From Rhodobiaceae bacterium (GTDB lineage: Bacteria; Pseudomonadota; Alphaproteobacteria; Rhizobiales; TMED25), in assembly GCA_018651345.1 (NCBI GenBank), contig JABIEF010000057.1, positions 8,178 through 72,177 of the forward strand: a stretch of DNA of 64,000 nucleotides, written 5' to 3'. The notes beneath the pieces were generated by a model that was not told where the DNA came from, did not search any database, and saw only the letters and a list, made by a program, of their open reading frames with translations. Positions 1 through 64,000 of the stretch are shown here, piece by piece (position 1 is the stretch's first letter; each line of letters starts with the position of its first letter). Both the position numbers and the translations under genes were made by a program.

Positions 1-1204
1 TAAACGTTGTTAATTGATCTACTCCTATTGGTCCTCTTGCATGCAATCTACCTGTAGATATCCCAATTTCTGCTCCAAAGCCAAACTCACCGCCGTCTGC
101 AAATTGAGTAGATGCATTTATTAAAATGATAGAACTATCCACTCTTTCTGTAAAATATGCTGAAACTGATTTATCTTCAGTTATAATAGCTTCAGTATGA
201 CCGGTTCCATGTAACATAATATGATTTATCGCCTGATTTTCATCATTTACAATTCTTATTGATATTATGGCATCTAAATATTCAGTATCCCAGTCAAGAT
301 CAACAGCACCAATAACCCTATTATCGATGGCTTGAACATCTTGATCGCCTCGTATTTCACATCCATTATTAATTAGAATCTCTATTATTTCAGGTAGATA
401 TTTATTTGCTATTGATTTGTCTATTAGTAAAGTTTCAGCAGCACCGCATATTGAAGGTCTTCTCATTTTAGAATTTAGTGTAATGGATATTGCTTTTTTA
501 AGATCTGCAGATTTATGAATATATACATGACAAATTCCTTCAAGGTGTCCAAAAATAGGAATTCTAGCTTCTTCTTTTATCCTTGATACTAAACTTTTTC
601 CGCCACGTGGAACTATTACATCAATTTTTTCATTTAATCCAGATAACATGCATCCTACTGCATTCCTATCTGTAGTTGGAACAAATTGTACAGAATCTTC
701 TGGTATACTAGATTGCGACAGGCCTTTTCTTATTGATTCATATATTGCCTGGCATGAATAAAAACTATCTGATCCACCTCTTAATATAGAGGCATTACCA
801 GATTTTAGACACAGTGCTGCAGCATCGGCTGTAACATTTGGTCTGCTTTCGTAAATTATACCAATCACGCCTATTGGAATAGTAACTCTCTTGATGGCAA
901 GGCCGTTTGGTTGTTCCCACTCTGATAATATTTTACCAACAGGATTTGTGAGTTTTGAAATGCTATCTATACTTGAGGCTATCGATTCAATTTTTTTACT
1001 ATTTAATGTTAGCCTATCAATTATATGCGCCGCTTTATTTTTTTGTATAGCCTCTTTAAGATCTTTTTTATTTTCGCTTAAAATATAACCTATATCTTGT
1101 CTAATATTTTTAGATATGTTCCTTAAAGCTAGATTCTTTTCTTTATCACTGGCATTTGATAAGAGTTTGGATGCTAATGAAGCTTTGTTCCCAATAGATT
1201 TCAT
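1..1204 (-). CDS. proA: gamma-glutamyl phosphate reductase ProA; C-terminus cut by the window edge
   Basis: Not in the ORF track because it is open at the edge. Hand translation of the minus strand from ATG at 1204 gives MKSIGNKASLASKLL...IPIGVIGIIYESRPNVTADAAALCLKSGNA. The codons at the edge read GRLHARGPIGVDQLTTF, the conserved ProA C-terminal region. It lies directly downstream of proB. Confidence 0.9.
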   Translation of the reverse strand, partial: MKSIGNKASLASKLLSNASDKEKNLALRNISKNIRQDIGYILSENKKDLKEAIQKNKAAHIIDRLTLNSKKIESIASSIDSISKLTNPVGKILSEWEQPNGLAIKRVTIPIGVIGIIYESRPNVTADAAALCLKSGNASILRGGSDSFYSCQAIYESIRKGLSQSSIPEDSVQFVPTTDRNAVGCMLSGLNEKIDVIVPRGGKSLVSRIKEEARIPIFGHLEGICHVYIHKSADLKKAISITLNSKMRRPSICGAAETLLIDKSIANKYLPEIIEILINNGCEIRGDQDVQAIDNRVIGAVDLDWDTEYLDAIISIRIVNDENQAINHIMLHGTGHTEAIITEDKSVSAYFTERVDSSIILINASTQFADGGEFGFGAEIGISTGRLHARGPIGVDQLTTF

Positions 1205-1226
1205 TAATATTTCTATATCATCTGTA

Positions 1227-2363
1227 TTATCCATTATCATCCCCGTTAGTAACAACTAAATCATCTATATGAACCAATGCTGATCGCCCCTTATATCCAA
1301 GTATCTTTTCTATTTCTAATGTTTTCTTCATAATAATTAGTTGGGCGTCTTCAATTGAATATGCAGCTAAACCTCTCGCAACTTCATTTTCATTATTATC
1401 AAATATAATAACAGCATCACCTCTTTCAAAATCACCTGTTACTTTTGTAGTTCCGGCTGGTAGAAGACTTCTTCCTTTTTTCAAGGCCTCTTTAGCTCCT
1501 GAATCTATATATATATGCCCCTTAGGCTCAAGCATTCCTGCAATCCAATTTTTTCTAGCTAAGGATGGTGATGTTTTAGCCATAAAAAGTGTAGATTTCC
1601 CACCATTAATAATATTTTCTATCGGATTATTAATTTCCCCATTCGCAATTATCATATGTGCCCCAGATTCGGTTGATATTCGAGCTGCTTCTAATTTTGT
1701 TATCATGCCTCCAGTTCCGTAAGTACTATTTGTATCTCTTGCCATAGCCATGATTTCAGGAGTGATTTTTTTGACAATAGGAATATGTTTAGCATTTTTA
1801 TTTTTTGGCGACTCGGTGTATATACCATCCACGTCCGATAATATAACTAAGCAATCTGAACTAGACATAGACGTGACTCTTGCTGCTAGCCGGTCATTAT
1901 CGCCATATCTAATTTCAGATGTCGTGACAGTATCGTTTTCATTTATTATTGGAACCATGTGATTTTCTAGAAGCACAGACAATGTGTTTCTGGTATTGAG
2001 ATATTTACGTCTTTCTTCTGTATCTCCAATTGTCAGCAATAATTGTGCGACTTTAGTATTTCTTTTTGTAAAGGCATTTTTATAAGCTGTAATTAGCTCT
2101 ATTTGACCTGAAGCTGCAGCACATTGTGCCATGCTTAGTTTTAATTTTATATTTTTATTTATGCCAAGAAGATTTCTTCCTAAAGCTACAGCGCCAGATG
2201 TAACAATAATTATTTCTTTTTTAGATTCCCTTAATTTTGTAACATCAGAAACGAAATTATCTAACCAATTATGGCGCACAGAACCATTAGAATCTACAAT
2301 TAGACCAGATCCTATTTTAATTACTATACGTTTAGAGGCCTCTAATGTATTTATGGCTGCCAT
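1227..2363 (-). CDS. proB: glutamate 5-kinase
   Basis: 378 aa. Amino-acid kinase fold with a C-terminal PUA-like region. Sits in the conserved obg-proB-proA order. Confidence 0.92.
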   Translation of the reverse strand: MAAINTLEASKRIVIKIGSGLIVDSNGSVRHNWLDNFVSDVTKLRESKKEIIIVTSGAVALGRNLLGINKNIKLKLSMAQCAAASGQIELITAYKNAFTKRNTKVAQLLLTIGDTEERRKYLNTRNTLSVLLENHMVPIINENDTVTTSEIRYGDNDRLAARVTSMSSSDCLVILSDVDGIYTESPKNKNAKHIPIVKKITPEIMAMARDTNSTYGTGGMITKLEAARISTESGAHMIIANGEINNPIENIINGGKSTLFMAKTSPSLARKNWIAGMLEPKGHIYIDSGAKEALKKGRSLLPAGTTKVTGDFERGDAVIIFDNNENEVARGLAAYSIEDAQLIIMKKTLEIEKILGYKGRSALVHIDDLVVTNGDDNG

Positions 2364-3382
2364 TTCTCTTTCGATCCACTTGCTTTATTTTGATTTTCTG
2401 TTGCCATCACTTTTAGAATACTTGTTTTAAGTTTATCAATTCCCTCGCCTGTATAAGCAGAAATTAATAAGAGTTCTTTGTTCTTCAAAGTTTTCAATGA
2501 TTTTAGTTTTTTGTCAATATCTTCTTTTTCCATTATATCGCATTTATTAATAACGATTATTTCTGGTTTTTTCTGTATTTCATTACCATACGATGCTACT
2601 TCATTCCTAATTATCTTATAAGATTCTTTTAGATTTTTATCTGTGATAGATATTAAATGTACTAAAACCGGACATCTTTCTATATGAGCAAGAAATTTGT
2701 CACCTAGCCCTGTTCCTGTGTGAGCTCCTTCAATCAATCCCGGAATATCTGCTAAAACAAAACTTTTGTTATTATATTCAGCTACTCCTAACGCTGGCGT
2801 TAATGTTGTAAAAGGATAATTTGCTATCTTTGGCCTGGCAGCGCTTACTTTTGATAACAAGGTCGATTTTCCTGCATTAGGTAATCCAACAATCCCTACA
2901 TCAGCTATCAACTTTAATTTTAACCGTATAATTAATTCATCACCTGGAGCACCTGGATTTGTATTTCTTGGAGCTCTGTTTGTTGATGATTTAAATCTTG
3001 TATTTCCCCATCCTCCATTTCCGCCTGTTGCAATTTTAATGCTTTGGCCAACTTCGGTAAGATCGGCAATTAATTCTTCTCTCTCTTCATCAAAAACTTG
3101 CGTGCCTACTGGAACAACTAAAGTAACATCTTTACCATTGCGGCCAGATTTATTATTACCAGCTCCATCTTTACCTTTTTCGCCCTTGTAATGTTGCTGA
3201 TATCGATAATCAATAAGAGTATTCAGCCCTTCTGTTGCTGTAACCCATACGTCGCCACCTTTTCCGCCGTCTCCACCGTTAGGGCCACCATATTCAATGT
3301 ACTTTTCCTTTCTAAAGCTCAAACACCCACCACCGCCATGGCCAGCCTTTGCGTATACCTTTGCTTCATCAAGAAATTTCAT
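2351..3382 (-). CDS. obg: GTPase Obg/CgtA
   Basis: Gly-rich Obg N-domain (GGPNGGDGGKGGDV), P-loop GLPNAGKST, DIPGLIEGA and NKCD. Overlaps the proB start by 13 nt. Confidence 0.95.
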   Translation of the reverse strand: MKFLDEAKVYAKAGHGGGGCLSFRKEKYIEYGGPNGGDGGKGGDVWVTATEGLNTLIDYRYQQHYKGEKGKDGAGNNKSGRNGKDVTLVVPVGTQVFDEEREELIADLTEVGQSIKIATGGNGGWGNTRFKSSTNRAPRNTNPGAPGDELIIRLKLKLIADVGIVGLPNAGKSTLLSKVSAARPKIANYPFTTLTPALGVAEYNNKSFVLADIPGLIEGAHTGTGLGDKFLAHIERCPVLVHLISITDKNLKESYKIIRNEVASYGNEIQKKPEIIVINKCDIMEKEDIDKKLKSLKTLKNKELLLISAYTGEGIDKLKTSILKVMATENQNKASGSKEKWQP

Positions 3383-3512
3383 GATCAGTTGATTTTCTTA
3401 TTCTATTAATATTTATACCCTAGTATATAGGATATATAATTTCTAAAATATTAATGAAATTATTATATTTTATTATGGAAATTTAATTTAGATTTTTATA
3501 GGCTATTAATCT

Positions 3513-3776
3513 CTAGATACTAATATCTTCTATAACAGTTATTATGCTTCTGCCATTTTTACTTCCAAGAAACTTAACCTTACCAACTGTAGTAGAAAAT
3601 ATAGTATGATCTTTGCCCATACCTACATTTTCACCGGGGTGCCATTTTGTGCCCCTTTGTCTAAGTATTATATTCCCAGGTATTACTAGTTCGCCACCAT
3701 ATTTTTTAACACCAAGACGTCTTCCAGCTGAATCTCTTCCATTTCTCGATGATCCGCCTGCTTTTTTATGTGCCAT
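3513..3776 (-). CDS. rpmA: 50S ribosomal protein L27
   Basis: 87 aa beginning [16 protein letters not shown], the canonical L27 N-terminus. Confidence 0.97.
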
Positions 3777-3819
3777 GATAATAATCCTTTAGAATTTAAA
3801 TCTATTTATAAAATCTATC

Positions 3820-4302
3820 CTATTTAGTGTCAACTTTTTTTGCCGGTGTTTTCTTTACAACTGCTTTTTTTGCTACTGGTTTTTTTTCAGCAACTGCTTT
3901 TTTTGCTGCCGGTTTTTTTTCAGCTGCTTTCGCTACTTCTTTTTTGGCAACTTCTGATGTTGCTGCAACTTTTTTATTAGCAACTTTTTTTACTGAATCA
4001 ATTCCAATAATTTTTATAGTTGTTTCGTGCTGTCTATGACCTGCTGTTCTTCTATAATTTTGTCTTCTTTTCTTTTTGAAAACAATAATTTTTCTTGATC
4101 GGCCTTGAGTTAATACTTCTGCAGTAACAGTAGCATTTTCTACATTTGGCGTCCCAATCTTGATATCACCACCTTCTGACATCATCAATACATCTTCAAA
4201 CACGACCTGTTCACCAGGTTCAGTATTAAGTTTTTCAACTTTTAATACTTGATCTTTTTCAACACGGTACTGTTTGCCACCTGTTTTAATGACTGCTGCC
4301 AT
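3820..4302 (-). CDS. rplU: 50S ribosomal protein L21 with a roughly 57-aa Lys/Ala/Pro-rich C-terminal tail
   Basis: The core MAAVIKTGGKQYRV is a typical L21 start. I prefer ATG at 4302 over the track start at 4314. The tail reads KKVAATSEVAKKEVAKAAEKKPAAKKAVAEKKPVAKKAVVKKTPAKK. Confidence 0.93.
   Translation of the reverse strand: MAAVIKTGGKQYRVEKDQVLKVEKLNTEPGEQVVFEDVLMMSEGGDIKIGTPNVENATVTAEVLTQGRSRKIIVFKKKRRQNYRRTAGHRQHETTIKIIGIDSVKKVANKKVAATSEVAKKEVAKAAEKKPAAKKAVAEKKPVAKKAVVKKTPAKKVDTK
3823..3993 (-). repeat. imperfect short repeats encoding the AKKP-type tail of L21
   Basis: The plus strand shows reiterated gcaactgcttttttttgct(a/g)c(t/c)ggtttttttt blocks. In the protein this is reiterated (A/V)KK(P/A). 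Confidence 0.7.
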
Positions 4303-4482
4303 TTCATTCACCACTTTATAGATTTATTAAATTAAAATAATTGTTTCTCTTAATACACCCCTGTCATCAACTCTGTCAATGTAAGGTAATATAATATCTA
4401 TAATTATTTAGTATTTTAAAGTAGTTTAGTCAAATCATTCTTTGTTTTTTTTATTATTTTTATCTATAGATAGAATATTATT

Positions 4483-4573
<91 letters not shown>

Positions 4574-4623
4574 TAAACTGCAATGTATTGGGAAAATGCA
4601 ATAAATAGAAGGATAATTCAAAA

Positions 4624-5610
4624 ATGAAAACAAAAGTGATTAGGTTATATCAGACTGGCGGTCCAGAGAATATGGTATGGGAAGATGCAGAGCTCGGTGA
4701 AATTTCAAACGATGAGGTTTTGATCAAACACACAGCAGTTGGTTTTAATTTAATAGATACCTATCACCGCGGTGGTATTTACCCAACACCTAAAAAACCC
4801 TGCGGTCTTGGCACAGAAGCATCAGGCATAGTGGAAAAAGTAGGTAAGAATATCACTAATTTTGCAATCGGAGACAGAGTTGCCTATGCGGGAAGTGGTG
4901 CGGGATTAGGTGCTTATTGTTACAAAAGAATTATGAATACTTCTGGTCTAATTAAAATACCAGATTGGATGGACGACAAGACAGCAGCCGCAATATTAAC
5001 TAAAGGAAGAACCGTAGAATATCTGTTTAACAGAACATATTCTCTAAAAGAGGGGGATAATATCTTATTCCATGCTGCAGCTGGTGGTGTAGGGTTAATT
5101 GCTGGTCAGTGGGCAAAAGCAATTGGAGTTAATGCAATAGGTATTGTTGGATCAGAAAGTAAAATTCAAATAGCAAAAGATAGCGGATACAGTCAGGTCT
5201 TTGCAATGGATGATGAGGATATAAAAACTAAAATTATGGATCTTACAAAGGCTGTGGGCGTTGACGTTGTATACGATTCTGTTGGGAAAACAACATGGGA
5301 TTTATCGCTTTCATGCGTCAAAAAACTTGGTCTTGTTGTTAGCTTTGGAAGTGCTTCAGGTAACCCTCCAGCTTATGATGTTGCTGTTGATGGTGTGAAG
5401 AATTCTGCATATATTCATAGAGCGACGATGGTAAATTATATGACAACACCTGAAATTTCTCTTGCAAGCGCAATGAAGGTATTTGAGATGATTAAGGAAG
5501 GGTCTATCGCTTTACAAATAAACGATAGTTATACTCTTGATGATGTTGTTAAGGTTCATGAAGATGCAGAAGCAAGGTTAACAACTGGCCAGATCGTGAT
5601 GACCGTTTAA
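4624..5610 (+). CDS. qor: NADPH:quinone oxidoreductase (zeta-crystallin/MDR family)
   Basis: 328 aa, colinear with E. coli QorA as I recall it (GFNLIDTY.R.G.YP, GLGTEASG, LFHAAAGGVGLIAGQWAKA). Confidence 0.85.
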   Translation: MKTKVIRLYQTGGPENMVWEDAELGEISNDEVLIKHTAVGFNLIDTYHRGGIYPTPKKPCGLGTEASGIVEKVGKNITNFAIGDRVAYAGSGAGLGAYCYKRIMNTSGLIKIPDWMDDKTAAAILTKGRTVEYLFNRTYSLKEGDNILFHAAAGGVGLIAGQWAKAIGVNAIGIVGSESKIQIAKDSGYSQVFAMDDEDIKTKIMDLTKAVGVDVVYDSVGKTTWDLSLSCVKKLGLVVSFGSASGNPPAYDVAVDGVKNSAYIHRATMVNYMTTPEISLASAMKVFEMIKEGSIALQINDSYTLDDVVKVHEDAEARLTTGQIVMTV

Positions 5611-6641
5611 CTCTGTTTGATATATTCTTTTAGAAGCTCCAAATTTTTAATATCTGGTTTTATTTCTTTGCTGAATATTTTTTTTGTTATTTCAACAACC
5701 GCATTATTAAGTGGAGCTGTATTACCTTTTTCTTTTGCTTTTTCAACCACAAGTCCATTGATTGTGTCTGCTTCGCTATATCTTCCTTTCAAGTGATCAT
5801 GGAATACAGCGTCACGGGCATTTGGGCCAATATCTTTTATGAGTTTATTAAGTATTAATTCTAGCGGGTTATTTGATCCTTTGATGTCTTCCTGTTTTAA
5901 CCCAAATATTGGTTCAATATTATATCCTTGTCCTTGCCCAGCAAGCAGCGCTTCGGAACCTATTTCCATTATCAACTCTTTCATTCCAGGAATCTTAAAA
6001 CCCTCTGTAAGATTAACGCCTAACATGGCAAATGGAGCCATACACATTGCATTAACAATTAATTTCATCCATTTAGCCGAGAGAATATTTTCTAATATAG
6101 TTACATTGCCTATATTTGATAAAATCTCTTCAATTTCTTTTAATCTTGGTTCCATATCAGCTGTGAAGGCACCAATACCAAACCATGTTCTTGCGGGAGG
6201 TGTATCTCTTTGAATAATTCCTGGTGTAAATAATTCAGAAGATAATTCAATGACACATCCAAGGGTTCTATGTGAGCCAACAATATTCGAGATGTCTTCT
6301 GCTGTCATTGCATTTTGTACTCCTACCATAATACCATCGTCAGCTAGGTAGGGTTTAATTAATTCAGTCATCCAAACAGAATCATAGGCTTTAACGTATA
6401 ATAAAACTATATCAAATTTAATATTCAATTCACACAACTTGCAAAGATGGTAAGCTTTGACTTTTATGTTGATTTCTTCTTCGGGCATTTGAATTGTAAG
6501 CCCATCTTGATTCATAGCATCTACGTGTTCTGGCCATTGGTCTATTAAAGTAACATCGTAACCAAACCTTGTCAGATCTGCAGCTGAGCAACTTCCATTC
6601 GCTCCTGTACCAAGAACAGCTATTTTTTTATTTTTAGACAT
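5607..6641 (-). CDS. ketopantoate reductase (PanE/ApbA) family oxidoreductase
   Basis: 344 aa. N-terminal Rossmann motif IAVLGTGANG and a C-terminal ApbA-like helical domain. The specific substrate cannot be assigned. Confidence 0.6.
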   Translation of the reverse strand: MSKNKKIAVLGTGANGSCSAADLTRFGYDVTLIDQWPEHVDAMNQDGLTIQMPEEEINIKVKAYHLCKLCELNIKFDIVLLYVKAYDSVWMTELIKPYLADDGIMVGVQNAMTAEDISNIVGSHRTLGCVIELSSELFTPGIIQRDTPPARTWFGIGAFTADMEPRLKEIEEILSNIGNVTILENILSAKWMKLIVNAMCMAPFAMLGVNLTEGFKIPGMKELIMEIGSEALLAGQGQGYNIEPIFGLKQEDIKGSNNPLELILNKLIKDIGPNARDAVFHDHLKGRYSEADTINGLVVEKAKEKGNTAPLNNAVVEITKKIFSKEIKPDIKNLELLKEYIKQS

Positions 6642-6717
6642 ACAAATATCCCTAATATTAATTATATCACTATATTATCATAACCAAATATTTTGAAAAA
6701 TATATGTATATTTTGGA

Positions 6718-7467
6718 TTAAAATGGGATTCTTTTACCTGCCCAATCATAAGTATTTCCAGAATCTTTGGGTTCTAATTTATTAATTACTGAAATGAGAT
6801 GCTGAGAAGATTCACTTGGGGTAAAAACATTATAGTGAGAGCGTGATTTTGGAAAGGGTTTTGATAGATTTGTATCAACGGTACCTGGATGAAGTCCAAC
6901 ACTTATTGCATTTTTATTGGCATACTTTAATTCAATAGAAAGATTTTTTAATAGCATATTAAGGGCAGCTTTTGATGCTCTATAGCTATGCCACCCGCCA
7001 AGTTGGTTGTTTTCGATACTTCCAACTCTTGCCGATATACAGCTAAAAATAGATTTTCTGTCTTTTCTTAGCAAGGGTATGAAATGTTTGGCTAGAAGGA
7101 ACGGGCCAAATGTATTAATCTTAAATGATTTTTCTAGGTATGCTGCGTCGATCATTTTATATGATTTTTCTGGCTTATAGTCATTATCGTGAAGAAAACC
7201 AGTAGCGTTAATTATAATATCTAAACCTTTATAGCTATCAGATATTATATTTGAACAATCTATCATTGTTTTTTCGTCAAGAAGATCAATATGGAGACGG
7301 TTTGTCTTGTTATTTATTTTAGGATTGGATCTTGAAATATGTATAATATTCTTTACATTAACAGTATTTTCTAATGAAGACACAAGCGCTTGGCCTATGC
7401 CACCAGAGGCTCCAATTATTGCTATATTTAAATCGTTGTCAAAATTTGATAAAAGATTAGTATTCAT
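6718..7467 (-). CDS. short-chain dehydrogenase/reductase (SDR)
   Basis: IIGASGGIG cofactor motif and YRASKAAL active-site motif. Divergent from the ECF sigma gene. Confidence 0.8.
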   Translation of the reverse strand: MNTNLLSNFDNDLNIAIIGASGGIGQALVSSLENTVNVKNIIHISRSNPKINNKTNRLHIDLLDEKTMIDCSNIISDSYKGLDIIINATGFLHDNDYKPEKSYKMIDAAYLEKSFKINTFGPFLLAKHFIPLLRKDRKSIFSCISARVGSIENNQLGGWHSYRASKAALNMLLKNLSIELKYANKNAISVGLHPGTVDTNLSKPFPKSRSHYNVFTPSESSQHLISVINKLEPKDSGNTYDWAGKRIPF

Positions 7468-7540
7468 AGAAGTTATCCTTTTAACTATAACGTTTATAAG
7501 ACTATAATGGATTTTATTTGATAATATAAATCACAAAAAA

Positions 7541-7570
7541 TAATTTGATCCATTATAATTTGATCCATTA
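7541..7570 (+). repeat. perfect 15-bp tandem duplication (TAATTTGATCCATTA x2), each copy carrying a TGATCC element
   Basis: Read directly: 7541-7555 and 7556-7570 are identical. Confidence 0.95.
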
Positions 7571-7588
7571 TATTTATAAAAACGTATA
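7561..7588 (+). promoter_or_regulatory. candidate sigmaE (ECF11-type) autoregulated promoter of rpoE-chrR
   Basis: TGATCC (7561-7566), a 16-nt spacer, then CGTATA (7583-7588), about 50 nt upstream of the sigma start codon. It matches the TGATCC-N16-CGTA consensus I recall for sigmaE/ChrR-type ECF sigmas. Confidence 0.65.
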
Positions 7589-7638
7589 TACATTGGGGTC
7601 ATTTTAAAAATTAACATGACTTTATATAAAGCAAGTAA

Positions 7639-8184
7639 ATGATACAGATAGATATAACATTTGTTAAAAAACTTCAAATAAAGAAAAACCCCAAAGATTT
7701 TAGTATGTTATTTCAATTTTATGGGCCAAAAATCAAGGCGCTTATGATAAGAAGTGGTTCTGACTATGCTTTTGCAGAAGATATAATGCATGACACAATG
7801 TTAACGGTATGGAAAAAAATTGATTTATATAATTCAAGTAAAGGAAGTTTTAGTTCATGGATTTATACAATAGCGAGAAATAATAGAATAGATATTTTGA
7901 GAAAGAAATCTTCGCAACCTTATGTTGACATTAATGAAGTTGAAATGATGTCAAATGACCCAGATAGCGAAAAAATAATATTAGATTCTCAGACAGCAGC
8001 GAATATAAAAAAAATGGTAAGGCAGTTACCACAAAAACAAAAAATTATTATTGAAATGGCGTTTAATGAAGATTTAACACAGAAAGAAATAGCAGAAAAA
8101 TTAGAGATTCCAATCGGAACAGTAAAATCTCGTATGAGATTAGCATATATAAAATTAAAAGAAGGTTTTAAGGAGTATCAATGA
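7639..8184 (+). CDS. rpoE: ECF RNA polymerase sigma factor (sigmaE, ChrR-partnered group)
   Basis: 181 aa with sigma-70 region 2 (DIMHDTMLTVWKK...WIYTIARN) and region 4 (LTQKEIAEKLEIPIGTVKSRM). The stop overlaps the chrR start (ATGA). Confidence 0.9.
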   Translation: MIQIDITFVKKLQIKKNPKDFSMLFQFYGPKIKALMIRSGSDYAFAEDIMHDTMLTVWKKIDLYNSSKGSFSSWIYTIARNNRIDILRKKSSQPYVDINEVEMMSNDPDSEKIILDSQTAANIKKMVRQLPQKQKIIIEMAFNEDLTQKEIAEKLEIPIGTVKSRMRLAYIKLKEGFKEYQ

Positions 8185-8855
8185 AATTATCCCAGCATCC
8201 AGATCCAGCGTCTTTGTTATCTTATAGTAGTGGAGGCCTATCAACCCCGTTCTCTATCCTTATCTCGGCGCATATTTCGCTTTGTAATACGTGCTCAGAA
8301 AAAGTTAAGTTATACAATGAGATTGGAGGTGTTTTAATTGAAGATACTGCAGATGCAGATCTCAGCCAAGATGCCTTAAATAAATTTATGAATGCAATAG
8401 TGCATGAAAGTGATGACAGATTACCTACTGATAGTAAGAATGTAGATATTCAACAGCAGAACAACAATACAGAAATACCTTTCCCTTTGTATAAATATAT
8501 AGGTTCATCAATTGAGAAGATTAAATGGAGATATTTAGCTCCCGGCATTAAAAGGGTTTCAATATTAATGGAAGGGGAAAAAAATGCTTATTTATCACTG
8601 CTACATATTGGACCAGGAAAAAAGATTCCAGAGCATACACATACTGGAGAAGAAATGACATTTGTTATTTCAGGTTCTTTTCAAGATAAGACAGGAGTGT
8701 ATAACATTGGTGATCTAGCAGATCATGATGAAGAGATTGAGCATCAGCCAACAGTGATTGGAAAACATCCTTGTGTATGTATTGTTGCAACGGAAGGGCC
8801 AATGATATTTAAAAGTTTTTTTGCTAATTTATTTCAATCTTTCTATCGTATTTAA
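8181..8855 (+). CDS. chrR: anti-sigma-E factor ChrR (zinc anti-sigma domain plus C-terminal cupin)
   Basis: H6, H31, C35 and C38 (H-x3-C-x2-C in AHISLCNTC) match the ChrR zinc ligands I recall. The cupin motif is H152-x-H154-x3-E158 ... H188. Confidence 0.9.
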   Translation: MKLSQHPDPASLLSYSSGGLSTPFSILISAHISLCNTCSEKVKLYNEIGGVLIEDTADADLSQDALNKFMNAIVHESDDRLPTDSKNVDIQQQNNNTEIPFPLYKYIGSSIEKIKWRYLAPGIKRVSILMEGEKNAYLSLLHIGPGKKIPEHTHTGEEMTFVISGSFQDKTGVYNIGDLADHDEEIEHQPTVIGKHPCVCIVATEGPMIFKSFFANLFQSFYRI

Positions 8856-8869
8856 AAAATTTATTGCTT

Positions 8870-9622
8870 ATGAAAAAATGGAATACAATTTGGATTACCG
8901 GGGCTAGTTCAGGCATAGGATACGAGTTATCAAAATTACTATCCAGTGAAGCCTCTTATATTGCTGTGTCGGCAAGAAGAGAAAGTAAGTTAAAAGAATT
9001 AGCTGATAATTATGATAATATACATAGCCATAAATTAGACATTACCAACGAAGAAGAAAGTAGGATCTGTATAGATGAAATAGAAAAAAATTCAAATGGT
9101 AATATCGATTTAGTTGTTCTCAATGCAGGTAAGAGTGTGCTGTTTAAAGTCAATGATTTTGACTCTAAAGCTATTAGAGAATGTTTTGAGGTAAATTATA
9201 TAGGAGTTATGCACTCTCTCAGCATTATTGTACCTAAGATGATTAAGGCAAAAACAGGGCATATTGCAATTGTATCATCCGTAGCTGGATATAGAGGTCT
9301 GCCTAATTCCATTGCTTATGGGCCAACAAAAGCTGCATTAATAAATCTAGCAGAAGTATTAAGAGCAGAACTTTCAAAGTACGGGATTGTAGTTACATTA
9401 ATTAACCCAGGATTTGTAGATACAGAAATGACGAAAGTGAATAAGTTTCCGATGCCTTTTATTGTTTCTGCTAAATTTGCTGCAGAGAAAATATTTGATG
9501 GATTAAAGAAAGATAAGTATGAAATAACTTTTCCGTTGTATTTTTCATTAGTACTAAAATTATTAAGAATAATTCCGAATAGTTTATATTTTTGGATAGT
9601 CAAAAAATTTATATGGAAATAA
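8870..9622 (+). CDS. short-chain dehydrogenase/reductase, probably co-transcribed with rpoE-chrR
   Basis: WITGASSGIG and YGPTKAAL motifs. ATG at 8870 is preferred over the track TTG at 8864. There is only a 14-nt gap after chrR. Confidence 0.8.
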   Translation: MKKWNTIWITGASSGIGYELSKLLSSEASYIAVSARRESKLKELADNYDNIHSHKLDITNEEESRICIDEIEKNSNGNIDLVVLNAGKSVLFKVNDFDSKAIRECFEVNYIGVMHSLSIIVPKMIKAKTGHIAIVSSVAGYRGLPNSIAYGPTKAALINLAEVLRAELSKYGIVVTLINPGFVDTEMTKVNKFPMPFIVSAKFAAEKIFDGLKKDKYEITFPLYFSLVLKLLRIIPNSLYFWIVKKFIWK

Positions 9623-9624
9623 TA

Positions 9625-10821
9625 TTATATCGATTTTATTTTATATAGACCTACATTTATAGTTTTTTCGGCAAACCCTGCTTCACAATATGATAAATAA
9701 TAGTTCCAGGTTCTTTTGAATTTTTCATCGTATCCTATTTCTTTTATGTTCACCCAGTTATTATTAAATTTATTTCTCCATTCCTGTAGAGTTTTTTCAT
9801 AAGAATCATTCAATATATTGATATTTTCAATTTCAAGCCCATTTCTCATGGTTTCTTTCTCAAGTTGCTTTACGCTTGGAAGCACTCCGCCAGGAAAAAT
9901 ATATTTTTGAATGAAATCAACGTTACGTGAATAATTGCTAAAGCCTTCTTCACCGATTGTTATGGCTTGAATAATTGCGTATCCATTCGGTTTAAGTCTA
10001 TTTTTAATTGTTTTAAAGTAGATGGGAAGATATTTTATCCCAACGGCTTCAATCATTTCAACAGAAACTATTTTGTCATACAATCCCTTTGTGTGTCGGT
10101 AGTCCAGCAATTTAAAGGAACAACTATTAGACTTTGGGCTAAGACTAAGTTTTTTTGCATACTCGAGTTGTTTCTCCGAAATAGTTATTGCATCAATATT
10201 AATATCATTTTCATTAAAGAGATATTGCGACAAGGAACCCCACCCGCAGCCTATTTCAAGCACACTATCATTTTTAGAAAGGCCTAATAAATTATTGATA
10301 TTTTGGAATTTACTATATTGAGCATCTTCAAGGTTTTTATGATCACTGTTATAATGAGCACTTGAATATTGCATAGTCTCATCCAGCCATTGCTGGAAGA
10401 AATCATTACCTAAGTCATAGTGAAGTGATATATTTTTTTTACTTCGGTTTATTGTGTTTTTATTTAGTAATTTACGTAAATAATTATAATTGAATATTTT
10501 AAAATATTTTAAAAAAGTACCCTGGAACTGATCTTTGTTATTAATATAAAATTTAAATAAATCAGTTAAATTTTCACATTCAAATTCATTTGAAATGTAG
10601 CAATCTGCGAACGCGAGAGGTCCTTTGAATAAAAAAGATTTAAATAGTTTATAGTTATGCAATTTAATTGAGGCATTGATGCCGCTATTTATCTTACCAA
10701 AGATGAATTCCTTATTATTAGGCAATGTTATGGAGAGACAACCCAATGGAGTCCAATTAAGTTTTTTAGACAATAAATTTTCAATTATTTTATGTTTAGT
10801 ATTCTTATTTATAAACTTCAT
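9625..10821 (-). CDS. cyclopropane-fatty-acyl-phospholipid synthase-like SAM-dependent methyltransferase
   Basis: 398 aa with SAM motif VLEIGCGWGSL and the CMAS-type C-terminal region (YLSYCEAGF). Confidence 0.85.
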   Translation of the reverse strand: MKFINKNTKHKIIENLLSKKLNWTPLGCLSITLPNNKEFIFGKINSGINASIKLHNYKLFKSFLFKGPLAFADCYISNEFECENLTDLFKFYINNKDQFQGTFLKYFKIFNYNYLRKLLNKNTINRSKKNISLHYDLGNDFFQQWLDETMQYSSAHYNSDHKNLEDAQYSKFQNINNLLGLSKNDSVLEIGCGWGSLSQYLFNENDINIDAITISEKQLEYAKKLSLSPKSNSCSFKLLDYRHTKGLYDKIVSVEMIEAVGIKYLPIYFKTIKNRLKPNGYAIIQAITIGEEGFSNYSRNVDFIQKYIFPGGVLPSVKQLEKETMRNGLEIENINILNDSYEKTLQEWRNKFNNNWVNIKEIGYDEKFKRTWNYYLSYCEAGFAEKTINVGLYKIKSI

Positions 10822-10841
10822 TTTTTAACTCTCTGTCAGCA

Positions 10842-11615
10842 TTATTTTATTTTAATGTACTCTATTTGGTAATTGGGAACATTTGCTCTTTTTTTTATTT
10901 TTAAACCCTTTATCCAAAGTTTTAAGGCTTCATAGTGGATTGCTAATATCACTTTGAAAATCATTGAAATATTATTTTTTAATGTAATTAATAAATTATA
11001 ATCATTTAGTTCTATTATATTATTTTTAAAATAAGCTTTTAAAATAGGAGTAGTTTTCTCTTTCAAAGCAATTCCTATATTCAATTCTTGATCTGTTTTT
11101 TTTACATGAAAGGAATATTCGCCAGTATTACCGTTGAAAGGCGAGATGTATAATTTTTTTTTGCAATTTTGATAGATTATACCCTCATTTTCATTGTTTG
11201 TTGGAATAACATATACAATTCTACCATTGAAGGTATTGTTAACTTCATATACAACCAGTTCAATTGTATTCTTACTATTGTAACCCAAGTAAAGCGTTAA
11301 CGGATTAAATGCGCACCCCAGTATTCTTGGATAGCAAACCATCGTAAATCTTTTTACTTCATTTGCTGTTTTAGATTGAGTTTTGATGTCGTTAAGAAAG
11401 TTCGTAATGTTAGTTTTATTCCCGTGATCTTTATCACGAATACTAAATAAATTAAATTTGTTATATGAAAAGTATCTCATCTCATTGCTTAATTGACTAA
11501 TCTTGTCACAATCAATCATTAAAGCAAATACCTTGTACTTTAGCATATGCCTTACGGGAGTTAATCTCTTGTGAAATATATCACCGATTAATATCCCATT
11601 ATTTTTAGATACCAT
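10842..11615 (-). CDS. DUF1365 family protein
   Basis: 257 aa. The N-terminus HKRLTPVRHMLKYKVFALMIDCD is typical of DUF1365. It sits in the conserved position between the FAD oxidoreductase and the CFA-synthase-like gene. Confidence 0.75.
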   Translation of the reverse strand: MVSKNNGILIGDIFHKRLTPVRHMLKYKVFALMIDCDKISQLSNEMRYFSYNKFNLFSIRDKDHGNKTNITNFLNDIKTQSKTANEVKRFTMVCYPRILGCAFNPLTLYLGYNSKNTIELVVYEVNNTFNGRIVYVIPTNNENEGIIYQNCKKKLYISPFNGNTGEYSFHVKKTDQELNIGIALKEKTTPILKAYFKNNIIELNDYNLLITLKNNISMIFKVILAIHYEALKLWIKGLKIKKRANVPNYQIEYIKIK

Positions 11616-11652
11616 AATAGATTACTCAAATTATATTTTGTGTGATTATATT

Positions 11653-12933
11653 TTATTTATCTGCAAATGACCACGGTCGTTTTCTTGAACCAAGTAATTC
11701 GGCAACATTTAGTCCACTCTTAATGCCATCTTCATGAAAGCCGTATCCCATATAACTACCGCAATACCAAGTATTATCTATTCCTTGTATTCTAGATAAC
11801 AATTCTTGTGATTTGATTGCTTTATTATCAAATATGGGGTGTTCATAAATATACTGATTTATTATTAGATCAATGGGGATACGATGAATCGGATTTATAG
11901 TAATAAATAGTTCTTGTGTTGTTTTTAGTTCCTGCAGATTGTTTAGCCAATATGTTACTGACAATTTTTCAGAATTTTTATGATTTTTTTTAAGATAATT
12001 CCAACTTGACCATAATTTTTTTCTTTTTGGCATCTGTTTTTCATCTTTGTGCAACACTGCAGTATTTTTCTGATAACGAAATGCACTTAATATTTCTTTC
12101 TCATTTTTACTTGGATCAGCAAGCAAACCTAATGATTGGTCTGCATGAGAAGCTAATACTACATGATCAAAGTTTACTGAATTGTTATTTATATCTATAA
12201 CCTCAACACCCTTGGAATTTCTTTTGATTTTCTTTATTGCTGTATTTAATTTTAAATCAAAATCCGAATTAGAGATAATTTTGCTAATATAATTTTTACT
12301 TCCATTAAAGACGGTATTCCAAGACGGTCTATTCTTAAAGTTTAACATCCCATGATTTGCATAGAAAGCAATAAAGTTATGCGCTGGATAGTTGAGCATT
12401 TCATTTGGATCAGAAGACCAGATTGCCGCACCCATTGGAAGTATATGTCTTTTTACGAATATTTGTGAATAGTTCTCGTTTTTTAAAAAACTACCGATTG
12501 TAATATCTTTGCTATATTTTTTTATATTATTCTCAGCATTAGAAAAAAATCTATTTACTTCGTAGAGTAAATACCAATGATAGGGGTTTATAATATTAGA
12601 AAATTGACCAAAATATCCCAGAGCCCCAGAACCAGAGTATTCATAACTTCCATTATCTACTGATAGGGAAAAGCTCATTATAGTATTATGGATTTTAACA
12701 TTAAGTTTTTTGAACAATTCTGTTAAATTTAGATAATTTTTTTTATTGAAAACTATAAATCCTGTATCAACAAATACGTCGCCGTCATCTGTTGATACTT
12801 TTACCGTATTAGCATGTCCTCCGGCATAATTATTTTTTTCATATACTGTTACATCATGATCTTTTGATAGAAGCCAAGCAGCTGACAATCCGGATATTCC
12901 AGATCCAATTATTGCTATTTTTTTTTTACTCAT
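11653..12933 (-). CDS. FAD-dependent oxidoreductase (amine oxidase / phytoene desaturase-like)
   Basis: 426 aa with the dinucleotide motif KIAIIGSGISGLSAAWLL...V.V.EK....GGH. Confidence 0.85.
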   Translation of the reverse strand: MSKKKIAIIGSGISGLSAAWLLSKDHDVTVYEKNNYAGGHANTVKVSTDDGDVFVDTGFIVFNKKNYLNLTELFKKLNVKIHNTIMSFSLSVDNGSYEYSGSGALGYFGQFSNIINPYHWYLLYEVNRFFSNAENNIKKYSKDITIGSFLKNENYSQIFVKRHILPMGAAIWSSDPNEMLNYPAHNFIAFYANHGMLNFKNRPSWNTVFNGSKNYISKIISNSDFDLKLNTAIKKIKRNSKGVEVIDINNNSVNFDHVVLASHADQSLGLLADPSKNEKEILSAFRYQKNTAVLHKDEKQMPKRKKLWSSWNYLKKNHKNSEKLSVTYWLNNLQELKTTQELFITINPIHRIPIDLIINQYIYEHPIFDNKAIKSQELLSRIQGIDNTWYCGSYMGYGFHEDGIKSGLNVAELLGSRKRPWSFADK

Positions 12934-12959
12934 TTAATATCCATTATGAAGTTACTAGT

Positions 12960-12987
12960 ATTACGAATTACATTCTTCTGTAGATCA
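12960..12987 (-). promoter_or_regulatory. candidate sigmaE-type promoter for the FAD oxidoreductase-DUF1365-CFA synthase-like operon
   Basis: The minus strand reads TGATCT (12987-12982), a 16-nt spacer, then CGTAAT (12965-12960). The motif ends 27 nt upstream of the start codon at 12933. Confidence 0.6.
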
Positions 12988-12993
12988 TATAGT

Positions 12994-13021
12994 TGATCTT
13001 TTTCTCAATCTATGTCGTATA
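12994..13021 (+). promoter_or_regulatory. candidate sigmaE-type promoter for the DUF2177 membrane protein gene
   Basis: TGATCT (12994-12999), a 16-nt spacer, then CGTATA (13016-13021). The motif ends 20 nt upstream of ATG at 13042. Confidence 0.6.
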
Positions 13022-13041
13022 GCAAATAGGGAGTAAATAAA

Positions 13042-13446
13042 ATGCAAAAATATTTAATATCATATTTTATAACAGCTTTAATTTTTTTATCGATAGATGC
13101 CGTATGGTTGGGAATTGTTGCGAAGAAATTTTACTTTAATAATTTAGGTTATCTCTTAGCCGAGAAGCCAAACTTTATTGCAGCTGGTATTTTTTACTTA
13201 ATATATGTAATTGGTATTGTTATTTTTGCTATTGCACCTGCATTTAAAATAAACTCTGCTAGTACAGCACTAATATATGGAAGTTTATTTGGATTTTTTG
13301 CCTACCTAACATACGACATGACTAATTATTCAACAGTAAAGAACTGGCCGATAATTATAACTTTTGTTGATATATTATGGGGTACTATTCTTACAGGATT
13401 TTCAGCTTGTGCAGGATACATTATTACAAAATCAATTATCCAATAG
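13042..13446 (+). CDS. small integral membrane protein (DUF2177-like, 4 predicted TM helices)
   Basis: 134 aa with four hydrophobic stretches. The family name is from memory of similar proteins adjacent to this operon in other alphaproteobacteria. Confidence 0.55.
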   Translation: MQKYLISYFITALIFLSIDAVWLGIVAKKFYFNNLGYLLAEKPNFIAAGIFYLIYVIGIVIFAIAPAFKINSASTALIYGSLFGFFAYLTYDMTNYSTVKNWPIIITFVDILWGTILTGFSACAGYIITKSIIQ

Positions 13447-13540
13447 TCGATTAATATCACTTTATTATTTCATTAAATCTATTCTTAACGATCTATGGTT
13501 AAACTATATAGACTATAGTTTTATTCAATAGGAGGTTTTT

Positions 13541-13927
13541 ATGATTACAGATCAAGATTTTAAAAAGGGACTTGAAATATTAGAAGAAATGGGCAGAGAA
13601 GATAGTCTATTTGAACAAGAAGATACTTACAGTGATATGTATGAGCTATCAGTCGGTTATCTCTGGGGACAAATATGGCAAAGGCCCCATTTGTCACTTA
13701 GGGACAGGCAGATAATCACTTTAGCTGCAAATATAGCTCTGGGAAGACCATCAGGTAACCATAGTCATTATAGAAGTGCAAAGAAAATAGGCATTACTCA
13801 TGAAGAAATTTGTGAGATTATGATTCATGTGGGTATGTATGCTGGTTGGCCAACAATGGCACATGCAAATCGTCAATATAGATCTGTATTAGCAGAAGAT
13901 AAATTAAAAGAACAAAATAATATATAA
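13541..13927 (+). CDS. carboxymuconolactone decarboxylase (CMD) family protein
   Basis: 128 aa. The segment LSLRDRQIITLAANIALG...THEEICEIMIHVGMYAGWP is typical of CMD-family proteins. GGAGG RBS upstream. Confidence 0.7.
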   Translation: MITDQDFKKGLEILEEMGREDSLFEQEDTYSDMYELSVGYLWGQIWQRPHLSLRDRQIITLAANIALGRPSGNHSHYRSAKKIGITHEEICEIMIHVGMYAGWPTMAHANRQYRSVLAEDKLKEQNNI

Positions 13928-13987
13928 TTTATTTTTTTATATATATAATAATTTTTATTATTAGTAATAAATAAGGGAGAATTTCAA

Positions 13988-15073
13988 ATGCAACACGATA
14001 TGCCAATGAAACCATACGGACCTACTGCGGGAAGAGATCATTTAGATTCTCGCCCAAGGCCTAAAACTACAACTGTTGATTTTCATATTCATATGAGAAT
14101 TACTGCTGCAGATGATTTAATAGGCGATAGGTTGCCAGATGATTCTAATGTTCAATTAAGATTTGCCGATGAAGCATCAAGGAAACAAAGTATAAAACAT
14201 CATCAAGAAAGAATGCCTTATTTAACAGATATAGCTGAACGTTTACCTGATATGTCTGATATGCAAGTAGATGTTGCTGCTGTGTCGTGTGCACCCAAAC
14301 AGTTTTTTTATTCTACAGAACCTAGTTTAGGACATGAATCTAGTCAGGTCGTTAATGATGGTATTGCAAATAATATTAAAGATCACAAAGATACTCATAT
14401 CGGACTAGGTACGGTTCCCTTACAGGATACAGATTTAGCCATTAAAGAAATGAAGAGATGTATTAATGAGCTTGGATTTAAAGGTTTACAGATAGGCGCA
14501 AGAGTGAGTGAAGAGGAAGAGCTTGACACTACAAGGTTATTTCCTTTCTGGGAAGCTGCGCAAGAATTAGATATTCCTATGTTAATACATCCGTCATCTT
14601 TTTCTAGCCCAAGATTAGCTAAACATCATATGATGAATATTATTGGGAATCCTTTGGATACGACTGTAGGTGTTCATTATTTAATTTTTGGTGGGGTGAT
14701 GGAAAGATTTCCAAATTTAAAATTTGTACTTAGTCATGGTGGAGCCTTTGCATCACATTATTCAGCTAGAATGGACCATGCTTATGGGGCAAGGCCAGAT
14801 TGTCGTGATAAGATTCACCAAAAACCAAGCGTTTATTTATCTAAATTTTATTTTGATACTTTAGTTTTTTCGAAAGAGCAACTTAGTTATTTGATTAGTA
14901 GATTTGGATCTGATCATATACTTTTAGGAACAGATTACCCATATGATATGGCTGAATTTGATCCAGTAGAACATGTATACCAGATTGATGGTATATCCGA
15001 AACAGAAAGAGAAAATATTTGTGGTCTAAATGCTTTATCGTTAATGAAAATGAATGCGGATTATTTTAAGTAA
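13988..15073 (+). CDS. amidohydrolase-2 family metal-dependent hydrolase/decarboxylase (ACMSD-like)
   Basis: 361 aa with HxH in VDFHIHM, then NPLDTTVGVHYLIFGGVMERFPNLKFVLSHGG and LLGTDYPYD, the ACMSD-type pattern. Confidence 0.7.
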   Translation: MQHDMPMKPYGPTAGRDHLDSRPRPKTTTVDFHIHMRITAADDLIGDRLPDDSNVQLRFADEASRKQSIKHHQERMPYLTDIAERLPDMSDMQVDVAAVSCAPKQFFYSTEPSLGHESSQVVNDGIANNIKDHKDTHIGLGTVPLQDTDLAIKEMKRCINELGFKGLQIGARVSEEEELDTTRLFPFWEAAQELDIPMLIHPSSFSSPRLAKHHMMNIIGNPLDTTVGVHYLIFGGVMERFPNLKFVLSHGGAFASHYSARMDHAYGARPDCRDKIHQKPSVYLSKFYFDTLVFSKEQLSYLISRFGSDHILLGTDYPYDMAEFDPVEHVYQIDGISETERENICGLNALSLMKMNADYFK

Positions 15074-15092
15074 AATATTATTAAATAATAGC

Positions 15093-15130
15093 AGACTCAG
15101 TTGGTACAAAAAATTGTATTAACTGAGTCT
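15093..15130. terminator. hairpin between convergent genes (10-bp stem, 18-nt loop)
   Basis: AGACTCAGTT (15093-15102) pairs with AACTGAGTCT (15121-15130). The loop is long, so the terminator call is tentative. Confidence 0.4.
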
Positions 15131-15138
15131 CATGATGA

Positions 15139-15417
15139 CTATAACCAATCAACCTCAAATATTTTATCCCCCATTTCATCAATTATAATTTTTGCCTTTC
15201 GGGCCGCACAATCTGATGCATCACTTTTAGATGAAAAATTATCAGTCCTTATGAATTCTTTTTCTTGAATATTGTTATTGATAGTTTTTTTAATAATACC
15301 AACCGTAAGCCAAGTACCGTCAACTTTTCTTGGTTTTGGGACAATTGTAAAATCTTTATAAATTATTTCAGGAGAAGTGCTGCTGCCTTTAATAATATTT
15401 TTTATTTTATTAAACAT
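15139..15417 (-). CDS. small conserved alphaproteobacterial protein, often annotated as HlyU-like
   Basis: 92 aa. The pattern YKDFTI.P.P.....W...G.I.K.......E..F.R.D.F.S...A......KA..IIDE resembles that family as I remember it. Confidence 0.5.
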   Translation of the reverse strand: MFNKIKNIIKGSSTSPEIIYKDFTIVPKPRKVDGTWLTVGIIKKTINNNIQEKEFIRTDNFSSKSDASDCAARKAKIIIDEMGDKIFEVDWL

Positions 15418-15660
15418 GAAAATACCTAAGTGAATGTTATATATTTAATAGTATTATAAAATTATTCTTACTAAATGTATATTTTTATATTATTATAATT
15501 AATAATATAAAAAAATTTTAGGTATCAAAGTAAAATATTAATTTTCAATGTAACAATTAATTTAAGCTGTAAAATTTTGAATTAATAAATAGTATTTAAT
15601 CAAAAATTATATTTATAAACAATAGTTTAAGTATATAATAAAAGTAAGGAAAATAGTAAA

Positions 15661-15858
15661 ATGGGTATTACAGGCATATGGCAATGGCTTGTGGTTGGTC
15701 TAATTGTTGTCTTATTATTTGCAAGGCCAGGTAAAATTTCTAGACTAATGGGTGACATAGGAGTTGGATTTAAAAATTTTAAGGAAGGTATTAAGGACAA
15801 AGATCAATCTAATCCACTAGAAGATGACGAAAGTAAAAAGAATAAAAAGAATGATTAA
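15661..15858 (+). CDS. tatA: twin-arginine translocase subunit TatA/E
   Basis: 65 aa with an N-terminal TM helix followed by an amphipathic helix (GVGFKNFKEG). Confidence 0.9.
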   Translation: MGITGIWQWLVVGLIVVLLFARPGKISRLMGDIGVGFKNFKEGIKDKDQSNPLEDDESKKNKKND

Positions 15859-15892
15859 GTATAAAAAGTCATATAAATAGGAATACCTGCTT

Positions 15893-16177
15893 ATGTTTGA
15901 TCTTGGTTGGCAAGAATTTTTAATAATTTCATTAGTATTACTTGTCGTCATCGGCCCTAAAGAGTTGCCAGTAGCATTAAATTGGTTTTTTAATTCAATA
16001 AAAAAAATAAAGAAAATGGCTAGTGAATTTATTTCTGGTTTAGAATCTATCGGTGATGAAAACGATATAGATGGAATTAAAAAAAGTATTAAGAAAATAA
16101 AAGATATTAATTTTGGTACAGAAATAAAAGAAGATGTAATGAAGATTAAGAAAATTATCACCGATGATGATAAATAG
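15893..16177 (+). CDS. tatB: twin-arginine translocase subunit TatB
   Basis: MFDLGWQEFLIISLVLLVVIGPKELP is the canonical TatB N-terminus. Lies between tatA and tatC. Confidence 0.88.
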   Translation: MFDLGWQEFLIISLVLLVVIGPKELPVALNWFFNSIKKIKKMASEFISGLESIGDENDIDGIKKSIKKIKDINFGTEIKEDVMKIKKIITDDDK

Positions 16178-16253
16178 AATCGATAAATATAAATACATAC
16201 AGTATATTTCTTGGAATAATTTATTAACGTTATTAAGCATAAGAAAATAAATT

Positions 16254-17027
16254 ATGAATGACACTATTCCAGATAAAAAGATGTCCTTATATGGACATCT
16301 TGTTGAGTTAAGAACAAGACTATTAATTAGTGTTGTGGTTTTCTTTATTATTTTCTTTTTATGTTTAGTTAAATTTGGAAATCCTCCGATAAGTTTTTCT
16401 GATCTTGTTTATATATTTCTACAAAAACCGTTAGCGGCTTTATTAGAAGAGCGCGGGGGCAGAATGATATTCACTGCACTGCATGAAGGTTTTTTTACGC
16501 AAATTAAAGTAGCTTTTTTTATTTCTATTATTGTATCTTTGCCAATTATATTAACTCAAATATGGAGATTTATTGCTCCTGGTTTGTATAAAGATGAGAG
16601 AAAGGTTCTGTTGCCATTCATAATAGCCACCCCGTTTCTTTTTTTGTTAGGCGCCTCGATTGTTTATTACTTAGTGATGCCTTTGGCTTGGGAATTTTTC
16701 TTATCATTTGAAATAAACTCTTCGATAAGCTCATTGCCAATTGAGATAGAACCAAGGATTTCTGAATATCTATCATTGGTAATGAGATTAATTATTGCAT
16801 TTGGATTATGCTTCCAATTACCAATTATATTATTATTGTTAATTAAAACTGGGTTTATAACAGCAGAATGGCTGGCTAAAAGAAGAAAATATGCAATATT
16901 AATAGCATTTATCGCCTCTGCAATTTTAACGCCACCAGATGTTATTAGTCAAGTGATGCTTGCAACGCCAATCATCTTTCTATATGAGATATCAATTCTT
17001 GTGGCAAGAGTATTTTATAAAAAATAA
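16254..17027 (+). CDS. tatC: twin-arginine translocase subunit TatC
   Basis: 257 aa with six TM segments. HLVELRTRLL and the PGLY.(K/R)E motif (APGLYKDERK) are present. Confidence 0.93.
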   Translation: MNDTIPDKKMSLYGHLVELRTRLLISVVVFFIIFFLCLVKFGNPPISFSDLVYIFLQKPLAALLEERGGRMIFTALHEGFFTQIKVAFFISIIVSLPIILTQIWRFIAPGLYKDERKVLLPFIIATPFLFLLGASIVYYLVMPLAWEFFLSFEINSSISSLPIEIEPRISEYLSLVMRLIIAFGLCFQLPIILLLLIKTGFITAEWLAKRRKYAILIAFIASAILTPPDVISQVMLATPIIFLYEISILVARVFYKK

Positions 17028-17136
17028 ACTTTCTATAAACTGATAAATGCCTTATAAGAAAGTCAGAAATAAGGGGTTTTATTGATTTTTTAAGTATTTT
17101 ATATATTAAATTCAAAATAAAAAAAGAAGGCTTTAT

Positions 17137-17424
17137 ATGTTTTATCAGACTTTAATGTTCATCCAATGGATTATGGGAGTTTATATATGGTTGTTGGGGT
17201 TAAATGCATTATTAACTTGGTTAGTACATTTTAAAATACTGGATACAAGAAGTTATGCGGTTAATGTATTAAGGGATTTGTTTTATAAATTAACGGATCC
17301 TCTATTGCGTCCAATAAGAAAGAGAATTCCAAATATTGGTGGTCTTGATTTTTCAATGGTAATAGCAATTTTTTTCTTGATATTGATGCAGGATGTTATT
17401 CATATAGTTATAAATAATCTATAA
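17137..17424 (+). CDS. YggT family membrane protein
   Basis: 95 aa with two TM segments and L.DPLLRPIRK.IP..GG.DFS. Confidence 0.75.
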   Translation: MFYQTLMFIQWIMGVYIWLLGLNALLTWLVHFKILDTRSYAVNVLRDLFYKLTDPLLRPIRKRIPNIGGLDFSMVIAIFFLILMQDVIHIVINNL

Positions 17425-17452
17425 TAAGAAAACATAAATAAGAGCAGATAAA

Positions 17453-18349
17453 TTGAACGATTTAACAAATAAATATACATTAATTGATGGAAAAGTTGTT
17501 TCCGCGTCTGTGTTAGTAGACGTTAAGCGTGAAATAGAAGAATTAAAATTGAATTCTATTATTCCATCCTTAGCAGTTGTGCTTGTTGGAGATGATCCTG
17601 CAAGCCAAGTTTATGTCAGGAATAAGAAACGTACATGTGATGAGGTTGGCATAAGGTCAATTGAATATAAATTGGAATCAACAGTTAAAGAAACAGAATT
17701 ATTAGAATTAATAGGTAAATTAAATAATGATAATGATCTGAATGGAATCTTAGTACAGTTTCCATTACCCAATCATATAAATAAGCAATTAGTGATAAAT
17801 GAAATTGATCCCGCAAAAGATGTAGACGGATTACATCCTATCAATGCAGGAAAATTGTTGAATCAAATTAACGGATTAGTTCCGTGTACACCTCAAGGAT
17901 GTATGATAATGCTTGAGAGTATTGGTATTAATTTATCTGGAAAAAATGCATTGGTTATAGGTAGGTCTAATTTAGTTGGGAAGCCGATGGCGCAATTATT
18001 ACTTAATGCAAACTGCACAGTTACACATGCACATTCAAAAACAAATAATATAGAACAGCTCACATTAAACTCTGATATTATAATTGCTGCAGTTGGTATC
18101 CCAAATTATATTAAAGGTAACATGATTAAGAGAGGCTCGGTTGTTATAGATGTTGGGATGAACAGAATATCATATACAAAAGATGGTATAATAAAAAATC
18201 GTCTTGTTGGAGATGTTGAATTTGATTCTGCTAAACAAGTGGTCTCAGCTATTACACCAGTTCCAGGTGGTGTGGGGCTTATGACAGTAGCATGTTTGAT
18301 GAACAATACTATTTTAGCAACAAAACTACAGCATAATATTAATCAATGA
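17453..18349 (+). CDS. folD: bifunctional methylenetetrahydrofolate dehydrogenase/cyclohydrolase
   Basis: 298 aa with a TTG start. Motifs LAVVLVGDDPASQVYVRNK, DVDGLHP, VIGRSNLVGKPMA and PVPGGVG. Confidence 0.95.
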   Translation: MNDLTNKYTLIDGKVVSASVLVDVKREIEELKLNSIIPSLAVVLVGDDPASQVYVRNKKRTCDEVGIRSIEYKLESTVKETELLELIGKLNNDNDLNGILVQFPLPNHINKQLVINEIDPAKDVDGLHPINAGKLLNQINGLVPCTPQGCMIMLESIGINLSGKNALVIGRSNLVGKPMAQLLLNANCTVTHAHSKTNNIEQLTLNSDIIIAAVGIPNYIKGNMIKRGSVVIDVGMNRISYTKDGIIKNRLVGDVEFDSAKQVVSAITPVPGGVGLMTVACLMNNTILATKLQHNINQ

Positions 18350-18356
18350 ATTAAAC

Positions 18357-19571
18357 TTATTTTTTATTGTTTCTTTTGCTTATTAATTTTAATCTCAGAG
18401 CATTTAATTTAATAAAACCTTCTGCATCTTTTTGATTATAATCATTTATAGAATCTTCAAAGCTAACTAGATCGTGATCATACAATGAATTGGTGCTCGA
18501 TCTTTCTAGTGTTAGGATATTTCCTTTATGCAGCCTCAATTTAATTGTTCCACTTACAAATTCTTGAGATGTATCAATTGCTTTTTGTAACATAATTCTC
18601 TCAGGAGAAAACCATAATCCATTATATATTAATTTTGCATATTTAGGCATCAATTCATCTTTAAGATGAGCTGCGCCTGAATCAAGGGTTAATTCCTCTA
18701 TTGCCCTGTGAGCTTTTAGAAGTATAGTGCCACCAGGAGTTTCATATATTCCTCTACTTTTCATCCCAACAAATCTATTTTCAATTATATCAAGTCTGCC
18801 TATTCCATTTTCCTTGCCATAAATATTAAGTTTTTCCAACAGATTAGCTGGAGATAAATTCTCTCCGTTAATAGATACAGGGTCGCCTTTTTCAAATGTT
18901 ATGGAAATATCAGTAGGTTCATTATTTGCTTGATCGATCGATAAAGTTCTTTGATATACAAATTCTGGGCATGGTATAGAAGGATCTTCAATAATCTTAC
19001 CCTCTGATGATGTGTGTAATATGTTAGAATCAACTGAAAAGGGAGCTTCTCCTCTTTTGTCTTTTGGAATAGGTATCTGGTTTTTTTCTGCAAATTGTAT
19101 CAGCTTGCTTCTAGAGCTTAAATCCCATTCTCTCCAAGGAGCTATAACATTTATACTAGAGTTTAATGAATAATACCCAAGTTCAAATCTTATTTGATCG
19201 TTCCCTTTCCCCGTAGCGCCATGACAAACTGCGTCAGCATTAGTTTCTAGCGCTATCTCAATTTGTCTTTTTGCTATTAAAGGTCTGGCTATTGCAGTGC
19301 CAAGTAAATACTGACCCTCATAGACAGTATTGGCTCTAAACATTGGAAATACATAATCCTTTACAAACTCTTCTCTTAAATCTTCAATATATATTTCTTT
19401 TATTCCAAGTAGTTCTGCCTTTTTTCTAGCCGGCTCTATTTCTTCCCCTTGACCAAGATCAGCTGTAAAAGTCACTACCTCGCAATTATATTCAGTTTGT
19501 AACCATTTAAGTATTATAGATGTGTCTAATCCACCAGAATAAGCTAACACAACTTTTTTTATTTTTTTCAT
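18357..19571 (-). CDS. argG: argininosuccinate synthase
   Basis: 404 aa with the ATP motif [10 protein letters not shown] and [13 protein letters not shown]. Confidence 0.96.
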
Positions 19572-19619
19572 CTTCTGTCACCAATTTATCGAATATTATT
19601 ATAATTAGTATAAAATAGA

Positions 19620-20792
19620 TTAAAATTCATTAATTATTTTATTAGAACGGATTCTTTCGCTAGATGATTTTAATTGTCCGCAAGCGGCCATTATATCACT
19701 ACCTCTCGGTCTACGAATAGGGCTAGAAAATCCAGCATTGTTTAATATGTCTGCAAACTTTTTAATTTGTTTAGAATCCGAACATTTATATTCCGATCCT
19801 GGCCACGGATTAAATGGAATAATATTAATTTTTGAAGGAATGTCTTCTAACATTTTTACTAATTTTTTTGCGTCATATTCGCTGTCATTTATATCCTTCA
19901 ACATAACATATTCAAATGTAATTCTGCTAGAATTTTTCAAACCAGGAAAGTTTTTGCAGGCTTTCAGTAACTCTTTGATAGGGTATTTTTTATTTATAGG
20001 CACCAGTTTATTTCTAACTTCATCTGATACTGAATGCAGGGATATAGCTAGCATTACCCCAATTTCTGTTGCTACCCTTTCAATCATTGGTACGACACCT
20101 GAAGTTGATAAAGTAATTCTTCGTTTAGAGATTGCTAGGCCATCTCCATCCGAAGCAATTAATAGGGCATTTTTGACAGCTTCAAAATTATAAAGAGGTT
20201 CGCCCATACCCATCATAACAATATTTGTAATTTTTCTTTGGGCGTTCAAATTATTTTTATGCCAATCGTCTAATCTATCCCTAGCAATTAAGATTTGAGA
20301 TAATATTTCAAAAGTAGATAAATTTCTGACAAGTTTTTGAGTTCCTGTGAAGCAGAATGAACAATTTAATGTGCATCCAATTTGGCTAGATAAGCATAAT
20401 GTCCCTCTTTTACCGTCAGGAATATATACTGTTTCAATTTCATTTCCACTTGAATTTCCTAATTTATCTTCTAAGGCTATTAACCATTTGATAGTCCCAT
20501 CAGAAGATTTTTGTTCTGTAACAATTTTTGGTCTATGTAACGTATATATATCTTGCAATTTATCTCTGATCGGTTTTGATATATTTTGCATTGAATTGAT
20601 ATCATCAACTCCATTTACATAAGTCCAATTCCATAATTGCTTAATACGCATTGGGATTTGTTTGTTTGGTATAATATCCAAAGAAGATAAATTAGAAAGT
20701 AGATCTTCTCGACTCATCCCATATAGTGGATTCAGATTATGAATACCTTCTGATAAGCTTATGTCATTATTTAAATTTATATTTTGTTCCAT
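19620..20792 (-). CDS. rlmN: 23S rRNA/tRNA adenine-C2 methyltransferase RlmN (radical SAM)
   Basis: 390 aa with CTLNCSFC (Cx3Cx2C), the MGMGEPL motif and a C-terminal AACGQL. Confidence 0.93.
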
Positions 20793-20807
20793 TGGTTTAA
20801 ATTTTTT

Positions 20808-21311
20808 TTATTTGGTTGGACATAATTTATTCATTTCTTGAATACTTCTTGTTACCCCTTTAAGCGAATAGGTATCTGTAGTCAATGTATTGAATTCTGA
20901 TTCACCTTTCACTACCATTGAAGTACCTTTTTTCATAGCGTCGATTAGAATTTTTTCTGCTTCTTGTGTTCCAAGCCAGGCTCCTTGTCCTTCGGTATCT
21001 AATTGAAGTGTGTATTCTAATATTTTTATAGTAGCTTGCGTACCAGCTCTATATTTATAACCAGCATTTATACTTGGTTGGATGGCATTTTGACCATATT
21101 TTGCAAGATAGAAAGTAGGATTCCAGTTCTTAGATGTAGGTAATTGTTTTATTGGTATACTTGCAATAAAGCACATTGTTTCATCGGCAGAATTAGTAAA
21201 AACATTCCAATCTCCGTATTTGCCTCTGAGAACAGTATCAGCCAGACTAGGATTTGTATTAACTATAAGAATAAATATAGATAAAATTAATGGTATTACT
21301 TTTTTTAACAT
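20808..21311 (-). CDS. secreted invasion-associated locus B (IalB)-like protein
   Basis: 167 aa with a Sec-type signal peptide (cleavage after SLA) and the GDW.V pattern typical of IalB-like proteins. Confidence 0.6.
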   Translation of the reverse strand: MLKKVIPLILSIFILIVNTNPSLADTVLRGKYGDWNVFTNSADETMCFIASIPIKQLPTSKNWNPTFYLAKYGQNAIQPSINAGYKYRAGTQATIKILEYTLQLDTEGQGAWLGTQEAEKILIDAMKKGTSMVVKGESEFNTLTTDTYSLKGVTRSIQEMNKLCPTK

Positions 21312-21370
21312 GCTGGTTCCCTTAATTAATATTAACTTTATATTTTTATTTTATTAAAAATATTTTTTAA

Positions 21371-21946
21371 TTATCTATTATCTATTAAATTTATTGATTT
21401 TCCGTAAAGATGTTCAGATACTTCTTCTTCTTGACCCCATGAAGTAACTGGGGGTCTAGGAAATTTTCCAAGACTTCTAACTCTGTCATACATTACAATT
21501 GCTCCAGCTATAGCAACATTAATCGAAAAAGTAGTTGGTATTTTTATAATATGATCACAACGCTCTATCATCGATTCGGATAGGGATCCTGCTTCAGCTC
21601 CAAGAACATAAGCTGCTCTCATAGGGTGCCTGAAGCTAGGTAATTCTTTAGCATCTTCGAGAAGCTCAATACCTACTATTTCGCATCCTTTTGGAACCTG
21701 CATTTTTTCAACGGATTCCCATTCATAATAAGGTAAATGTTCGGTAGATTTTGATGTATCCGACTTGTTCATAGCTCGCATATTATTAGATACTTTTTTA
21801 TGTGGCGAGATTGTAAAAACTGAATTTGCACCAAATGCATGGGCAGATCTAAATAAATTACCCAAATTCATTGGTTTAGATATATTTTCTGCACCGATTG
21901 AAAAGTAACCTCTTAATCTATTGGGATGTGTAAATGTATTATTCAT
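21371..21946 (-). CDS. SpoU/TrmH family RNA 2-prime-O-methyltransferase
   Basis: SPOUT C-terminal knot region (LGAEAGSLS....CD.IIKIP....SINVAIAGAIVMYD). The internal ATG at 21946 is preferred. The track start at 21988 would overlap phhB by 17 nt. Confidence 0.75.
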   Translation of the reverse strand: MNNTFTHPNRLRGYFSIGAENISKPMNLGNLFRSAHAFGANSVFTISPHKKVSNNMRAMNKSDTSKSTEHLPYYEWESVEKMQVPKGCEIVGIELLEDAKELPSFRHPMRAAYVLGAEAGSLSESMIERCDHIIKIPTTFSINVAIAGAIVMYDRVRSLGKFPRPPVTSWGQEEEVSEHLYGKSINLIDNR

Positions 21947-21971
21947 ATTGTTTACTATTCTGTTTTTGTTG

Positions 21972-22238
21972 TTATGAAATGCTATCAATAAATTTTGCTA
22001 GTTCTATATCAAGGTTGGTTATTCCTCCTTGATCATGAGTACTTAAAATGATTTCTACTCTATTATAGACGTTCAGCCACTCTGGATGATGATCGAGTTC
22101 TTCAGCTTTCTCTGCTACAAGATTCATAAAATTCCAGGCTTCTTTAAAATCTTTAAATTTAATTTTTCTTTGGATAGATGATGATTCACGTATCTTTGTC
22201 CAATTGCTTAGAGCGCTTAGTTTTTTTTCAATGTCCAC
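21972..22238 (-). CDS. phhB: pterin-4-alpha-carbinolamine dehydratase
   Basis: 88 aa with the signature DHHPEW.NVYN.V...L.THD.GG.T..D..LA. Confidence 0.9.
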   Translation of the reverse strand: MDIEKKLSALSNWTKIRESSSIQRKIKFKDFKEAWNFMNLVAEKAEELDHHPEWLNVYNRVEIILSTHDQGGITNLDIELAKFIDSIS

Positions 22239-22443
22239 TTTAAAATCCTTTTGATAAAATATAATATAAAATATAAAAATTTATTTTTAATAAAATTATT
22301 TTTTATTTTAATAATTTTATAACATTTATCTCTCTTTATGATAAATATATAATTTATTTTTACTTGAAATTTTTATGATAGTACAACATATTACATAGAG
22401 TAATGTATTTAATAATTTTGATTTTAAAGAGAGAATTAATAAA

Positions 22444-23148
22444 ATGGAACCAAGAGTTTATAATAAAACATTAGCATCTGATTCAGCAGAAATTGACCAA
22501 GGTCTAAGATCTTATATGATGCGTGTATATAATTATATGGCGTCAGGCCTATTGATTACAGCGATTGTTGCATTTTTGGGAGCCTCTACAGGAGTTTACT
22601 ATTCAATAGCACAATCTCCATTAATATGGGTTGTAATGCTTGCTCCTATTGGAATGGTTTTCTATTTAAGCGCAAGAATATCACGAATGAGTACTAGTAC
22701 AGCACAGATTGCGTTTTGGATATTTTCTGGTTTAATGGGTTTATCCTTGTCATATGTATTTCTTATGTATACCGGCGATAGCGTTACGAGAGTATTTTTG
22801 ATAACATCGGCAACCTTTGGAGCTCTTAGCTTTTATGGCTATACAACTAAGAAAGATATTTCTGGTTGGGGTTCGTTCCTGTTTATGGGATTAATTGGTA
22901 TTATACTTGCTTCGGTTGTTAATATGTTTATTGGATCAAGTTTCATGCAATTTGCTATATCAGTGATTGGTGTTTTAGTGTTTGCAGGATTAACAGCTTA
23001 TGATACGCAACAAATAAAAGAAATATATCACGCAGGAGATAGTGCGGAAGTATCGGGCCGTAAAGCAATTATGGGCGCTCTAAGACTTTATTTAGACTTT
23101 ATAAATATGTTCATATTGCTGTTACAATTGTTCGGGAACAGAAGATAA
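22444..23148 (+). CDS. Bax inhibitor-1/YccA family membrane protein
   Basis: 234 aa with seven TM segments. The N-terminus YMMRVYNYMASGL and the C-terminal region LYLDFINMF are characteristic. Confidence 0.85.
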   Translation: MEPRVYNKTLASDSAEIDQGLRSYMMRVYNYMASGLLITAIVAFLGASTGVYYSIAQSPLIWVVMLAPIGMVFYLSARISRMSTSTAQIAFWIFSGLMGLSLSYVFLMYTGDSVTRVFLITSATFGALSFYGYTTKKDISGWGSFLFMGLIGIILASVVNMFIGSSFMQFAISVIGVLVFAGLTAYDTQQIKEIYHAGDSAEVSGRKAIMGALRLYLDFINMFILLLQLFGNRR

Positions 23149-23165
23149 TTATTCATTAAGGTAAC

Positions 23166-23537
23166 TTATCCTAATGCTCTGAATCTTTTTGCCTTTTCTA
23201 GAATTTGTAGAGCATTTTTAAGGTCATGTCCTCTTTTTAATATATGGCCATTTGATGATTTAATGATATAAGAGCCTTGTAGTTTCGAAAGATTTGGATC
23301 TTTTATTATCATATAAGTAGGGATTTCATGGGAATTTTTAAAAACAGAGAAAATTGCTTTATCTTGAAGGCAATCAATTGCATAATCTTTCCATTCACCG
23401 GATGCAACTTTTCTTCCGTATATTGATAAAATCAGACTTAACTCTTGTTTTGTAAATGAGATAAATCTAGGTACGAAATTTTTATTTTTTGAACTGTGTT
23501 TATAATTTGATAATTGTAATATATTTTTTTTATTCAA
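23166..23537 (-). CDS. DUF2794 family protein (conserved alphaproteobacterial, unknown function)
   Basis: 123 aa. F...EL..ILS.YGR.VA.GEW.DYAID resembles the DUF2794 pattern as I recall it. Confidence 0.6.
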   Translation of the reverse strand: MNKKNILQLSNYKHSSKNKNFVPRFISFTKQELSLILSIYGRKVASGEWKDYAIDCLQDKAIFSVFKNSHEIPTYMIIKDPNLSKLQGSYIIKSSNGHILKRGHDLKNALQILEKAKRFRALG

Positions 23538-23652
23538 TTAGATCTCCTTATAAAAGATAATTTCTTGTATTCTATCATAGTATAAATATAATTTGAAAAA
23601 AATAATTTTTATACTATACATAACTTTAATCGATTTATTCTAAAGGGGAAGC

Positions 23653-25560
23653 ATGGTTGAAAAAACTAATAACACAAAGAAAAATAAAAAAGAGAAAAAG
23701 CAATTTGGCGCAGAAGTATCCAGACTATTGGACATTCTTGTTCATTCCGTGTATCCGAATAAAGAGGTCTTTCTAAGAGAATTAATATCGAACGCTTCTG
23801 ATGCTTGTGATAAGCTTCGTTATCAAGCTCTAACTAACGATAAGCTTGTTAAGAGCTCTTCCGAGTTAAAAATTCATATTACAGTGGATACTAAAAATAA
23901 TGAATTAGTAATTTCTGATAATGGCATTGGAATGAGCCGCCAAGAGATGATTGATAATTTAGGTACTATTGCAAAGTCAGGAACTAAAGAATTTGTTGAC
24001 GGAATAAAAGAAGAAGAGAAAAATATATCTCAGGTTGGGCAATTTGGTATTGGCTTTTATTCAGCTTTTATAGTTGCAGATACAGTAAAAGTTATTTCAA
24101 AAAATGTTGATTCAAATGATTCATGGGTTTGGATTTCAGACGGCTCAGGGACATTCACAATAGAGCAAAATAGCTTTGATACTCCTACAAGTAATGGTAC
24201 GAGTATATTTTTATCCCTAAGAGATAAAATGGATGAATTTTTGGATATATCAAATATTAAAGATATAATTCGTACTCATTCGGATCATATTTCCTTTCCA
24301 ATAGAAATTGCCGAGTTTAAGGAAGGTATTCTGGGTGAAGTTGAGAGTGCAAATACATCAAATGCTATATGGTCTAAATCTAAATCTGATGTTACTAAAG
24401 AAGAATATCTTGAATTGTATCATTCAATAGCGCAAAGTTTTGACGATCCAGAAATGACTATTCATTATAAAGCGGAAGGCAGGTATGAGTATGATGTTTT
24501 GTTATTTTTACCATCCACCAAACCTTTTGATTTATTTGATCCAGCAAAAAGATCAAAGCTTAAACTGTATGTTAAGAAAGTTCTAATCTCTGAAAGTACA
24601 GATATTATTCCTTCATACTTTAGATTTGTTAGCGGCGTTATAGACTGTCCTGATATTCCATTAACGGTAAGTAGAGATGTACTTCAAGATAATTCAGTTG
24701 TAATAGCAATAAAGAAGGCTATTCGAAATAGATTGATAAGCACACTTTCTAAACTTTCAGAAAGCGATAGTGTTAAATATTCTGGTATTTGGAATAATTT
24801 CGGTGCCGTTATCAAAGAAGGTCTTTATGAAGATTATGAAAAAAGAGACGATCTATTAAAATTGCTAAGATTCCAGTCAACTCAGGGCACTGATCTTAGA
24901 TCTCTTAATCAATACGTTGCTGATATGAAAGAAAACCAAACATCCATATTCTATATAACAGGTGAACTTCTCAACACGATTAATGCAAATCCACAGTTAG
25001 AGGGTTTTAAAGCAAGAGGGGTTGAGGTTCTTACCCTTACGGATCCTGTAGATAGTTTTTGGACAAGTACCGTATTAGGTTTTGAAGGAAAGTCATTTAA
25101 ACAAGTTTCACAGGCACAAGAAGAGTTAAAGTTAATACCAATTATTGAAAATAAAGATGAGAAAGTAGATAAAACTTCAGAAGATAATAAAAATTTATCT
25201 GAAGCAATTCCATACTTGAAGACTATTTTAGATTTATTAGTGACTGATGTTAGATTAAATGAGAGTCTTGTTGATAGTCCAGTTTGCTTGTCTATTGCGG
25301 ATGGCGGAGTTGATAAAACTTTAGAAAAAATTCTTATGGAAAGACAGGGAACTGAGAAGGCTTTGCCAGTTTTAGAAATTAATCCTAATCATTCATTAAT
25401 AAAACAATTCTCAAAGAAACTATCAAAAAAGAAATCTAAAGACCTTGAAGTAATAGCTCGTATTTTATACGACTATGCATTAATTATGGATGGAGAGAAA
25501 CCTTCCGACATTAGTATTTTTGGTCAGAATTTACAAGAGATATTAAAACGTTCAATGTAA
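23653..25560 (+). CDS. htpG: molecular chaperone HtpG (Hsp90)
   Basis: 635 aa with FLRELISNASDACDKLRY, GQFGIGFYSAF and an HtpG-type C-terminal domain. Confidence 0.97.
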   Translation: MVEKTNNTKKNKKEKKQFGAEVSRLLDILVHSVYPNKEVFLRELISNASDACDKLRYQALTNDKLVKSSSELKIHITVDTKNNELVISDNGIGMSRQEMIDNLGTIAKSGTKEFVDGIKEEEKNISQVGQFGIGFYSAFIVADTVKVISKNVDSNDSWVWISDGSGTFTIEQNSFDTPTSNGTSIFLSLRDKMDEFLDISNIKDIIRTHSDHISFPIEIAEFKEGILGEVESANTSNAIWSKSKSDVTKEEYLELYHSIAQSFDDPEMTIHYKAEGRYEYDVLLFLPSTKPFDLFDPAKRSKLKLYVKKVLISESTDIIPSYFRFVSGVIDCPDIPLTVSRDVLQDNSVVIAIKKAIRNRLISTLSKLSESDSVKYSGIWNNFGAVIKEGLYEDYEKRDDLLKLLRFQSTQGTDLRSLNQYVADMKENQTSIFYITGELLNTINANPQLEGFKARGVEVLTLTDPVDSFWTSTVLGFEGKSFKQVSQAQEELKLIPIIENKDEKVDKTSEDNKNLSEAIPYLKTILDLLVTDVRLNESLVDSPVCLSIADGGVDKTLEKILMERQGTEKALPVLEINPNHSLIKQFSKKLSKKKSKDLEVIARILYDYALIMDGEKPSDISIFGQNLQEILKRSM

Positions 25561-25714
25561 TTTTCTTATCAGCTAATTCTTTTAATACATAATGTAAAGA
25601 GATATTCAAATCTGGTATGGGGACTTGCTTTCATTTTGAATTTAATTATAGTAATTAGATAAAGATTACTGGCCGAGATTGAGGCTCAACTAATATTATT
25701 GTGCAGGAATAAAT

Positions 25715-28507
25715 ATGAATTTTTATACAACCTATCTAGATGAAATCGAAAGTCGAAAAAAACAAGGATTAAATCCAAAACCAATTGATGATGGTGCTCT
25801 GGTAAAAGAACTTATTTTACAAATTAAGGATGGTAACAATAGGTTCAGAGAAGATTCATTAAATTTCTTTATGTTCAATATCTTGCCTGGAACAACAAGT
25901 GCTGCTGCTGAAAAGTCAAAGTTTTTAAAAGAAATCATTCTTGGAGACACTGTGGTGGAGGAAATTTCTAGTTCTTTTGCTTTAGAGTTATTATCTCACA
26001 TGAAGGGTGGACCCTCAATCAGTGTTCTGCTCGATTTAGCTTTGGGTGACGATGCATTGATCTCACAAGATGCTGCAGATATCCTCAAAACTCAGTTTTT
26101 TCTATATGAGGCTGATACAGAACGCCTTAAGGTCGCTTACGAAGAAGGCAATTTGGTTGCTGAAAATATTCTAAAGAGCTATGCAAAAGCTGAATTTTTT
26201 ACAAACCTACCTGACATCGATGAAGAAATTAAGGTTGTTACTTATGTAGCTGCAGAAGGAGATATTTCTACAGATTTATTATCTCCAGGAAACCAGGCTC
26301 ATTCTAGATCAGATAGAGAACTTCATGGCAAGTGCTTTATTTCGGAGAAAGCACAGGCTGAAATAAAAGAACTACAGAAAATAAATCCAGATAAACGTGT
26401 TATGTTGATTGCGGAGAAGGGAACTATGGGAGTAGGATCTTCTCGTATGTCTGGTGTCAATAATGTGGCTTTATGGACCGGAAAACCAGCCAGTCCATAC
26501 GTACCTTTCGTCAATAATGCACCGATCGTTGCTGGAACAAACGGCATTTCTCCGATCTTTTTAACAACTGTAGGCGTAACCGGAGGCATTGGGATAGATC
26601 TAAAGAACTGGGTAAAAAAACTAGATTCGGATGGTAATCCAATTATGAATAATGATGATAATGCTGTTCTTGAGCAGAAATATTCCGTCGAAACAGGAAC
26701 TATTCTTAGGATTAATACGAAAGATAAAAAGCTCTATAATGAAAAAGGAGACAAAGAATTGGTTGATGTGTCTTCGTCCTTTACCCCTCAAAAAGTAGAA
26801 TTTATTAAAGCGGGAGGTTCTTACGCGATTGTCTTTGGCACAAAGTTACAAAGCTTAGCATGCAAAACATTGAACATTAAGCTAAAATCTGTATTTGCAC
26901 CTTCGAAGGAAGTTTATCATAAGGGGCAAGGCCTTACTGCCGTTGAGAAAATTTTCAATGCAAATGCGCTAGGTATTGAACAAGGCGCTGTTCTTCATGC
27001 AGGGTCAGATGTCAGAGTAAAAGTAAATATTGTTGGATCCCAAGACACAACTGGCCCGATGACTGCGCAAGAACTAGAGTCTATGGCAGCAACAATCATT
27101 TCGCCAACCGTAGATGGGGCTTATCAGTCTGGATGCCATACTGCTTCAGTCTGGGATTTGAAAGCGCAGGAAAATACACCTAAACTTATGAAGTTCATGC
27201 AAAATTTTGGTCTGATTACAGGTAGAGACCCAAAAGGAATTTACCATTCTATGACCGATGTGATTCACAAGGTTTTGAATGATATAACAGTTGATGATTG
27301 GGCAATCATAATTGGTGGTGACTCCCATACTCGGATGTCTAAAGGTGTTGCATTTGGAGCGGATTCTGGAACCGTTGCGCTCGCTCTTGCAACTGGGGAG
27401 GCGTCTATGCAGATACCTGAATCAGTAAAGGTGACATTTAAAGGCAGCATGTCTGGCCATGTAGACTTCCGCGATGTTGTTCATGCAACACAAGCCCAAA
27501 TGCTAAAGCAATTTGGTGATAATGTCTTCTTGGGACGCGTTATCGAAGTTCATACGGGTACATTGCTTGCAGACCAAGCTTTTACTTTTACAGACTGGAG
27601 CGCTGAAATGAAAGCAAAGGCATCTATTTGTATTTCTGAAGATGATACGCTTGTTGAATCTCTTGAAATTGCAAGAGATCGTATTAATATTATGATAGAT
27701 CAGGGTATGGATAACGATAAGAGAATGCTGCAGAACTTGATTGATATCGCTGAGAAAAGAATTTTAGAAATAAAATCTGGTAAAAAACCGGCATTAGCAC
27801 CGGACGATAATGCAAATTATTTTGCGCATGTAGTTGTGGAGTTAGATAAGATAAACGAGCCAATGATTGCCGATCCAGATGTGAACAATATTGATGTGTC
27901 AAAGCGATATACCCATGATACGATTAGGCCAATTTCATACTATAAAGCTGAAAAAAAGGTAGATCTAGGGTTTGTTGGGTCTTGCATGATCCACAAAGGT
28001 GATGTTAAAATTGTCGCTCATATGCTCCGAAACCTTGAAAAAAGGTCGGGTAGTGTCAAATTTAAAGCTCCCTTAGTGCTTGCCGTACCAACCTACAATA
28101 TAATTAATGAATTGAAAGAAGAGGGTGATTGGAGTATTTTGCAAAAGTATTCTGGTTTTGAATTTGATGATGTTACGCCTAAGAATACTGCGCGTCTAGA
28201 ATACGAAAATATATTATATTTAGAAAGACCCGGATGTAACCTTTGTATGGGAAACCAAGAAAAAGCTGCTAAAGGAGATACCGTTCTAGCCACATCAACG
28301 CGACTATTTAAAGGAAGAGTGGTTGAAGATTCTACCGAAAAAAAAGGAGAATCTCTGCTTGCGTCAACCCCAGTCGTCGTTCTTTCTGCAATACTTGGTA
28401 GAACGCCAAGTATAGAAGAGTATAGAAGTGCCGTAGAAGGGATTGACCTTACCAATTTTGCGCCACCAATAGAAAAATCTCTAGATCCTTTATCAGCCCA
28501 TTATTAA
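25715..28507 (+). CDS. acnB: aconitate hydratase B family protein (divergent, 930 aa)
   Basis: AcnB-type domain order: N-terminal HEAT-like domain, then swivel, then catalytic domains. Motifs GSQDTTGPMT and GGDSHTR. Fe-S cysteines are in GSCM and PGCNLCMGNQ. Confidence 0.85.
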   Translation: MNFYTTYLDEIESRKKQGLNPKPIDDGALVKELILQIKDGNNRFREDSLNFFMFNILPGTTSAAAEKSKFLKEIILGDTVVEEISSSFALELLSHMKGGPSISVLLDLALGDDALISQDAADILKTQFFLYEADTERLKVAYEEGNLVAENILKSYAKAEFFTNLPDIDEEIKVVTYVAAEGDISTDLLSPGNQAHSRSDRELHGKCFISEKAQAEIKELQKINPDKRVMLIAEKGTMGVGSSRMSGVNNVALWTGKPASPYVPFVNNAPIVAGTNGISPIFLTTVGVTGGIGIDLKNWVKKLDSDGNPIMNNDDNAVLEQKYSVETGTILRINTKDKKLYNEKGDKELVDVSSSFTPQKVEFIKAGGSYAIVFGTKLQSLACKTLNIKLKSVFAPSKEVYHKGQGLTAVEKIFNANALGIEQGAVLHAGSDVRVKVNIVGSQDTTGPMTAQELESMAATIISPTVDGAYQSGCHTASVWDLKAQENTPKLMKFMQNFGLITGRDPKGIYHSMTDVIHKVLNDITVDDWAIIIGGDSHTRMSKGVAFGADSGTVALALATGEASMQIPESVKVTFKGSMSGHVDFRDVVHATQAQMLKQFGDNVFLGRVIEVHTGTLLADQAFTFTDWSAEMKAKASICISEDDTLVESLEIARDRINIMIDQGMDNDKRMLQNLIDIAEKRILEIKSGKKPALAPDDNANYFAHVVVELDKINEPMIADPDVNNIDVSKRYTHDTIRPISYYKAEKKVDLGFVGSCMIHKGDVKIVAHMLRNLEKRSGSVKFKAPLVLAVPTYNIINELKEEGDWSILQKYSGFEFDDVTPKNTARLEYENILYLERPGCNLCMGNQEKAAKGDTVLATSTRLFKGRVVEDSTEKKGESLLASTPVVVLSAILGRTPSIEEYRSAVEGIDLTNFAPPIEKSLDPLSAHY

Positions 28508-28615
28508 TGTAATAATATTATTAAATTAAATTCAAGCATGCTTGTTTCTAATTTTTTAATAATATAAAAGAAAATTTCTAAATTAATAATAATTCTAGAA
28601 TTGGATAATTAATAA

Positions 28616-29206
28616 ATGAAGTTGATTATAGATAATTTACATTTAGAGCGTGGAGGTAAATTTTTATTTAAAGACTTATCCTTTTGTTTAGAATCCTATA
28701 AGCCTATTATTGTAATGGGATCTAATGGTTCAGGAAAAACATCACTTTTAAGATGCATAAGTGGCCTATTACATTCAACCTCTGGAGAGATTTATTCTAT
28801 TAATGAGAAGGGTGAAAAGATAGAATATTTACATCAATGTAATTATTCTGGTCATAAGTTAGCAATTAAGAATGAGCTAACGGTTCAAGAAAATATAATA
28901 TTTTGGAGTCGTTATTATAAAAAAGAAATAAATAAAGACCTGTTGATTAAATTCAAACTTGATAGCTTATCCGATATATCAGTTGGTTTATTGTCATTCG
29001 GTCAAATGAAAAAATTATCTCTTATTAGAATTTTTCTTGCTGAGAAGTCAATATGGTTGCTCGATGAACCAATGGTAGGTTTGGATAGAGAATCTCAGGA
29101 AGTAGTAAAAAAATTAATTGAGAAACATATTGATTTAGGTAAATTAATAATAATTACGACGCATACAGATCTAAAATTTGATAATCAAATTTTATTGAGT
29201 CTTTGA
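28616..29206 (+). CDS. ccmA: heme exporter ATP-binding protein CcmA
   Basis: 196 aa with Walker A GSNGSGKTS, signature LSFGQMKK and Walker B WLLDEP. First gene of the ccm cluster. Confidence 0.9.
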   Translation: MKLIIDNLHLERGGKFLFKDLSFCLESYKPIIVMGSNGSGKTSLLRCISGLLHSTSGEIYSINEKGEKIEYLHQCNYSGHKLAIKNELTVQENIIFWSRYYKKEINKDLLIKFKLDSLSDISVGLLSFGQMKKLSLIRIFLAEKSIWLLDEPMVGLDRESQEVVKKLIEKHIDLGKLIIITTHTDLKFDNQILLSL

Positions 29207-29218
29207 GTGATATAAATT

Positions 29219-29887
29219 ATGGGTACTTACTTAGCTATAATCAAACGTGACCTTGTGATTTCTTATAAAGATGGCGATCACATCGCTATGGGCTTTGGTT
29301 TTTTTCTAGTTATTATTTCTCTTCTGCCTATTGGGATTGGGTCAGATATAGATATTTTACCAAAAGTAGGGCCTGTTTTGTTATGGATTGCATTCTTACT
29401 TACAACACTTTTTACTATTAGCCGTCTATTCAAAGATGACCATGTTGATGGCACTATGGATTTTATGATTATGGATAGTGCTATTTTTGAGATCATAATA
29501 ATATGTAAAGTATTTGCTTACTGGATATCTATAACGCTCCCATTAATTATTGTAATACCAATTATGAGCATACTTCTAAATATATCAATGGATCTGATAT
29601 TGCCTATTACATTTATAATTTTTATCAGTAGCCCGGCTTTTGTTTTCATAGCTGCAGTTGGTTCGGCGCTTACTCTTGGCATGGAACGATCAGGAATATT
29701 GATAACCATTTTAATCTTGCCTCTTTACATACCATTAATTATTGTAGGAATTTCAGCTACTAACATTAATGTTATAGGAATTAATAGTTACTCAGTTTCA
29801 GTAATGCTAATATCCGGGTTTTCTATGTTATCAATTGCGTTAGCTCCTTTTCTTATTTCTCTAATACTAAGAACAAACTCATATTGA
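29219..29887 (+). CDS. ccmB: heme exporter membrane protein CcmB
   Basis: 222 aa, polytopic, positioned between ccmA and ccmC. Confidence 0.88.
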   Translation: MGTYLAIIKRDLVISYKDGDHIAMGFGFFLVIISLLPIGIGSDIDILPKVGPVLLWIAFLLTTLFTISRLFKDDHVDGTMDFMIMDSAIFEIIIICKVFAYWISITLPLIIVIPIMSILLNISMDLILPITFIIFISSPAFVFIAAVGSALTLGMERSGILITILILPLYIPLIIVGISATNINVIGINSYSVSVMLISGFSMLSIALAPFLISLILRTNSY

Positions 29888-29944
29888 CTTTGAGAAAAAA
29901 ATCTGGATGTTGTATATAGATAAATTTAAATTTAGGAAAGAATA

Positions 29945-30673
29945 TTGATAAGCTTAATTAATCCAACTAATTTTAATAAACTATCAGAAAAAATAATTCA
30001 ATTTATCGGTTTATTTTCTTTAGCCTTATTTATTGTGGGAATTTATTGGGGTTTAGTAATTGCGCCAATTGATTATCAACAGGGAGAGATGGTTAAAATT
30101 ATGTATATCCATGTGCCTTCTGCATGGATGGCCTTATTGATATATTCGTTCATAACATTGATGAGCATTATTACAATTATTTTTAGAAATCCAATTACAG
30201 TGATTGCAGCAAAATCCGCAGCGCCAATTGGTTTGATATTTACTTTAAGTGTATTATTAACTGGAGCCATATGGGGCAGGCCAATGTGGGGTGTTTGGTG
30301 GGTATGGGATGCCAGGCTTACTTCAGTAATGTTCTTATTTTTTATTTATATAGGTTATATTCTACTTTTAAGAAGTCAAAATACTTCCATGAAATCTGAA
30401 AAAATAGCTGCAATTTATGCAATAATTGGTTTTATTAATATACCAATAATTAAATTTTCAGTTGATTGGTGGAATACATTGCATCAACCAGCTAGTATTT
30501 TAAAAATTGATGGTCCGTCAATACATTCGTCGATGCTTTATCCTCTGATTATAATGTTTTTTGCTTTTTCTATTTTATTTTTATATCTACTCCTTCTCTC
30601 AATGAGAATAGAATTAATAAAAAATAAAATTAGGGCTATCAATCAAAGAAGAATAAATGATATTAATAATTAG
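29945..30673 (+). CDS. ccmC: heme exporter protein CcmC
   Basis: 242 aa with a TTG start. Trp-rich heme-handling motif WGRPMWGVWWVWDARLT. Confidence 0.93.
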   Translation: MISLINPTNFNKLSEKIIQFIGLFSLALFIVGIYWGLVIAPIDYQQGEMVKIMYIHVPSAWMALLIYSFITLMSIITIIFRNPITVIAAKSAAPIGLIFTLSVLLTGAIWGRPMWGVWWVWDARLTSVMFLFFIYIGYILLLRSQNTSMKSEKIAAIYAIIGFINIPIIKFSVDWWNTLHQPASILKIDGPSIHSSMLYPLIIMFFAFSILFLYLLLLSMRIELIKNKIRAINQRRINDINN

Positions 30674-30697
30674 ATTAATATTTTTAGGATAATAGTT

Positions 30698-30850
30698 GTG
30701 CAAAGTGAATATATTTATTTTATCACCTCTTCTTATTTAATTACAGGATTGCTTTTTATTTTTTTATTTTTATATTTTAAGATTAACTTAATTAGACATA
30801 AAAAGACTTTAGAGAAGTTAAAATTAAAATTTTCTGAAACCGATATCTAA
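30698..30850 (+). CDS. ccmD: heme exporter protein CcmD (50 aa, GTG start)
   Basis: Below the ORF-track size cut-off. Hand translation gives VQSEYIYFITSSYLITGLLFIFLFLYFKINLIRHKKTLEKLKLKFSETDI: one TM helix plus a basic tail, in the canonical slot between ccmC and ccmG. Confidence 0.75.
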   Translation: MQSEYIYFITSSYLITGLLFIFLFLYFKINLIRHKKTLEKLKLKFSETDI

Positions 30851-30860
30851 TGATTACAAG

Positions 30861-31412
30861 ATGTATAATAAAATGCTAAAGAGCAAATTTTCCTTAATAT
30901 ATGCATTACCAGTAATTTTAGCTATAATAATTATTACAATATTATTCAACTCTCTAAAAATTACAGATCCATCAACTATTCCATCGGTTTATGTGGGTAA
31001 GGATTTTCCTGATATCAAATTTAATTTAGAAGAAAATCTGATGCCGTCTACTCCAGGTTTTACAACTAATGATTTAAAGAAAGGTCAATTATCAATAGTG
31101 AATATTTGGGCATCATGGTGCACTCCTTGTAGGGCTGAACATGAGATTTTAATGTTTTTAAGAGATAATGGAATGGTTATATTCGGTATTAATTACAAGG
31201 ATAAACTAGTAAATTCTTCTCGTTTCCTTGATGATTTAGGAAATCCATACAGTTATATAGGTATTGATAGTGATGGCATTTCAGCTATTAATCTCGGCGT
31301 CTATGGGATTCCGGAAACTTTTGTTGTTGATGGCAACGGAATTGTTTTAAAAAAATATGTTGGCCCACTAACAATTGCAGATGCTATGGAAATTATGGAA
31401 TTAAATAAATAA
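30861..31412 (+). CDS. ccmG: thiol:disulfide interchange protein CcmG/DsbE
   Basis: 183 aa with an N-terminal membrane anchor, thioredoxin motif WASWCTPC and GVYGIPETF. Confidence 0.9.
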   Translation: MYNKMLKSKFSLIYALPVILAIIIITILFNSLKITDPSTIPSVYVGKDFPDIKFNLEENLMPSTPGFTTNDLKKGQLSIVNIWASWCTPCRAEHEILMFLRDNGMVIFGINYKDKLVNSSRFLDDLGNPYSYIGIDSDGISAINLGVYGIPETFVVDGNGIVLKKYVGPLTIADAMEIMELNK

Positions 31413-31431
31413 ATTTATATAATAACATATT

Positions 31432-31872
31432 TTATTGGTTAATATTTTTCATCAAATTTTCGATGAATCTATCTTTTTTTGCAAGATTAAGCGTAGCTAG
31501 AAACTCTTCTTCAGCACGAATAATTTTATTTTGAATTTTCCTTGTGAAAACTCGTCCTTTTGGAGTAATTCTTATATTTTTTACCCTAGAATCAGTATAA
31601 TTTATTTCCATTTTAATTAATTCTTTATCAAGTAGTTTTCTAACTAAATGACTAACTGTAGTTCTATCAATATTTGTTTTGTTCTGTATCTCAATTTGAG
31701 TTGTTCCCGCTAGATAATCAATTGCTTGTAATAATAGATATTGTCTTGGTGTAATATTATATTTTTCTAGTATAGAATTTAGGATAGAATTTATTTTTTG
31801 TTCTATCTTATGAAATAAAAGAAAAATTGAGCTATCGGGATCAATTGATTTTGGTGGAGATTTTTTTCTCAT
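31432..31872 (-). CDS. MarR family transcriptional regulator
   Basis: 146 aa with a winged-helix region (ITPRQYLLLQAI....TQIEIQNKTNIDRTTVSHLVRKL). Confidence 0.8.
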   Translation of the reverse strand: MRKKSPPKSIDPDSSIFLLFHKIEQKINSILNSILEKYNITPRQYLLLQAIDYLAGTTQIEIQNKTNIDRTTVSHLVRKLLDKELIKMEINYTDSRVKNIRITPKGRVFTRKIQNKIIRAEEEFLATLNLAKKDRFIENLMKNINQ

Positions 31873-31890
31873 ATTAAGCTGTTTATTCTA

Positions 31891-32829
31891 TTAATCTGAT
31901 CTATTCTTATCTAAGCCAACCATGATATCAGCAAAATCATTGCTATTAAAGTCATTTAAATCATCAATATCTTCTCCAACTCCAATAGCATGAACTGGTA
32001 TATTAAGTTTATCAGCTATTGATACTAAAAACCCAGCACGCGCTGTGCCATCTAATTTTGTTATGATTAGCCCAGTTACATTTGATACCTTTTGGAATAT
32101 CTCTGCTTGATGAATTGCATTTTGACCAGATGTTGCATCAAGCGTTAGTAGAATTGAATGGGGGCTGCTTGGATTGATTTTTTTTAGCACTCTATTTATT
32201 TTAGCTAATTCATCCATCAATCCTGATTTATTTTGCAAGCGTCCTGCTGTATCTATAATCAGTATATCAGCTTTTTGTTGCTGAGCTCTAATCAGAGAAT
32301 CGTAGGCAACTCCAGAAGAATCTTTTTCACCTTTAATGCCTATTATTTCAATACCTAATCGATCAGCCCACACCTTCAATTGCTCAGCAGCGGCAGCCCG
32401 AAATGTATCGGCGGCTCCAAATACAACTTTATACCCTTGCTTAACGAATTTATTGCTTAATTTAGCTATTGTAGTTGTTTTCCCGGAACCGTTAACGCCA
32501 ACTACAAGTATTACATGAGGTTTTGCTGATTGATTTATTTCCAAAGGCAATGAAATTGGATTTAATTTTTGTTGAATCTCTTTTGATAAAAATATTTTTA
32601 TTTCTTCGACGCTGATATTTTTCTCAAATTTTTCAGATTTTAATTTTTCTATAATGCTAATCGATAAATCTAACCCAAGGTCAGCTTCGATTAGCAGATC
32701 CTCAAGGGATTGGAGGGTACTGGCATCAAGCCTTTTTTTAGTTAATATATTGTGTATACCCTCAGAGATTGTCGAGGATGACTTTGACAGTCCTTTTTTA
32801 AGCCTTGATATCCAATTTAACTTATTCAA
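31891..32829 (-). CDS. ftsY: signal recognition particle receptor FtsY (short form)
   Basis: 312 aa with GVNGSGKTTT, DTAGR and TKLDGTA. Confidence 0.95.
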   Translation of the reverse strand: MNKLNWISRLKKGLSKSSSTISEGIHNILTKKRLDASTLQSLEDLLIEADLGLDLSISIIEKLKSEKFEKNISVEEIKIFLSKEIQQKLNPISLPLEINQSAKPHVILVVGVNGSGKTTTIAKLSNKFVKQGYKVVFGAADTFRAAAAEQLKVWADRLGIEIIGIKGEKDSSGVAYDSLIRAQQQKADILIIDTAGRLQNKSGLMDELAKINRVLKKINPSSPHSILLTLDATSGQNAIHQAEIFQKVSNVTGLIITKLDGTARAGFLVSIADKLNIPVHAIGVGEDIDDLNDFNSNDFADIMVGLDKNRSD

Positions 32830-32850
32830 TTGTATTACCTTTTTAGATTT

Positions 32851-34116
32851 TTAGATAATTTTTGCATTTAACTTATTTTGATTAACAGACTTAATTAAAC
32901 CAGTAATAATTTCTCCTTGGTTATAATTTCCATTGAAATTAACCTCACAGTATTGCTCTGTTCGTCCAAATCCATTTTTTTCAACTAATATTTCGTGGCT
33001 TTGTCCAATTTGCTCTTCAAGAAATGAATCTAACTTAAGACTTCCTAATTTTCTCAATTCTGTAGCTCTCTTTTTGATAATGTTATTTTGTATTTGAGGC
33101 ATTTTTTCAGCAGGGGTGCATTTTTTTGCTGAGAACGGAAAAATATGCAGATAGGTAAGATTACAATTATCTATATGTTCTTTTGTATTTTTAAACATTT
33201 CATCAGTTTCTGTTGGAAATCCTGTAATTATATCTGCCCCAAAAACAGTTTCACCTCTTAATTCTCTAATTTTTTGGCAAAATTCGAGTGTGTGCTCCGC
33301 AAGATGCCTTCTTTTCATTCTTTTTAAAATAAGGTTATCGCCTGACTGAATAGACAAATGCAGATGGGGCATAATTTTTTTTTCAGATACAAAAATATCA
33401 ATAAATTCTTGGTCAATCTCTATTGAGTCAATAGAAGATATTCTTAAACGTTTAAGATCAGGTATATCTTTAATTATTAAAGCAATGAGTTTGCTAAGAT
33501 TAATATTATCATCTAAGCCTTTGCCGTATGATGTAATATCTACTCCCGTAAGCACGATTTCTGAATAACCAGTAGCAACAAGATTTTTTATTTGCTTGAT
33601 AACGTGGTTAGCAGGAACTGATCTGGAGTTACCTCTTGCATAAGGTATAATACAAAAAGTACACCTATGGTCACAGCCATTTTGAACCTCTACGAAAGCT
33701 CTTGTCTTACTTCCAAAACTTTTTAAGAGATGGGATGACGTTTCTCTGACTTCCATTATATCTGTTACTTTAATTGACGGAATACTCAGGACATTATTCT
33801 TTAAATCTTCATATGTTTTTGATAATGTTTTTTCTTGATTGCCAATTATGAAATCAACTTCATCCATTTCATTAAACTCTTCAGGATGCAACTGAGCGGC
33901 GCAGCCGGTAACTATAATTCTTTTATTTGGATAATTTCTCTTTTCTTTTCTTATCCTTTGTCTTGCTTGTCTTATTGCTTCATTGGTGACGGCGCATGTA
34001 TTAAAGAAAGTTATATTTTCTAATCCGTGTTCTATTGCCTTTTCTCTCATAATTTCTGATTCAAACATATTTAATTTGCATCCAAAAGTTATGAAATCTA
34101 AATTTTTTTCATTCAT
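32851..34116 (-). CDS. mtaB: tRNA t6A37 methylthiotransferase MtaB (radical SAM)
   Basis: 421 aa with a UPF0004 N-domain (TFGCKLN), radical SAM CDHRCTFC and a TRAM-like C-terminus. Sits in the conserved dapF-mtaB-ftsY order. Confidence 0.88.
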   Translation of the reverse strand: MNEKNLDFITFGCKLNMFESEIMREKAIEHGLENITFFNTCAVTNEAIRQARQRIRKEKRNYPNKRIIVTGCAAQLHPEEFNEMDEVDFIIGNQEKTLSKTYEDLKNNVLSIPSIKVTDIMEVRETSSHLLKSFGSKTRAFVEVQNGCDHRCTFCIIPYARGNSRSVPANHVIKQIKNLVATGYSEIVLTGVDITSYGKGLDDNINLSKLIALIIKDIPDLKRLRISSIDSIEIDQEFIDIFVSEKKIMPHLHLSIQSGDNLILKRMKRRHLAEHTLEFCQKIRELRGETVFGADIITGFPTETDEMFKNTKEHIDNCNLTYLHIFPFSAKKCTPAEKMPQIQNNIIKKRATELRKLGSLKLDSFLEEQIGQSHEILVEKNGFGRTEQYCEVNFNGNYNQGEIITGLIKSVNQNKLNAKII

Positions 34117-34123
34117 GTTGTAC

Positions 34124-34981
34124 TCATATAGTAATTAAATCTTTAGGCAAATAATCTTCATAATCAAATACTGCTTCTCCAGTCATCTGAATACGATCAT
34201 TTTCATCCCACATAATGTTCAGACTACCGCCTGGAAGGTTAACTTCAACTTCTCTTTCAGCTTTATTAATTCTGCTTGCCGCTACCGCTACTGCACATGC
34301 AGCAGTGCCGCATGCTTTTGTCATCCCAGCACCCCTTTCCCAAACTATTAGATCAATTAAGTTTCTATTCTTAATGTTGGCAAAACTAACATTAACTTTT
34401 TTTGGAAAAAGAATATCATTTTCGATTTCTGAACCAATATTACTTATATCTACTGACGCTAGGTTTTTTATCCATAATATACAATGTGGATTCCCAACAT
34501 TTACTAGACTAGGAGGATATATAGTTTCTAAGTTACCTATTTTAAAATCATAACTTATAGCACTGGTATCATCCATCTTTTTTGCAAGAGGAATATCTTC
34601 CCATTTAAATTTTGGGATCCCCATATCAACTTTAATATTTTTTTGGCTTTGCCTTGTGCAGATAAGTTCGCCAGATTTAGTTTTTATTTTTAGAGAATTA
34701 GAGTTTCTCTCTTCTAGTATTTTTAGCGCTACGCATCTCGTTGCGTTTCCGCACGCACTAATTTCTGTACCATCTTGATTCCATATTCTCATATATATAT
34801 TATTTTCACCATAATTATCAATTAAGATAACTTGATCGCACCCAATACCGAATTCCCTATTCGCTACAATGCGAATTAGTTTTTTTGTTATTTTAATTTT
34901 AACTTGTCTATTATCAAAAATTATAAAATCATTACCAAGACCATTCATTTTATAATATCTAATAGAATCTAGTGTATTCAT
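34124..34981 (-). CDS. dapF: diaminopimelate epimerase
   Basis: 285 aa with MNGLGNDF and both catalytic Cys motifs (SACGNATRC and ACGTAACA). Confidence 0.95.
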   Translation of the reverse strand: MNTLDSIRYYKMNGLGNDFIIFDNRQVKIKITKKLIRIVANREFGIGCDQVILIDNYGENNIYMRIWNQDGTEISACGNATRCVALKILEERNSNSLKIKTKSGELICTRQSQKNIKVDMGIPKFKWEDIPLAKKMDDTSAISYDFKIGNLETIYPPSLVNVGNPHCILWIKNLASVDISNIGSEIENDILFPKKVNVSFANIKNRNLIDLIVWERGAGMTKACGTAACAVAVAASRINKAEREVEVNLPGGSLNIMWDENDRIQMTGEAVFDYEDYLPKDLITI

Positions 34982-35012
34982 ATTTCACACATATAATTTT
35001 AGTTATAATTAT

Positions 35013-36200
35013 TTAATTCGAACTAGTATTTGCAAAAAAGTTCTTAATTTCTTCTATTATAAAAGTAATTTGATTATTGTTCAAATAAGGATGAAAAGGA
35101 AGGCTTATTACTTCTTTACTCAACCGTTCGCTGACAAAAAGATTTGAATTTTTTTTATGATATTTTTCATATGCAGATTGATGGTGCATTGGTTTTGGAT
35201 AATAAATCATTGTTGGTATATTTTTGCTATGTAAGTATTCTTTTAATTCATCCCTTCTCTCGGTTATGATTGTATACTGAGCCCAAGAAGAGTTTATAGC
35301 GCTACCCCTCGTAATAGGAACTTGAACCAAATCCGCTAGTCCTTTATTATATAAATTTGCGATATCACATCTTACTTTTAATTCTGTATCAAATATTTTT
35401 AATTTTTCTAATAGTATTGCGGCTTGCAAGGAATCAAATCTACCATTTACTCCAATACGCACGTTATCATAAGGATCGGCTCCTTGCCCGTGGGACCGTA
35501 TTGATTTTAGAATAATTGCTAATTCCTCATTATCTGTAAAGATTGCTCCACCGTCCCCATAGCAACCAAGCGGTTTTGTTGGATAGAAGCTAGTTGTTGT
35601 TATATCTGCTAATTTCCCCACTTTAATATTATTTACACTGGCGCCAAAAGATTGTGCGGCATCAGATATTAGATGCAGATCATATTTTTCTGCTGTTTTC
35701 TTGAGTTCTTTATAATCAGCAGGTAGTCCAAAAAGATCTACGGCTAAGATAGCAGATTTTTTATCTGATATTTTAATGTTACTTTCTATAATTTTTTTTA
35801 CTAAGTCCTCATTGGAAATATTAAATGTATGTTCATCCACATCAACAAATACAGGCGTTGCTCCAACTAAAACTATTACCTCGGCTGTTGCTGTGTATGT
35901 AAAAGAAGGTAGAAAAACTTTGCTACCTTGCCCTATTCCTAGTGATAATAAAGTTATAAAAAGAGCATCTGTGCCTGATGAAACTGATACAGCATATTTT
36001 GATCCAGTAGTAGAACATAGTTCATTTTCTAAATTTTCAACAATTGGTCCAAGAATATAGCGACCACTTTTTAATATTTCACCCACACTAGACGTTATTT
36101 CCTCTTCTATCACATCATATTGTTTTTTAAGATCAATAAAATTTATAGGAAATATATCTTCTTGTAATATGTTATTAATATTTTTGTTTGATTCAGCCAT
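35013..36200 (-). CDS. DegT/DnrJ/EryC1/StrS family PLP-dependent aminotransferase
   Basis: 395 aa with the PLP-lysine context SFYPTKPLGCYGDGGA. Confidence 0.85.
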   Translation of the reverse strand: MAESNKNINNILQEDIFPINFIDLKKQYDVIEEEITSSVGEILKSGRYILGPIVENLENELCSTTGSKYAVSVSSGTDALFITLLSLGIGQGSKVFLPSFTYTATAEVIVLVGATPVFVDVDEHTFNISNEDLVKKIIESNIKISDKKSAILAVDLFGLPADYKELKKTAEKYDLHLISDAAQSFGASVNNIKVGKLADITTTSFYPTKPLGCYGDGGAIFTDNEELAIILKSIRSHGQGADPYDNVRIGVNGRFDSLQAAILLEKLKIFDTELKVRCDIANLYNKGLADLVQVPITRGSAINSSWAQYTIITERRDELKEYLHSKNIPTMIYYPKPMHHQSAYEKYHKKNSNLFVSERLSKEVISLPFHPYLNNNQITFIIEEIKNFFANTSSN

Positions 36201-36421
36201 AAAAAACTTTCTAACAATATTATTTGGTACTCTTTGGATTTTAATTATATATACTTATATGGATACTTTATTTTGTAGTTCTTATTTTAATAGAGATTAA
36301 TCTTGTTGAAATATATACATATTATATATTTTTATATATAGAAATATATAATATCTTGTTAAATGTATATATTTTTAAAATTAAAATAGTAATGATTTAA
36401 TTTAAATTTTTGGGGTTTAAG

Positions 36422-37918
36422 ATGTTTGATACTTTATCCGATAGACTCTCAGATATATTTTCAAAACTTACGAAAAGAGGATACCTCTCTGAAGAGAATG
36501 TTGATGAAGCTCTAAAAGAGGTTAGAAGAGCTCTGATAGAAGCTGATGTAGCATTAATAGTTGTGAAGGATTTTCTTGATAAAGTCCGACAAAGAGCCGT
36601 TGGCCAAGAAGTCTTAAAGTCAGTATCACCTGCACAGTTGGTTATTAAAATAGTTAATGACACTTTAACTGATTTGTTGGGATCTGATGACTCATCTTTA
36701 AATCTAAAAGTCTCTCCCCCGTCAGTTATTATGATGGTTGGTCTCCAAGGTTCAGGTAAAACCACAACCTCAGCAAAAATAGCAAAGTTTATAAGAGATA
36801 AATATAAATTAAAAATTTTAATGGCATCCTTAGATGTTAAAAGACCTGCTGCACAGGAACAGTTAGAAATACTAGGTAGGCAGATTGGAATTGATACATT
36901 ACCTATTATAAAAGACCAAACCCCAGTTTCAATAGCTAAGAGGGCAATTGGAGCTGCTAAAGTTGGTGGCTACGATTCAGTAATACTTGATACAGCTGGA
37001 AGACTTCATGTTGACTCAGAGCTAATGAATGAAATGGAAATTATTAATTCAAATGTTACGGCTCATGAAATATTATTAGTAGCAGATTCTCTTACAGGGC
37101 AAGATGCTGTAAACGTAGCAAATTCATTCTCTGAAAAACTTCCTTTAACGGGGGTTATTTTAACAAGGCTTGATGGTGATTCACGAGGTGGAGCTGCACT
37201 TTCAATGAAAGCGATAACGGGAAAGCCTATTAAATTTATTGGTGTGGGAGAAAAGATAGGCGATATAGAAGAATTTTATCCAAGTCGTCTTGCAGGCAGA
37301 ATCCTTGGTATGGGCGATATAGTAAGTTTAGTTGAAAAGGCAAAAGAGACAATTGACACTGAGAAAGCTGAAAAAATTGCTAGTAAAATTGCTAAAGGAA
37401 TTTTTGATTTAGACGACATGTCAAGCCAATTACAGCAAATGTCAAAGATGGGGGGTATTAGTGGATTATTGGGGATGTTGCCAGGTATTGGTAAAATAAA
37501 AAAACAAATGGCAGAAGCTAACCTTGATGATTCTGTTGTAAAAAGACAAATTGCAATTATCTCTTCTATGACAAAAAAAGAGAGAAGGTCTCCAAAGATA
37601 TTAAATGCATCACGCAAGAAAAGGATTGCAAAGGGATCGGGCTCGGGTGTTCCAGAAGTCAACAAATTGGTGAAATTACATAGACAAACTTCAGACATGA
37701 TGAAAAAATTTGGTAAAAGAGGTATGCTTAATGATAATTTCGGTGTAGGAATGTCAGAGGATAATGCTAATTCATTAGATAAGCCATTAAATTTAACAGA
37801 TAATATGCTGGCTGAAATTGGAAAATCAACTACAAAAGGTCTTCCAGGCTTGCCCGGTCTTTCTGATAATAAAAATAAATTATCAGGATTATTAAATTTA
37901 ACTGGACGAAAAAAATGA
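36422..37918 (+). CDS. ffh: signal recognition particle protein Ffh
   Basis: MFDTLSDRLSDIF start (ATG at 36422; the track TTG at 36410 is less likely). GLQGSGKTTT, DTAGR and a Met-rich M domain. Has a C-terminal extension. Confidence 0.96.
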   Translation: MFDTLSDRLSDIFSKLTKRGYLSEENVDEALKEVRRALIEADVALIVVKDFLDKVRQRAVGQEVLKSVSPAQLVIKIVNDTLTDLLGSDDSSLNLKVSPPSVIMMVGLQGSGKTTTSAKIAKFIRDKYKLKILMASLDVKRPAAQEQLEILGRQIGIDTLPIIKDQTPVSIAKRAIGAAKVGGYDSVILDTAGRLHVDSELMNEMEIINSNVTAHEILLVADSLTGQDAVNVANSFSEKLPLTGVILTRLDGDSRGGAALSMKAITGKPIKFIGVGEKIGDIEEFYPSRLAGRILGMGDIVSLVEKAKETIDTEKAEKIASKIAKGIFDLDDMSSQLQQMSKMGGISGLLGMLPGIGKIKKQMAEANLDDSVVKRQIAIISSMTKKERRSPKILNASRKKRIAKGSGSGVPEVNKLVKLHRQTSDMMKKFGKRGMLNDNFGVGMSEDNANSLDKPLNLTDNMLAEIGKSTTKGLPGLPGLSDNKNKLSGLLNLTGRKK

Positions 37919-37969
37919 ATATAGGTATGAATAATAAAAAATAAATATTTTAATAATGAAGGAATAATT

Positions 37970-38362
37970 ATGGCGTTAAAGCTAAGACTTGCTAGAGGTG
38001 GTTCAAAAAAGAGACCATATTATAGAATTGTTGTAACAGATGCTAGAAATCCTAGGGATGGTCGTTTTATAGAGAAGGTTGGTACATATAATCCGTTGTT
38101 GTCTAAAGAGATTGGGAATAGGGTTACTCTTAATGAGGAACGAATAAAGTATTGGTTAGGTGTTGGAGCACAGCCAACAGATAGAGTTTTAAGATTTTTA
38201 GATGAGGCAGGATTAGCAAAAAGAACATCGCCTAACAACCCAATCAAAGGTAAGCCAGGGAAAAAAGCTCTTGAAAAAATAGAGAATGATTTAGCAGAAG
38301 CAGAGGCTCCAGCAGCAGAAGCAGAGGCTCCAGCAGCAGAAGAATTAAAGGCAAAAGATTAG
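37970..38362 (+). CDS. rpsP: 30S ribosomal protein S16 with an Ala/Glu-rich repeat tail
   Basis: [22 protein letters not shown] is the canonical S16 N-terminus. Confidence 0.96.
38294..38342 (+). repeat. perfect 21-bp tandem repeat (2.3 copies) inside rpsP encoding AEAEAPA units
   Basis: gcagaagcagaggctccagca at 38294-38314 is repeated exactly at 38315-38335, then partially at 38336-38342. Confidence 0.95.
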
Positions 38363-38374
38363 TATAAAATTTAA

Positions 38375-38875
38375 TTGAGTAATCCGATGAATGCCAGTAT
38401 TTGTATTGGAAAAATAATCGGTCCACATGGTGTAAAGGGAAATGTTTTGGTTGAGTCTTACACAGACGATCCGCAAAGCATTGTAACCTATAAAATTCTG
38501 ACGGCACTACCTTCAAAGAATTTTGTTGTAATTTTAAATAGAAAAAGTAAAAACTTATTTATTGCTAAGGTTAAGAATATTAAAAGTCGTGACCATGCGG
38601 AAGCATTGAATGGGGAACTAATTTATATCGATCGCCTGGAATTAGAAAATTTATTAAACGATGAGTATTACTCCATAGATCTTATAAATCTTGATATTTA
38701 CAATTTAGATTTAGAAAAATTAGGTAAAGTGCTCATGGTTCATAATTTTGGTGCCGGTGACCTAATTGAAATAGAAAAGAATGATCGTAGCACGACCATA
38801 ATCCCATTTACAAAAGATAATTTCCCAGAAATAGATTTAAAATCTAAAAAAATATATATTTCTAATATAGAATGA
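38375..38875 (+). CDS. rimM: 16S rRNA processing protein RimM
   Basis: 166 aa with G.I.GPHGVKG and PRC-barrel-like halves. The start is TTG at 38375 or ATG at 38387. Lies between rpsP and trmD. Confidence 0.85.
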   Translation: MSNPMNASICIGKIIGPHGVKGNVLVESYTDDPQSIVTYKILTALPSKNFVVILNRKSKNLFIAKVKNIKSRDHAEALNGELIYIDRLELENLLNDEYYSIDLINLDIYNLDLEKLGKVLMVHNFGAGDLIEIEKNDRSTTIIPFTKDNFPEIDLKSKKIYISNIE

Positions 38876-38907
38876 AATGAAATAATTATTTATATAGAGC
38901 TAGAACC

Positions 38908-39636
38908 ATGTCGGTAAAAAAAATAGATAAAGAAAATGATAGTTGGACGGCAAGCGTTTTGACTGTAACCCCGGAAGTATTCCCTGGAACCTTAGGTGTT
39001 AGTAATGCAGGAAAATCGCTTAAAGATGGATTATGGAATTTAGACATTCACGACATCAAAGAATATGCAAACATAGAAAACTTGCGTGCTGATGGGCCTC
39101 CGGCTGGAGGTGGACCAGGCATGATATTAAGAGCAGATGTCATCTTGCCAATTATTGATATAATTAAAACTAAGGCTGACAGAAGGCCAATAATGGTCAT
39201 GACTCCAAGGGGTAAGGTGTTCAATCAATTAGATGCAAAAAAATATTCTTCTGGAGCAGGTGTAATAATTATATGTGGAAGATATGAAGGCATTGATCAA
39301 AGAGTTGTTGATTCAGTTGGGGCACTAGAGGTTTCAATTGGCGATATGGTTTTATCTTCAGGTGACATAGCAGCTTCGCTAGTTATAGATAGTTGCGTTA
39401 GATTAATTGACGGTGTGATGGGAAAAAAAGAATCTTCCTTTGAAGAAAGTTTTGAAAATGGTTTATTAGAATATCCTCAATATACACTTCCGAGAAGTTA
39501 TGGTGAACATGAAATTCCAGAAATATTATTGTCAGGAAATCATGAAAAAATTAAAAAATGGAGAATAGAAAAATCAATTAATACTACAAAGAACAATAGG
39601 CCAGATTTATGGAGAAAATATTTAAAAAGTGATTAA
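38908..39636 (+). CDS. trmD: tRNA (guanine37-N1)-methyltransferase TrmD
   Basis: 242 aa with ICGRYEGIDQRV and SIGD.VLSGG-like (SIGDMVLSSGD) motifs. Confidence 0.95.
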   Translation: MSVKKIDKENDSWTASVLTVTPEVFPGTLGVSNAGKSLKDGLWNLDIHDIKEYANIENLRADGPPAGGGPGMILRADVILPIIDIIKTKADRRPIMVMTPRGKVFNQLDAKKYSSGAGVIIICGRYEGIDQRVVDSVGALEVSIGDMVLSSGDIAASLVIDSCVRLIDGVMGKKESSFEESFENGLLEYPQYTLPRSYGEHEIPEILLSGNHEKIKKWRIEKSINTTKNNRPDLWRKYLKSD

Positions 39637-39742
39637 ATTTTAAAATTAATCTACAGTTAATAGTAATATTAGAATTGTATAAATTCAAAAATATTAGTAG
39701 TATCTAGGTTAAGTTTATTTATTGTGTTAATGGGGAATTATT

Positions 39743-40873
39743 ATGAACGAGAGAAAACAAATTGGCTTAGCTGTCATTGGATGTGGCGTTGTAGGGAGAA
39801 TGCGTTCAACATTCGCAAAAGATTATCCAGGGATTGGTTGGATAGGACTTGCAGATATTAATGAAGACCTAGGTAAGAAATTAAAAGATGATATTGAGGC
39901 TGATTATTTCACTTCGGATTTTGCTGAGCTCATAGCTAGACCAGAAGTTGATGCTGTAATTGTTGCCACATCTACCTGGAGTCATGTTGACCCTATATTA
40001 GCTGCCGTGGAAAGAAAATTGCCAATGTTAATCGAAAAGCCATTAGCAACTGATGCCGTTCAATCGGCAATGGTTTTGAAAGCAATTGAAGATGCTGGCG
40101 TTGATGCTGTTGTTGGTTATACACAAAGGTTTAGAAGACGATTTTTAGTTGTTAAAGAAAGAATTCAGACAGGACACATAGGTGAAGCAACGGCAGTTGT
40201 GGTTCGTGCTTTTATGAATCAGATGGCGCCAACTGGTGAACTTAGACTTACCCAAGATAGAAGGCATTTGACGCCTATGGTTGTTTCAGGAACACACAGT
40301 TTAGACATGGCAATGTGGATGCTTGGCGATCAAGCAAAACCTGTTTCTGTTTACGCAAAATCAACAGATAAAATTATGGGTGCAATGGGCACAAAAGATG
40401 CCACGTTTGGTGTTTTTACAATGGAAGACGGAACAATATTTAGTATGAATATTTGCTGGGCATTGCCAAAGGTATGGCCTGGTGCGGTTTATGGATTAGA
40501 AATTGGTGTTGTTGGCGACAAAGGTGTTATAGATATTGAAGATACTCATAGAGATGTCATTATAGCAAGTGAACTTAATCAAGGGCCAGCATACAGACCC
40601 GACGGATTAAAGATTGAAGCTAATAGAAATGTTGATTTTTTAACTAGTTTCCCCCCTGGTGATTTACATGATGGTGAATTGTGGGGGCCAATGAGAGAAG
40701 AAACAAACTCTTGGTTTGGAAGAATTTATCTTGGAAAAGAGACACCTCATGCTACGGCTGCCGAGGGTCACAGAAATCTTGTCTTAACAATGGCAATGGA
40801 TCTTTCTGCGAAAACTGGGAGAGAAATACAACTTCCTATTGATCCTGTGGAACTAATGAAGGGTTTAGCTTAA
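39743..40873 (+). CDS. Gfo/Idh/MocA family NAD(P)-dependent oxidoreductase
   Basis: 376 aa with N-terminal Rossmann motif IGLAVIGCGVVG and the EKP motif (LIEKPLA). Confidence 0.8.
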   Translation: MNERKQIGLAVIGCGVVGRMRSTFAKDYPGIGWIGLADINEDLGKKLKDDIEADYFTSDFAELIARPEVDAVIVATSTWSHVDPILAAVERKLPMLIEKPLATDAVQSAMVLKAIEDAGVDAVVGYTQRFRRRFLVVKERIQTGHIGEATAVVVRAFMNQMAPTGELRLTQDRRHLTPMVVSGTHSLDMAMWMLGDQAKPVSVYAKSTDKIMGAMGTKDATFGVFTMEDGTIFSMNICWALPKVWPGAVYGLEIGVVGDKGVIDIEDTHRDVIIASELNQGPAYRPDGLKIEANRNVDFLTSFPPGDLHDGELWGPMREETNSWFGRIYLGKETPHATAAEGHRNLVLTMAMDLSAKTGREIQLPIDPVELMKGLA

Positions 40874-40903
40874 AATCAATAATATTTAAATAGGGGAAAG
40901 TTT

Positions 40904-41731
40904 ATGAAAAACATATTAGTTCCATTTGAATATATAGAAACTATGCCACATATACTTGATTGTGCTTTGACGATAGCATCCAAGTTTAGTTCGAGAATAC
41001 AGGGTGTTGCTCTGCAGCAAAGAATAGATACCTTCATCGCACAAGAGGGATCTATCATATTTGATGCTCATCACGATGATAGTCATAAAACAAAGGCTCA
41101 AGAGTTTGGATTAAAATTTGAAGAGCATATTAATTTAGCAAAAACAGAAAATAATTCATTGGTAGGAATTGATTGTAGGTGGTTAAGCCAGGAATTAAAA
41201 AATCAAAAATACTTAGGTGACATATCAAGGGTATTTGATCTAGTGGTAGTATCAAGGCCCTATCAAGAAATGCAAAGCGCAAGTTTAAGTTCAATTCAAA
41301 CTATATTATTCGATGGTGGTAGACCCGTCTTGTTAATTCCAACAAATAAAGAAGTTACTATTGGCATAAATGTTTTAATATCATGGAATTGCACTACAGA
41401 AAGTTCAAGAGCAGTTTTTGCTTCTCTACCAATATTAAAAAAAGCAAAGAAAGTAACTATATTAACTGTAGAAAAAGTTGTTACCGAGGGTCCGAGTGCT
41501 GAAGATGTAGCAGAGTTATTATTAACGCATAATATAAAAGCTAATACCGTAATGTTAAGTAGAGAAGATAATAAAATTGGTCCTGCAATAATTGAATACG
41601 GTAGATCTATTGATGCGGATCTAATAATTAAAGGCGCATACACGCAGAGTAGATTAAGAGAAATAATATTTGGTGGTGCCACAAGATATTTATTGTTAAA
41701 TTCAGAAATTCCAATTTTTCTTGTAAATTAA
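40904..41731 (+). CDS. tandem universal stress protein (UspA) domain protein
   Basis: 275 aa with two Usp-like halves. The C-terminal G..G......GS-type region reads IFGGATRYLL. Confidence 0.7.
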   Translation: MKNILVPFEYIETMPHILDCALTIASKFSSRIQGVALQQRIDTFIAQEGSIIFDAHHDDSHKTKAQEFGLKFEEHINLAKTENNSLVGIDCRWLSQELKNQKYLGDISRVFDLVVVSRPYQEMQSASLSSIQTILFDGGRPVLLIPTNKEVTIGINVLISWNCTTESSRAVFASLPILKKAKKVTILTVEKVVTEGPSAEDVAELLLTHNIKANTVMLSREDNKIGPAIIEYGRSIDADLIIKGAYTQSRLREIIFGGATRYLLLNSEIPIFLVN

Positions 41732-43383
41732 GAAGATTTATTTTTAAAATTCGCAATTAAACCAGCACTCGAACTATCTAAGTTATTATTCAGTAAGTTG
41801 GGTTCAGTGATTATTTCGTTTATTTCTTGGGCAAGTTTTTTGCCTAATTCAACGCCAAGTTGATCAAACGAATTAATATTCCAGATACACCCCATTACAA
41901 ACACCTTGTGTTCGAAGTATGCTATTAGCTTCCCTAATACTTTTGGAGTTAAAGAATCAAACATATATGTTGTAGATGGTTTATTGCCACTAACCTCCAT
42001 ATGTTTTGTAAGTTCATTAAGCTTTTCATTAGATAGAGATTTTTCTGACAACTCTTTTTCAATTATTTTCTTACTGCTCCCAAAAGCCATTGCTCTGCTC
42101 TGAGCTATGCAATTGGAAACAAGCAGATTATGATGGGTTTTAATCTTTGATCTTGTATTTTTTCCAATAAGAAAGTCGACTGGTATAACGTCTGTTCCTT
42201 GGTGCATTAATTGGAAGAAAGAATGTTGCACTTCTGTACCAGTGCCTCCCCATATAATTGGTGAAGTCTTGAGTATGGAGATACTATTATCCCACATCAG
42301 AGTTTTTCCATTGGACTCCATTTCAAGTTGTTGGAGATAACTCGGAAGTAAGGATAAGTGATGCTCATAAGGGACGACACAAGTTGTACTATAATTCATT
42401 ATATTGCGACGCCAGATCGCTATTAAGCCCATTAATATAGGTATATTTTTCTCAATAGGTTGGTTTAAGAAATGATCATCTGCTTCATTTGCGCCTTCAA
42501 GAATTTTTATAAATTTCTCAGTTCCAATTGCGATTGCAATAGGAAGCCCCATTGATGACCATAGAGAAAATCTTCCACCCACCCAGTCCCATATTTTAAA
42601 TATATTTTCTTCATTAATTCCAAAATCTTTTGCACCACTTAAACTATTAGTAATAGCTACAATGTGGTTTTTTATATTTTTAATCCCATTATCCCTTAGC
42701 CATTGGATTGCAGAATTGGCATTGATTAATGTATCATGTGTTGTGAATGATTTTGACGCAATGATTATCAATGTCGTTGTAGGAGATAAACTTTCAATGA
42801 CATCAGATAAATTAGAACCATCAAGGTTTGATATAAAATGAACATTTGGTCCATCGGCATCGGGAGACATTGCGTTGATAACCATTTTAGGGCCTAGGGA
42901 AGATCCGCCTACACCAATGTGAAGAATATCAGTATATTTTTTATCAGTAGAACTAAGATAAATTCCACTTCTTATGTTCTCTGCAAACAGAAGCATCCTA
43001 TTTCTTTCTGTCAGAACATCTTCTATTTTTTTCTTATCTGTATGCTCAGCTAATGGATTCTTTGGATTATACCTGAGTAACGTATGAAGGGCAGACTGCT
43101 CTTCAGTTATATTTATTTTTTCGCCGTTAAACAGTTTTCTAATGCTTTTTTTTATACCGATTGTTTTAATAAAATCAATCAAGTCTTCGAAGGATTTTTG
43201 ATCAATATTTTCTTTTGAAAAATCAAGAAGAAGGTCTTCTGTCATTATTGAAAATTTTTTAAATCTATCTTTGTCTTCCTCAAATAATTTTTTAAGGGAT
43301 TTCTTTTTTACACTTATGGCATTAGTGTTAATTTTCTCCCATAATATAGATATATCTTTTTTTTTATTCATATTTTTAAGCAA
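41728..43383 (-). CDS. pgi: glucose-6-phosphate isomerase
   Basis: 551 aa with GIGGSSLGP, the SKSFTT.DT-type motif and the LPSYLQQL.MESNGK signature. Confidence 0.95.
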   Translation of the reverse strand: MLKNMNKKKDISILWEKINTNAISVKKKSLKKLFEEDKDRFKKFSIMTEDLLLDFSKENIDQKSFEDLIDFIKTIGIKKSIRKLFNGEKINITEEQSALHTLLRYNPKNPLAEHTDKKKIEDVLTERNRMLLFAENIRSGIYLSSTDKKYTDILHIGVGGSSLGPKMVINAMSPDADGPNVHFISNLDGSNLSDVIESLSPTTTLIIIASKSFTTHDTLINANSAIQWLRDNGIKNIKNHIVAITNSLSGAKDFGINEENIFKIWDWVGGRFSLWSSMGLPIAIAIGTEKFIKILEGANEADDHFLNQPIEKNIPILMGLIAIWRRNIMNYSTTCVVPYEHHLSLLPSYLQQLEMESNGKTLMWDNSISILKTSPIIWGGTGTEVQHSFFQLMHQGTDVIPVDFLIGKNTRSKIKTHHNLLVSNCIAQSRAMAFGSSKKIIEKELSEKSLSNEKLNELTKHMEVSGNKPSTTYMFDSLTPKVLGKLIAYFEHKVFVMGCIWNINSFDQLGVELGKKLAQEINEIITEPNLLNNNLDSSSAGLIANFKNKSS

Positions 43384-43537
43384 TCGATTTATTTAATTAT
43401 TTTTTTAATTTAACATATATTTATAAGCGGAGGTGTTTTTTAGAATTCAAATAAATTAAATATATTTATTTGTGAATATTAAACTAATAGTGTAAAAATT
43501 AGAACAATAAATTTAATTATATAATGGAAACCTCTAT

Positions 43538-44683
43538 ATGAGACCTGCGATTATTGCTATTGGGCAATCTGTATATACTCGTCATCCTGATGAGAATCAA
43601 AATACCAGAACATTAATGAGGGATGCTATAATATCTGCCATTAAGGATTCTGGGTTAAAATTATCAGATATTGACGGCCTTGCGATAACATCCTTTTCAA
43701 TTGCTCCAGATTCTGCGATTGATATTGCTTGGAGGCTTGGATTATCATTAAAATGGTTGCTGCAAGATAGCAATGGCGGGTCTTCTGCAATGAATATGTT
43801 AGGTCATGCTTCTAGAGCAATAGAAACTAATGCTGCTTCAAACATAATTATTGTTGCTGGGGATGCCACTGGCCTATCTGGCTACGCAAAAATTGCAAAT
43901 TCATACAATACAGCTACTAGAGACCATCTATCTCCAATTGGTCACGGAGGGCCAAACGGTGTTTATGCATTGGTTACATCTAGGCAGATGAAGAAATATA
44001 ATATAGATAAAATTGATTATGGTAGAATGGCGGTAGCTCAAAGAAAATGGGCATCACTAAATCCTCATGCTGTCTACAAACATGAATTAACTATTGAAGA
44101 GTATATTGATGCCCCGATGGTTGCAGACCCTCTAGCTAGATATGACTGTGTTCCAGTTGTAGCGGGGTCTTATGCCTTAATTATAAGCAGTGAAGATAAT
44201 TGTCCTATAGATAGAAAACCAGTATTTATAAAATCCTTTATGCAAAGCTTTAACTTTGATAACCAAGAAGGCGATGGAACAAACACCGGTATATCTTCAT
44301 TTGCCAATAAAATGTGGGAAGAAACAAAAATGTCTCCAGATGATATTGATGTACTTAGTATATATGACGACTACCCTGCTATGGTAATAGCACAATTGAA
44401 TGATTTAAAAATGATACCAAATGAAGATGTTAAAAGTTTTTTGAACAATGAAATAATGCTAAAAAATAAACCAATAAATACTTGGGGGGGCATGTTATCT
44501 GCAGGACAACCTGGTGGACCAGCAGGAGGACTAAATGGGATCGGAGAAGTTGTTCAGCAGTTACAAGGGAGAGCTGGGAAAAGGCAAGTTAGAAATGCAA
44601 AATATGGAATTGTTACAGGATATGGAATGACACTATACAGGTATGGCGGAACCGCAGCGGCAGCTATTTTAGAGGTAGAATAA
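43538..44683 (+). CDS. thiolase-fold (SCP2-thiolase-like) protein lacking the canonical catalytic residues
   Basis: 381 aa, colinear with SCP2-type thiolases. The nucleophile loop reads NGGSSAMN (no Cys), the HDCF loop reads YDDY (276-279), and GHP reads GQP (Q324). The conserved tail QLQGRAGKRQV is retained. Confidence 0.75.
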   Translation: MRPAIIAIGQSVYTRHPDENQNTRTLMRDAIISAIKDSGLKLSDIDGLAITSFSIAPDSAIDIAWRLGLSLKWLLQDSNGGSSAMNMLGHASRAIETNAASNIIIVAGDATGLSGYAKIANSYNTATRDHLSPIGHGGPNGVYALVTSRQMKKYNIDKIDYGRMAVAQRKWASLNPHAVYKHELTIEEYIDAPMVADPLARYDCVPVVAGSYALIISSEDNCPIDRKPVFIKSFMQSFNFDNQEGDGTNTGISSFANKMWEETKMSPDDIDVLSIYDDYPAMVIAQLNDLKMIPNEDVKSFLNNEIMLKNKPINTWGGMLSAGQPGGPAGGLNGIGEVVQQLQGRAGKRQVRNAKYGIVTGYGMTLYRYGGTAAAAILEVE

Positions 44684-44684
44684 T

Positions 44685-44987
44685 ATGGACATTCTTCAAG
44701 TTTACAAATGTGTAAAGTGCTCAAAAGAAACATTCCCTCAAAAATTAATTTGTAATAATTGTGGATCAATAGATTTTATAATGATTAATAGTGAACATGC
44801 GATTGTTGAAGAGACTTCTATTATTAGGCATATGTTAGGCAGTAAAGATTGGAAGCCAAGAAAAATTGGAAGTGTTCGAACTAATAAAGGCGTGCTTTTA
44901 ACCGTAGGTTTATCAGATGAAGTTGTATCGGGAGATAAAATAATTTTATTTCAAAAAGACGGAGCAATACTAGGTCGTAAAGAATAA
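44685..44987 (+). CDS. DUF35 family zinc-ribbon/OB-fold protein
   Basis: 100 aa with a four-Cys ribbon (CVKC...CNNC) followed by a short OB-like domain. It starts 1 nt after the thiolase-like stop. Confidence 0.8.
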   Translation: MDILQVYKCVKCSKETFPQKLICNNCGSIDFIMINSEHAIVEETSIIRHMLGSKDWKPRKIGSVRTNKGVLLTVGLSDEVVSGDKIILFQKDGAILGRKE

Positions 44988-45014
44988 GAATTTTTTATAA
45001 TAAGGATTAAAGAG

Positions 45015-46646
45015 ATGTTAACATGTCAATACATAGCAAAGTTTCTAAAAAATAGAGGAGTTAAACAGGTTTTTGGCACACCTGGAAGCGATACTATAAA
45101 CCTTATTAATGCTTTTTCTGAAGAGGGGATAAGATATATACTTACTCACCATGAAAATACAGCGGCATATATGGCTTCTACTTACGGGGAGATCATCGGT
45201 ATTCCCGGTGTTGTAATTGTAACAAAAGGACCAGGAGTGACTAATATTACTTCAGGTATTGCAGCTGCCTATCTTGACAGAAGACCTATAATTGTTTTTT
45301 CTGCAATATTAGACCCAGAGCTTCTTGCAAGAAATCCTCATCAAGAAGTTGCTTTAGTTCCATTCTGTGGTTTAATTTCAAAATTATCAGAAGAAATTAC
45401 TTCAGAGAATGTTGTTGAATTGATTGAACGCGCATATTCCTTGTCATTAGAGTCAAGACCTGGTGCTGTTTATCTGCCTATATCTCCTGTACAGTCTGTT
45501 GCGGAGATCAATATGAGCGATGACGAAGCCATAGAAATTATAAATAAAACAGTTTCTATTAAAGATACATTGGTTCCAGATATATCGGTTGCATTAGAAT
45601 TAATATCTAAGGCAAAAAGACCACTTACTTTAGTTGGAGTCAGTGTGGTTGGTACTAACACCTCAAAGGAAGCTGTTGCCTTTATTGAAAAATTGCAATC
45701 ACCAGCATGTGTAACATTGCAAGCAGTAGGTCAAATACCTTGCGATAATAAGTATTATATGGGCATGTACGGTTGGTTTGGAACCCCAATAGACAAAATG
45801 ATGAAAGAAGCTGATTTAATTATCACGGTTGGGTTGGATGGATGGGATATTATAAGGCCATTTAAATCAGAAGTTCCAATACTTAGCATAGATTCTGTTG
45901 ATGCAAATGACAGAACCTTCCAGCCGGTTACAAATGGATTGGTAGGAGATATTGGCAAAATATTATCATCATTATGCAATGGAATAAAAGATGATCGAGA
46001 TCTAGAATGGGGTGCAGACGAGGCACATTCTTGTTACGATAGAATTCATAATTATGAATTGACTGTTAGCAAAGAACATTCAGAGGTTAATGGAATTGCC
46101 CCTCAAGATGTATATAAAGAAATTAGGAAAATAACACCAAAAGATACTATTATAGCAGCCGATGCAGGTGCACATAAATCATTGGCTTCTCAGGCTTGGG
46201 AATCGTATGGTCCTAAAGGTTATTTTGTTTCAAATGGGTTGTCACCAATGGGCTTTTCTATTGGTGCTGCGATGGGGGCAAAATTAGCCGAACCTGATAA
46301 GGTTGTTATATCTTTTGTTGGTGATGGTGGTTTTTTAATGTATGCAGGTGAATTGGCCACTTGGGCAAGATTGAATATTCCTATGATCCAAGTAGTGATG
46401 GTTGATCATTCTCTGACGCAGGTTAAATCGAAACAAGAAAAGCAAGGATTTAATACAGAAGCCACAAGTTTCCAGGCAATAGATTATTGTGCTATCGCAA
46501 GAAGCATGGGAATACATGGAGTAAGCGTTAATAATAAGGCTGCTCTTAGAAAAGCTGTTCTCGACGCTATCGATAAAAATATACCTACAACAATTGAAGT
46601 TATATTAGATGGTGATGAGTATTTGAGGATGCCAAGTGCAGTATAG
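45015..46646 (+). CDS. thiamine diphosphate-dependent enzyme (acetolactate synthase large subunit-like)
   Basis: 543 aa. The PYR domain has the catalytic Glu (HHENTAAYMA). The PP domain has GDGGF-x-...-VMVDHS, meaning the usual NN after GDG-x25 reads DH. Confidence 0.8.
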   Translation: MLTCQYIAKFLKNRGVKQVFGTPGSDTINLINAFSEEGIRYILTHHENTAAYMASTYGEIIGIPGVVIVTKGPGVTNITSGIAAAYLDRRPIIVFSAILDPELLARNPHQEVALVPFCGLISKLSEEITSENVVELIERAYSLSLESRPGAVYLPISPVQSVAEINMSDDEAIEIINKTVSIKDTLVPDISVALELISKAKRPLTLVGVSVVGTNTSKEAVAFIEKLQSPACVTLQAVGQIPCDNKYYMGMYGWFGTPIDKMMKEADLIITVGLDGWDIIRPFKSEVPILSIDSVDANDRTFQPVTNGLVGDIGKILSSLCNGIKDDRDLEWGADEAHSCYDRIHNYELTVSKEHSEVNGIAPQDVYKEIRKITPKDTIIAADAGAHKSLASQAWESYGPKGYFVSNGLSPMGFSIGAAMGAKLAEPDKVVISFVGDGGFLMYAGELATWARLNIPMIQVVMVDHSLTQVKSKQEKQGFNTEATSFQAIDYCAIARSMGIHGVSVNNKAALRKAVLDAIDKNIPTTIEVILDGDEYLRMPSAV

Positions 46647-46650
46647 GATG

Positions 46651-47673
46651 TTATCCGATAACCTCATCATTTTTAGAAGCTTCCCCATAAACTTCAGGGT
46701 TTAAGACATCAAAAGGTCTCTTTCCTTTGAGAAATCTCTCTATATTATGCACAGCTCTCAGCGCCATTTCATCTCTTGTTTCCCTTGCTGCTGATCCTAT
46801 GTGGGGAGTCATCACAACATTTTCTAGATCGAATAATCCTTTCCTAGGGCCTGGGTCTGATTCAGGGACCTCTCTATGAAAAACATCTAATCCTGCTCCC
46901 AATATAACTTTCTCTTTCAGTGCATTTTCTAGGGCTTCTTCATCAACTATTGGCCCACGTGATGTATTAATAAGTATCGAAGTTGGTTTCATTAATTCAA
47001 TTAGATCCTTGCCTACAAGTCCTTTAGTATCATTTGTAAGTGAAGTGCATAGCACGACAAAATCTGCTTCCATGAAGAGATCTTCAATTGCCCTATATTC
47101 GGCGTCACCAAGCATATATTCTTCAGCAGCACTTAATCGTGTTCTTTTGTGATATATTATATTCATATCACAAGCAGCAGCTTTTTTTGCTACCCCAGAT
47201 CCAACGGCACCCATCCCTACAATTCCAATTGTTTTGCCATAAAGCCTAGATCCTAAGAAAGATGTAGATTGATTTTGTGTCCATTTTCCATTCTTTAAAT
47301 ATTCATGTGCTTCTGGAAGTCTCCAAGCTGTTGACATAAGTAGCGCGAAGGTAAATTCAGCTGTTGTTTTGCTAACAAAATTTGGTATACCACAAAGTGG
47401 TACCTTTCTTTCTGTACAAGCATTTTTATCAACAAACGTAGCTTTCATATGCATTGCGGAAACTAATTTAAGTGGTGCTGATTCCATTATTACTTCTCTG
47501 TCAAACTCAATTTCACCCAGTGCAAAGAGAATATCTTTATCTTTTACTTGCTTTAATATTTCATCATGAGGCATAGGTCCATCTGTACCTGTATACATTG
47601 TTACCTCACCAATTGTTTTTAGTTTCTCAACGGCTATTGAAGAAATCTCTTGAGGGATGAATATTTTTGTCAT
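46651..47673 (-). CDS. D-isomer-specific 2-hydroxyacid dehydrogenase (glyoxylate/hydroxypyruvate reductase-like)
   Basis: 340 aa with GIVGMGAVG and the Arg/Glu/His catalytic set (TSRGPIVDE ... TPHIGSA). Confidence 0.85.
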   Translation of the reverse strand: MTKIFIPQEISSIAVEKLKTIGEVTMYTGTDGPMPHDEILKQVKDKDILFALGEIEFDREVIMESAPLKLVSAMHMKATFVDKNACTERKVPLCGIPNFVSKTTAEFTFALLMSTAWRLPEAHEYLKNGKWTQNQSTSFLGSRLYGKTIGIVGMGAVGSGVAKKAAACDMNIIYHKRTRLSAAEEYMLGDAEYRAIEDLFMEADFVVLCTSLTNDTKGLVGKDLIELMKPTSILINTSRGPIVDEEALENALKEKVILGAGLDVFHREVPESDPGPRKGLFDLENVVMTPHIGSAARETRDEMALRAVHNIERFLKGKRPFDVLNPEVYGEASKNDEVIG

Positions 47674-47813
47674 AAATTGTACCTATGTTTTTAAGTGTGA
47701 TTAATATTAAATGCTATATTAGCAATAATAGTTATATATAGATATATGTTTTAATTCAAGTTTTGGATGTAGATTATTTTTTTTGAAAGAGATACAAATA
47801 GAGGGGAAAAACT

Positions 47814-48419
47814 ATGAGTCAATTAGATAAGAATTTAGGACAAAAAACTGTGGTGCCATTGCTTAAAGATGATGAATTCAGCCCAGAATTCATGGTAATG
47901 GTTAGAAGGTTAAAAGAAGCAAAATCAAGTAAGATTAACCGAATTAATAATAGTGCACGTGCGATGGCTCATGCCGATGAATTTGGAATGGCCACTAGAA
48001 ATTATCTCCAGTCTACATGGGATCTTGGGGATCTCTCGAAACCCTTTAAGGCTTTAATTAGGTTTAAAGTAGCAACAACAAATACATGTTTCTATTGCTC
48101 TACACATCAAATAGAACATTTAAGAAGGCTTGGTTGCGATGAAAATAAGATTAAAAATATACAATCATATTTAACTGATGATTCATTCACAGCATCTGAG
48201 AAAGCAGCCTTAGCATTTGTAGACCATATGATGACTGACGCATCCAATATACCAGACAATGTAGTAGAAGATTTCCAGGAACATTATAGCCCGAAGGAAC
48301 GTATAGAAATTGCTTTAACGGCAACAGCAATGAGTGTTCTAAATAAATTTAATGATGCATTTAGAATTCCGATTGAAGATGAAGTGATTGGTATTGGAAT
48401 CGATGTTCCTAAATTATAA
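47814..48419 (+). CDS. AhpD-like/carboxymuconolactone decarboxylase family protein with a CxxC motif
   Basis: 201 aa with CFYCSTH (C-x2-C-x2-H) in a helical CMD-type core. Confidence 0.65.
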   Translation: MSQLDKNLGQKTVVPLLKDDEFSPEFMVMVRRLKEAKSSKINRINNSARAMAHADEFGMATRNYLQSTWDLGDLSKPFKALIRFKVATTNTCFYCSTHQIEHLRRLGCDENKIKNIQSYLTDDSFTASEKAALAFVDHMMTDASNIPDNVVEDFQEHYSPKERIEIALTATAMSVLNKFNDAFRIPIEDEVIGIGIDVPKL

Positions 48420-48440
48420 TTACTTGCCGTAAGCGTTGAT

Positions 48441-48480
48441 AGAATGGACACAGAATACGATTTCTGTGTCCATTCTTTTA
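48441..48480. terminator. bidirectional rho-independent terminator between convergent genes
   Basis: A perfect 15-bp inverted repeat: AGAATGGACACAGAA (48441-48455), loop TACGAT, TTCTGTGTCCATTCT (48462-48476). It is followed by TTTT. Confidence 0.8.
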
Positions 48481-48482
48481 AA

Positions 48483-49457
48483 TTATAGCTTTAGCAATCT
48501 TGTTGCATTTCCACTAAGTATTTTTAGCTTATCTTCTTTACAAAGAGGCACTCTTTCAATCCAATCAACGCCTGGTTTATTGTCAATAAAAGGCCAGTCT
48601 ACTGCAAAGAGAACTCTATCAATACCAAGCTCTTGAACGCAACACATTAAAGCAGGATCTGAGAAATTTCCACTTGTTGTTACATAAAAATTATTACAGA
48701 AAACGTCTCTAAACTCTATAGGCGCATTCCCAGGTCTTTTTAGATTGTGGTTTACTCTCCAAAGTAAAAATGGGAGAGTCTCGCCTAAATGACCAAGGAT
48801 TATTTTTAGATTTGGATGTTTTTCAAAAACTCTTGATAGAACTAATCTAATGGCCATTGTTGCAGTTTCAACTGTATACCCCCAAGCTGCTTGCGGAAAT
48901 AAAGCGAATTCCTCTGTATATTCTTTATAATAAATATCTCTTACTTCAGCATGAGGCATTCCTGGATGCAAATAAATTGGTACATCAAGTGCAGCAGCTC
49001 GTTCGTACACAGCCCAAGATGCTTTAGTATCATCGAACTTACTATTTGTAAGCCCATGAATCATGCCACCTTTGAAACCTAATTTAGTGACAGATCTTTC
49101 AAGTTCATCGGCAGCTTCTGCTGGATTTTGCATTGGCAAAGCCGCAAATCCAAAAAATCTTTTAGGATTTGTTGCAATTTTTTGTGCAAGGTAGTCGTTT
49201 GCATCTTTTGCCACTTTAACTGCAAGTTCGTCGCTAAAGTTATGCACGCCAGGAGGTGCTATAGATAATACTTGGACGTCAATTCCAGCGGCATCCATTT
49301 CTTCAATTCTTTCTCCTCCAAAATCTTCCATCCTTTCAACCATCTTAGGATTTCTAATTCTTGCATTTTTTTGCATACTCTCTTGGAGTTTAGTGACATT
49401 TGGATCTATATAATGTTCTTCTATTGCAATAACTCTTGAGTTCTTAATGAGTGACAT
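48483..49457 (-). CDS. amidohydrolase-2 family non-oxidative decarboxylase (gamma-resorcylate / 5-carboxyvanillate decarboxylase-like)
   Basis: 324 aa, colinear with gamma-resorcylate decarboxylase as I recall it: IAIEEH, FAALP, LGFKG, PIYLHP, ILGHLGETLPFLLWR, TTSGNF, DRVLFAVDWPF. Confidence 0.75.
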   Translation of the reverse strand: MSLIKNSRVIAIEEHYIDPNVTKLQESMQKNARIRNPKMVERMEDFGGERIEEMDAAGIDVQVLSIAPPGVHNFSDELAVKVAKDANDYLAQKIATNPKRFFGFAALPMQNPAEAADELERSVTKLGFKGGMIHGLTNSKFDDTKASWAVYERAAALDVPIYLHPGMPHAEVRDIYYKEYTEEFALFPQAAWGYTVETATMAIRLVLSRVFEKHPNLKIILGHLGETLPFLLWRVNHNLKRPGNAPIEFRDVFCNNFYVTTSGNFSDPALMCCVQELGIDRVLFAVDWPFIDNKPGVDWIERVPLCKEDKLKILSGNATRLLKL

Positions 49458-49517
49458 GATTTCTACCTTTCGTCATTTTTATTTATATGTTTACTTGTAA
49501 TATTAAAAAACAATAAT

Positions 49518-51335
49518 TTAAAGTTTAATTTTAGCTCGGGAAAGCCTTTTTCTTTCTACGGGATCTAATATCTTCTTCCTAAGTCTTATAGTTTTTGGTG
49601 TTATTTCAATCAATTCGTCATCAGCTATCCACGCAATTGACTTTTCTAGAGTCATATCTAGATGAGGTTTAAGCTTAACAGCCTCGTCTTTAAGGTGGGT
49701 TCTAATATTGTTTAGAGCTTTTGCTTTTAGTATATTAACCTCTAAGTCATTAGGTCTTGTATGAATCCCAATGATCATACCTCTATATACCGGTACTCCG
49801 TGTGGAATCATCATTTGCCCTCTTTCTTCGAGATTAAATAAAGAAAATGCAACAGAAGTCCCCATCTCATTTGAGATTAGAACTCCATTCGTCCTTCCGC
49901 TAATTTCACCCTTGTAAGGCTCATACTTCAGAAATAATCTATTAATAACAGCTGTTCCGCTGGTTGCGGTTAATAGTTCAGATTGATACCCAATTAAACC
50001 TCGAGTTGGAGCATGAAATACTAGCCTGGTTCTTCCTACGCCAAATGTTTTCATTTCAATCATGATAGCTTTTCTAAAGTTTAATTCTTGCACAATTAAT
50101 CCTGTGTACTCGTCATCTACATCAATAATAACTTCTTCAATGGGTTCCAGAATATCGCCAGCCTCATCTTTTTTCATCACTACTTTTGGTCGAGATACAC
50201 TTAATTCGAAACCTTCTCTTCTCATTGTTTCTATCAATACAGAAAGTTGTAACTCACCTCTACCAGAAACTAAATAACCACCATCAGCTGAAGATTTTTC
50301 TATAGTAAGCGTAATATTGCCTTCACCTTCTTTTACGAGTCTATCTCCTATTACTCTTCCGGTAACTTTATCACCCTCAAGTCCAGCAAGAGGGCTATCG
50401 TTTACTAGGAAAGACATTTGAACAGTCGGTGGGTCTATAGGTTGAGCCTTTAGAGCTATTGTATTTTCTAGAGAGCAGAAGGTGTCGGCAACTGTGCCTT
50501 TTGATAATCCTGATAAGGCCACAATATCTCCTGCAACTCCAACTTCTATGGCTGTTCTCTCCATACCTCTAAATGCTAATATTTTTGTTATTCTACCAGT
50601 ATCAACTGTTTTTCCTTCTGAATTAATTACCTTCACTTGTTGATTAGTATGAACTTGCCCTGAATAAATTCTTCCAGTTATAATTCTTCCGAGATAAGGG
50701 TCAGAGCCTAAAATTGTACCAAGCATCTTGAATTCGCCTTCTTCAATTTTTGGAGGAGGAGTGTGCTTTACGATAAGATCAAAAAGAGGAGATAAATTAT
50801 CATTTTTCTTTTCTAGATCATCTGTAACCCATCCGTCTCTGCCTGAGCCATATAGTATAGGAAAGTCTAGTTGATGTTCGTCTGCATTTAATATGGCAAA
50901 TAAGTCAAATATTTCATTTACAACTTCTTCTGCCCTTGAATCATGACGGTCAACTTTATTTATTATAACAATAGGACGGAGTCCAATTTGTAGAGCCTTT
51001 GCAAGAACAAATTTTGTTTGAGGCATTGGCCCTTCCGCAGCATCTACTAGTATAATTGCACTATCAACCATACTTAGAATTCTTTCTACTTCTCCACCGA
51101 AGTCTGCGTGACCAGGAGTATCTATAATATTGATCCTTGTACCTTGCCATTCTAATGAGGTACATTTTGCTAATATCGTAATTCCTCTTTCTTTTTCTAA
51201 GTCATTAGAATCCATCATGCGTTCATCAACATGTTGATTTTCTCTAAAAGATCCTGATTGTGATAGTAATTTATCAATAAGTGTTGTCTTCCCATGATCA
51301 ACATGAGCTATAATTGCAATGTTACGGAGTGTCAT
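49518..51335 (-). CDS. typA: translational GTPase TypA/BipA
   Basis: 605 aa with IAIIAHVDHGKTTL, DTPGHADFGGEV and NKVD. Confidence 0.96.
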   Translation of the reverse strand: MTLRNIAIIAHVDHGKTTLIDKLLSQSGSFRENQHVDERMMDSNDLEKERGITILAKCTSLEWQGTRINIIDTPGHADFGGEVERILSMVDSAIILVDAAEGPMPQTKFVLAKALQIGLRPIVIINKVDRHDSRAEEVVNEIFDLFAILNADEHQLDFPILYGSGRDGWVTDDLEKKNDNLSPLFDLIVKHTPPPKIEEGEFKMLGTILGSDPYLGRIITGRIYSGQVHTNQQVKVINSEGKTVDTGRITKILAFRGMERTAIEVGVAGDIVALSGLSKGTVADTFCSLENTIALKAQPIDPPTVQMSFLVNDSPLAGLEGDKVTGRVIGDRLVKEGEGNITLTIEKSSADGGYLVSGRGELQLSVLIETMRREGFELSVSRPKVVMKKDEAGDILEPIEEVIIDVDDEYTGLIVQELNFRKAIMIEMKTFGVGRTRLVFHAPTRGLIGYQSELLTATSGTAVINRLFLKYEPYKGEISGRTNGVLISNEMGTSVAFSLFNLEERGQMMIPHGVPVYRGMIIGIHTRPNDLEVNILKAKALNNIRTHLKDEAVKLKPHLDMTLEKSIAWIADDELIEITPKTIRLRKKILDPVERKRLSRAKIKL

Positions 51336-51336
51336 T

Positions 51337-52458
51337 TTATGTTCTTTGTGTTGTATTCTTTTTAATAATCATTAAGTCTTTAACATTAAATGTTAACCAA
51401 ATGAAAGGTTCTTTTTTTAAATCTTTAATAGATGATTTAGTTTTATTCTGCATATGAACATACAAATCACTATTATTTGAAGTTTTTACTATCAAATAGT
51501 TTATATTTCCATAATAATTCCATTCAATAATTTCTCCTTTAACAGAGATATCATCCTGTTTTGAGGAACAAGTTTTTCTAACAGAAATTTTCTCAGGTCT
51601 TATTCCAATTGTAAAAGAATTAGGGTTGTTTTTATTAGTAGGAATATTGATATGCCCAAAGTCTATTGTTTCATATACGAAAGTATCGTCTATTTTTTTT
51701 ATCTCACCTTCAAGGATATTTATTTTTCCAATAAATTTAGCTGAGAATATATCCTTTGGCGATTCGTATATTTCATCAGGCGAAGAAACCTCCACTATTT
51801 CTCCCTCATTCATAACTGCAATACGAGAAGCAATTGATAAGGCCTCATCTTGATCATGTGTTACTAATACAAAAGTAATACCTAGACTCTTTTGTAGGTT
51901 AGATAATTCTATTTGCATCTCTCTTCTTAGATTGGCATCTAAAGCGGACAGAGGTTCATCTAATAATATGACGTCTGGATTTTTTGTTATTGCTCTCGCA
52001 AGAGCAACTCTTTGTTTCTCTCCACCCGATAATTGACTTGGATATTTGTCGATATGATCGTTCATCTTGACCATGTTAAGAACATCAAGGACTTTAGTTT
52101 TTATGGTTTTTTTGTTTAAGCCATCAATTTTAAGTCCAAATTCAATATTTTTTCTAACAGTCATATGTGGAAATAAAGCATAAGATTGAAAGACCATATT
52201 TACCGGACGGACATTTGGAGGTGAACTGCTATAATCCGTATCTGAAATATATATTTCACCTGTTTCTTGAATTTCAAGACCTGCAATTAATCTCAGTAAT
52301 GTTGTTTTACCACATCCTGACGGTCCTAAAATTGCAAAGAATTCATTTTTATAAATATCAAGTGAGATATTTTTAACTGCAATAGAATTACCAAAATGTT
52401 TGGTTAAATTTCTAATTCTTATACAAGGGGATAATGATTTATTCTCTACATCTCTCAT
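51337..52458 (-). CDS. potA: spermidine/putrescine ABC transporter ATP-binding protein
   Basis: 373 aa with GPSGCGKTT, LSGGEKQRVALARA, LLDEPLSALD and a TOBE-like C-terminus. Confidence 0.88.
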   Translation of the reverse strand: MRDVENKSLSPCIRIRNLTKHFGNSIAVKNISLDIYKNEFFAILGPSGCGKTTLLRLIAGLEIQETGEIYISDTDYSSSPPNVRPVNMVFQSYALFPHMTVRKNIEFGLKIDGLNKKTIKTKVLDVLNMVKMNDHIDKYPSQLSGGEKQRVALARAITKNPDVILLDEPLSALDANLRREMQIELSNLQKSLGITFVLVTHDQDEALSIASRIAVMNEGEIVEVSSPDEIYESPKDIFSAKFIGKINILEGEIKKIDDTFVYETIDFGHINIPTNKNNPNSFTIGIRPEKISVRKTCSSKQDDISVKGEIIEWNYYGNINYLIVKTSNNSDLYVHMQNKTKSSIKDLKKEPFIWLTFNVKDLMIIKKNTTQRT

Positions 52459-53294
52459 TTTAAATCTTTTTCGTAGTTTAAAAATTTAATTATTAATACG
52501 GTACTGATTATTACAATCATAATTAAAATTGTTGAGGCAGCGTTAATTTCTGGGCTTACACCAAATCTCACCATAGAATAAATCTTTACAGGTAAGGTTA
52601 TATTATTAGGGCCTGAAGTAAAAAAAGTGATAATAAAGTCATCTAAAGATAGTATAAAGGTTAATAAAGATGATGCAATTAAAGCAGGTTTTATAAAAGG
52701 AAAAATTACGTATCTGAATGTAATCCATTCCGTTGCGCCAAGGTCCTTTGATGCTTCGATGAGCGATTTGTTTAAATTTCCCAATCGCGCTCTAATTATT
52801 ATTACAACAAATGGAAAAGAGAATGAAATATGAGCGATAATTATTTCGGATAGGTTTAGTGGCCAAATTGTAAATACAGGCCAATGAACTGAATTGAAGA
52901 ATATCAGCATTGCTACACCCATACATATTTCTGGAATTATAATAGGCACAAGCAATGACAAATCGTAATAGGTTTTTAGTCTGAAGTTAAATTTCCATAG
53001 ACAAATTGCCGCTGATAATCCAATTAGGGTAGATATCATTGTTGATATAAAGGCAATAGATAAAGAGTTAATAAAAGATAATATCAGAGTTTCATTTTGC
53101 AAGGCTTTGACATAGTACTTTATAGTAAATCCTCTCCATACTATATTTAACCTTGAATCGTTAAAGCTGAATATAATTAAATTTATAATAGGGGCATATA
53201 GAACTATAAAAAAAACTACGGAAAAATATTTTAGCCATTTTATTTTTGAATATTCTAGAGGACCGCGCCTTATAATCGATTGCTTTTTAGTCAT
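52455..53294 (-). CDS. potC: polyamine ABC transporter permease (PotC/PotI-like)
   Basis: 279 aa with six TM segments and the EAA loop (EASKDLGAT....F..V..P). Confidence 0.8.
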   Translation of the reverse strand: MTKKQSIIRRGPLEYSKIKWLKYFSVVFFIVLYAPIINLIIFSFNDSRLNIVWRGFTIKYYVKALQNETLILSFINSLSIAFISTMISTLIGLSAAICLWKFNFRLKTYYDLSLLVPIIIPEICMGVAMLIFFNSVHWPVFTIWPLNLSEIIIAHISFSFPFVVIIIRARLGNLNKSLIEASKDLGATEWITFRYVIFPFIKPALIASSLLTFILSLDDFIITFFTSGPNNITLPVKIYSMVRFGVSPEINAASTILIMIVIISTVLIIKFLNYEKDLK

Positions 53295-54214
53295 TATAAT
53301 ATTTTTTCTTCAACTATTTTTTTACTGAATAATGAATGAATCAATATTAGACCAATGGTTATGTAGATTAATAGGAATGACAATGCAGCTCCAAACGGCC
53401 AATCGTTTGCTGATTTAAATTGCCTTTCAATGACATTGCCAATCATTTGTGAATTTGAACCGCCTAATAGATCCGGTGTAACAAAAGAGCCCAAACAAGG
53501 TATAAGCACTAATAATACTCCAGATATAATACCAGGATATATGAGAGGAATTATTATTTTGAATAGAGTTTTTATTTGCCCGGCACCTAGATCTAGGCTG
53601 GCTTCTATGTAGGATTTATCAAATTTATCTAATACAACATATATTGGGATTATCATAAAAGGGATATAGATATAAACCAACCCAAATATAACTGAAAAAT
53701 TATTGTATAATAAATTTAATGGAATAAATTCATTTGGGGTTAGCTGTCCATCGTAAATTCCTAGGAATAATAGGACATTATTTATTTTAATCCAGAGAAA
53801 TTCTAAGATTTTATTCACATGACCTTCCGTCCTAAGAATTGCAATCAATGAATAAGTTCTAATTAATAGATTTGTCCAAAAAGGAAGGATTATTAAAATC
53901 ATTAGAAATGTCTTAATTCTTCTTGATGAAAAGCTTATTAGAAAGGCTATTGGAAGTGATATAATTAGACATATAAACGTTGTTATTAAGCTAATTAAAA
54001 ATGAATGTGCGAGGACTTTAAAGTATACTCTATCAAAAGCTCTGGTATAATTATCGAGTGTTCCTGTTATTACAACATCAATAATATTAGATTTTTCACC
54101 AAAACTCATTATCCATACAAATGCTAATGGAAGAAAAAAAAACACCATTATCCAAGCGAATCCTGGAATGATAGAGAAAGTGAAGAATTTCTTCTTCACT
54201 TTCCAGCTATCCAT
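53294..54214 (-). CDS. potB: polyamine ABC transporter permease (PotB/PotH-like)
   Basis: 306 aa with the EAA loop (EASLDLGAGQIKTLFKIIIP). Confidence 0.8.
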   Translation of the reverse strand: MDSWKVKKKFFTFSIIPGFAWIMVFFFLPLAFVWIMSFGEKSNIIDVVITGTLDNYTRAFDRVYFKVLAHSFLISLITTFICLIISLPIAFLISFSSRRIKTFLMILIILPFWTNLLIRTYSLIAILRTEGHVNKILEFLWIKINNVLLFLGIYDGQLTPNEFIPLNLLYNNFSVIFGLVYIYIPFMIIPIYVVLDKFDKSYIEASLDLGAGQIKTLFKIIIPLIYPGIISGVLLVLIPCLGSFVTPDLLGGSNSQMIGNVIERQFKSANDWPFGAALSFLLIYITIGLILIHSLFSKKIVEEKIL

Positions 54215-54258
54215 TGCGCCTCTTTATTTCAAATATCACCTGTATGTTCATGTGTTTG

Positions 54259-55356
54259 TTAGGCCGCTCTTATTCTTGTCCAGCTATCCTCAATTATTTT
54301 TAGGATATCTTCTCCAAGATATAACTGACTTTCACATTTATCTAATACAGATTCTTCTGGAAAGATTGATGTATTCTTGTTGTAGTCATCGCCAAGTAGT
54401 TTGCGTGCTGCTTTATTTGGCGTGGCATATTGAATGTAATCAGCAATTTCAGCTCCAACATTTGCATCATATATGTAATCAATAAATTTGTGAGCGTTAT
54501 TTGGGTGAGGTGCCCCATTTGGTATGCATAAACAATCTTCCCAAATTAGACTGCCTTCCTTTGGTATTAAATAATCAATATTATTGTCTTCTAACATAAC
54601 TTGACCAACGTCTCCATTCCATTCTTGCGCCAAGTAAACATCCCTTGAAGCGAGCAGATCTTGGCCGTTGTCTTCTGCAAAAACTTTAATATGTTTTTTT
54701 TGTGATATTATTAGCTCTTCAACTTCTTTGTAATGGGACGGATTCTTAGAATTTATTGAGTGTCCAAGGTATTTTAAGCCCATACCAATCACATCGGCTG
54801 CCTCTGACAGCATGGCAATTCTTCCGGAATACTTATCAGATTCATAAATAAAGGACCAGCTATCTGGAATTTCTTTTACTTTATCTTTTGCATAACCAAT
54901 TCCCATTGTTCCCCACATATAGGGTAGAGAATATTTTCGATTTTTATCGAAAGATGCATTCAAGAATCTTGTTTCTATATTAGATATATTTTTTATTTTA
55001 TTATGGTTTAAAGGGGACAGCATATTTGCTTCGATCATTTTCTCAACAAAATTATTAGACGGCACGATTACATCATAGCCAGGGTTACCCTCCCTTAATT
55101 TTGCAAATAATTCGTCATTATCAGCAAAGAAATCAATTTTTGTCACCACTCCTGTCTCAGATTTAAAATTACTAAGCGTATCTTCTCCAATATATGTATC
55201 CCAATTATAGAAGTTTAATTTATTTTCTTCTTCTGATGAGTATGCATTTATAGAATAGGGGCTAAGAGTTAGTCCAGCGGCAAAAGCACTAGATCCAAGT
55301 ATTAAGTTACGTCTTGATAGACCTCTGTTATTTTTATACATTTCATGGAACCTCAT
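54259..55356 (-). CDS. potD: polyamine (spermidine/putrescine)-type periplasmic substrate-binding protein with a Tat-like signal peptide
   Basis: 365 aa PotD/PotF-like fold (FYNWDTYI, VPSN, aromatic-rich pocket residues). The N-terminus carries SRRNLILGSSAFAAGL. Confidence 0.8.
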   Translation of the reverse strand: MRFHEMYKNNRGLSRRNLILGSSAFAAGLTLSPYSINAYSSEEENKLNFYNWDTYIGEDTLSNFKSETGVVTKIDFFADNDELFAKLREGNPGYDVIVPSNNFVEKMIEANMLSPLNHNKIKNISNIETRFLNASFDKNRKYSLPYMWGTMGIGYAKDKVKEIPDSWSFIYESDKYSGRIAMLSEAADVIGMGLKYLGHSINSKNPSHYKEVEELIISQKKHIKVFAEDNGQDLLASRDVYLAQEWNGDVGQVMLEDNNIDYLIPKEGSLIWEDCLCIPNGAPHPNNAHKFIDYIYDANVGAEIADYIQYATPNKAARKLLGDDYNKNTSIFPEESVLDKCESQLYLGEDILKIIEDSWTRIRAA

Positions 55357-55649
55357 ATAAGTAGTTATTGACAGTAATATGTTATGTTATTTTCATTTAA
55401 AAATAAATAAAAAATAGTTCTATTAATACAACTAAGAACAATGTCAATAAATTTTGTAGAATTATTAACATGCTTCTAATATTTTTATTAACAGCTAAAG
55501 ATAGTTAGATTTTGAGAAATTTTATTTTACGTTTATTAACATTATTTTATAAATAAATTACTATTTGCATGTAGCAATTGTTTTTATACAATAAACATAT
55601 TATATAATAAAGTTGGGATTACAAATCTTTACTAAAGAGGTCAAATCAA

Positions 55650-56849
55650 ATGGAAGAAATGTTTATTCAAAATGATGAACAAAGAGCAATCTTAGAAACA
55701 GTAGCCCGTTTTGTAGAGGATGTGGTTAAACCAAAATCTGCTGATCTAGATGCTATGAAAGATCCCGCAGATGGATATAGCAACGAAATAGTAGAAGCCG
55801 CTGATGCAATCGGATTAAGAACGATGACTTTATCTGAAAAATATGGTGGTTTAGAGCTTGATTCAGTAACAACAGCTATGGTTGTTGAAGAGCTTGCTGT
55901 TGGTGATGTCGGTGTTTCTGTTACTATGGCACAGACAATGAAATTAGCGACAATTATGGAAAAAGCATTAAATGAAGAACAATCTGAGAGAGTTTTGGTC
56001 CCATTTTCAGAGGATCCAAGAGGAGTTCTTGCTATTGGTATAACGGAGCCAGATAATGCCTCGAATTATTTTCTTCCATATCCAACTCCTTTTAGAACAT
56101 CTGCTGAAAAAGTAGACGGTGGTTATGTTATTAACGGAATGAAACATTTTATATCAAATGGAAATCGAGCAAGTTTTTATCTGCTGTTTGTTCAAACTAC
56201 AAAAGGTAAAGCAATGCTAGAAGGCACTACTTGTTTTCTGTTAGAAAGAGGTCGTGAAGGTTTTACTATCGGAAGAGTTCACGATAAAATGGGCGAAAGA
56301 ACTGCAAATAATGCTGAATTAATTTTTCAAGATTGCTTTGTTCCTGATGCCAACGTAGTTGGTGAAGTTGGCAAAGGTTTCCCTTTATTGCAGAAATTTT
56401 TTCCATCGAGTAATTCATTTGCTGCAGCAAGTTGCCTTGGCGTAGGTGTTGCGCTGTTTGATAAAGCTGAACAATGGGCTAAAATTAGAGTTCAAGGTGG
56501 TAAACCGTTAATCGAACACGGAAGTATCAGGGCACAATTAGCTGAGATGAAAATGCTACTCGACGCATCAAGATGCTATACGCATAGAGCGTGTTATTTA
56601 GCAGATAATCAAGATGAGGGTTGGGATCCAACGCTCGGAGCTCTTCCAAAAGCAATGGCGAGTCAGGCTGTATGGAAAATAGCGACCTGGACAATGGAAA
56701 TTCATGGTGGACATGGCTATATGAAAGAATTTGGCGTCGAAAGATTACTCAGAGATGCTGCTGGGTGGTTGCATTCTGATGGGGTTAATAGAACTTTATT
56801 TTTAAAAGCCGCAAATATGATGTACGACAGTAATATTTATGGAAAATAG
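55650..56849 (+). CDS. acyl-CoA dehydrogenase family flavoprotein (atypical catalytic-base motif)
   Basis: 399 aa ACAD fold (GITEPDNASN, KHFISNG, ERLLRDA). The usual YEGT motif reads HSDGV (D377). Confidence 0.8.
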   Translation: MEEMFIQNDEQRAILETVARFVEDVVKPKSADLDAMKDPADGYSNEIVEAADAIGLRTMTLSEKYGGLELDSVTTAMVVEELAVGDVGVSVTMAQTMKLATIMEKALNEEQSERVLVPFSEDPRGVLAIGITEPDNASNYFLPYPTPFRTSAEKVDGGYVINGMKHFISNGNRASFYLLFVQTTKGKAMLEGTTCFLLERGREGFTIGRVHDKMGERTANNAELIFQDCFVPDANVVGEVGKGFPLLQKFFPSSNSFAAASCLGVGVALFDKAEQWAKIRVQGGKPLIEHGSIRAQLAEMKMLLDASRCYTHRACYLADNQDEGWDPTLGALPKAMASQAVWKIATWTMEIHGGHGYMKEFGVERLLRDAAGWLHSDGVNRTLFLKAANMMYDSNIYGK

Positions 56850-56889
56850 TTCTAAAATTATTTAATTTTATCTATAAGGATACAGATAT

Positions 56890-57651
56890 ATGGTTGATTT
56901 TATTTTATACAATACACCGCAGTCAACTTGTAGTCAAAGAGTGAGATTCACTTTGAATGCGAAGAAAATTGAATTCGAACAGATTCTTTTAGATTTATTT
57001 TCTGGCGATCAATTAAAACCTGAATATTTATCTATAAATCCTAATGGTGTTGTGCCGGCATTGAAGCATAAGGATGATATTATAATTGATAGTTCGGTTA
57101 TTATTGAATATTTAGAAGATATATTACCAGATAATAAGCCTATGAGACCAACGGATCCTGTTCGGATAGCAGAGATGAGAACTATGATAAGATTCATTGA
57201 CGAAGTTCCCGGACCAGCTGTTAGAATACCAACTTATAATTTAGCCTTTTTGCAACATTTTAAGGATATGACAGAAGAAGAATTTCTTGCATTAGCAGAT
57301 TCTAAGCCATTGAGAAGAGAATTCTTGTTGAAGATGGGTAGAACAGGATTTTCAAAAGAAGATATGGATGAAGCTCTCGGAAGGTTAAAAAGAACAATAG
57401 TAAGAATGGATGAGTGGATTAATTCGAATAATGGTGATTTTATGATGGGAGATCAATTAACTTACGCTGATATTTCAGTAATGCCACTAATAATTAGAAT
57501 GGAAGATATTAATCTATCAAATTATTGGGATGATTATTCTTCAATAGGAAGATGGTTAGATAGGATTAAAAATCACGGAGCATTCAAGGATACTTATTAC
57601 AAAGGGTCATTGTTAAGTGAGAAGTATCCACACTTAAAATTTGATAATTAA
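56890..57651 (+). CDS. glutathione S-transferase family protein
   Basis: 253 aa with a thioredoxin-like N-domain (NPNGVVPAL.....I.DSSVIIEYLED) and a helical C-domain. Confidence 0.8.
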   Translation: MVDFILYNTPQSTCSQRVRFTLNAKKIEFEQILLDLFSGDQLKPEYLSINPNGVVPALKHKDDIIIDSSVIIEYLEDILPDNKPMRPTDPVRIAEMRTMIRFIDEVPGPAVRIPTYNLAFLQHFKDMTEEEFLALADSKPLRREFLLKMGRTGFSKEDMDEALGRLKRTIVRMDEWINSNNGDFMMGDQLTYADISVMPLIIRMEDINLSNYWDDYSSIGRWLDRIKNHGAFKDTYYKGSLLSEKYPHLKFDN

Positions 57652-58616
57652 TAATTTTCTAATATATCTTTGTTCACTAATAGGTTGGTATTTAACTTTC
57701 CATTCAAAGCATCAATAATATTCTGCGCTGATCCAAGAGACATTCTGCTTGCACATTCATTTGTTAAACCTGCTATATGAGGACTAAATAGTATGTTGTC
57801 TAGCTTGAATAGGCGATGTTCTATCGCCGGAGGCTCTGTTGGAAAAACATCTAGTCCTGCACCTAATATGATATTTTTTTCCAGTGCGGTCGCTAATTCA
57901 TCGATATTAATATGTGACCCCCTTGATGTATTTATAAGAATTACATTTTTTTTCATTAGTAAAAATTGAGGCTTATCAATGAGATAATTATTTCCAGAGC
58001 TTGGAGCATGAATAGTTATGATATCCGCATCAGCAATTCCATTATTAATATCATCAACTAAATCGTAGTTTGTGTTAGCTAGTTGCTCTTTATTGACGTA
58101 AGGGTCATAAACAATGACTTTTCCAGACATTGCATCGAGTATTTTTGCAACTTTTTGTCCTATTTTACCGAAGCCAATTATGAATATCTTCTTGCCTTCT
58201 ATATCACTTGATAATAATTGGTCTCTTTTTGACCATTGGTTAGAACGAATTATATTATCGTGAAATTTCATTTGTTTTAATAACGAAAGCATAAACATTA
58301 TTGTATGCTCAGCTACACTTGAGGAATTAACATCTCCAACTATTGTTAATGGAATTTTTCTTTTATTCAGAGAGTTGATATCAATAGCATCGTAACCAAC
58401 TCCATTTCTTGATAATATTTTTAGATTTTTAGATTTTTCAATCATAGATCTATTGAAAGGTTGTAATCTGAGGAGTATTGCATCCGCATCTGATAGATTA
58501 TCTTCAAGGGTTTCTGTTGATGCGTCGGGTAATACGGTAACGTCAAAATTTTCAACTGATTGTAATAGTTTTATTCCATCGTTATGTATTTTACCTCCGA
58601 TAATTACTTTATACAT
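57648..58616 (-). CDS. D-isomer-specific 2-hydroxyacid dehydrogenase (PGDH-like)
   Basis: 322 aa with IIGFGKIGQ, TSRGSHI and SPHIAG. Confidence 0.85.
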   Translation of the reverse strand: MYKVIIGGKIHNDGIKLLQSVENFDVTVLPDASTETLEDNLSDADAILLRLQPFNRSMIEKSKNLKILSRNGVGYDAIDINSLNKRKIPLTIVGDVNSSSVAEHTIMFMLSLLKQMKFHDNIIRSNQWSKRDQLLSSDIEGKKIFIIGFGKIGQKVAKILDAMSGKVIVYDPYVNKEQLANTNYDLVDDINNGIADADIITIHAPSSGNNYLIDKPQFLLMKKNVILINTSRGSHINIDELATALEKNIILGAGLDVFPTEPPAIEHRLFKLDNILFSPHIAGLTNECASRMSLGSAQNIIDALNGKLNTNLLVNKDILENY

Positions 58617-58683
58617 ATGACTCCCCTGTTAATGTAGTGTATTTAGTGAATTTTTTTGTTTTAATTATGCATACTTATAACAT

Positions 58684-59796
58684 ATGATGGAAATTATTGT
58701 ATGCAATAAATCAATGGATAGGATATTTAATATGGAAAGTAAAGATCCGAAGATAGTAGCGGCTGTGAGTCATTGGTCTTATAGGTTTGTGTCAAATGGA
58801 ATACATTTATCTGATTTTAATGATGTAGCAAATAGCGTATCTGTATGGGATGATTGGTGTCCTGCATGGGAAGAAAAAGGTAGAATGCATGCAGAATTAG
58901 CAGAAAAATCTATCTCTTCAGATTTTTTGTTAAGTGCTGGAGCACATTATAATACTGCTGCTGTGTGCTGTCATTTTGGTAAATTTTTATTTGTGCATGA
59001 TGAAGAAGTCATGAAGAAAACCCATAAACTTGCTGTTGAATATCACCGGAAATCTTTGAAATTACAAAATCCTATGGCAGAGAGAGTTACAATAGATTGG
59101 GATGGATTAGAAATGATTGGTAACTTAAGAAAACCAAGTAACATTTTAAACCCACCGATCGTTATAATGGTTATGGGATTAGATTCTGCTAAAGAAGAAA
59201 TGGAAACAAACGAGAGAGTCTTCCTTGATAGAGGAATGGCAACATTATCATTTGACGGACCGGGTCAGGGTGAATCAGAGTATACTTCAATAATATGTCC
59301 AGAATATGAAAAGCCCGTTACTGCTGTAATTGATTTTATAGAAAAAAGAGATGACCTAGATTCATCCCGAATAGGTGTTTGGGGTGTTAGTTTGGGTGGG
59401 TATTATGCGCCACGCGCTGCAGCTTTTGATGATAGAATTAAGGCCTGCATATCTTTAACTGGTCCATTTAACTGGAATAATATTTTTGATTTAATTCCAG
59501 AATTAACAAAAGATGCTTTTATGAAAAGAAGTAATACTAAAAATGAAAAAGAAGCCAGGGAATTCGCAAGTCGAATGGATCTTAGCAATTGTGCGTCTAA
59601 TATAAAATGTCCATTATATATTGTTGGCGGTGGATTAGATAGAGTGGTTCCTCCCGATGAGTCCAAGCTTCTTGCTGAAGCAGCAAAAGGTGAGGTAACT
59701 TATAACATGATTGAAGATGCAACACATGTTGCAAATAACAGAATTTATAAATATAGAACTCAAACCGCTGATTGGATGTCAGCAAAATTAAAATAG
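58684..59796 (+). CDS. alpha/beta hydrolase (FrsA/DUF1100-like; 2,6-dihydropseudooxynicotine hydrolase-like)
   Basis: 370 aa with the nucleophile elbow GVSLGG and a C-terminal His (DATHV). The start codon is ambiguous among several ATGs between 58684 and 58732. The subfamily assignment is from memory. Confidence 0.65.
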   Translation: MMEIIVCNKSMDRIFNMESKDPKIVAAVSHWSYRFVSNGIHLSDFNDVANSVSVWDDWCPAWEEKGRMHAELAEKSISSDFLLSAGAHYNTAAVCCHFGKFLFVHDEEVMKKTHKLAVEYHRKSLKLQNPMAERVTIDWDGLEMIGNLRKPSNILNPPIVIMVMGLDSAKEEMETNERVFLDRGMATLSFDGPGQGESEYTSIICPEYEKPVTAVIDFIEKRDDLDSSRIGVWGVSLGGYYAPRAAAFDDRIKACISLTGPFNWNNIFDLIPELTKDAFMKRSNTKNEKEAREFASRMDLSNCASNIKCPLYIVGGGLDRVVPPDESKLLAEAAKGEVTYNMIEDATHVANNRIYKYRTQTADWMSAKLK

Positions 59797-59810
59797 ATAA
59801 GGAGAAAAAT

Positions 59811-60782
59811 ATGATTGAAAAAAAAGTAACTAGACAAGATTTGGCTGATGCTGCTGACAAATATAAGAATTGGGGTAAGTGGGGTCCAGATGATGAGATT
59901 GGTACTCTAAATAACGTGACTGCAAATGATATAATTGAAGCAGCGCAACTTGTTAAAAAAGGAAAAGTGATATCACTTGCATTGAATTTTGATCATACAG
60001 GACCACAAGGTGCCAAGACTAAATATCCGTCAATGGGCAGGACTAACCCTATTCACTCTATGTTAAGAACGGGAACCGATGCTTATTCTGGTGTTCTTGA
60101 TAAACGAGGAATTAAAGCTGCGGATGATATGGTTATGTTACCAACGCATGGTGGAACTCATTGGGATGGATTAGGGCATGTATTTTATGAACATCACATG
60201 TGGAATGGATATGATTGTAGAGAAGTGACATCTGCTGGTGCACAAAAATGTGGTATTGAAAATACAAAAGATAAGATGGTTGGTAGGGGCGTTTTGTTAG
60301 ATGTTGCAAGGGCTTTAGGCAAGGATTTTCTTGAAGATGGCTATGCAATTACATGTGAAGATCTTGATCTTACAGCAGAAAAACAAGGTATCAAAATTAA
60401 TAAAGGTGATTTTGTTATAGTACGAACTGGGCAAATGGAAGAATGCCTTAGGAAAGGCAGTTGGGATGGTTACCCAGGTGGCGACGCACCTGGAATGGGC
60501 TTTGATACTCTTGAATGGATTCAAAAGACAGAATTAGCTGCTTTAGCAAGCGATACATGGGGTTGTGAAGTCCGGCCTAACCAAAGTGAAGATGGTATTA
60601 ATCAACCTTGGCACTGGATAACTATTCCTATTCAAGGCATGACAATGGGTGAAATATTCAATTTGAAGGAAATTGCAGAAGATTGTTTAGCTGACGGCGT
60701 TTATGAATTTTTATTTGTTGCCCCTTCAATACCGATTACAGGCGCAGTTGGTTCGCCAGTTAACCCAATAGCAATTAAATAA
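59811..60782 (+). CDS. putative cyclase family metal-dependent hydrolase (kynurenine formamidase/isatin hydrolase-like)
   Basis: HGGTHWDGLGH matches the H-x-G-T-H-x-D-x3-H cyclase-family motif. ATG at 59811 follows an AAGGAG RBS. The track TTG at 59772 lies inside the upstream gene. Confidence 0.75.
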   Translation: MIEKKVTRQDLADAADKYKNWGKWGPDDEIGTLNNVTANDIIEAAQLVKKGKVISLALNFDHTGPQGAKTKYPSMGRTNPIHSMLRTGTDAYSGVLDKRGIKAADDMVMLPTHGGTHWDGLGHVFYEHHMWNGYDCREVTSAGAQKCGIENTKDKMVGRGVLLDVARALGKDFLEDGYAITCEDLDLTAEKQGIKINKGDFVIVRTGQMEECLRKGSWDGYPGGDAPGMGFDTLEWIQKTELAALASDTWGCEVRPNQSEDGINQPWHWITIPIQGMTMGEIFNLKEIAEDCLADGVYEFLFVAPSIPITGAVGSPVNPIAIK

Positions 60783-60800
60783 TAAAGTAAGGATCTACAG

Positions 60801-62489
60801 ATGACTAACAAATTAACAGGAGCAAAAGTTTTAGCAAAAATGCTTGATGATTATGGTGTAACGGATATTTTCCATGTACCGGCTGTTTTACGTACCACTA
60901 TGGTTGAATTAGAGGTTTCTACATCTATTCGAAGAATACATGCTCACGGTGAAAAATCCGCTGCATATATGGCAGATGGTTATGCAAGGGCGTCTGGTCG
61001 ACCTGGTATTTGTGCCGCACAAATTATTGGAGCATTAAATCTTGCAGCTGGTTTAAGAGATGCATGGTTAGCTAAATCCCCAGTTATAGCGTTGACTGGT
61101 GGACGTGACCAAGCAACAAAATTTAAAAAAGCCTATCAAGAGGTAGATGATCTTCCGGCTTTTGAACCCGTTACAAAATTTAACGCAACCGTTGATTCTG
61201 CCGATAGATTTCCTGATATGCTTAATCAAGCATTCAGAATTGCTGTATCTGGTTCTCCAGGTCCTGTGCATCTTCAATTTAAAGGAAATGAAGGCCAGGT
61301 TGATCAAGAAAGTTTTAATGAAAACCTGAGTTCACAAATAGATAGTACATTTATAAAAGTTCCTCCTTACAGAATAAAAGGTGACCCTGAAGCTATAAAA
61401 AAAGGATTAGAATTATTACAAGATGCTAAAAAGCCTGTAATTGTTATTGGAGGCGGTGCAAAGTGGTCAAGTGCCGGTGATTCAATTGCGAAATTAGCAG
61501 ATATACTGCAAATACCAATGGTAACATCCTTAAATGGTAAAGATACGCTAACCAGTAATAATAAGTTAAATATGGGTGTAGTTGGTACTTATTCTAGAGC
61601 TTCTGCCAATAGGGTTGTTGTTGAGGCAGATTTTGTTCTGTTTATTGGAACTGACCTTGGAGGAATGATAACAAATTTTTGGACAACCCCTAAGATTGGT
61701 ATTCCTGCGATTCAGATAGATACCGATCCAGAAGTTATGGGCAGAAATTATCCTCTTAAGGTTTCGATATTAGGCGACGCCAAATTAACGATAGATGAAA
61801 TGGTCGAACGAGCTGATCCTGGGACCGCATCTTCAAGAGCTGAATGGATAAATAAAGTAAAGGGATACTCTGATGCGTGGTATTTAGAGTATAATTCATT
61901 GTTAACATCTGATGCTGTGCCAATCAGACCAGAACGCATATGCCATGAATTAAGTAAAAATCTTCCAGATGATGCAGTTGTTGTTGTTGATACTGGCCAT
62001 GGTGGAATGTGGATGGGGGGGATGTATGATTTAAAATCACCAAAACAAAACTATATGCGTTCCGGAGGGCATCTAGGATGGGCTTTCCCTGCAGCTTTGG
62101 GAGCAAAAAGTGCTGTTCCAGATAGACCTGTGGTGTGTTTCACTGGTGATGCAGGATTTTGGTATCATATTGGTGAAATTGAAACAGCTGTACGTTGGAA
62201 TATTAACGCTGTGATAGTTGTTAATAATAATAGATCTGGAAACCAATCAAAAAGAGGTTTTGATAGAGTTTATGGAGGCGAGCAAACTGAGAAAGCAAGG
62301 GAGATGTGGACTTTTGGAGAGGTTAACTTTGCAAAAGTTGCCGAAAGCATCGGTGCATTGGGTTTGCGAGTTGAAAAACCAGGAGACTTTGCTCCAGCTT
62401 TAGCAAAAGCAATTGATGCAAAAAGGCCTGTTATTATTGATGTTGTAACAGATATTGATGCTTTGGCACCTCTTGCGTACACAATTTAA
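60801..62489 (+). CDS. thiamine diphosphate-dependent enzyme (acetolactate synthase large subunit-like)
   Basis: 562 aa with the PYR-domain Glu (HGEKSAAYMADGYAR) and the canonical GDAGF...VVNNN ThDP/Mg motif. Confidence 0.8.
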   Translation: MTNKLTGAKVLAKMLDDYGVTDIFHVPAVLRTTMVELEVSTSIRRIHAHGEKSAAYMADGYARASGRPGICAAQIIGALNLAAGLRDAWLAKSPVIALTGGRDQATKFKKAYQEVDDLPAFEPVTKFNATVDSADRFPDMLNQAFRIAVSGSPGPVHLQFKGNEGQVDQESFNENLSSQIDSTFIKVPPYRIKGDPEAIKKGLELLQDAKKPVIVIGGGAKWSSAGDSIAKLADILQIPMVTSLNGKDTLTSNNKLNMGVVGTYSRASANRVVVEADFVLFIGTDLGGMITNFWTTPKIGIPAIQIDTDPEVMGRNYPLKVSILGDAKLTIDEMVERADPGTASSRAEWINKVKGYSDAWYLEYNSLLTSDAVPIRPERICHELSKNLPDDAVVVVDTGHGGMWMGGMYDLKSPKQNYMRSGGHLGWAFPAALGAKSAVPDRPVVCFTGDAGFWYHIGEIETAVRWNINAVIVVNNNRSGNQSKRGFDRVYGGEQTEKAREMWTFGEVNFAKVAESIGALGLRVEKPGDFAPALAKAIDAKRPVIIDVVTDIDALAPLAYTI

Positions 62490-62589
62490 TATTGCATAAC
62501 GGGAATTTCATGCTTATATGAACCTAACTAGTGTGTTATAATAAAAAACTTTTACATAAATATAGATATAAATCAGAAGTGAGATAGAT

Positions 62590-63888
62590 ATGATAAATGC
62601 CTTTTCGCCAAGAATATTAAGACCTGAAGATGCGAATCAAAATTGGAATTGGGACAGAGAAATTCCATCCCCTGGATTTCGCGAAGTTGATTTTGAAACT
62701 AGAATTGATATGCAAAGACTTCGTAAATATAGAATGTCAAGAGCAAAGAATGCGCTTAAAGAATCAGATCTTGGTGCAATGTTGTTATTTGATGTTAATA
62801 ATATTCGTTATGTTACAGGCACAAAGATTGGTGAATGGGAAAGAGATAAATTATGTCGTTTTGCTCTATTGGCAGGTGATGAAGAGCCTATAGTATGGGA
62901 TTTTGGTTCAGCTGCTATGCATCATCAGGCGAATTGTGACTGGCTTGATCCAGCAAAATGCGTTGCCGGTATGACTGGTATGAGAGGAACTGTGCCCCCA
63001 TCCGTTGGTCTTATGAAAAATCATGCAGAAGAAATAATGAGTTATCTAAAGAAAGCCGGCGTAAGTAATATGAAGGTTGGTTTAGATATAGCAGAGACTG
63101 CAATGTTTTTTGAATTACAAAATGCAGGAATTAATATAGTTGATGGCCAGCAAGTGATGTTAAATGCCAGGGAAATTAAAAATGTTGATGAAATAACTTT
63201 ACTTAATCAAGCTGCAAGTATGGTTGATGGCGTTTATCATATGATTTATAAAGAATTAAGACCTGGTATTAGAGAAAATGATATAGTTGCTATGGCAAAT
63301 AAAATGCTCTACGAAATGGGTTCAGATGATGTGGAGGCTATTAATGCTATTTCTGGAGAAAGATGCAGTCCGCACCCTCATAATTTTACTGACAGAATGT
63401 TCAGACCTGGTGACCAAGCATTTTTTGATATATTGCAGTCATACCAAGGTTATAGAACCTGTTATTATAGGACTTTTAATATTGGAATGTCCACTCCAGA
63501 ACAGACAGATGCTTATGTACAGTGTCGGGAATGGCTAAATAAAGCAATTGAACTAATAAAACCGGGTGTAACAACAGATACTGTTGCAAAAGTTTGGCCA
63601 AAGGCTGAAGAATTTGGCTTCCCGAATGAAATGGCTGCTTTTGGACTGCAGTTTGGCCATGGGCTAGGTTTAGCTTTGCATGAAAGGCCTATAATATCAC
63701 GTCTAGTTTCATTAGATAATCCAATGGAAATAAAAACAGGTATGGTATTTGCTCTAGAAACTTACTGCCCAGCAAAAGATGGTTTTTCAGCCGCAAGGAT
63801 TGAAGAAGAGGTTATTGTAACTGATAAGGGATGTAAGGTGATATCACTATTCCCTGCAGAAACATTACCAATCGCTAATCGATATTAA
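62590..63888 (+). CDS. M24-fold (creatinase/Xaa-Pro peptidase-like) hydrolase with a non-canonical metal site
   Basis: 432 aa with a creatinase-type N-domain and a pita-bread domain. D280, H357, E390 and the E404-406 region are present. The second Asp of the GY..D.TRTF motif reads Cys (GYRTCYYRTF, C291). Confidence 0.7.
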   Translation: MINAFSPRILRPEDANQNWNWDREIPSPGFREVDFETRIDMQRLRKYRMSRAKNALKESDLGAMLLFDVNNIRYVTGTKIGEWERDKLCRFALLAGDEEPIVWDFGSAAMHHQANCDWLDPAKCVAGMTGMRGTVPPSVGLMKNHAEEIMSYLKKAGVSNMKVGLDIAETAMFFELQNAGINIVDGQQVMLNAREIKNVDEITLLNQAASMVDGVYHMIYKELRPGIRENDIVAMANKMLYEMGSDDVEAINAISGERCSPHPHNFTDRMFRPGDQAFFDILQSYQGYRTCYYRTFNIGMSTPEQTDAYVQCREWLNKAIELIKPGVTTDTVAKVWPKAEEFGFPNEMAAFGLQFGHGLGLALHERPIISRLVSLDNPMEIKTGMVFALETYCPAKDGFSAARIEEEVIVTDKGCKVISLFPAETLPIANRY

Positions 63889-63915
63889 ACTTTATTATTA
63901 ATCGGGAAATTAATA

Positions 63916-64000
63916 TGTCGGATAAAAATGCCGCTTTGGTTAATGACGATATTGCCGAAGAGATTAGGTTAGAATTATATCGCAGTCAGTATCTTATAAG
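63916..64000 (+). CDS. 5-prime fragment of a gene, possibly a 2-oxoacid dehydrogenase E1 alpha subunit
   Basis: Hand translation gives MSDKNAALVNDDIAEEIRLELYRSQYLI. The LY+..L.I pattern resembles the N-terminus of E1-alpha/AcoA proteins. Only 28 codons are visible. Confidence 0.3.

Follow-up and report, generated by a model that had tools for sequence, protein, structure and literature searches.

The 64-kb stretch of Rhodobiaceae DNA analyzed here (the window) encodes a thiolase-fold protein that has lost the nucleophilic cysteine, the acid/base cysteine and the histidine of thiolases, followed by a DUF35 partner and an acetolactate-synthase-like ThDP enzyme (ThDP1; Table 1). We see about an even chance that the thiolase-like/DUF35 pair is a two-subunit C–C lyase of the Sal/Ltp2 kind, perhaps feeding a 2-oxo product to ThDP1, and a retro-aldol reaction is the best available reading. 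A preliminary description of this locus had suggested a retro-aldol or acyloin-type module; the nearest relatives, CtSal and TcLtp2, favor the retro-aldol part, while an acyloin role for the thiolase-like protein found no support.

Table 1. Features of the locus, with positions in the window
Feature	Position	Strand	Evidence
Gfo/Idh/MocA oxidoreductase, conserved upstream neighbor	39743..40873	+	Pfam; synteny
Usp-like protein, 275 aa	40904..41731	+	Weak Usp match; synteny
Thiolase-fold, Cys-less 'YDDY/GQ' protein, 381 aa, putative acyl-CoA retro-aldol lyase (IadG/Sal/Ltp2 type)	43538..44683	+	
Short stand-alone DUF35 partner, 100 aa, C4 zinc ribbon and OB fold	44685..44987	+	
Acetolactate-synthase-like ThDP enzyme (ThDP1), 543 aa	45015..46646	+	TPP_enzyme_N, M and C domains
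D-2-hydroxyacid dehydrogenase, convergent with ThDP1	46651..47673	-	Pfam and NCBIfam
CMD/AhpD-like protein with C-F-Y-C motif, conserved neighbor	47814..48419	+	Pfam CMD; NCBIfam YciW-related
Hairpin, 15-bp stem and T-rich tail, between convergent CMD and amidohydrolase genes	48441..48476	.	
Amidohydrolase_2, non-oxidative hydroxybenzoate decarboxylase type, conserved neighbor	48483..49457	-	PDB matches

The gene coordinates and spacing given in the preliminary description were exact. A single base separates the TAA stop of the thiolase-like gene from the DUF35 ATG at 44685, and 27 nt lie between the end of the DUF35 gene at 44987 and the ThDP1 ATG at 45015. With such short spacers and no terminator-like site between the three genes, ThDP1 is probably co-transcribed with the pair. 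The hairpin further downstream is likely a terminator bounding the cluster.

In an HMMER alignment to 7YVY, a genuine thiolase from Pyrococcus, Gly81 occupies the position of the nucleophilic cysteine (C-x-S), Y276-D277-D278-Y279 falls on H-D-A-F at the HDCF loop, and G323-Q324-P325 falls on G-H-P. All three thiolase fingerprints are thus replaced, as had been proposed by eye, and the alignment places no Cys or His at a catalytic position. The whole protein has just the two cysteines already noted, C204 and C222, neither at a thiolase catalytic position; C204 is invariant among orthologues inside a conserved D-C-V motif and could have some role. Across 184 orthologues, G81, Y276, D277, D278 and Y279 are kept in 182–183 and Q324 in 181, and about 182 show the YDDY, GQ, GG, GPN and DCV motifs unchanged. 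The replacement residues (YDDY, GQ, GPN, DCV) are invariant over 60–70% identity and retained to about 30% identity. Because they are conserved in 181–183 of 184 orthologues, the catalytic substitutions reflect neither chance nor decay, and the YDDY/GQ active-site variant is under selection. Judged by its residues, the protein cannot be a thiolase, in line with the earlier view that thiolysis or Claisen chemistry is unlikely.

The thiolase-like ORF is matched by Pfam Thiolase_C_1 (6e-25), and its top PDB sequence matches are 9MYR (CtSal, 7e-32), 4U4E and 6OK1 (Ltp2, 1e-28). A Foldseek search with its AF2 model (pLDDT 81, pTM 0.87) ranks 6OK1 first (3e-25), then 9MYR (TM 0.83) and TbSLP. The closest solved relatives by sequence and predicted fold are therefore the Cys-poor retro-aldolases CtSal and TcLtp2, along with the Trypanosoma brucei thiolase-like protein TbSLP. 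In a neighbor-joining tree, proteins with xDDx and GQ form one clade (33 among 34 leaves), with Sal, Ltp2 and 4U4E outside; this tree places the window protein in a separate monophyletic 'YDDY + GQ' clade that includes IadG.

The 100-aa DUF35 ORF alone gives no Pfam match. A 16-sequence profile of it (A1) matches PhlB best (3.9e-8), followed by archaeal DUF35 6ESQ_E (1.6e-6) and ChsH2-DUF35 (2.7e-5), and also BbsA and CtShy-DUF35, with matches spanning both the zinc ribbon and the OB fold. Among the profile members, zf-ChsH2 is found in 16/16 and OB_ChsH2_C in 8/16. The zinc-ribbon cysteines are C9, C12, C23 and C26, and the spacing C-x2-C-x10-C-x2-C recurs in 81 of 82 orthologues. Profile matches and spacing identify the ORF as a true, short DUF35 protein, the four-Cys zinc-ribbon/OB type that the preliminary description had named. 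In 83 of 84 related loci its gene directly follows that of the thiolase-like protein, and two proteins, P0123 and P0159, are natural fusions of the two. These observations, together with the profile matches and the DUF35-SDR fusion beside IadG in R. pomeroyi, argue for a complex; the DUF35 partnership is real, as expected from the general association of DUF35 proteins with thiolase-fold enzymes invoked earlier.

ThDP1 carries its catalytic Glu in HHENTAAYM and a metal motif GDG...VDH. The terminal DH, on which the preliminary description had based the label 'atypical', is indeed present, but the label does not stand. The Asp of this motif comes 27 residues after that of GDG and is aligned to the Asp in 'W-N-D-S' of Bacillus subtilis AlsS, which we take to be a Mg ligand in catabolic acetolactate synthase; ThDP1 orthologues read VDN where the window protein has VDH. 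Because of this alignment, the predicted metal site is ordinary for the acetolactate-synthase branch and not meaningfully atypical. ThDP1 falls below every NCBIfam equivalog cut-off (best PRK08322, 328 versus 509 bits), and its best PDB match is AlsS (4e-57).

The window pair belongs to an orthologous group that is 60–70% identical across Hyphomicrobiales. ThDP1 follows the pair in 19 of 19 marine OCS116/Rhodobiaceae loci, the window included, although these are close relatives of one another and amount to few independent observations. Within these loci its orthologues are 64–68% identical and unchanged in position, with a spacer of 2 nt in locus L001. The arrangement is confined to that lineage: the ThDP gene is absent from three related marine loci, just 5 of 63 other loci have an ALS-like gene within 10 kb, and the pair stands without ThDP1 in L003, L007, L015 and 58 of those 63, as it does in most soil loci. 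What is conserved of the proposed trio is therefore the pair, and ThDP1 is not a family-wide companion. Distinct ThDP or 2-oxoacid:ferredoxin enzymes nevertheless recur near thiolase-like family members, which argues against the trio being wholly unassignable. At least five unrelated kinds were seen. Rhodococcus R138 and Nonomuraea have a cyclase-ThDP pair, L026 and L075 carry ThDP1-like genes, L040 and L056 carry ThDP2-like ones, and 18 soil loci encode a 2-oxoacid:ferredoxin oxidoreductase; in the Variovorax iad locus, iadA/B encode an indolepyruvate:ferredoxin oxidoreductase (PMC12852158).

Several flanking genes are also syntenic. The Gfo/Idh/MocA gene is 79–85% identical in marine loci, with DgpA and inositol dehydrogenases as best PDB matches at only 82 bits, and 36 soil loci have a different Gfo/Idh/MocA gene divergent from the pair. 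In pgi-less relatives the Usp-like gene comes directly before the thiolase-like gene; its orthologues are 64–66% identical and end 7–19 nt before that gene in L001-type loci. Those loci lack the D-2-hydroxyacid dehydrogenase gene and have the CMD/AhpD-like gene directly after ThDP1 (synteny at 68–76% identity). The Amidohydrolase_2 protein, 76–80% identical in marine loci, resembles gamma-resorcylate, LigW or 2,3-DHB decarboxylase (3S4T, 1e-63; 2DVT, 3e-61; LigW 4ICM, 3e-60).

Of 63 non-marine loci, 52 encode an AMP-forming ligase or family III CoA-transferase within 10 kb, and such a gene adjoins the pair in 11 of 11 plasmid or chromid contexts examined, which indicates that the substrates of this family are CoA esters. 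A search of all 19 marine loci and of the whole 64-kb window found neither a CoA ligase nor a CoA-transferase, so that CoA-ester chemistry here would need a gene located elsewhere in the genome, unless the enzyme condenses with acetyl-CoA instead of cleaving.

The preliminary description could assign the gene combination to no described pathway, which proved too strong, as the pair falls in the IadG/IadH clade of the iad auxin-degradation locus. This link rests on loci from R. pomeroyi, which has been treated as an iad-locus carrier (PMC9613470), Paracoccus, Sulfitobacter and Roseibium. All four have the order reductase, Rieske alpha/beta, AMP ligase, thiolase (YDDY), DUF35::SDR, cyclase, SDR, matching the published iadCDEFGHIJ (PMC12852158), and YDDYP is retained in 120 of 120 IadG-type proteins. 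IadG is the only genetically studied member of the 'YDDY + GQ' clade. Genetic and metabolomic data assign IadF/G/H to the removal of the side chain, and deletion of iadG blocks the pathway with accumulation of the substrate of that step; the name 'ketothiolase' was given to IadG by annotation only (bioRxiv 10.1101/2025.10.25.684584). In that pathway, the CoA ligase IadF, IadG and the DUF35-SDR fusion IadH take the acetate side chain off an oxidized indole-3-acetate.

A mechanism can be outlined from those of Sal and Ltp2, with their motifs YDCY and YDHF; Ltp2 does use tyrosines, as the preliminary description had said (Tyr294 and Tyr344; PMC12329534). The thiolase-fold subunit would be catalytic, in complex with the zinc-ribbon/OB DUF35 subunit. 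Tyr276, the counterpart of Sal Tyr302 and Ltp2 Tyr294, would take a proton from the beta-hydroxyl of a 3-hydroxyacyl-CoA, and cleavage between C-alpha and C-beta would leave a carbonyl product plus an enolate, either of acetyl-CoA or of some other short acyl-CoA. Polarization of the active site may be helped by Gln324, the counterpart of Sal Gln352. The enolate might be protonated by Asp278 in place of Sal Cys304; since Ala, Ser and His substitutions of the essential Cys304 are dead in CtSal (PMC12329534), we offer Asp278 as general acid as an idea only. More tentatively, the carbonyl product in this OCS116-type bacterium might be a 2-oxo acid or related alpha-dicarbonyl compound that ThDP1 would decarboxylate or ligate, and the Gfo/Idh/MocA dehydrogenase and gamma-resorcylate-type decarboxylase might serve the same catabolic route, probably an aromatic one.

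Other readings keep the lyase or do away with it. It is possible, if on the unlikely side, that the pair is a real lyase and the ThDP gene a mere neighbor, the trio being a lineage-specific accident of gene order and ThDP1 functioning instead with the 2-hydroxyacid dehydrogenase, CMD and decarboxylase genes. Locus L098 fits this, with a 64%-identical ThDP1 orthologue lacking the pair yet accompanied by 2-Hacid_dh (which follows it), Gfo/Idh/MocA, Amidohydro_2 and typA, as do the many loci with the pair and no ThDP1; the tight, terminator-free spacing and the independent recruitment of ThDP/2-oxoacid enzymes near family members weigh the other way. Aldol reactions are reversible, and the pair could instead condense an acetyl-CoA enolate with an aldehyde or ketone, which ThDP1 might itself produce from a 2-oxo acid, into a 3-hydroxyacyl-CoA for beta-oxidation-type reactions. 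This would explain the lack of CoA-activating genes in the 19 marine loci, and a syntenic acyl-CoA dehydrogenase gene lies at 55650–56849. We nonetheless hold it improbable, since in all other contexts a CoA ligase or transferase accompanies the family, as is typical of activation then cleavage, and cleavage is what the characterized Sal and Ltp2 carry out, as does IadG, which has been studied genetically.

Loss of every canonical catalytic residue would also suit a catalytically dead scaffold that organizes another enzyme with DUF35, much as DUF35 links thiolase to HMG-CoA synthase in archaea or PhlC to PhlA in PhlABC, and DUF35 proteins are scaffolds in known complexes (PMC12329534). We give this little credence: the replacement residues are too strictly conserved, no KAS III or HMGCS-like third subunit gene lies nearby, and loss of iadG blocks its pathway. 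It is very unlikely that the protein acts on phenolic or malonyl substrates, as a Friedel-Crafts acyltransferase like PhlC or a malonyl-CoA decarboxylase like TbSLP, even with PhlB as the best DUF35 profile match, TbSLP and PhlC among the fold matches and an aromatic-acid decarboxylase gene close by. PhlC-type enzymes presumably need Cys88 as nucleophile, as the C88S entry 9SKM implies, and that position is Gly81 here; no PhlA-like subunit is present. The decarboxylase activity of TbSLP is moreover marginal, and CtSal has none (PMC12329534). Homologues are publicly named 'acetyl-CoA acetyltransferase' or 'thiolase family protein' (JGI/NCBI) and the thiolase fold is there, but an ordinary enzyme of that name, or an SCP2-type thiolase, has next to no chance against Gly for the nucleophilic Cys, Asp/Tyr for the acid/base residues, Gln for the GHP His, only two Cys, both elsewhere, and NCBIfam scores of 40–180 bits versus cut-offs of 400–750.

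Compared with known systems, the SCP2-type and archaeal thiolases with DUF35 (6ESQ thiolase/HMGCS/DUF35, BbsAB 7PXP, 7YVY) share the fold and kind of partner but keep the Cys nucleophile and His/Cys catalytic set, all replaced in the window protein. ThDP1 shares with AlsS (4RJJ, 1OZF) the three-domain ThDP fold, the catalytic Glu and GDGGF...D with Asp at the ligand position, at about 30% identity. IpfD/IpfE of the ibuprofen pathway (pIBU218) are likewise a Cys-less thiolase-like protein and an OB-fold partner; they adjoin Rieske dioxygenase and CoA ligase genes and are proposed to release propionyl-CoA from a ring-hydroxylated acyl-CoA, but IpfD is of the Ltp2 type (YDAF...GFY, 28% identity) and IpfE lacks the zinc-ribbon cysteines. 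TcLtp2-ChsH2(DUF35), the steroid C3 side-chain aldolase (6OK1), has the Cys-less thiolase fold, a catalytic Tyr in a Y-D-x-F loop and a C4 zinc-ribbon DUF35 partner, as here; at 27% identity it differs in YDHF and in having Tyr344 of a shortened 'GEAY' loop as its second catalytic tyrosine, where the window protein has YDDY and a longer 'SAGQPGG' loop.

CtSal-CtShy(DUF35), the bile-acid C5 side-chain aldolase of Comamonas testosteroni (9MYR; PMC12329534), shares the thiolase fold, the Gly at the nucleophile position, the first Tyr of the Y-D-x-Y loop and the Gln at the GHP position, and its obligate DUF35 partner is mirrored by the adjacent gene. In contrast, its essential Cys304 is Asp278 here, its Gln347 is Met319, and the NTHGG His is Trp316; its DUF35, which has a C3H1 zinc site, forms the C-terminal domain in a MaoC hydratase and is not a free 100-aa C4 protein. 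Identity is only 29%, the clades are separate, and the window locus has no steroid genes. The IadG/IadH pairs of Variovorax, Bradyrhizobium and R. pomeroyi differ in that IadH is a DUF35-SDR fusion and that Rieske dioxygenase, CoA ligase and cyclase genes surround the pair, none of which flank it in the window; at only 32% identity to IadG, the window pair is a different orthologous group. Yet they share with it the clade, YDDY(P), GG(Q/M)LSxGQ, GPN and DCV, and a DUF35 partner gene immediately downstream.

The thiolase-like protein has the thiolase alpha-beta-alpha-beta-alpha fold, as indicated by a Pfam Thiolase_C_1 match, which covers the C-terminal thiolase domain only, and by an AlphaFold2 model built on 26 orthologues (pLDDT 81, pTM 0.87; TM 0.76-0.84 to thiolases). 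The model most resembles Ltp2 and Sal, two steroid side-chain retro-aldolases with DUF35 partners, and a T. brucei thiolase-like protein (TM 0.79-0.83). The best matches among solved proteins are likewise CtSal (9MYR, 7e-32), the uncharacterised Sphaerobacter protein 4U4E and TcLtp2 (6OK1, 1e-28), with genuine thiolases ranking lower, and all NCBIfam thiolase and 'lipid-transfer protein' models score far under cut-off. We fixed the catalytic positions with a HMMER alignment to the Pyrococcus thiolase 7YVY. The nucleophilic Cys of the C-x-S loop aligns with Gly81, a glycine in 183 of 184 orthologues; H-D-A-F aligns with Y276-D277-D278-Y279, leaving the thiolase His and the acid/base Cys of the HDCF loop missing; and G-H-P aligns with G323-Q324-P325. 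C204 and C222 are the only cysteines. Since this alignment places Gly81, YDDY and GQP at the catalytic positions, the by-eye reading of three replaced fingerprints in the preliminary description was right. An ordinary thiolase is rejected on the same residues, and we are nearly certain that the window protein is not a thiolase.

The replaced positions are themselves conserved: Gly81, N140 (GPN), C204 (DCV), Y276, D277, D278, Y279 and Q324 are each kept in 181-184 of the 184 orthologues compared (60-97% identity). In an alignment of 82 full-length representatives that extends to about 27% identity, Y-D-D-x together with G-Q is found in 32, and the remaining groups carry YDC+H, YDS+H, YDA+Y (Ltp2-like), YDG+R or YDC+Q (Sal-like). 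In a neighbour-joining tree, 33 D-D leaves and one that looks like a frameshifted fragment make up a single clade of 34, with Sal, Ltp2 and 4U4E outside. We define this as the IadG-like 'YDDY/GQ' clade, after the thiolase-like protein of the bacterial indole-3-acetate (iad) degradation locus; the window protein belongs to it by tree position, Y-D-D-[YF], G-Q at the GHP position and Gly at that of the nucleophile. Residue conservation and the single clade argue for a distinct, selected active-site type rather than a pseudoenzyme. A word-indexed search found 1,643 family proteins at E ≤ 1e-10, and an exhaustive one 4,247 cluster representatives at E ≤ 0.001.

The adjacent 100-aa protein gives marginal, sub-threshold matches when its window sequence is searched alone. 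A 16-sequence profile of the same ORF matches PhlB (3.9e-8), the DUF35 protein of the archaeal thiolase/HMG-CoA synthase complex (1.6e-6), ChsH2-DUF35 (2.7e-5), BbsA and CtShy-DUF35, and its alignments to solved DUF35 proteins span positions 8-90, covering both zinc ribbon and OB fold. Pfam zf-ChsH2 is detected in all 16 profile members and OB_ChsH2_C in 8 of them; an ORF of the C-x2-C-x10-C-x2-C type lies 3' of the thiolase-like gene in 82 of 85 cases, 81 with the 10-residue spacing. Its four-Cys rubredoxin-like zinc ribbon and OB fold make the protein a true DUF35, albeit a minimal one that lacks the N-terminal helix of the 130-145-aa forms, and the initial assignment to this family is borne out by profile and Pfam matches across orthologues. 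In P0123 and P0159, two of the family representatives, a YDDY thiolase-like domain is naturally fused to a C4 ribbon/OB domain at the C-terminus. These fusions and the gene adjacency indirectly support a predicted physical complex between the DUF35 and thiolase-fold proteins.

The window, from a marine alphaproteobacterium, has a GC content of about 33%, and the MAG 'uncultured Rhizobiales bacterium FRAM18_bin081' has a contig bearing the same locus at 98% protein identity; the next closest relatives are OCS116-cluster, Rhodobiaceae and Hyphomicrobiales MAGs. The three ORFs of the trio (the thiolase-like/DUF35 pair plus the acetolactate-synthase-like enzyme ThDP1) and their spacing, as first described, match the plus-strand coordinates exactly, and no terminator-like hairpin was found between them. 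Rfam and tRNA scans returned nothing within or near the operon, and a promoter scan gave fewer matches than shuffled sequence and is therefore uninformative for this AT-rich sequence.

Features of the thiolase-like/DUF35 locus and of the second candidate block (window coordinates)
Feature	Coordinates	Strand	Basis or remark
Gfo/Idh/MocA oxidoreductase	39743-40873		Pfam/NCBIfam
Usp-like protein	40904-41731		Pfam/NCBIfam
pgi	41728-43383	minus	Pfam/NCBIfam
Thiolase-like protein, 381 aa	43538-44683	+	ORF
DUF35 protein, 100 aa	44685-44987	+	ORF, 1 nt after thiolase-like gene
ThDP1, 543 aa	45015-46646	+	ORF, 27 nt after DUF35 gene
D-2-hydroxyacid dehydrogenase	46651-47673	minus	Pfam/NCBIfam
CMD/AhpD-like protein	47814-48419		Pfam/NCBIfam
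Amidohydrolase_2 protein	48483-49457	minus	Pfam/NCBIfam
alpha/beta-hydrolase	58684-59796		
Cyclase-family protein	59772-60782		PF04199; PDB 5IBZ 2e-58
ThDP2, second ALS-like ThDP enzyme	60801-62489		canonical GDA...NN motif
M24/creatinase-like protein	62590-63888		weak sub-threshold DddP match

Several flanking genes accompany the locus in the marine lineage. The Amidohydrolase_2 gene is syntenic across it, and its product, with an E-E-H metal motif, is near gamma-resorcylate, 5-carboxyvanillate and 2,3-dihydroxybenzoate decarboxylases (1e-63 to 1e-52), a decarboxylase-type neighbour that suggests an aromatic acid at some step of the route. The Amidohydro_2 neighbours of soil loci have the H-x-H motif of the ACMSD type, in contrast to the E-E-H motif of the gamma-resorcylate decarboxylase type in marine ones, and are not orthologues of them. 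The Gfo/Idh/MocA protein is 79-85% identical among marine loci, above the conservation of the lyase, and its nearest solved relatives are DgpA, inositol dehydrogenases and PmdC, at 51-82 bits only. The CMD-family protein has a C-F-Y-C-S-T-H motif typical of AhpD-like peroxidase-related proteins, not of 4-carboxymuconolactone decarboxylase, and among NCBIfam models it scores highest, though below cut-off, with a YciW-related (seleno)protein. Between this gene and the convergent amidohydrolase gene, a hairpin with a 15-bp stem and T-rich flanks (48441-48476) is the strongest terminator-like site within the 10 kb scanned. In the window and in three related marine loci (L003, L007 and L015), pgi separates the Usp-like and thiolase-like genes, and in marine loci of the L001 type the Usp-like gene ends 7 nt before the thiolase-like start; the pgi position reflects either insertion or loss within a lineage and divides what is probably one operon. 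Three minus-strand ORFs of 120-140 aa with low-complexity translations (36397-36765, 37276-37698 and 41296-41682), antisense to ffh and the Usp-like gene, are almost certainly spurious.

We surveyed 80 genomic loci from GTDB representative genomes and 4 metagenome loci, scoring neighbours by tblastn and de novo clustering. The DUF35 gene is downstream on the same strand in 83 of the 84, the exception being interrupted by a contig end. A ThDP1 orthologue (64-68% identity) directly follows the pair in 19 of 19 marine loci of the OCS116/Rhodobiaceae type (the window among them, and one locus cut short where its contig ends), although these loci are closely related to each other and do not amount to many independent observations. 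In the related marine type of L003, L007 and L015 no ThDP gene was found and glyS follows the pair instead. The remaining 63 loci are mostly from soil Xanthobacteraceae, Pseudolabrys, Rhodoplanes and Devosia, plus the cultured Aquabacter spiritensis: an ALS-like gene is within 10 kb in 5 of them, a Pfam-verified 2-oxoacid:ferredoxin oxidoreductase is present in 18, and an AMP-forming ligase or family III CoA-transferase in 52 (41 of the 45 full-length loci). Neither the ligase nor the transferase is present in the marine loci or anywhere in the 64-kb window. In addition, an 826-kb contig (L098) has a 64%-identical ThDP1 orthologue without an adjacent pair, still near 2-Hacid_dh, Gfo/Idh/MocA, Amidohydro_2 and typA genes. 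These counts, together with the solitary ThDP1 gene, identify the two-gene pair as the invariant unit. The three-gene operon is a lineage-specific arrangement, and co-conservation of the trio as a family-wide module, which the preliminary description had put forward for checking, does not hold. For the distant representatives P0128 and P0135, the contigs are about 1.5 kb and show just a truncated downstream ORF.

The survey also yielded observations on individual loci. In soil loci such as L023, L031 and L075, the region some 7 kb upstream of the pair holds a recurring IclR - BKACE (beta-keto acid cleavage enzyme) - GMC oxidoreductase - ACMSD-type amidohydrolase - aldo/keto reductase - TctC block, and downstream of the pair are a family III CoA-transferase and, in 16 loci, a CitE-like lyase; the BKACE/GMC block resembles an enzyme set for lignin-derived C6-C3 acids. 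One locus labelled as a Flavobacteriaceae MAG (L014, PAYI01000038.1; protein P0297) has the OCS116/Rhodobiaceae gene order and 66-68% identical proteins, and is probably a mis-binned alphaproteobacterial contig. Beside the stand-alone ThDP1 orthologue of L098, the 2-Hacid_dh genes occur as several short fragments on both strands (10647-12435), which suggests frameshift errors of long-read assembly, or pseudogenes.

ThDP1 has the N-terminal (PYR), middle and C-terminal (PP) domains, a catalytic Glu in HHENTAAYM and the GDG-X26-(N/D) metal motif. It is closest to the catabolic acetolactate synthase AlsS (4e-57, about 30% identity), yet it does not classify as an acetolactate synthase proper (AlsS or IlvB equivalogs), scoring below all NCBIfam equivalog cut-offs (best 328 against 509 bits; AlsS 304 against 510). 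Its metal motif, GDGGF...MVDH, had been considered atypical because it ends in DH. The Asp, 27 residues past the GDG Asp, aligns with the Asp of AlsS 'WNDS', the Mg ligand in catabolic acetolactate synthase, and ThDP1 orthologues read MVDN in place of MVDH; by these comparisons the metal site is a normal one for the branch.

ThDP enzymes recur beside the pair in other lineages. The closest cultured homologues of the thiolase-like protein (45-47% identical) are from Rhodococcus erythropolis R138, Nonomuraea gerenzanensis, Caballeronia and Burkholderia. The Rhodococcus order is cyclase - ThDP-binding protein - ABC transporter - thiolase-like - zinc-ribbon protein - acyl-CoA ligase - aldehyde dehydrogenase, adjoining 3-hydroxyanthranilate dioxygenase, ACMSD-type amidohydrolase and RidA genes, and the cyclase, ThDP and ligase genes all recur in Nonomuraea at 62-74% identity. 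The Rhodococcus ThDP protein is only about 25% identical to ThDP1, which indicates independent recruitment; at 23-26% identity, neither it nor ThDP2 is a ThDP1 orthologue. Genes 31% identical to ThDP1 occur in two loci (L026 and L075), two others (L040 and L056) have homologues of ThDP2 (50% identical) at a distance of 3 kb from the pair, and the ferredoxin oxidoreductases of the 18 soil loci are a further ThDP association. Variovorax iadA/B likewise encode an indolepyruvate:ferredoxin oxidoreductase (PMC12852158). That different 2-oxoacid-handling ThDP enzymes have been recruited time and again suggests that a 2-oxo acid, or its precursor (for example isatin leading to isatinate), is often the product released by these lyases. 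This recurrence is also the main, circumstantial argument for functional coupling of ThDP1 to the pair, which is plausible but lineage-specific; that the lyase product feeds ThDP1 is a tentative proposal, with the odds somewhat against it. Separately, 58684-63888 is a second candidate catabolic block of the window, and a cyclase-ThDP gene pair likewise adjoins the thiolase-like/DUF35 pair in Rhodococcus R138.

A search of annotated plasmids and chromids with the window protein found homologues about 32% identical in the cultured Ruegeria pomeroyi DSS-3, Paracoccus saliphilus, Sulfitobacter and Roseibium. Their gene order is VanB-type reductase, Rieske alpha, Rieske beta, AMP-binding ligase, thiolase family protein, a 'SDR' of about 412 aa, cyclase and SDR, the same arrangement as the published iadC-D-E-F-G-H-I-J order and annotation (PMC12852158); the R. 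pomeroyi MarR has been treated as an IadR from an iad locus (Conway et al., PMC9613470). The R. pomeroyi thiolase has GG, GPN, DCV, YDDYP and GQ, as do all 120 of its best listed relatives. No Variovorax sequence is among the best 120 matches listed in this IadG-seeded search. The 'SDR' of about 412 aa is a DUF35 protein (zf-ChsH2 + OB_ChsH2_C) fused to a short-chain dehydrogenase. This fusion stands at the IadH position on the R. pomeroyi DSS-3 megaplasmid (L089, 10053-11291) and in L092, L093 and L096, and we found no mention of it in the iad literature examined. The window cluster is not itself an iad locus: iad-type flanks (Rieske with reductase, AMP ligase, DUF35-SDR, cyclase) are not found beside the pair, Rieske and ligase homologues are absent from the window, and the window cyclase, 15 kb from the pair, is not IadI-like.

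In genetic work iadF, iadG and iadH proved to be required individually, their loss leading to accumulation of C10H9NO4, and IadG was interpreted as a ketothiolase from annotation alone (2026 preprint 10.1101/2025.10.25.684584). Because the R. pomeroyi sequence lacks the nucleophilic Cys and belongs to the Sal/Ltp2 lineage, we favor a retro-aldolase over a ketothiolase. IadG would cleave the CoA ester of 3-hydroxy-oxindole-3-acetate to acetyl-CoA and an isatin-type ketone, which would next be reduced by the DUF35-tethered SDR; we infer this route from its fit to the chemistry and mass balance. IadG is a required step of an agriculturally relevant pathway whose chemistry has so far been inferred from annotation alone, and its place in the aldolase lineage provides a direct, testable mechanism.

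To our knowledge, only two types of thiolase-fold retro-aldolase have been biochemically characterised, Sal and Ltp2, both from steroid catabolism, and we found no described YDDY-type or non-steroid DUF35 aldolase in the literature searched. The best-supported function of the pair is retro-aldol-type C-C cleavage of an acyl-CoA. We give an even or marginally better chance to the prediction that the thiolase-like protein is an active acyl-CoA aldol lyase in complex with the DUF35 protein. The observation in the preliminary description thus stands and its interpretation does in part, retro-aldol cleavage being retained, and the atypical ThDP enzyme and conserved trio dropped. A broader proposal, which we consider rather unlikely, is that YDDY/GQ proteins form a third, Tyr/Asp class of thiolase-fold C-C lyase, hard-wired to a ThDP enzyme in a two-step route of OCS116-type bacteria. 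A Tyr/Asp pair would replace the Tyr/Cys of Sal or the Tyr/Tyr of Ltp2. A tertiary or alpha-carboxy 3-hydroxyacyl thioester would be split into acetyl-CoA and a 2-oxo compound, and the latter would then undergo decarboxylation or ligation by the acetolactate-synthase-like enzyme, a two-step route so far undescribed. If this class exists, IadG of auxin catabolism would be an aldolase and not the annotated ketothiolase.

The data point to YDDY/GQ as a large conserved third active-site type, whose members number in the hundreds to thousands and occur across marine and soil Alphaproteobacteria, Burkholderiales and Actinobacteria. Their public annotation as acetyl-CoA acetyltransferases cannot be correct. 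The analysis also flags a conserved catabolic gene cluster in the abundant, bloom-associated marine OCS116 lineage, and biocatalysis would gain a new scaffold from a CoA-dependent aldolase variant based on Asp.

IpfD of the ibuprofen pathway (L100, plasmid pIBU218, 13229-14827, minus strand; annotated 'hypothetical protein') is a Cys-less thiolase-fold protein that has YDAF...GFY and is Ltp2-like, not a YDDY member; IpfE, the partner protein, has an OB fold but lacks the four cysteines of the zinc ribbon. The same sequence has a second set of Ltp2-like (YDHF), OB-fold, enoyl-CoA hydratase and CaiB genes at 939-4557. In Sal, Tyr302 and Cys304 of YDCY are catalytic, Gln347 and Gln352 are supporting, and Gly occupies the former nucleophile position; in Ltp2, Tyr294 of YDHF is the base and Tyr344 the acid (PMC12329534). 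In comparison with Sal, the window protein keeps the equivalents of the Tyr and Gln352 (Y276 and Q324), but the essential Cys304 is replaced by Asp278 and Gln347 by Met319, so that the Sal dyad is incomplete. The partners differ as well: Sal pairs with a DUF35 domain that has a C3H1 zinc site and forms the C-terminus of the Shy hydratase, whereas the window protein has a free-standing 100-aa partner with C-x2-C-x10-C-x2-C. In comparison with Ltp2, the first Tyr is kept, the His of YDHF is replaced by Asp, and the Tyr344 loop 'GEAY' becomes 'SAGQPGG', leaving the window protein without the Tyr294/Tyr344 acid/base pair.
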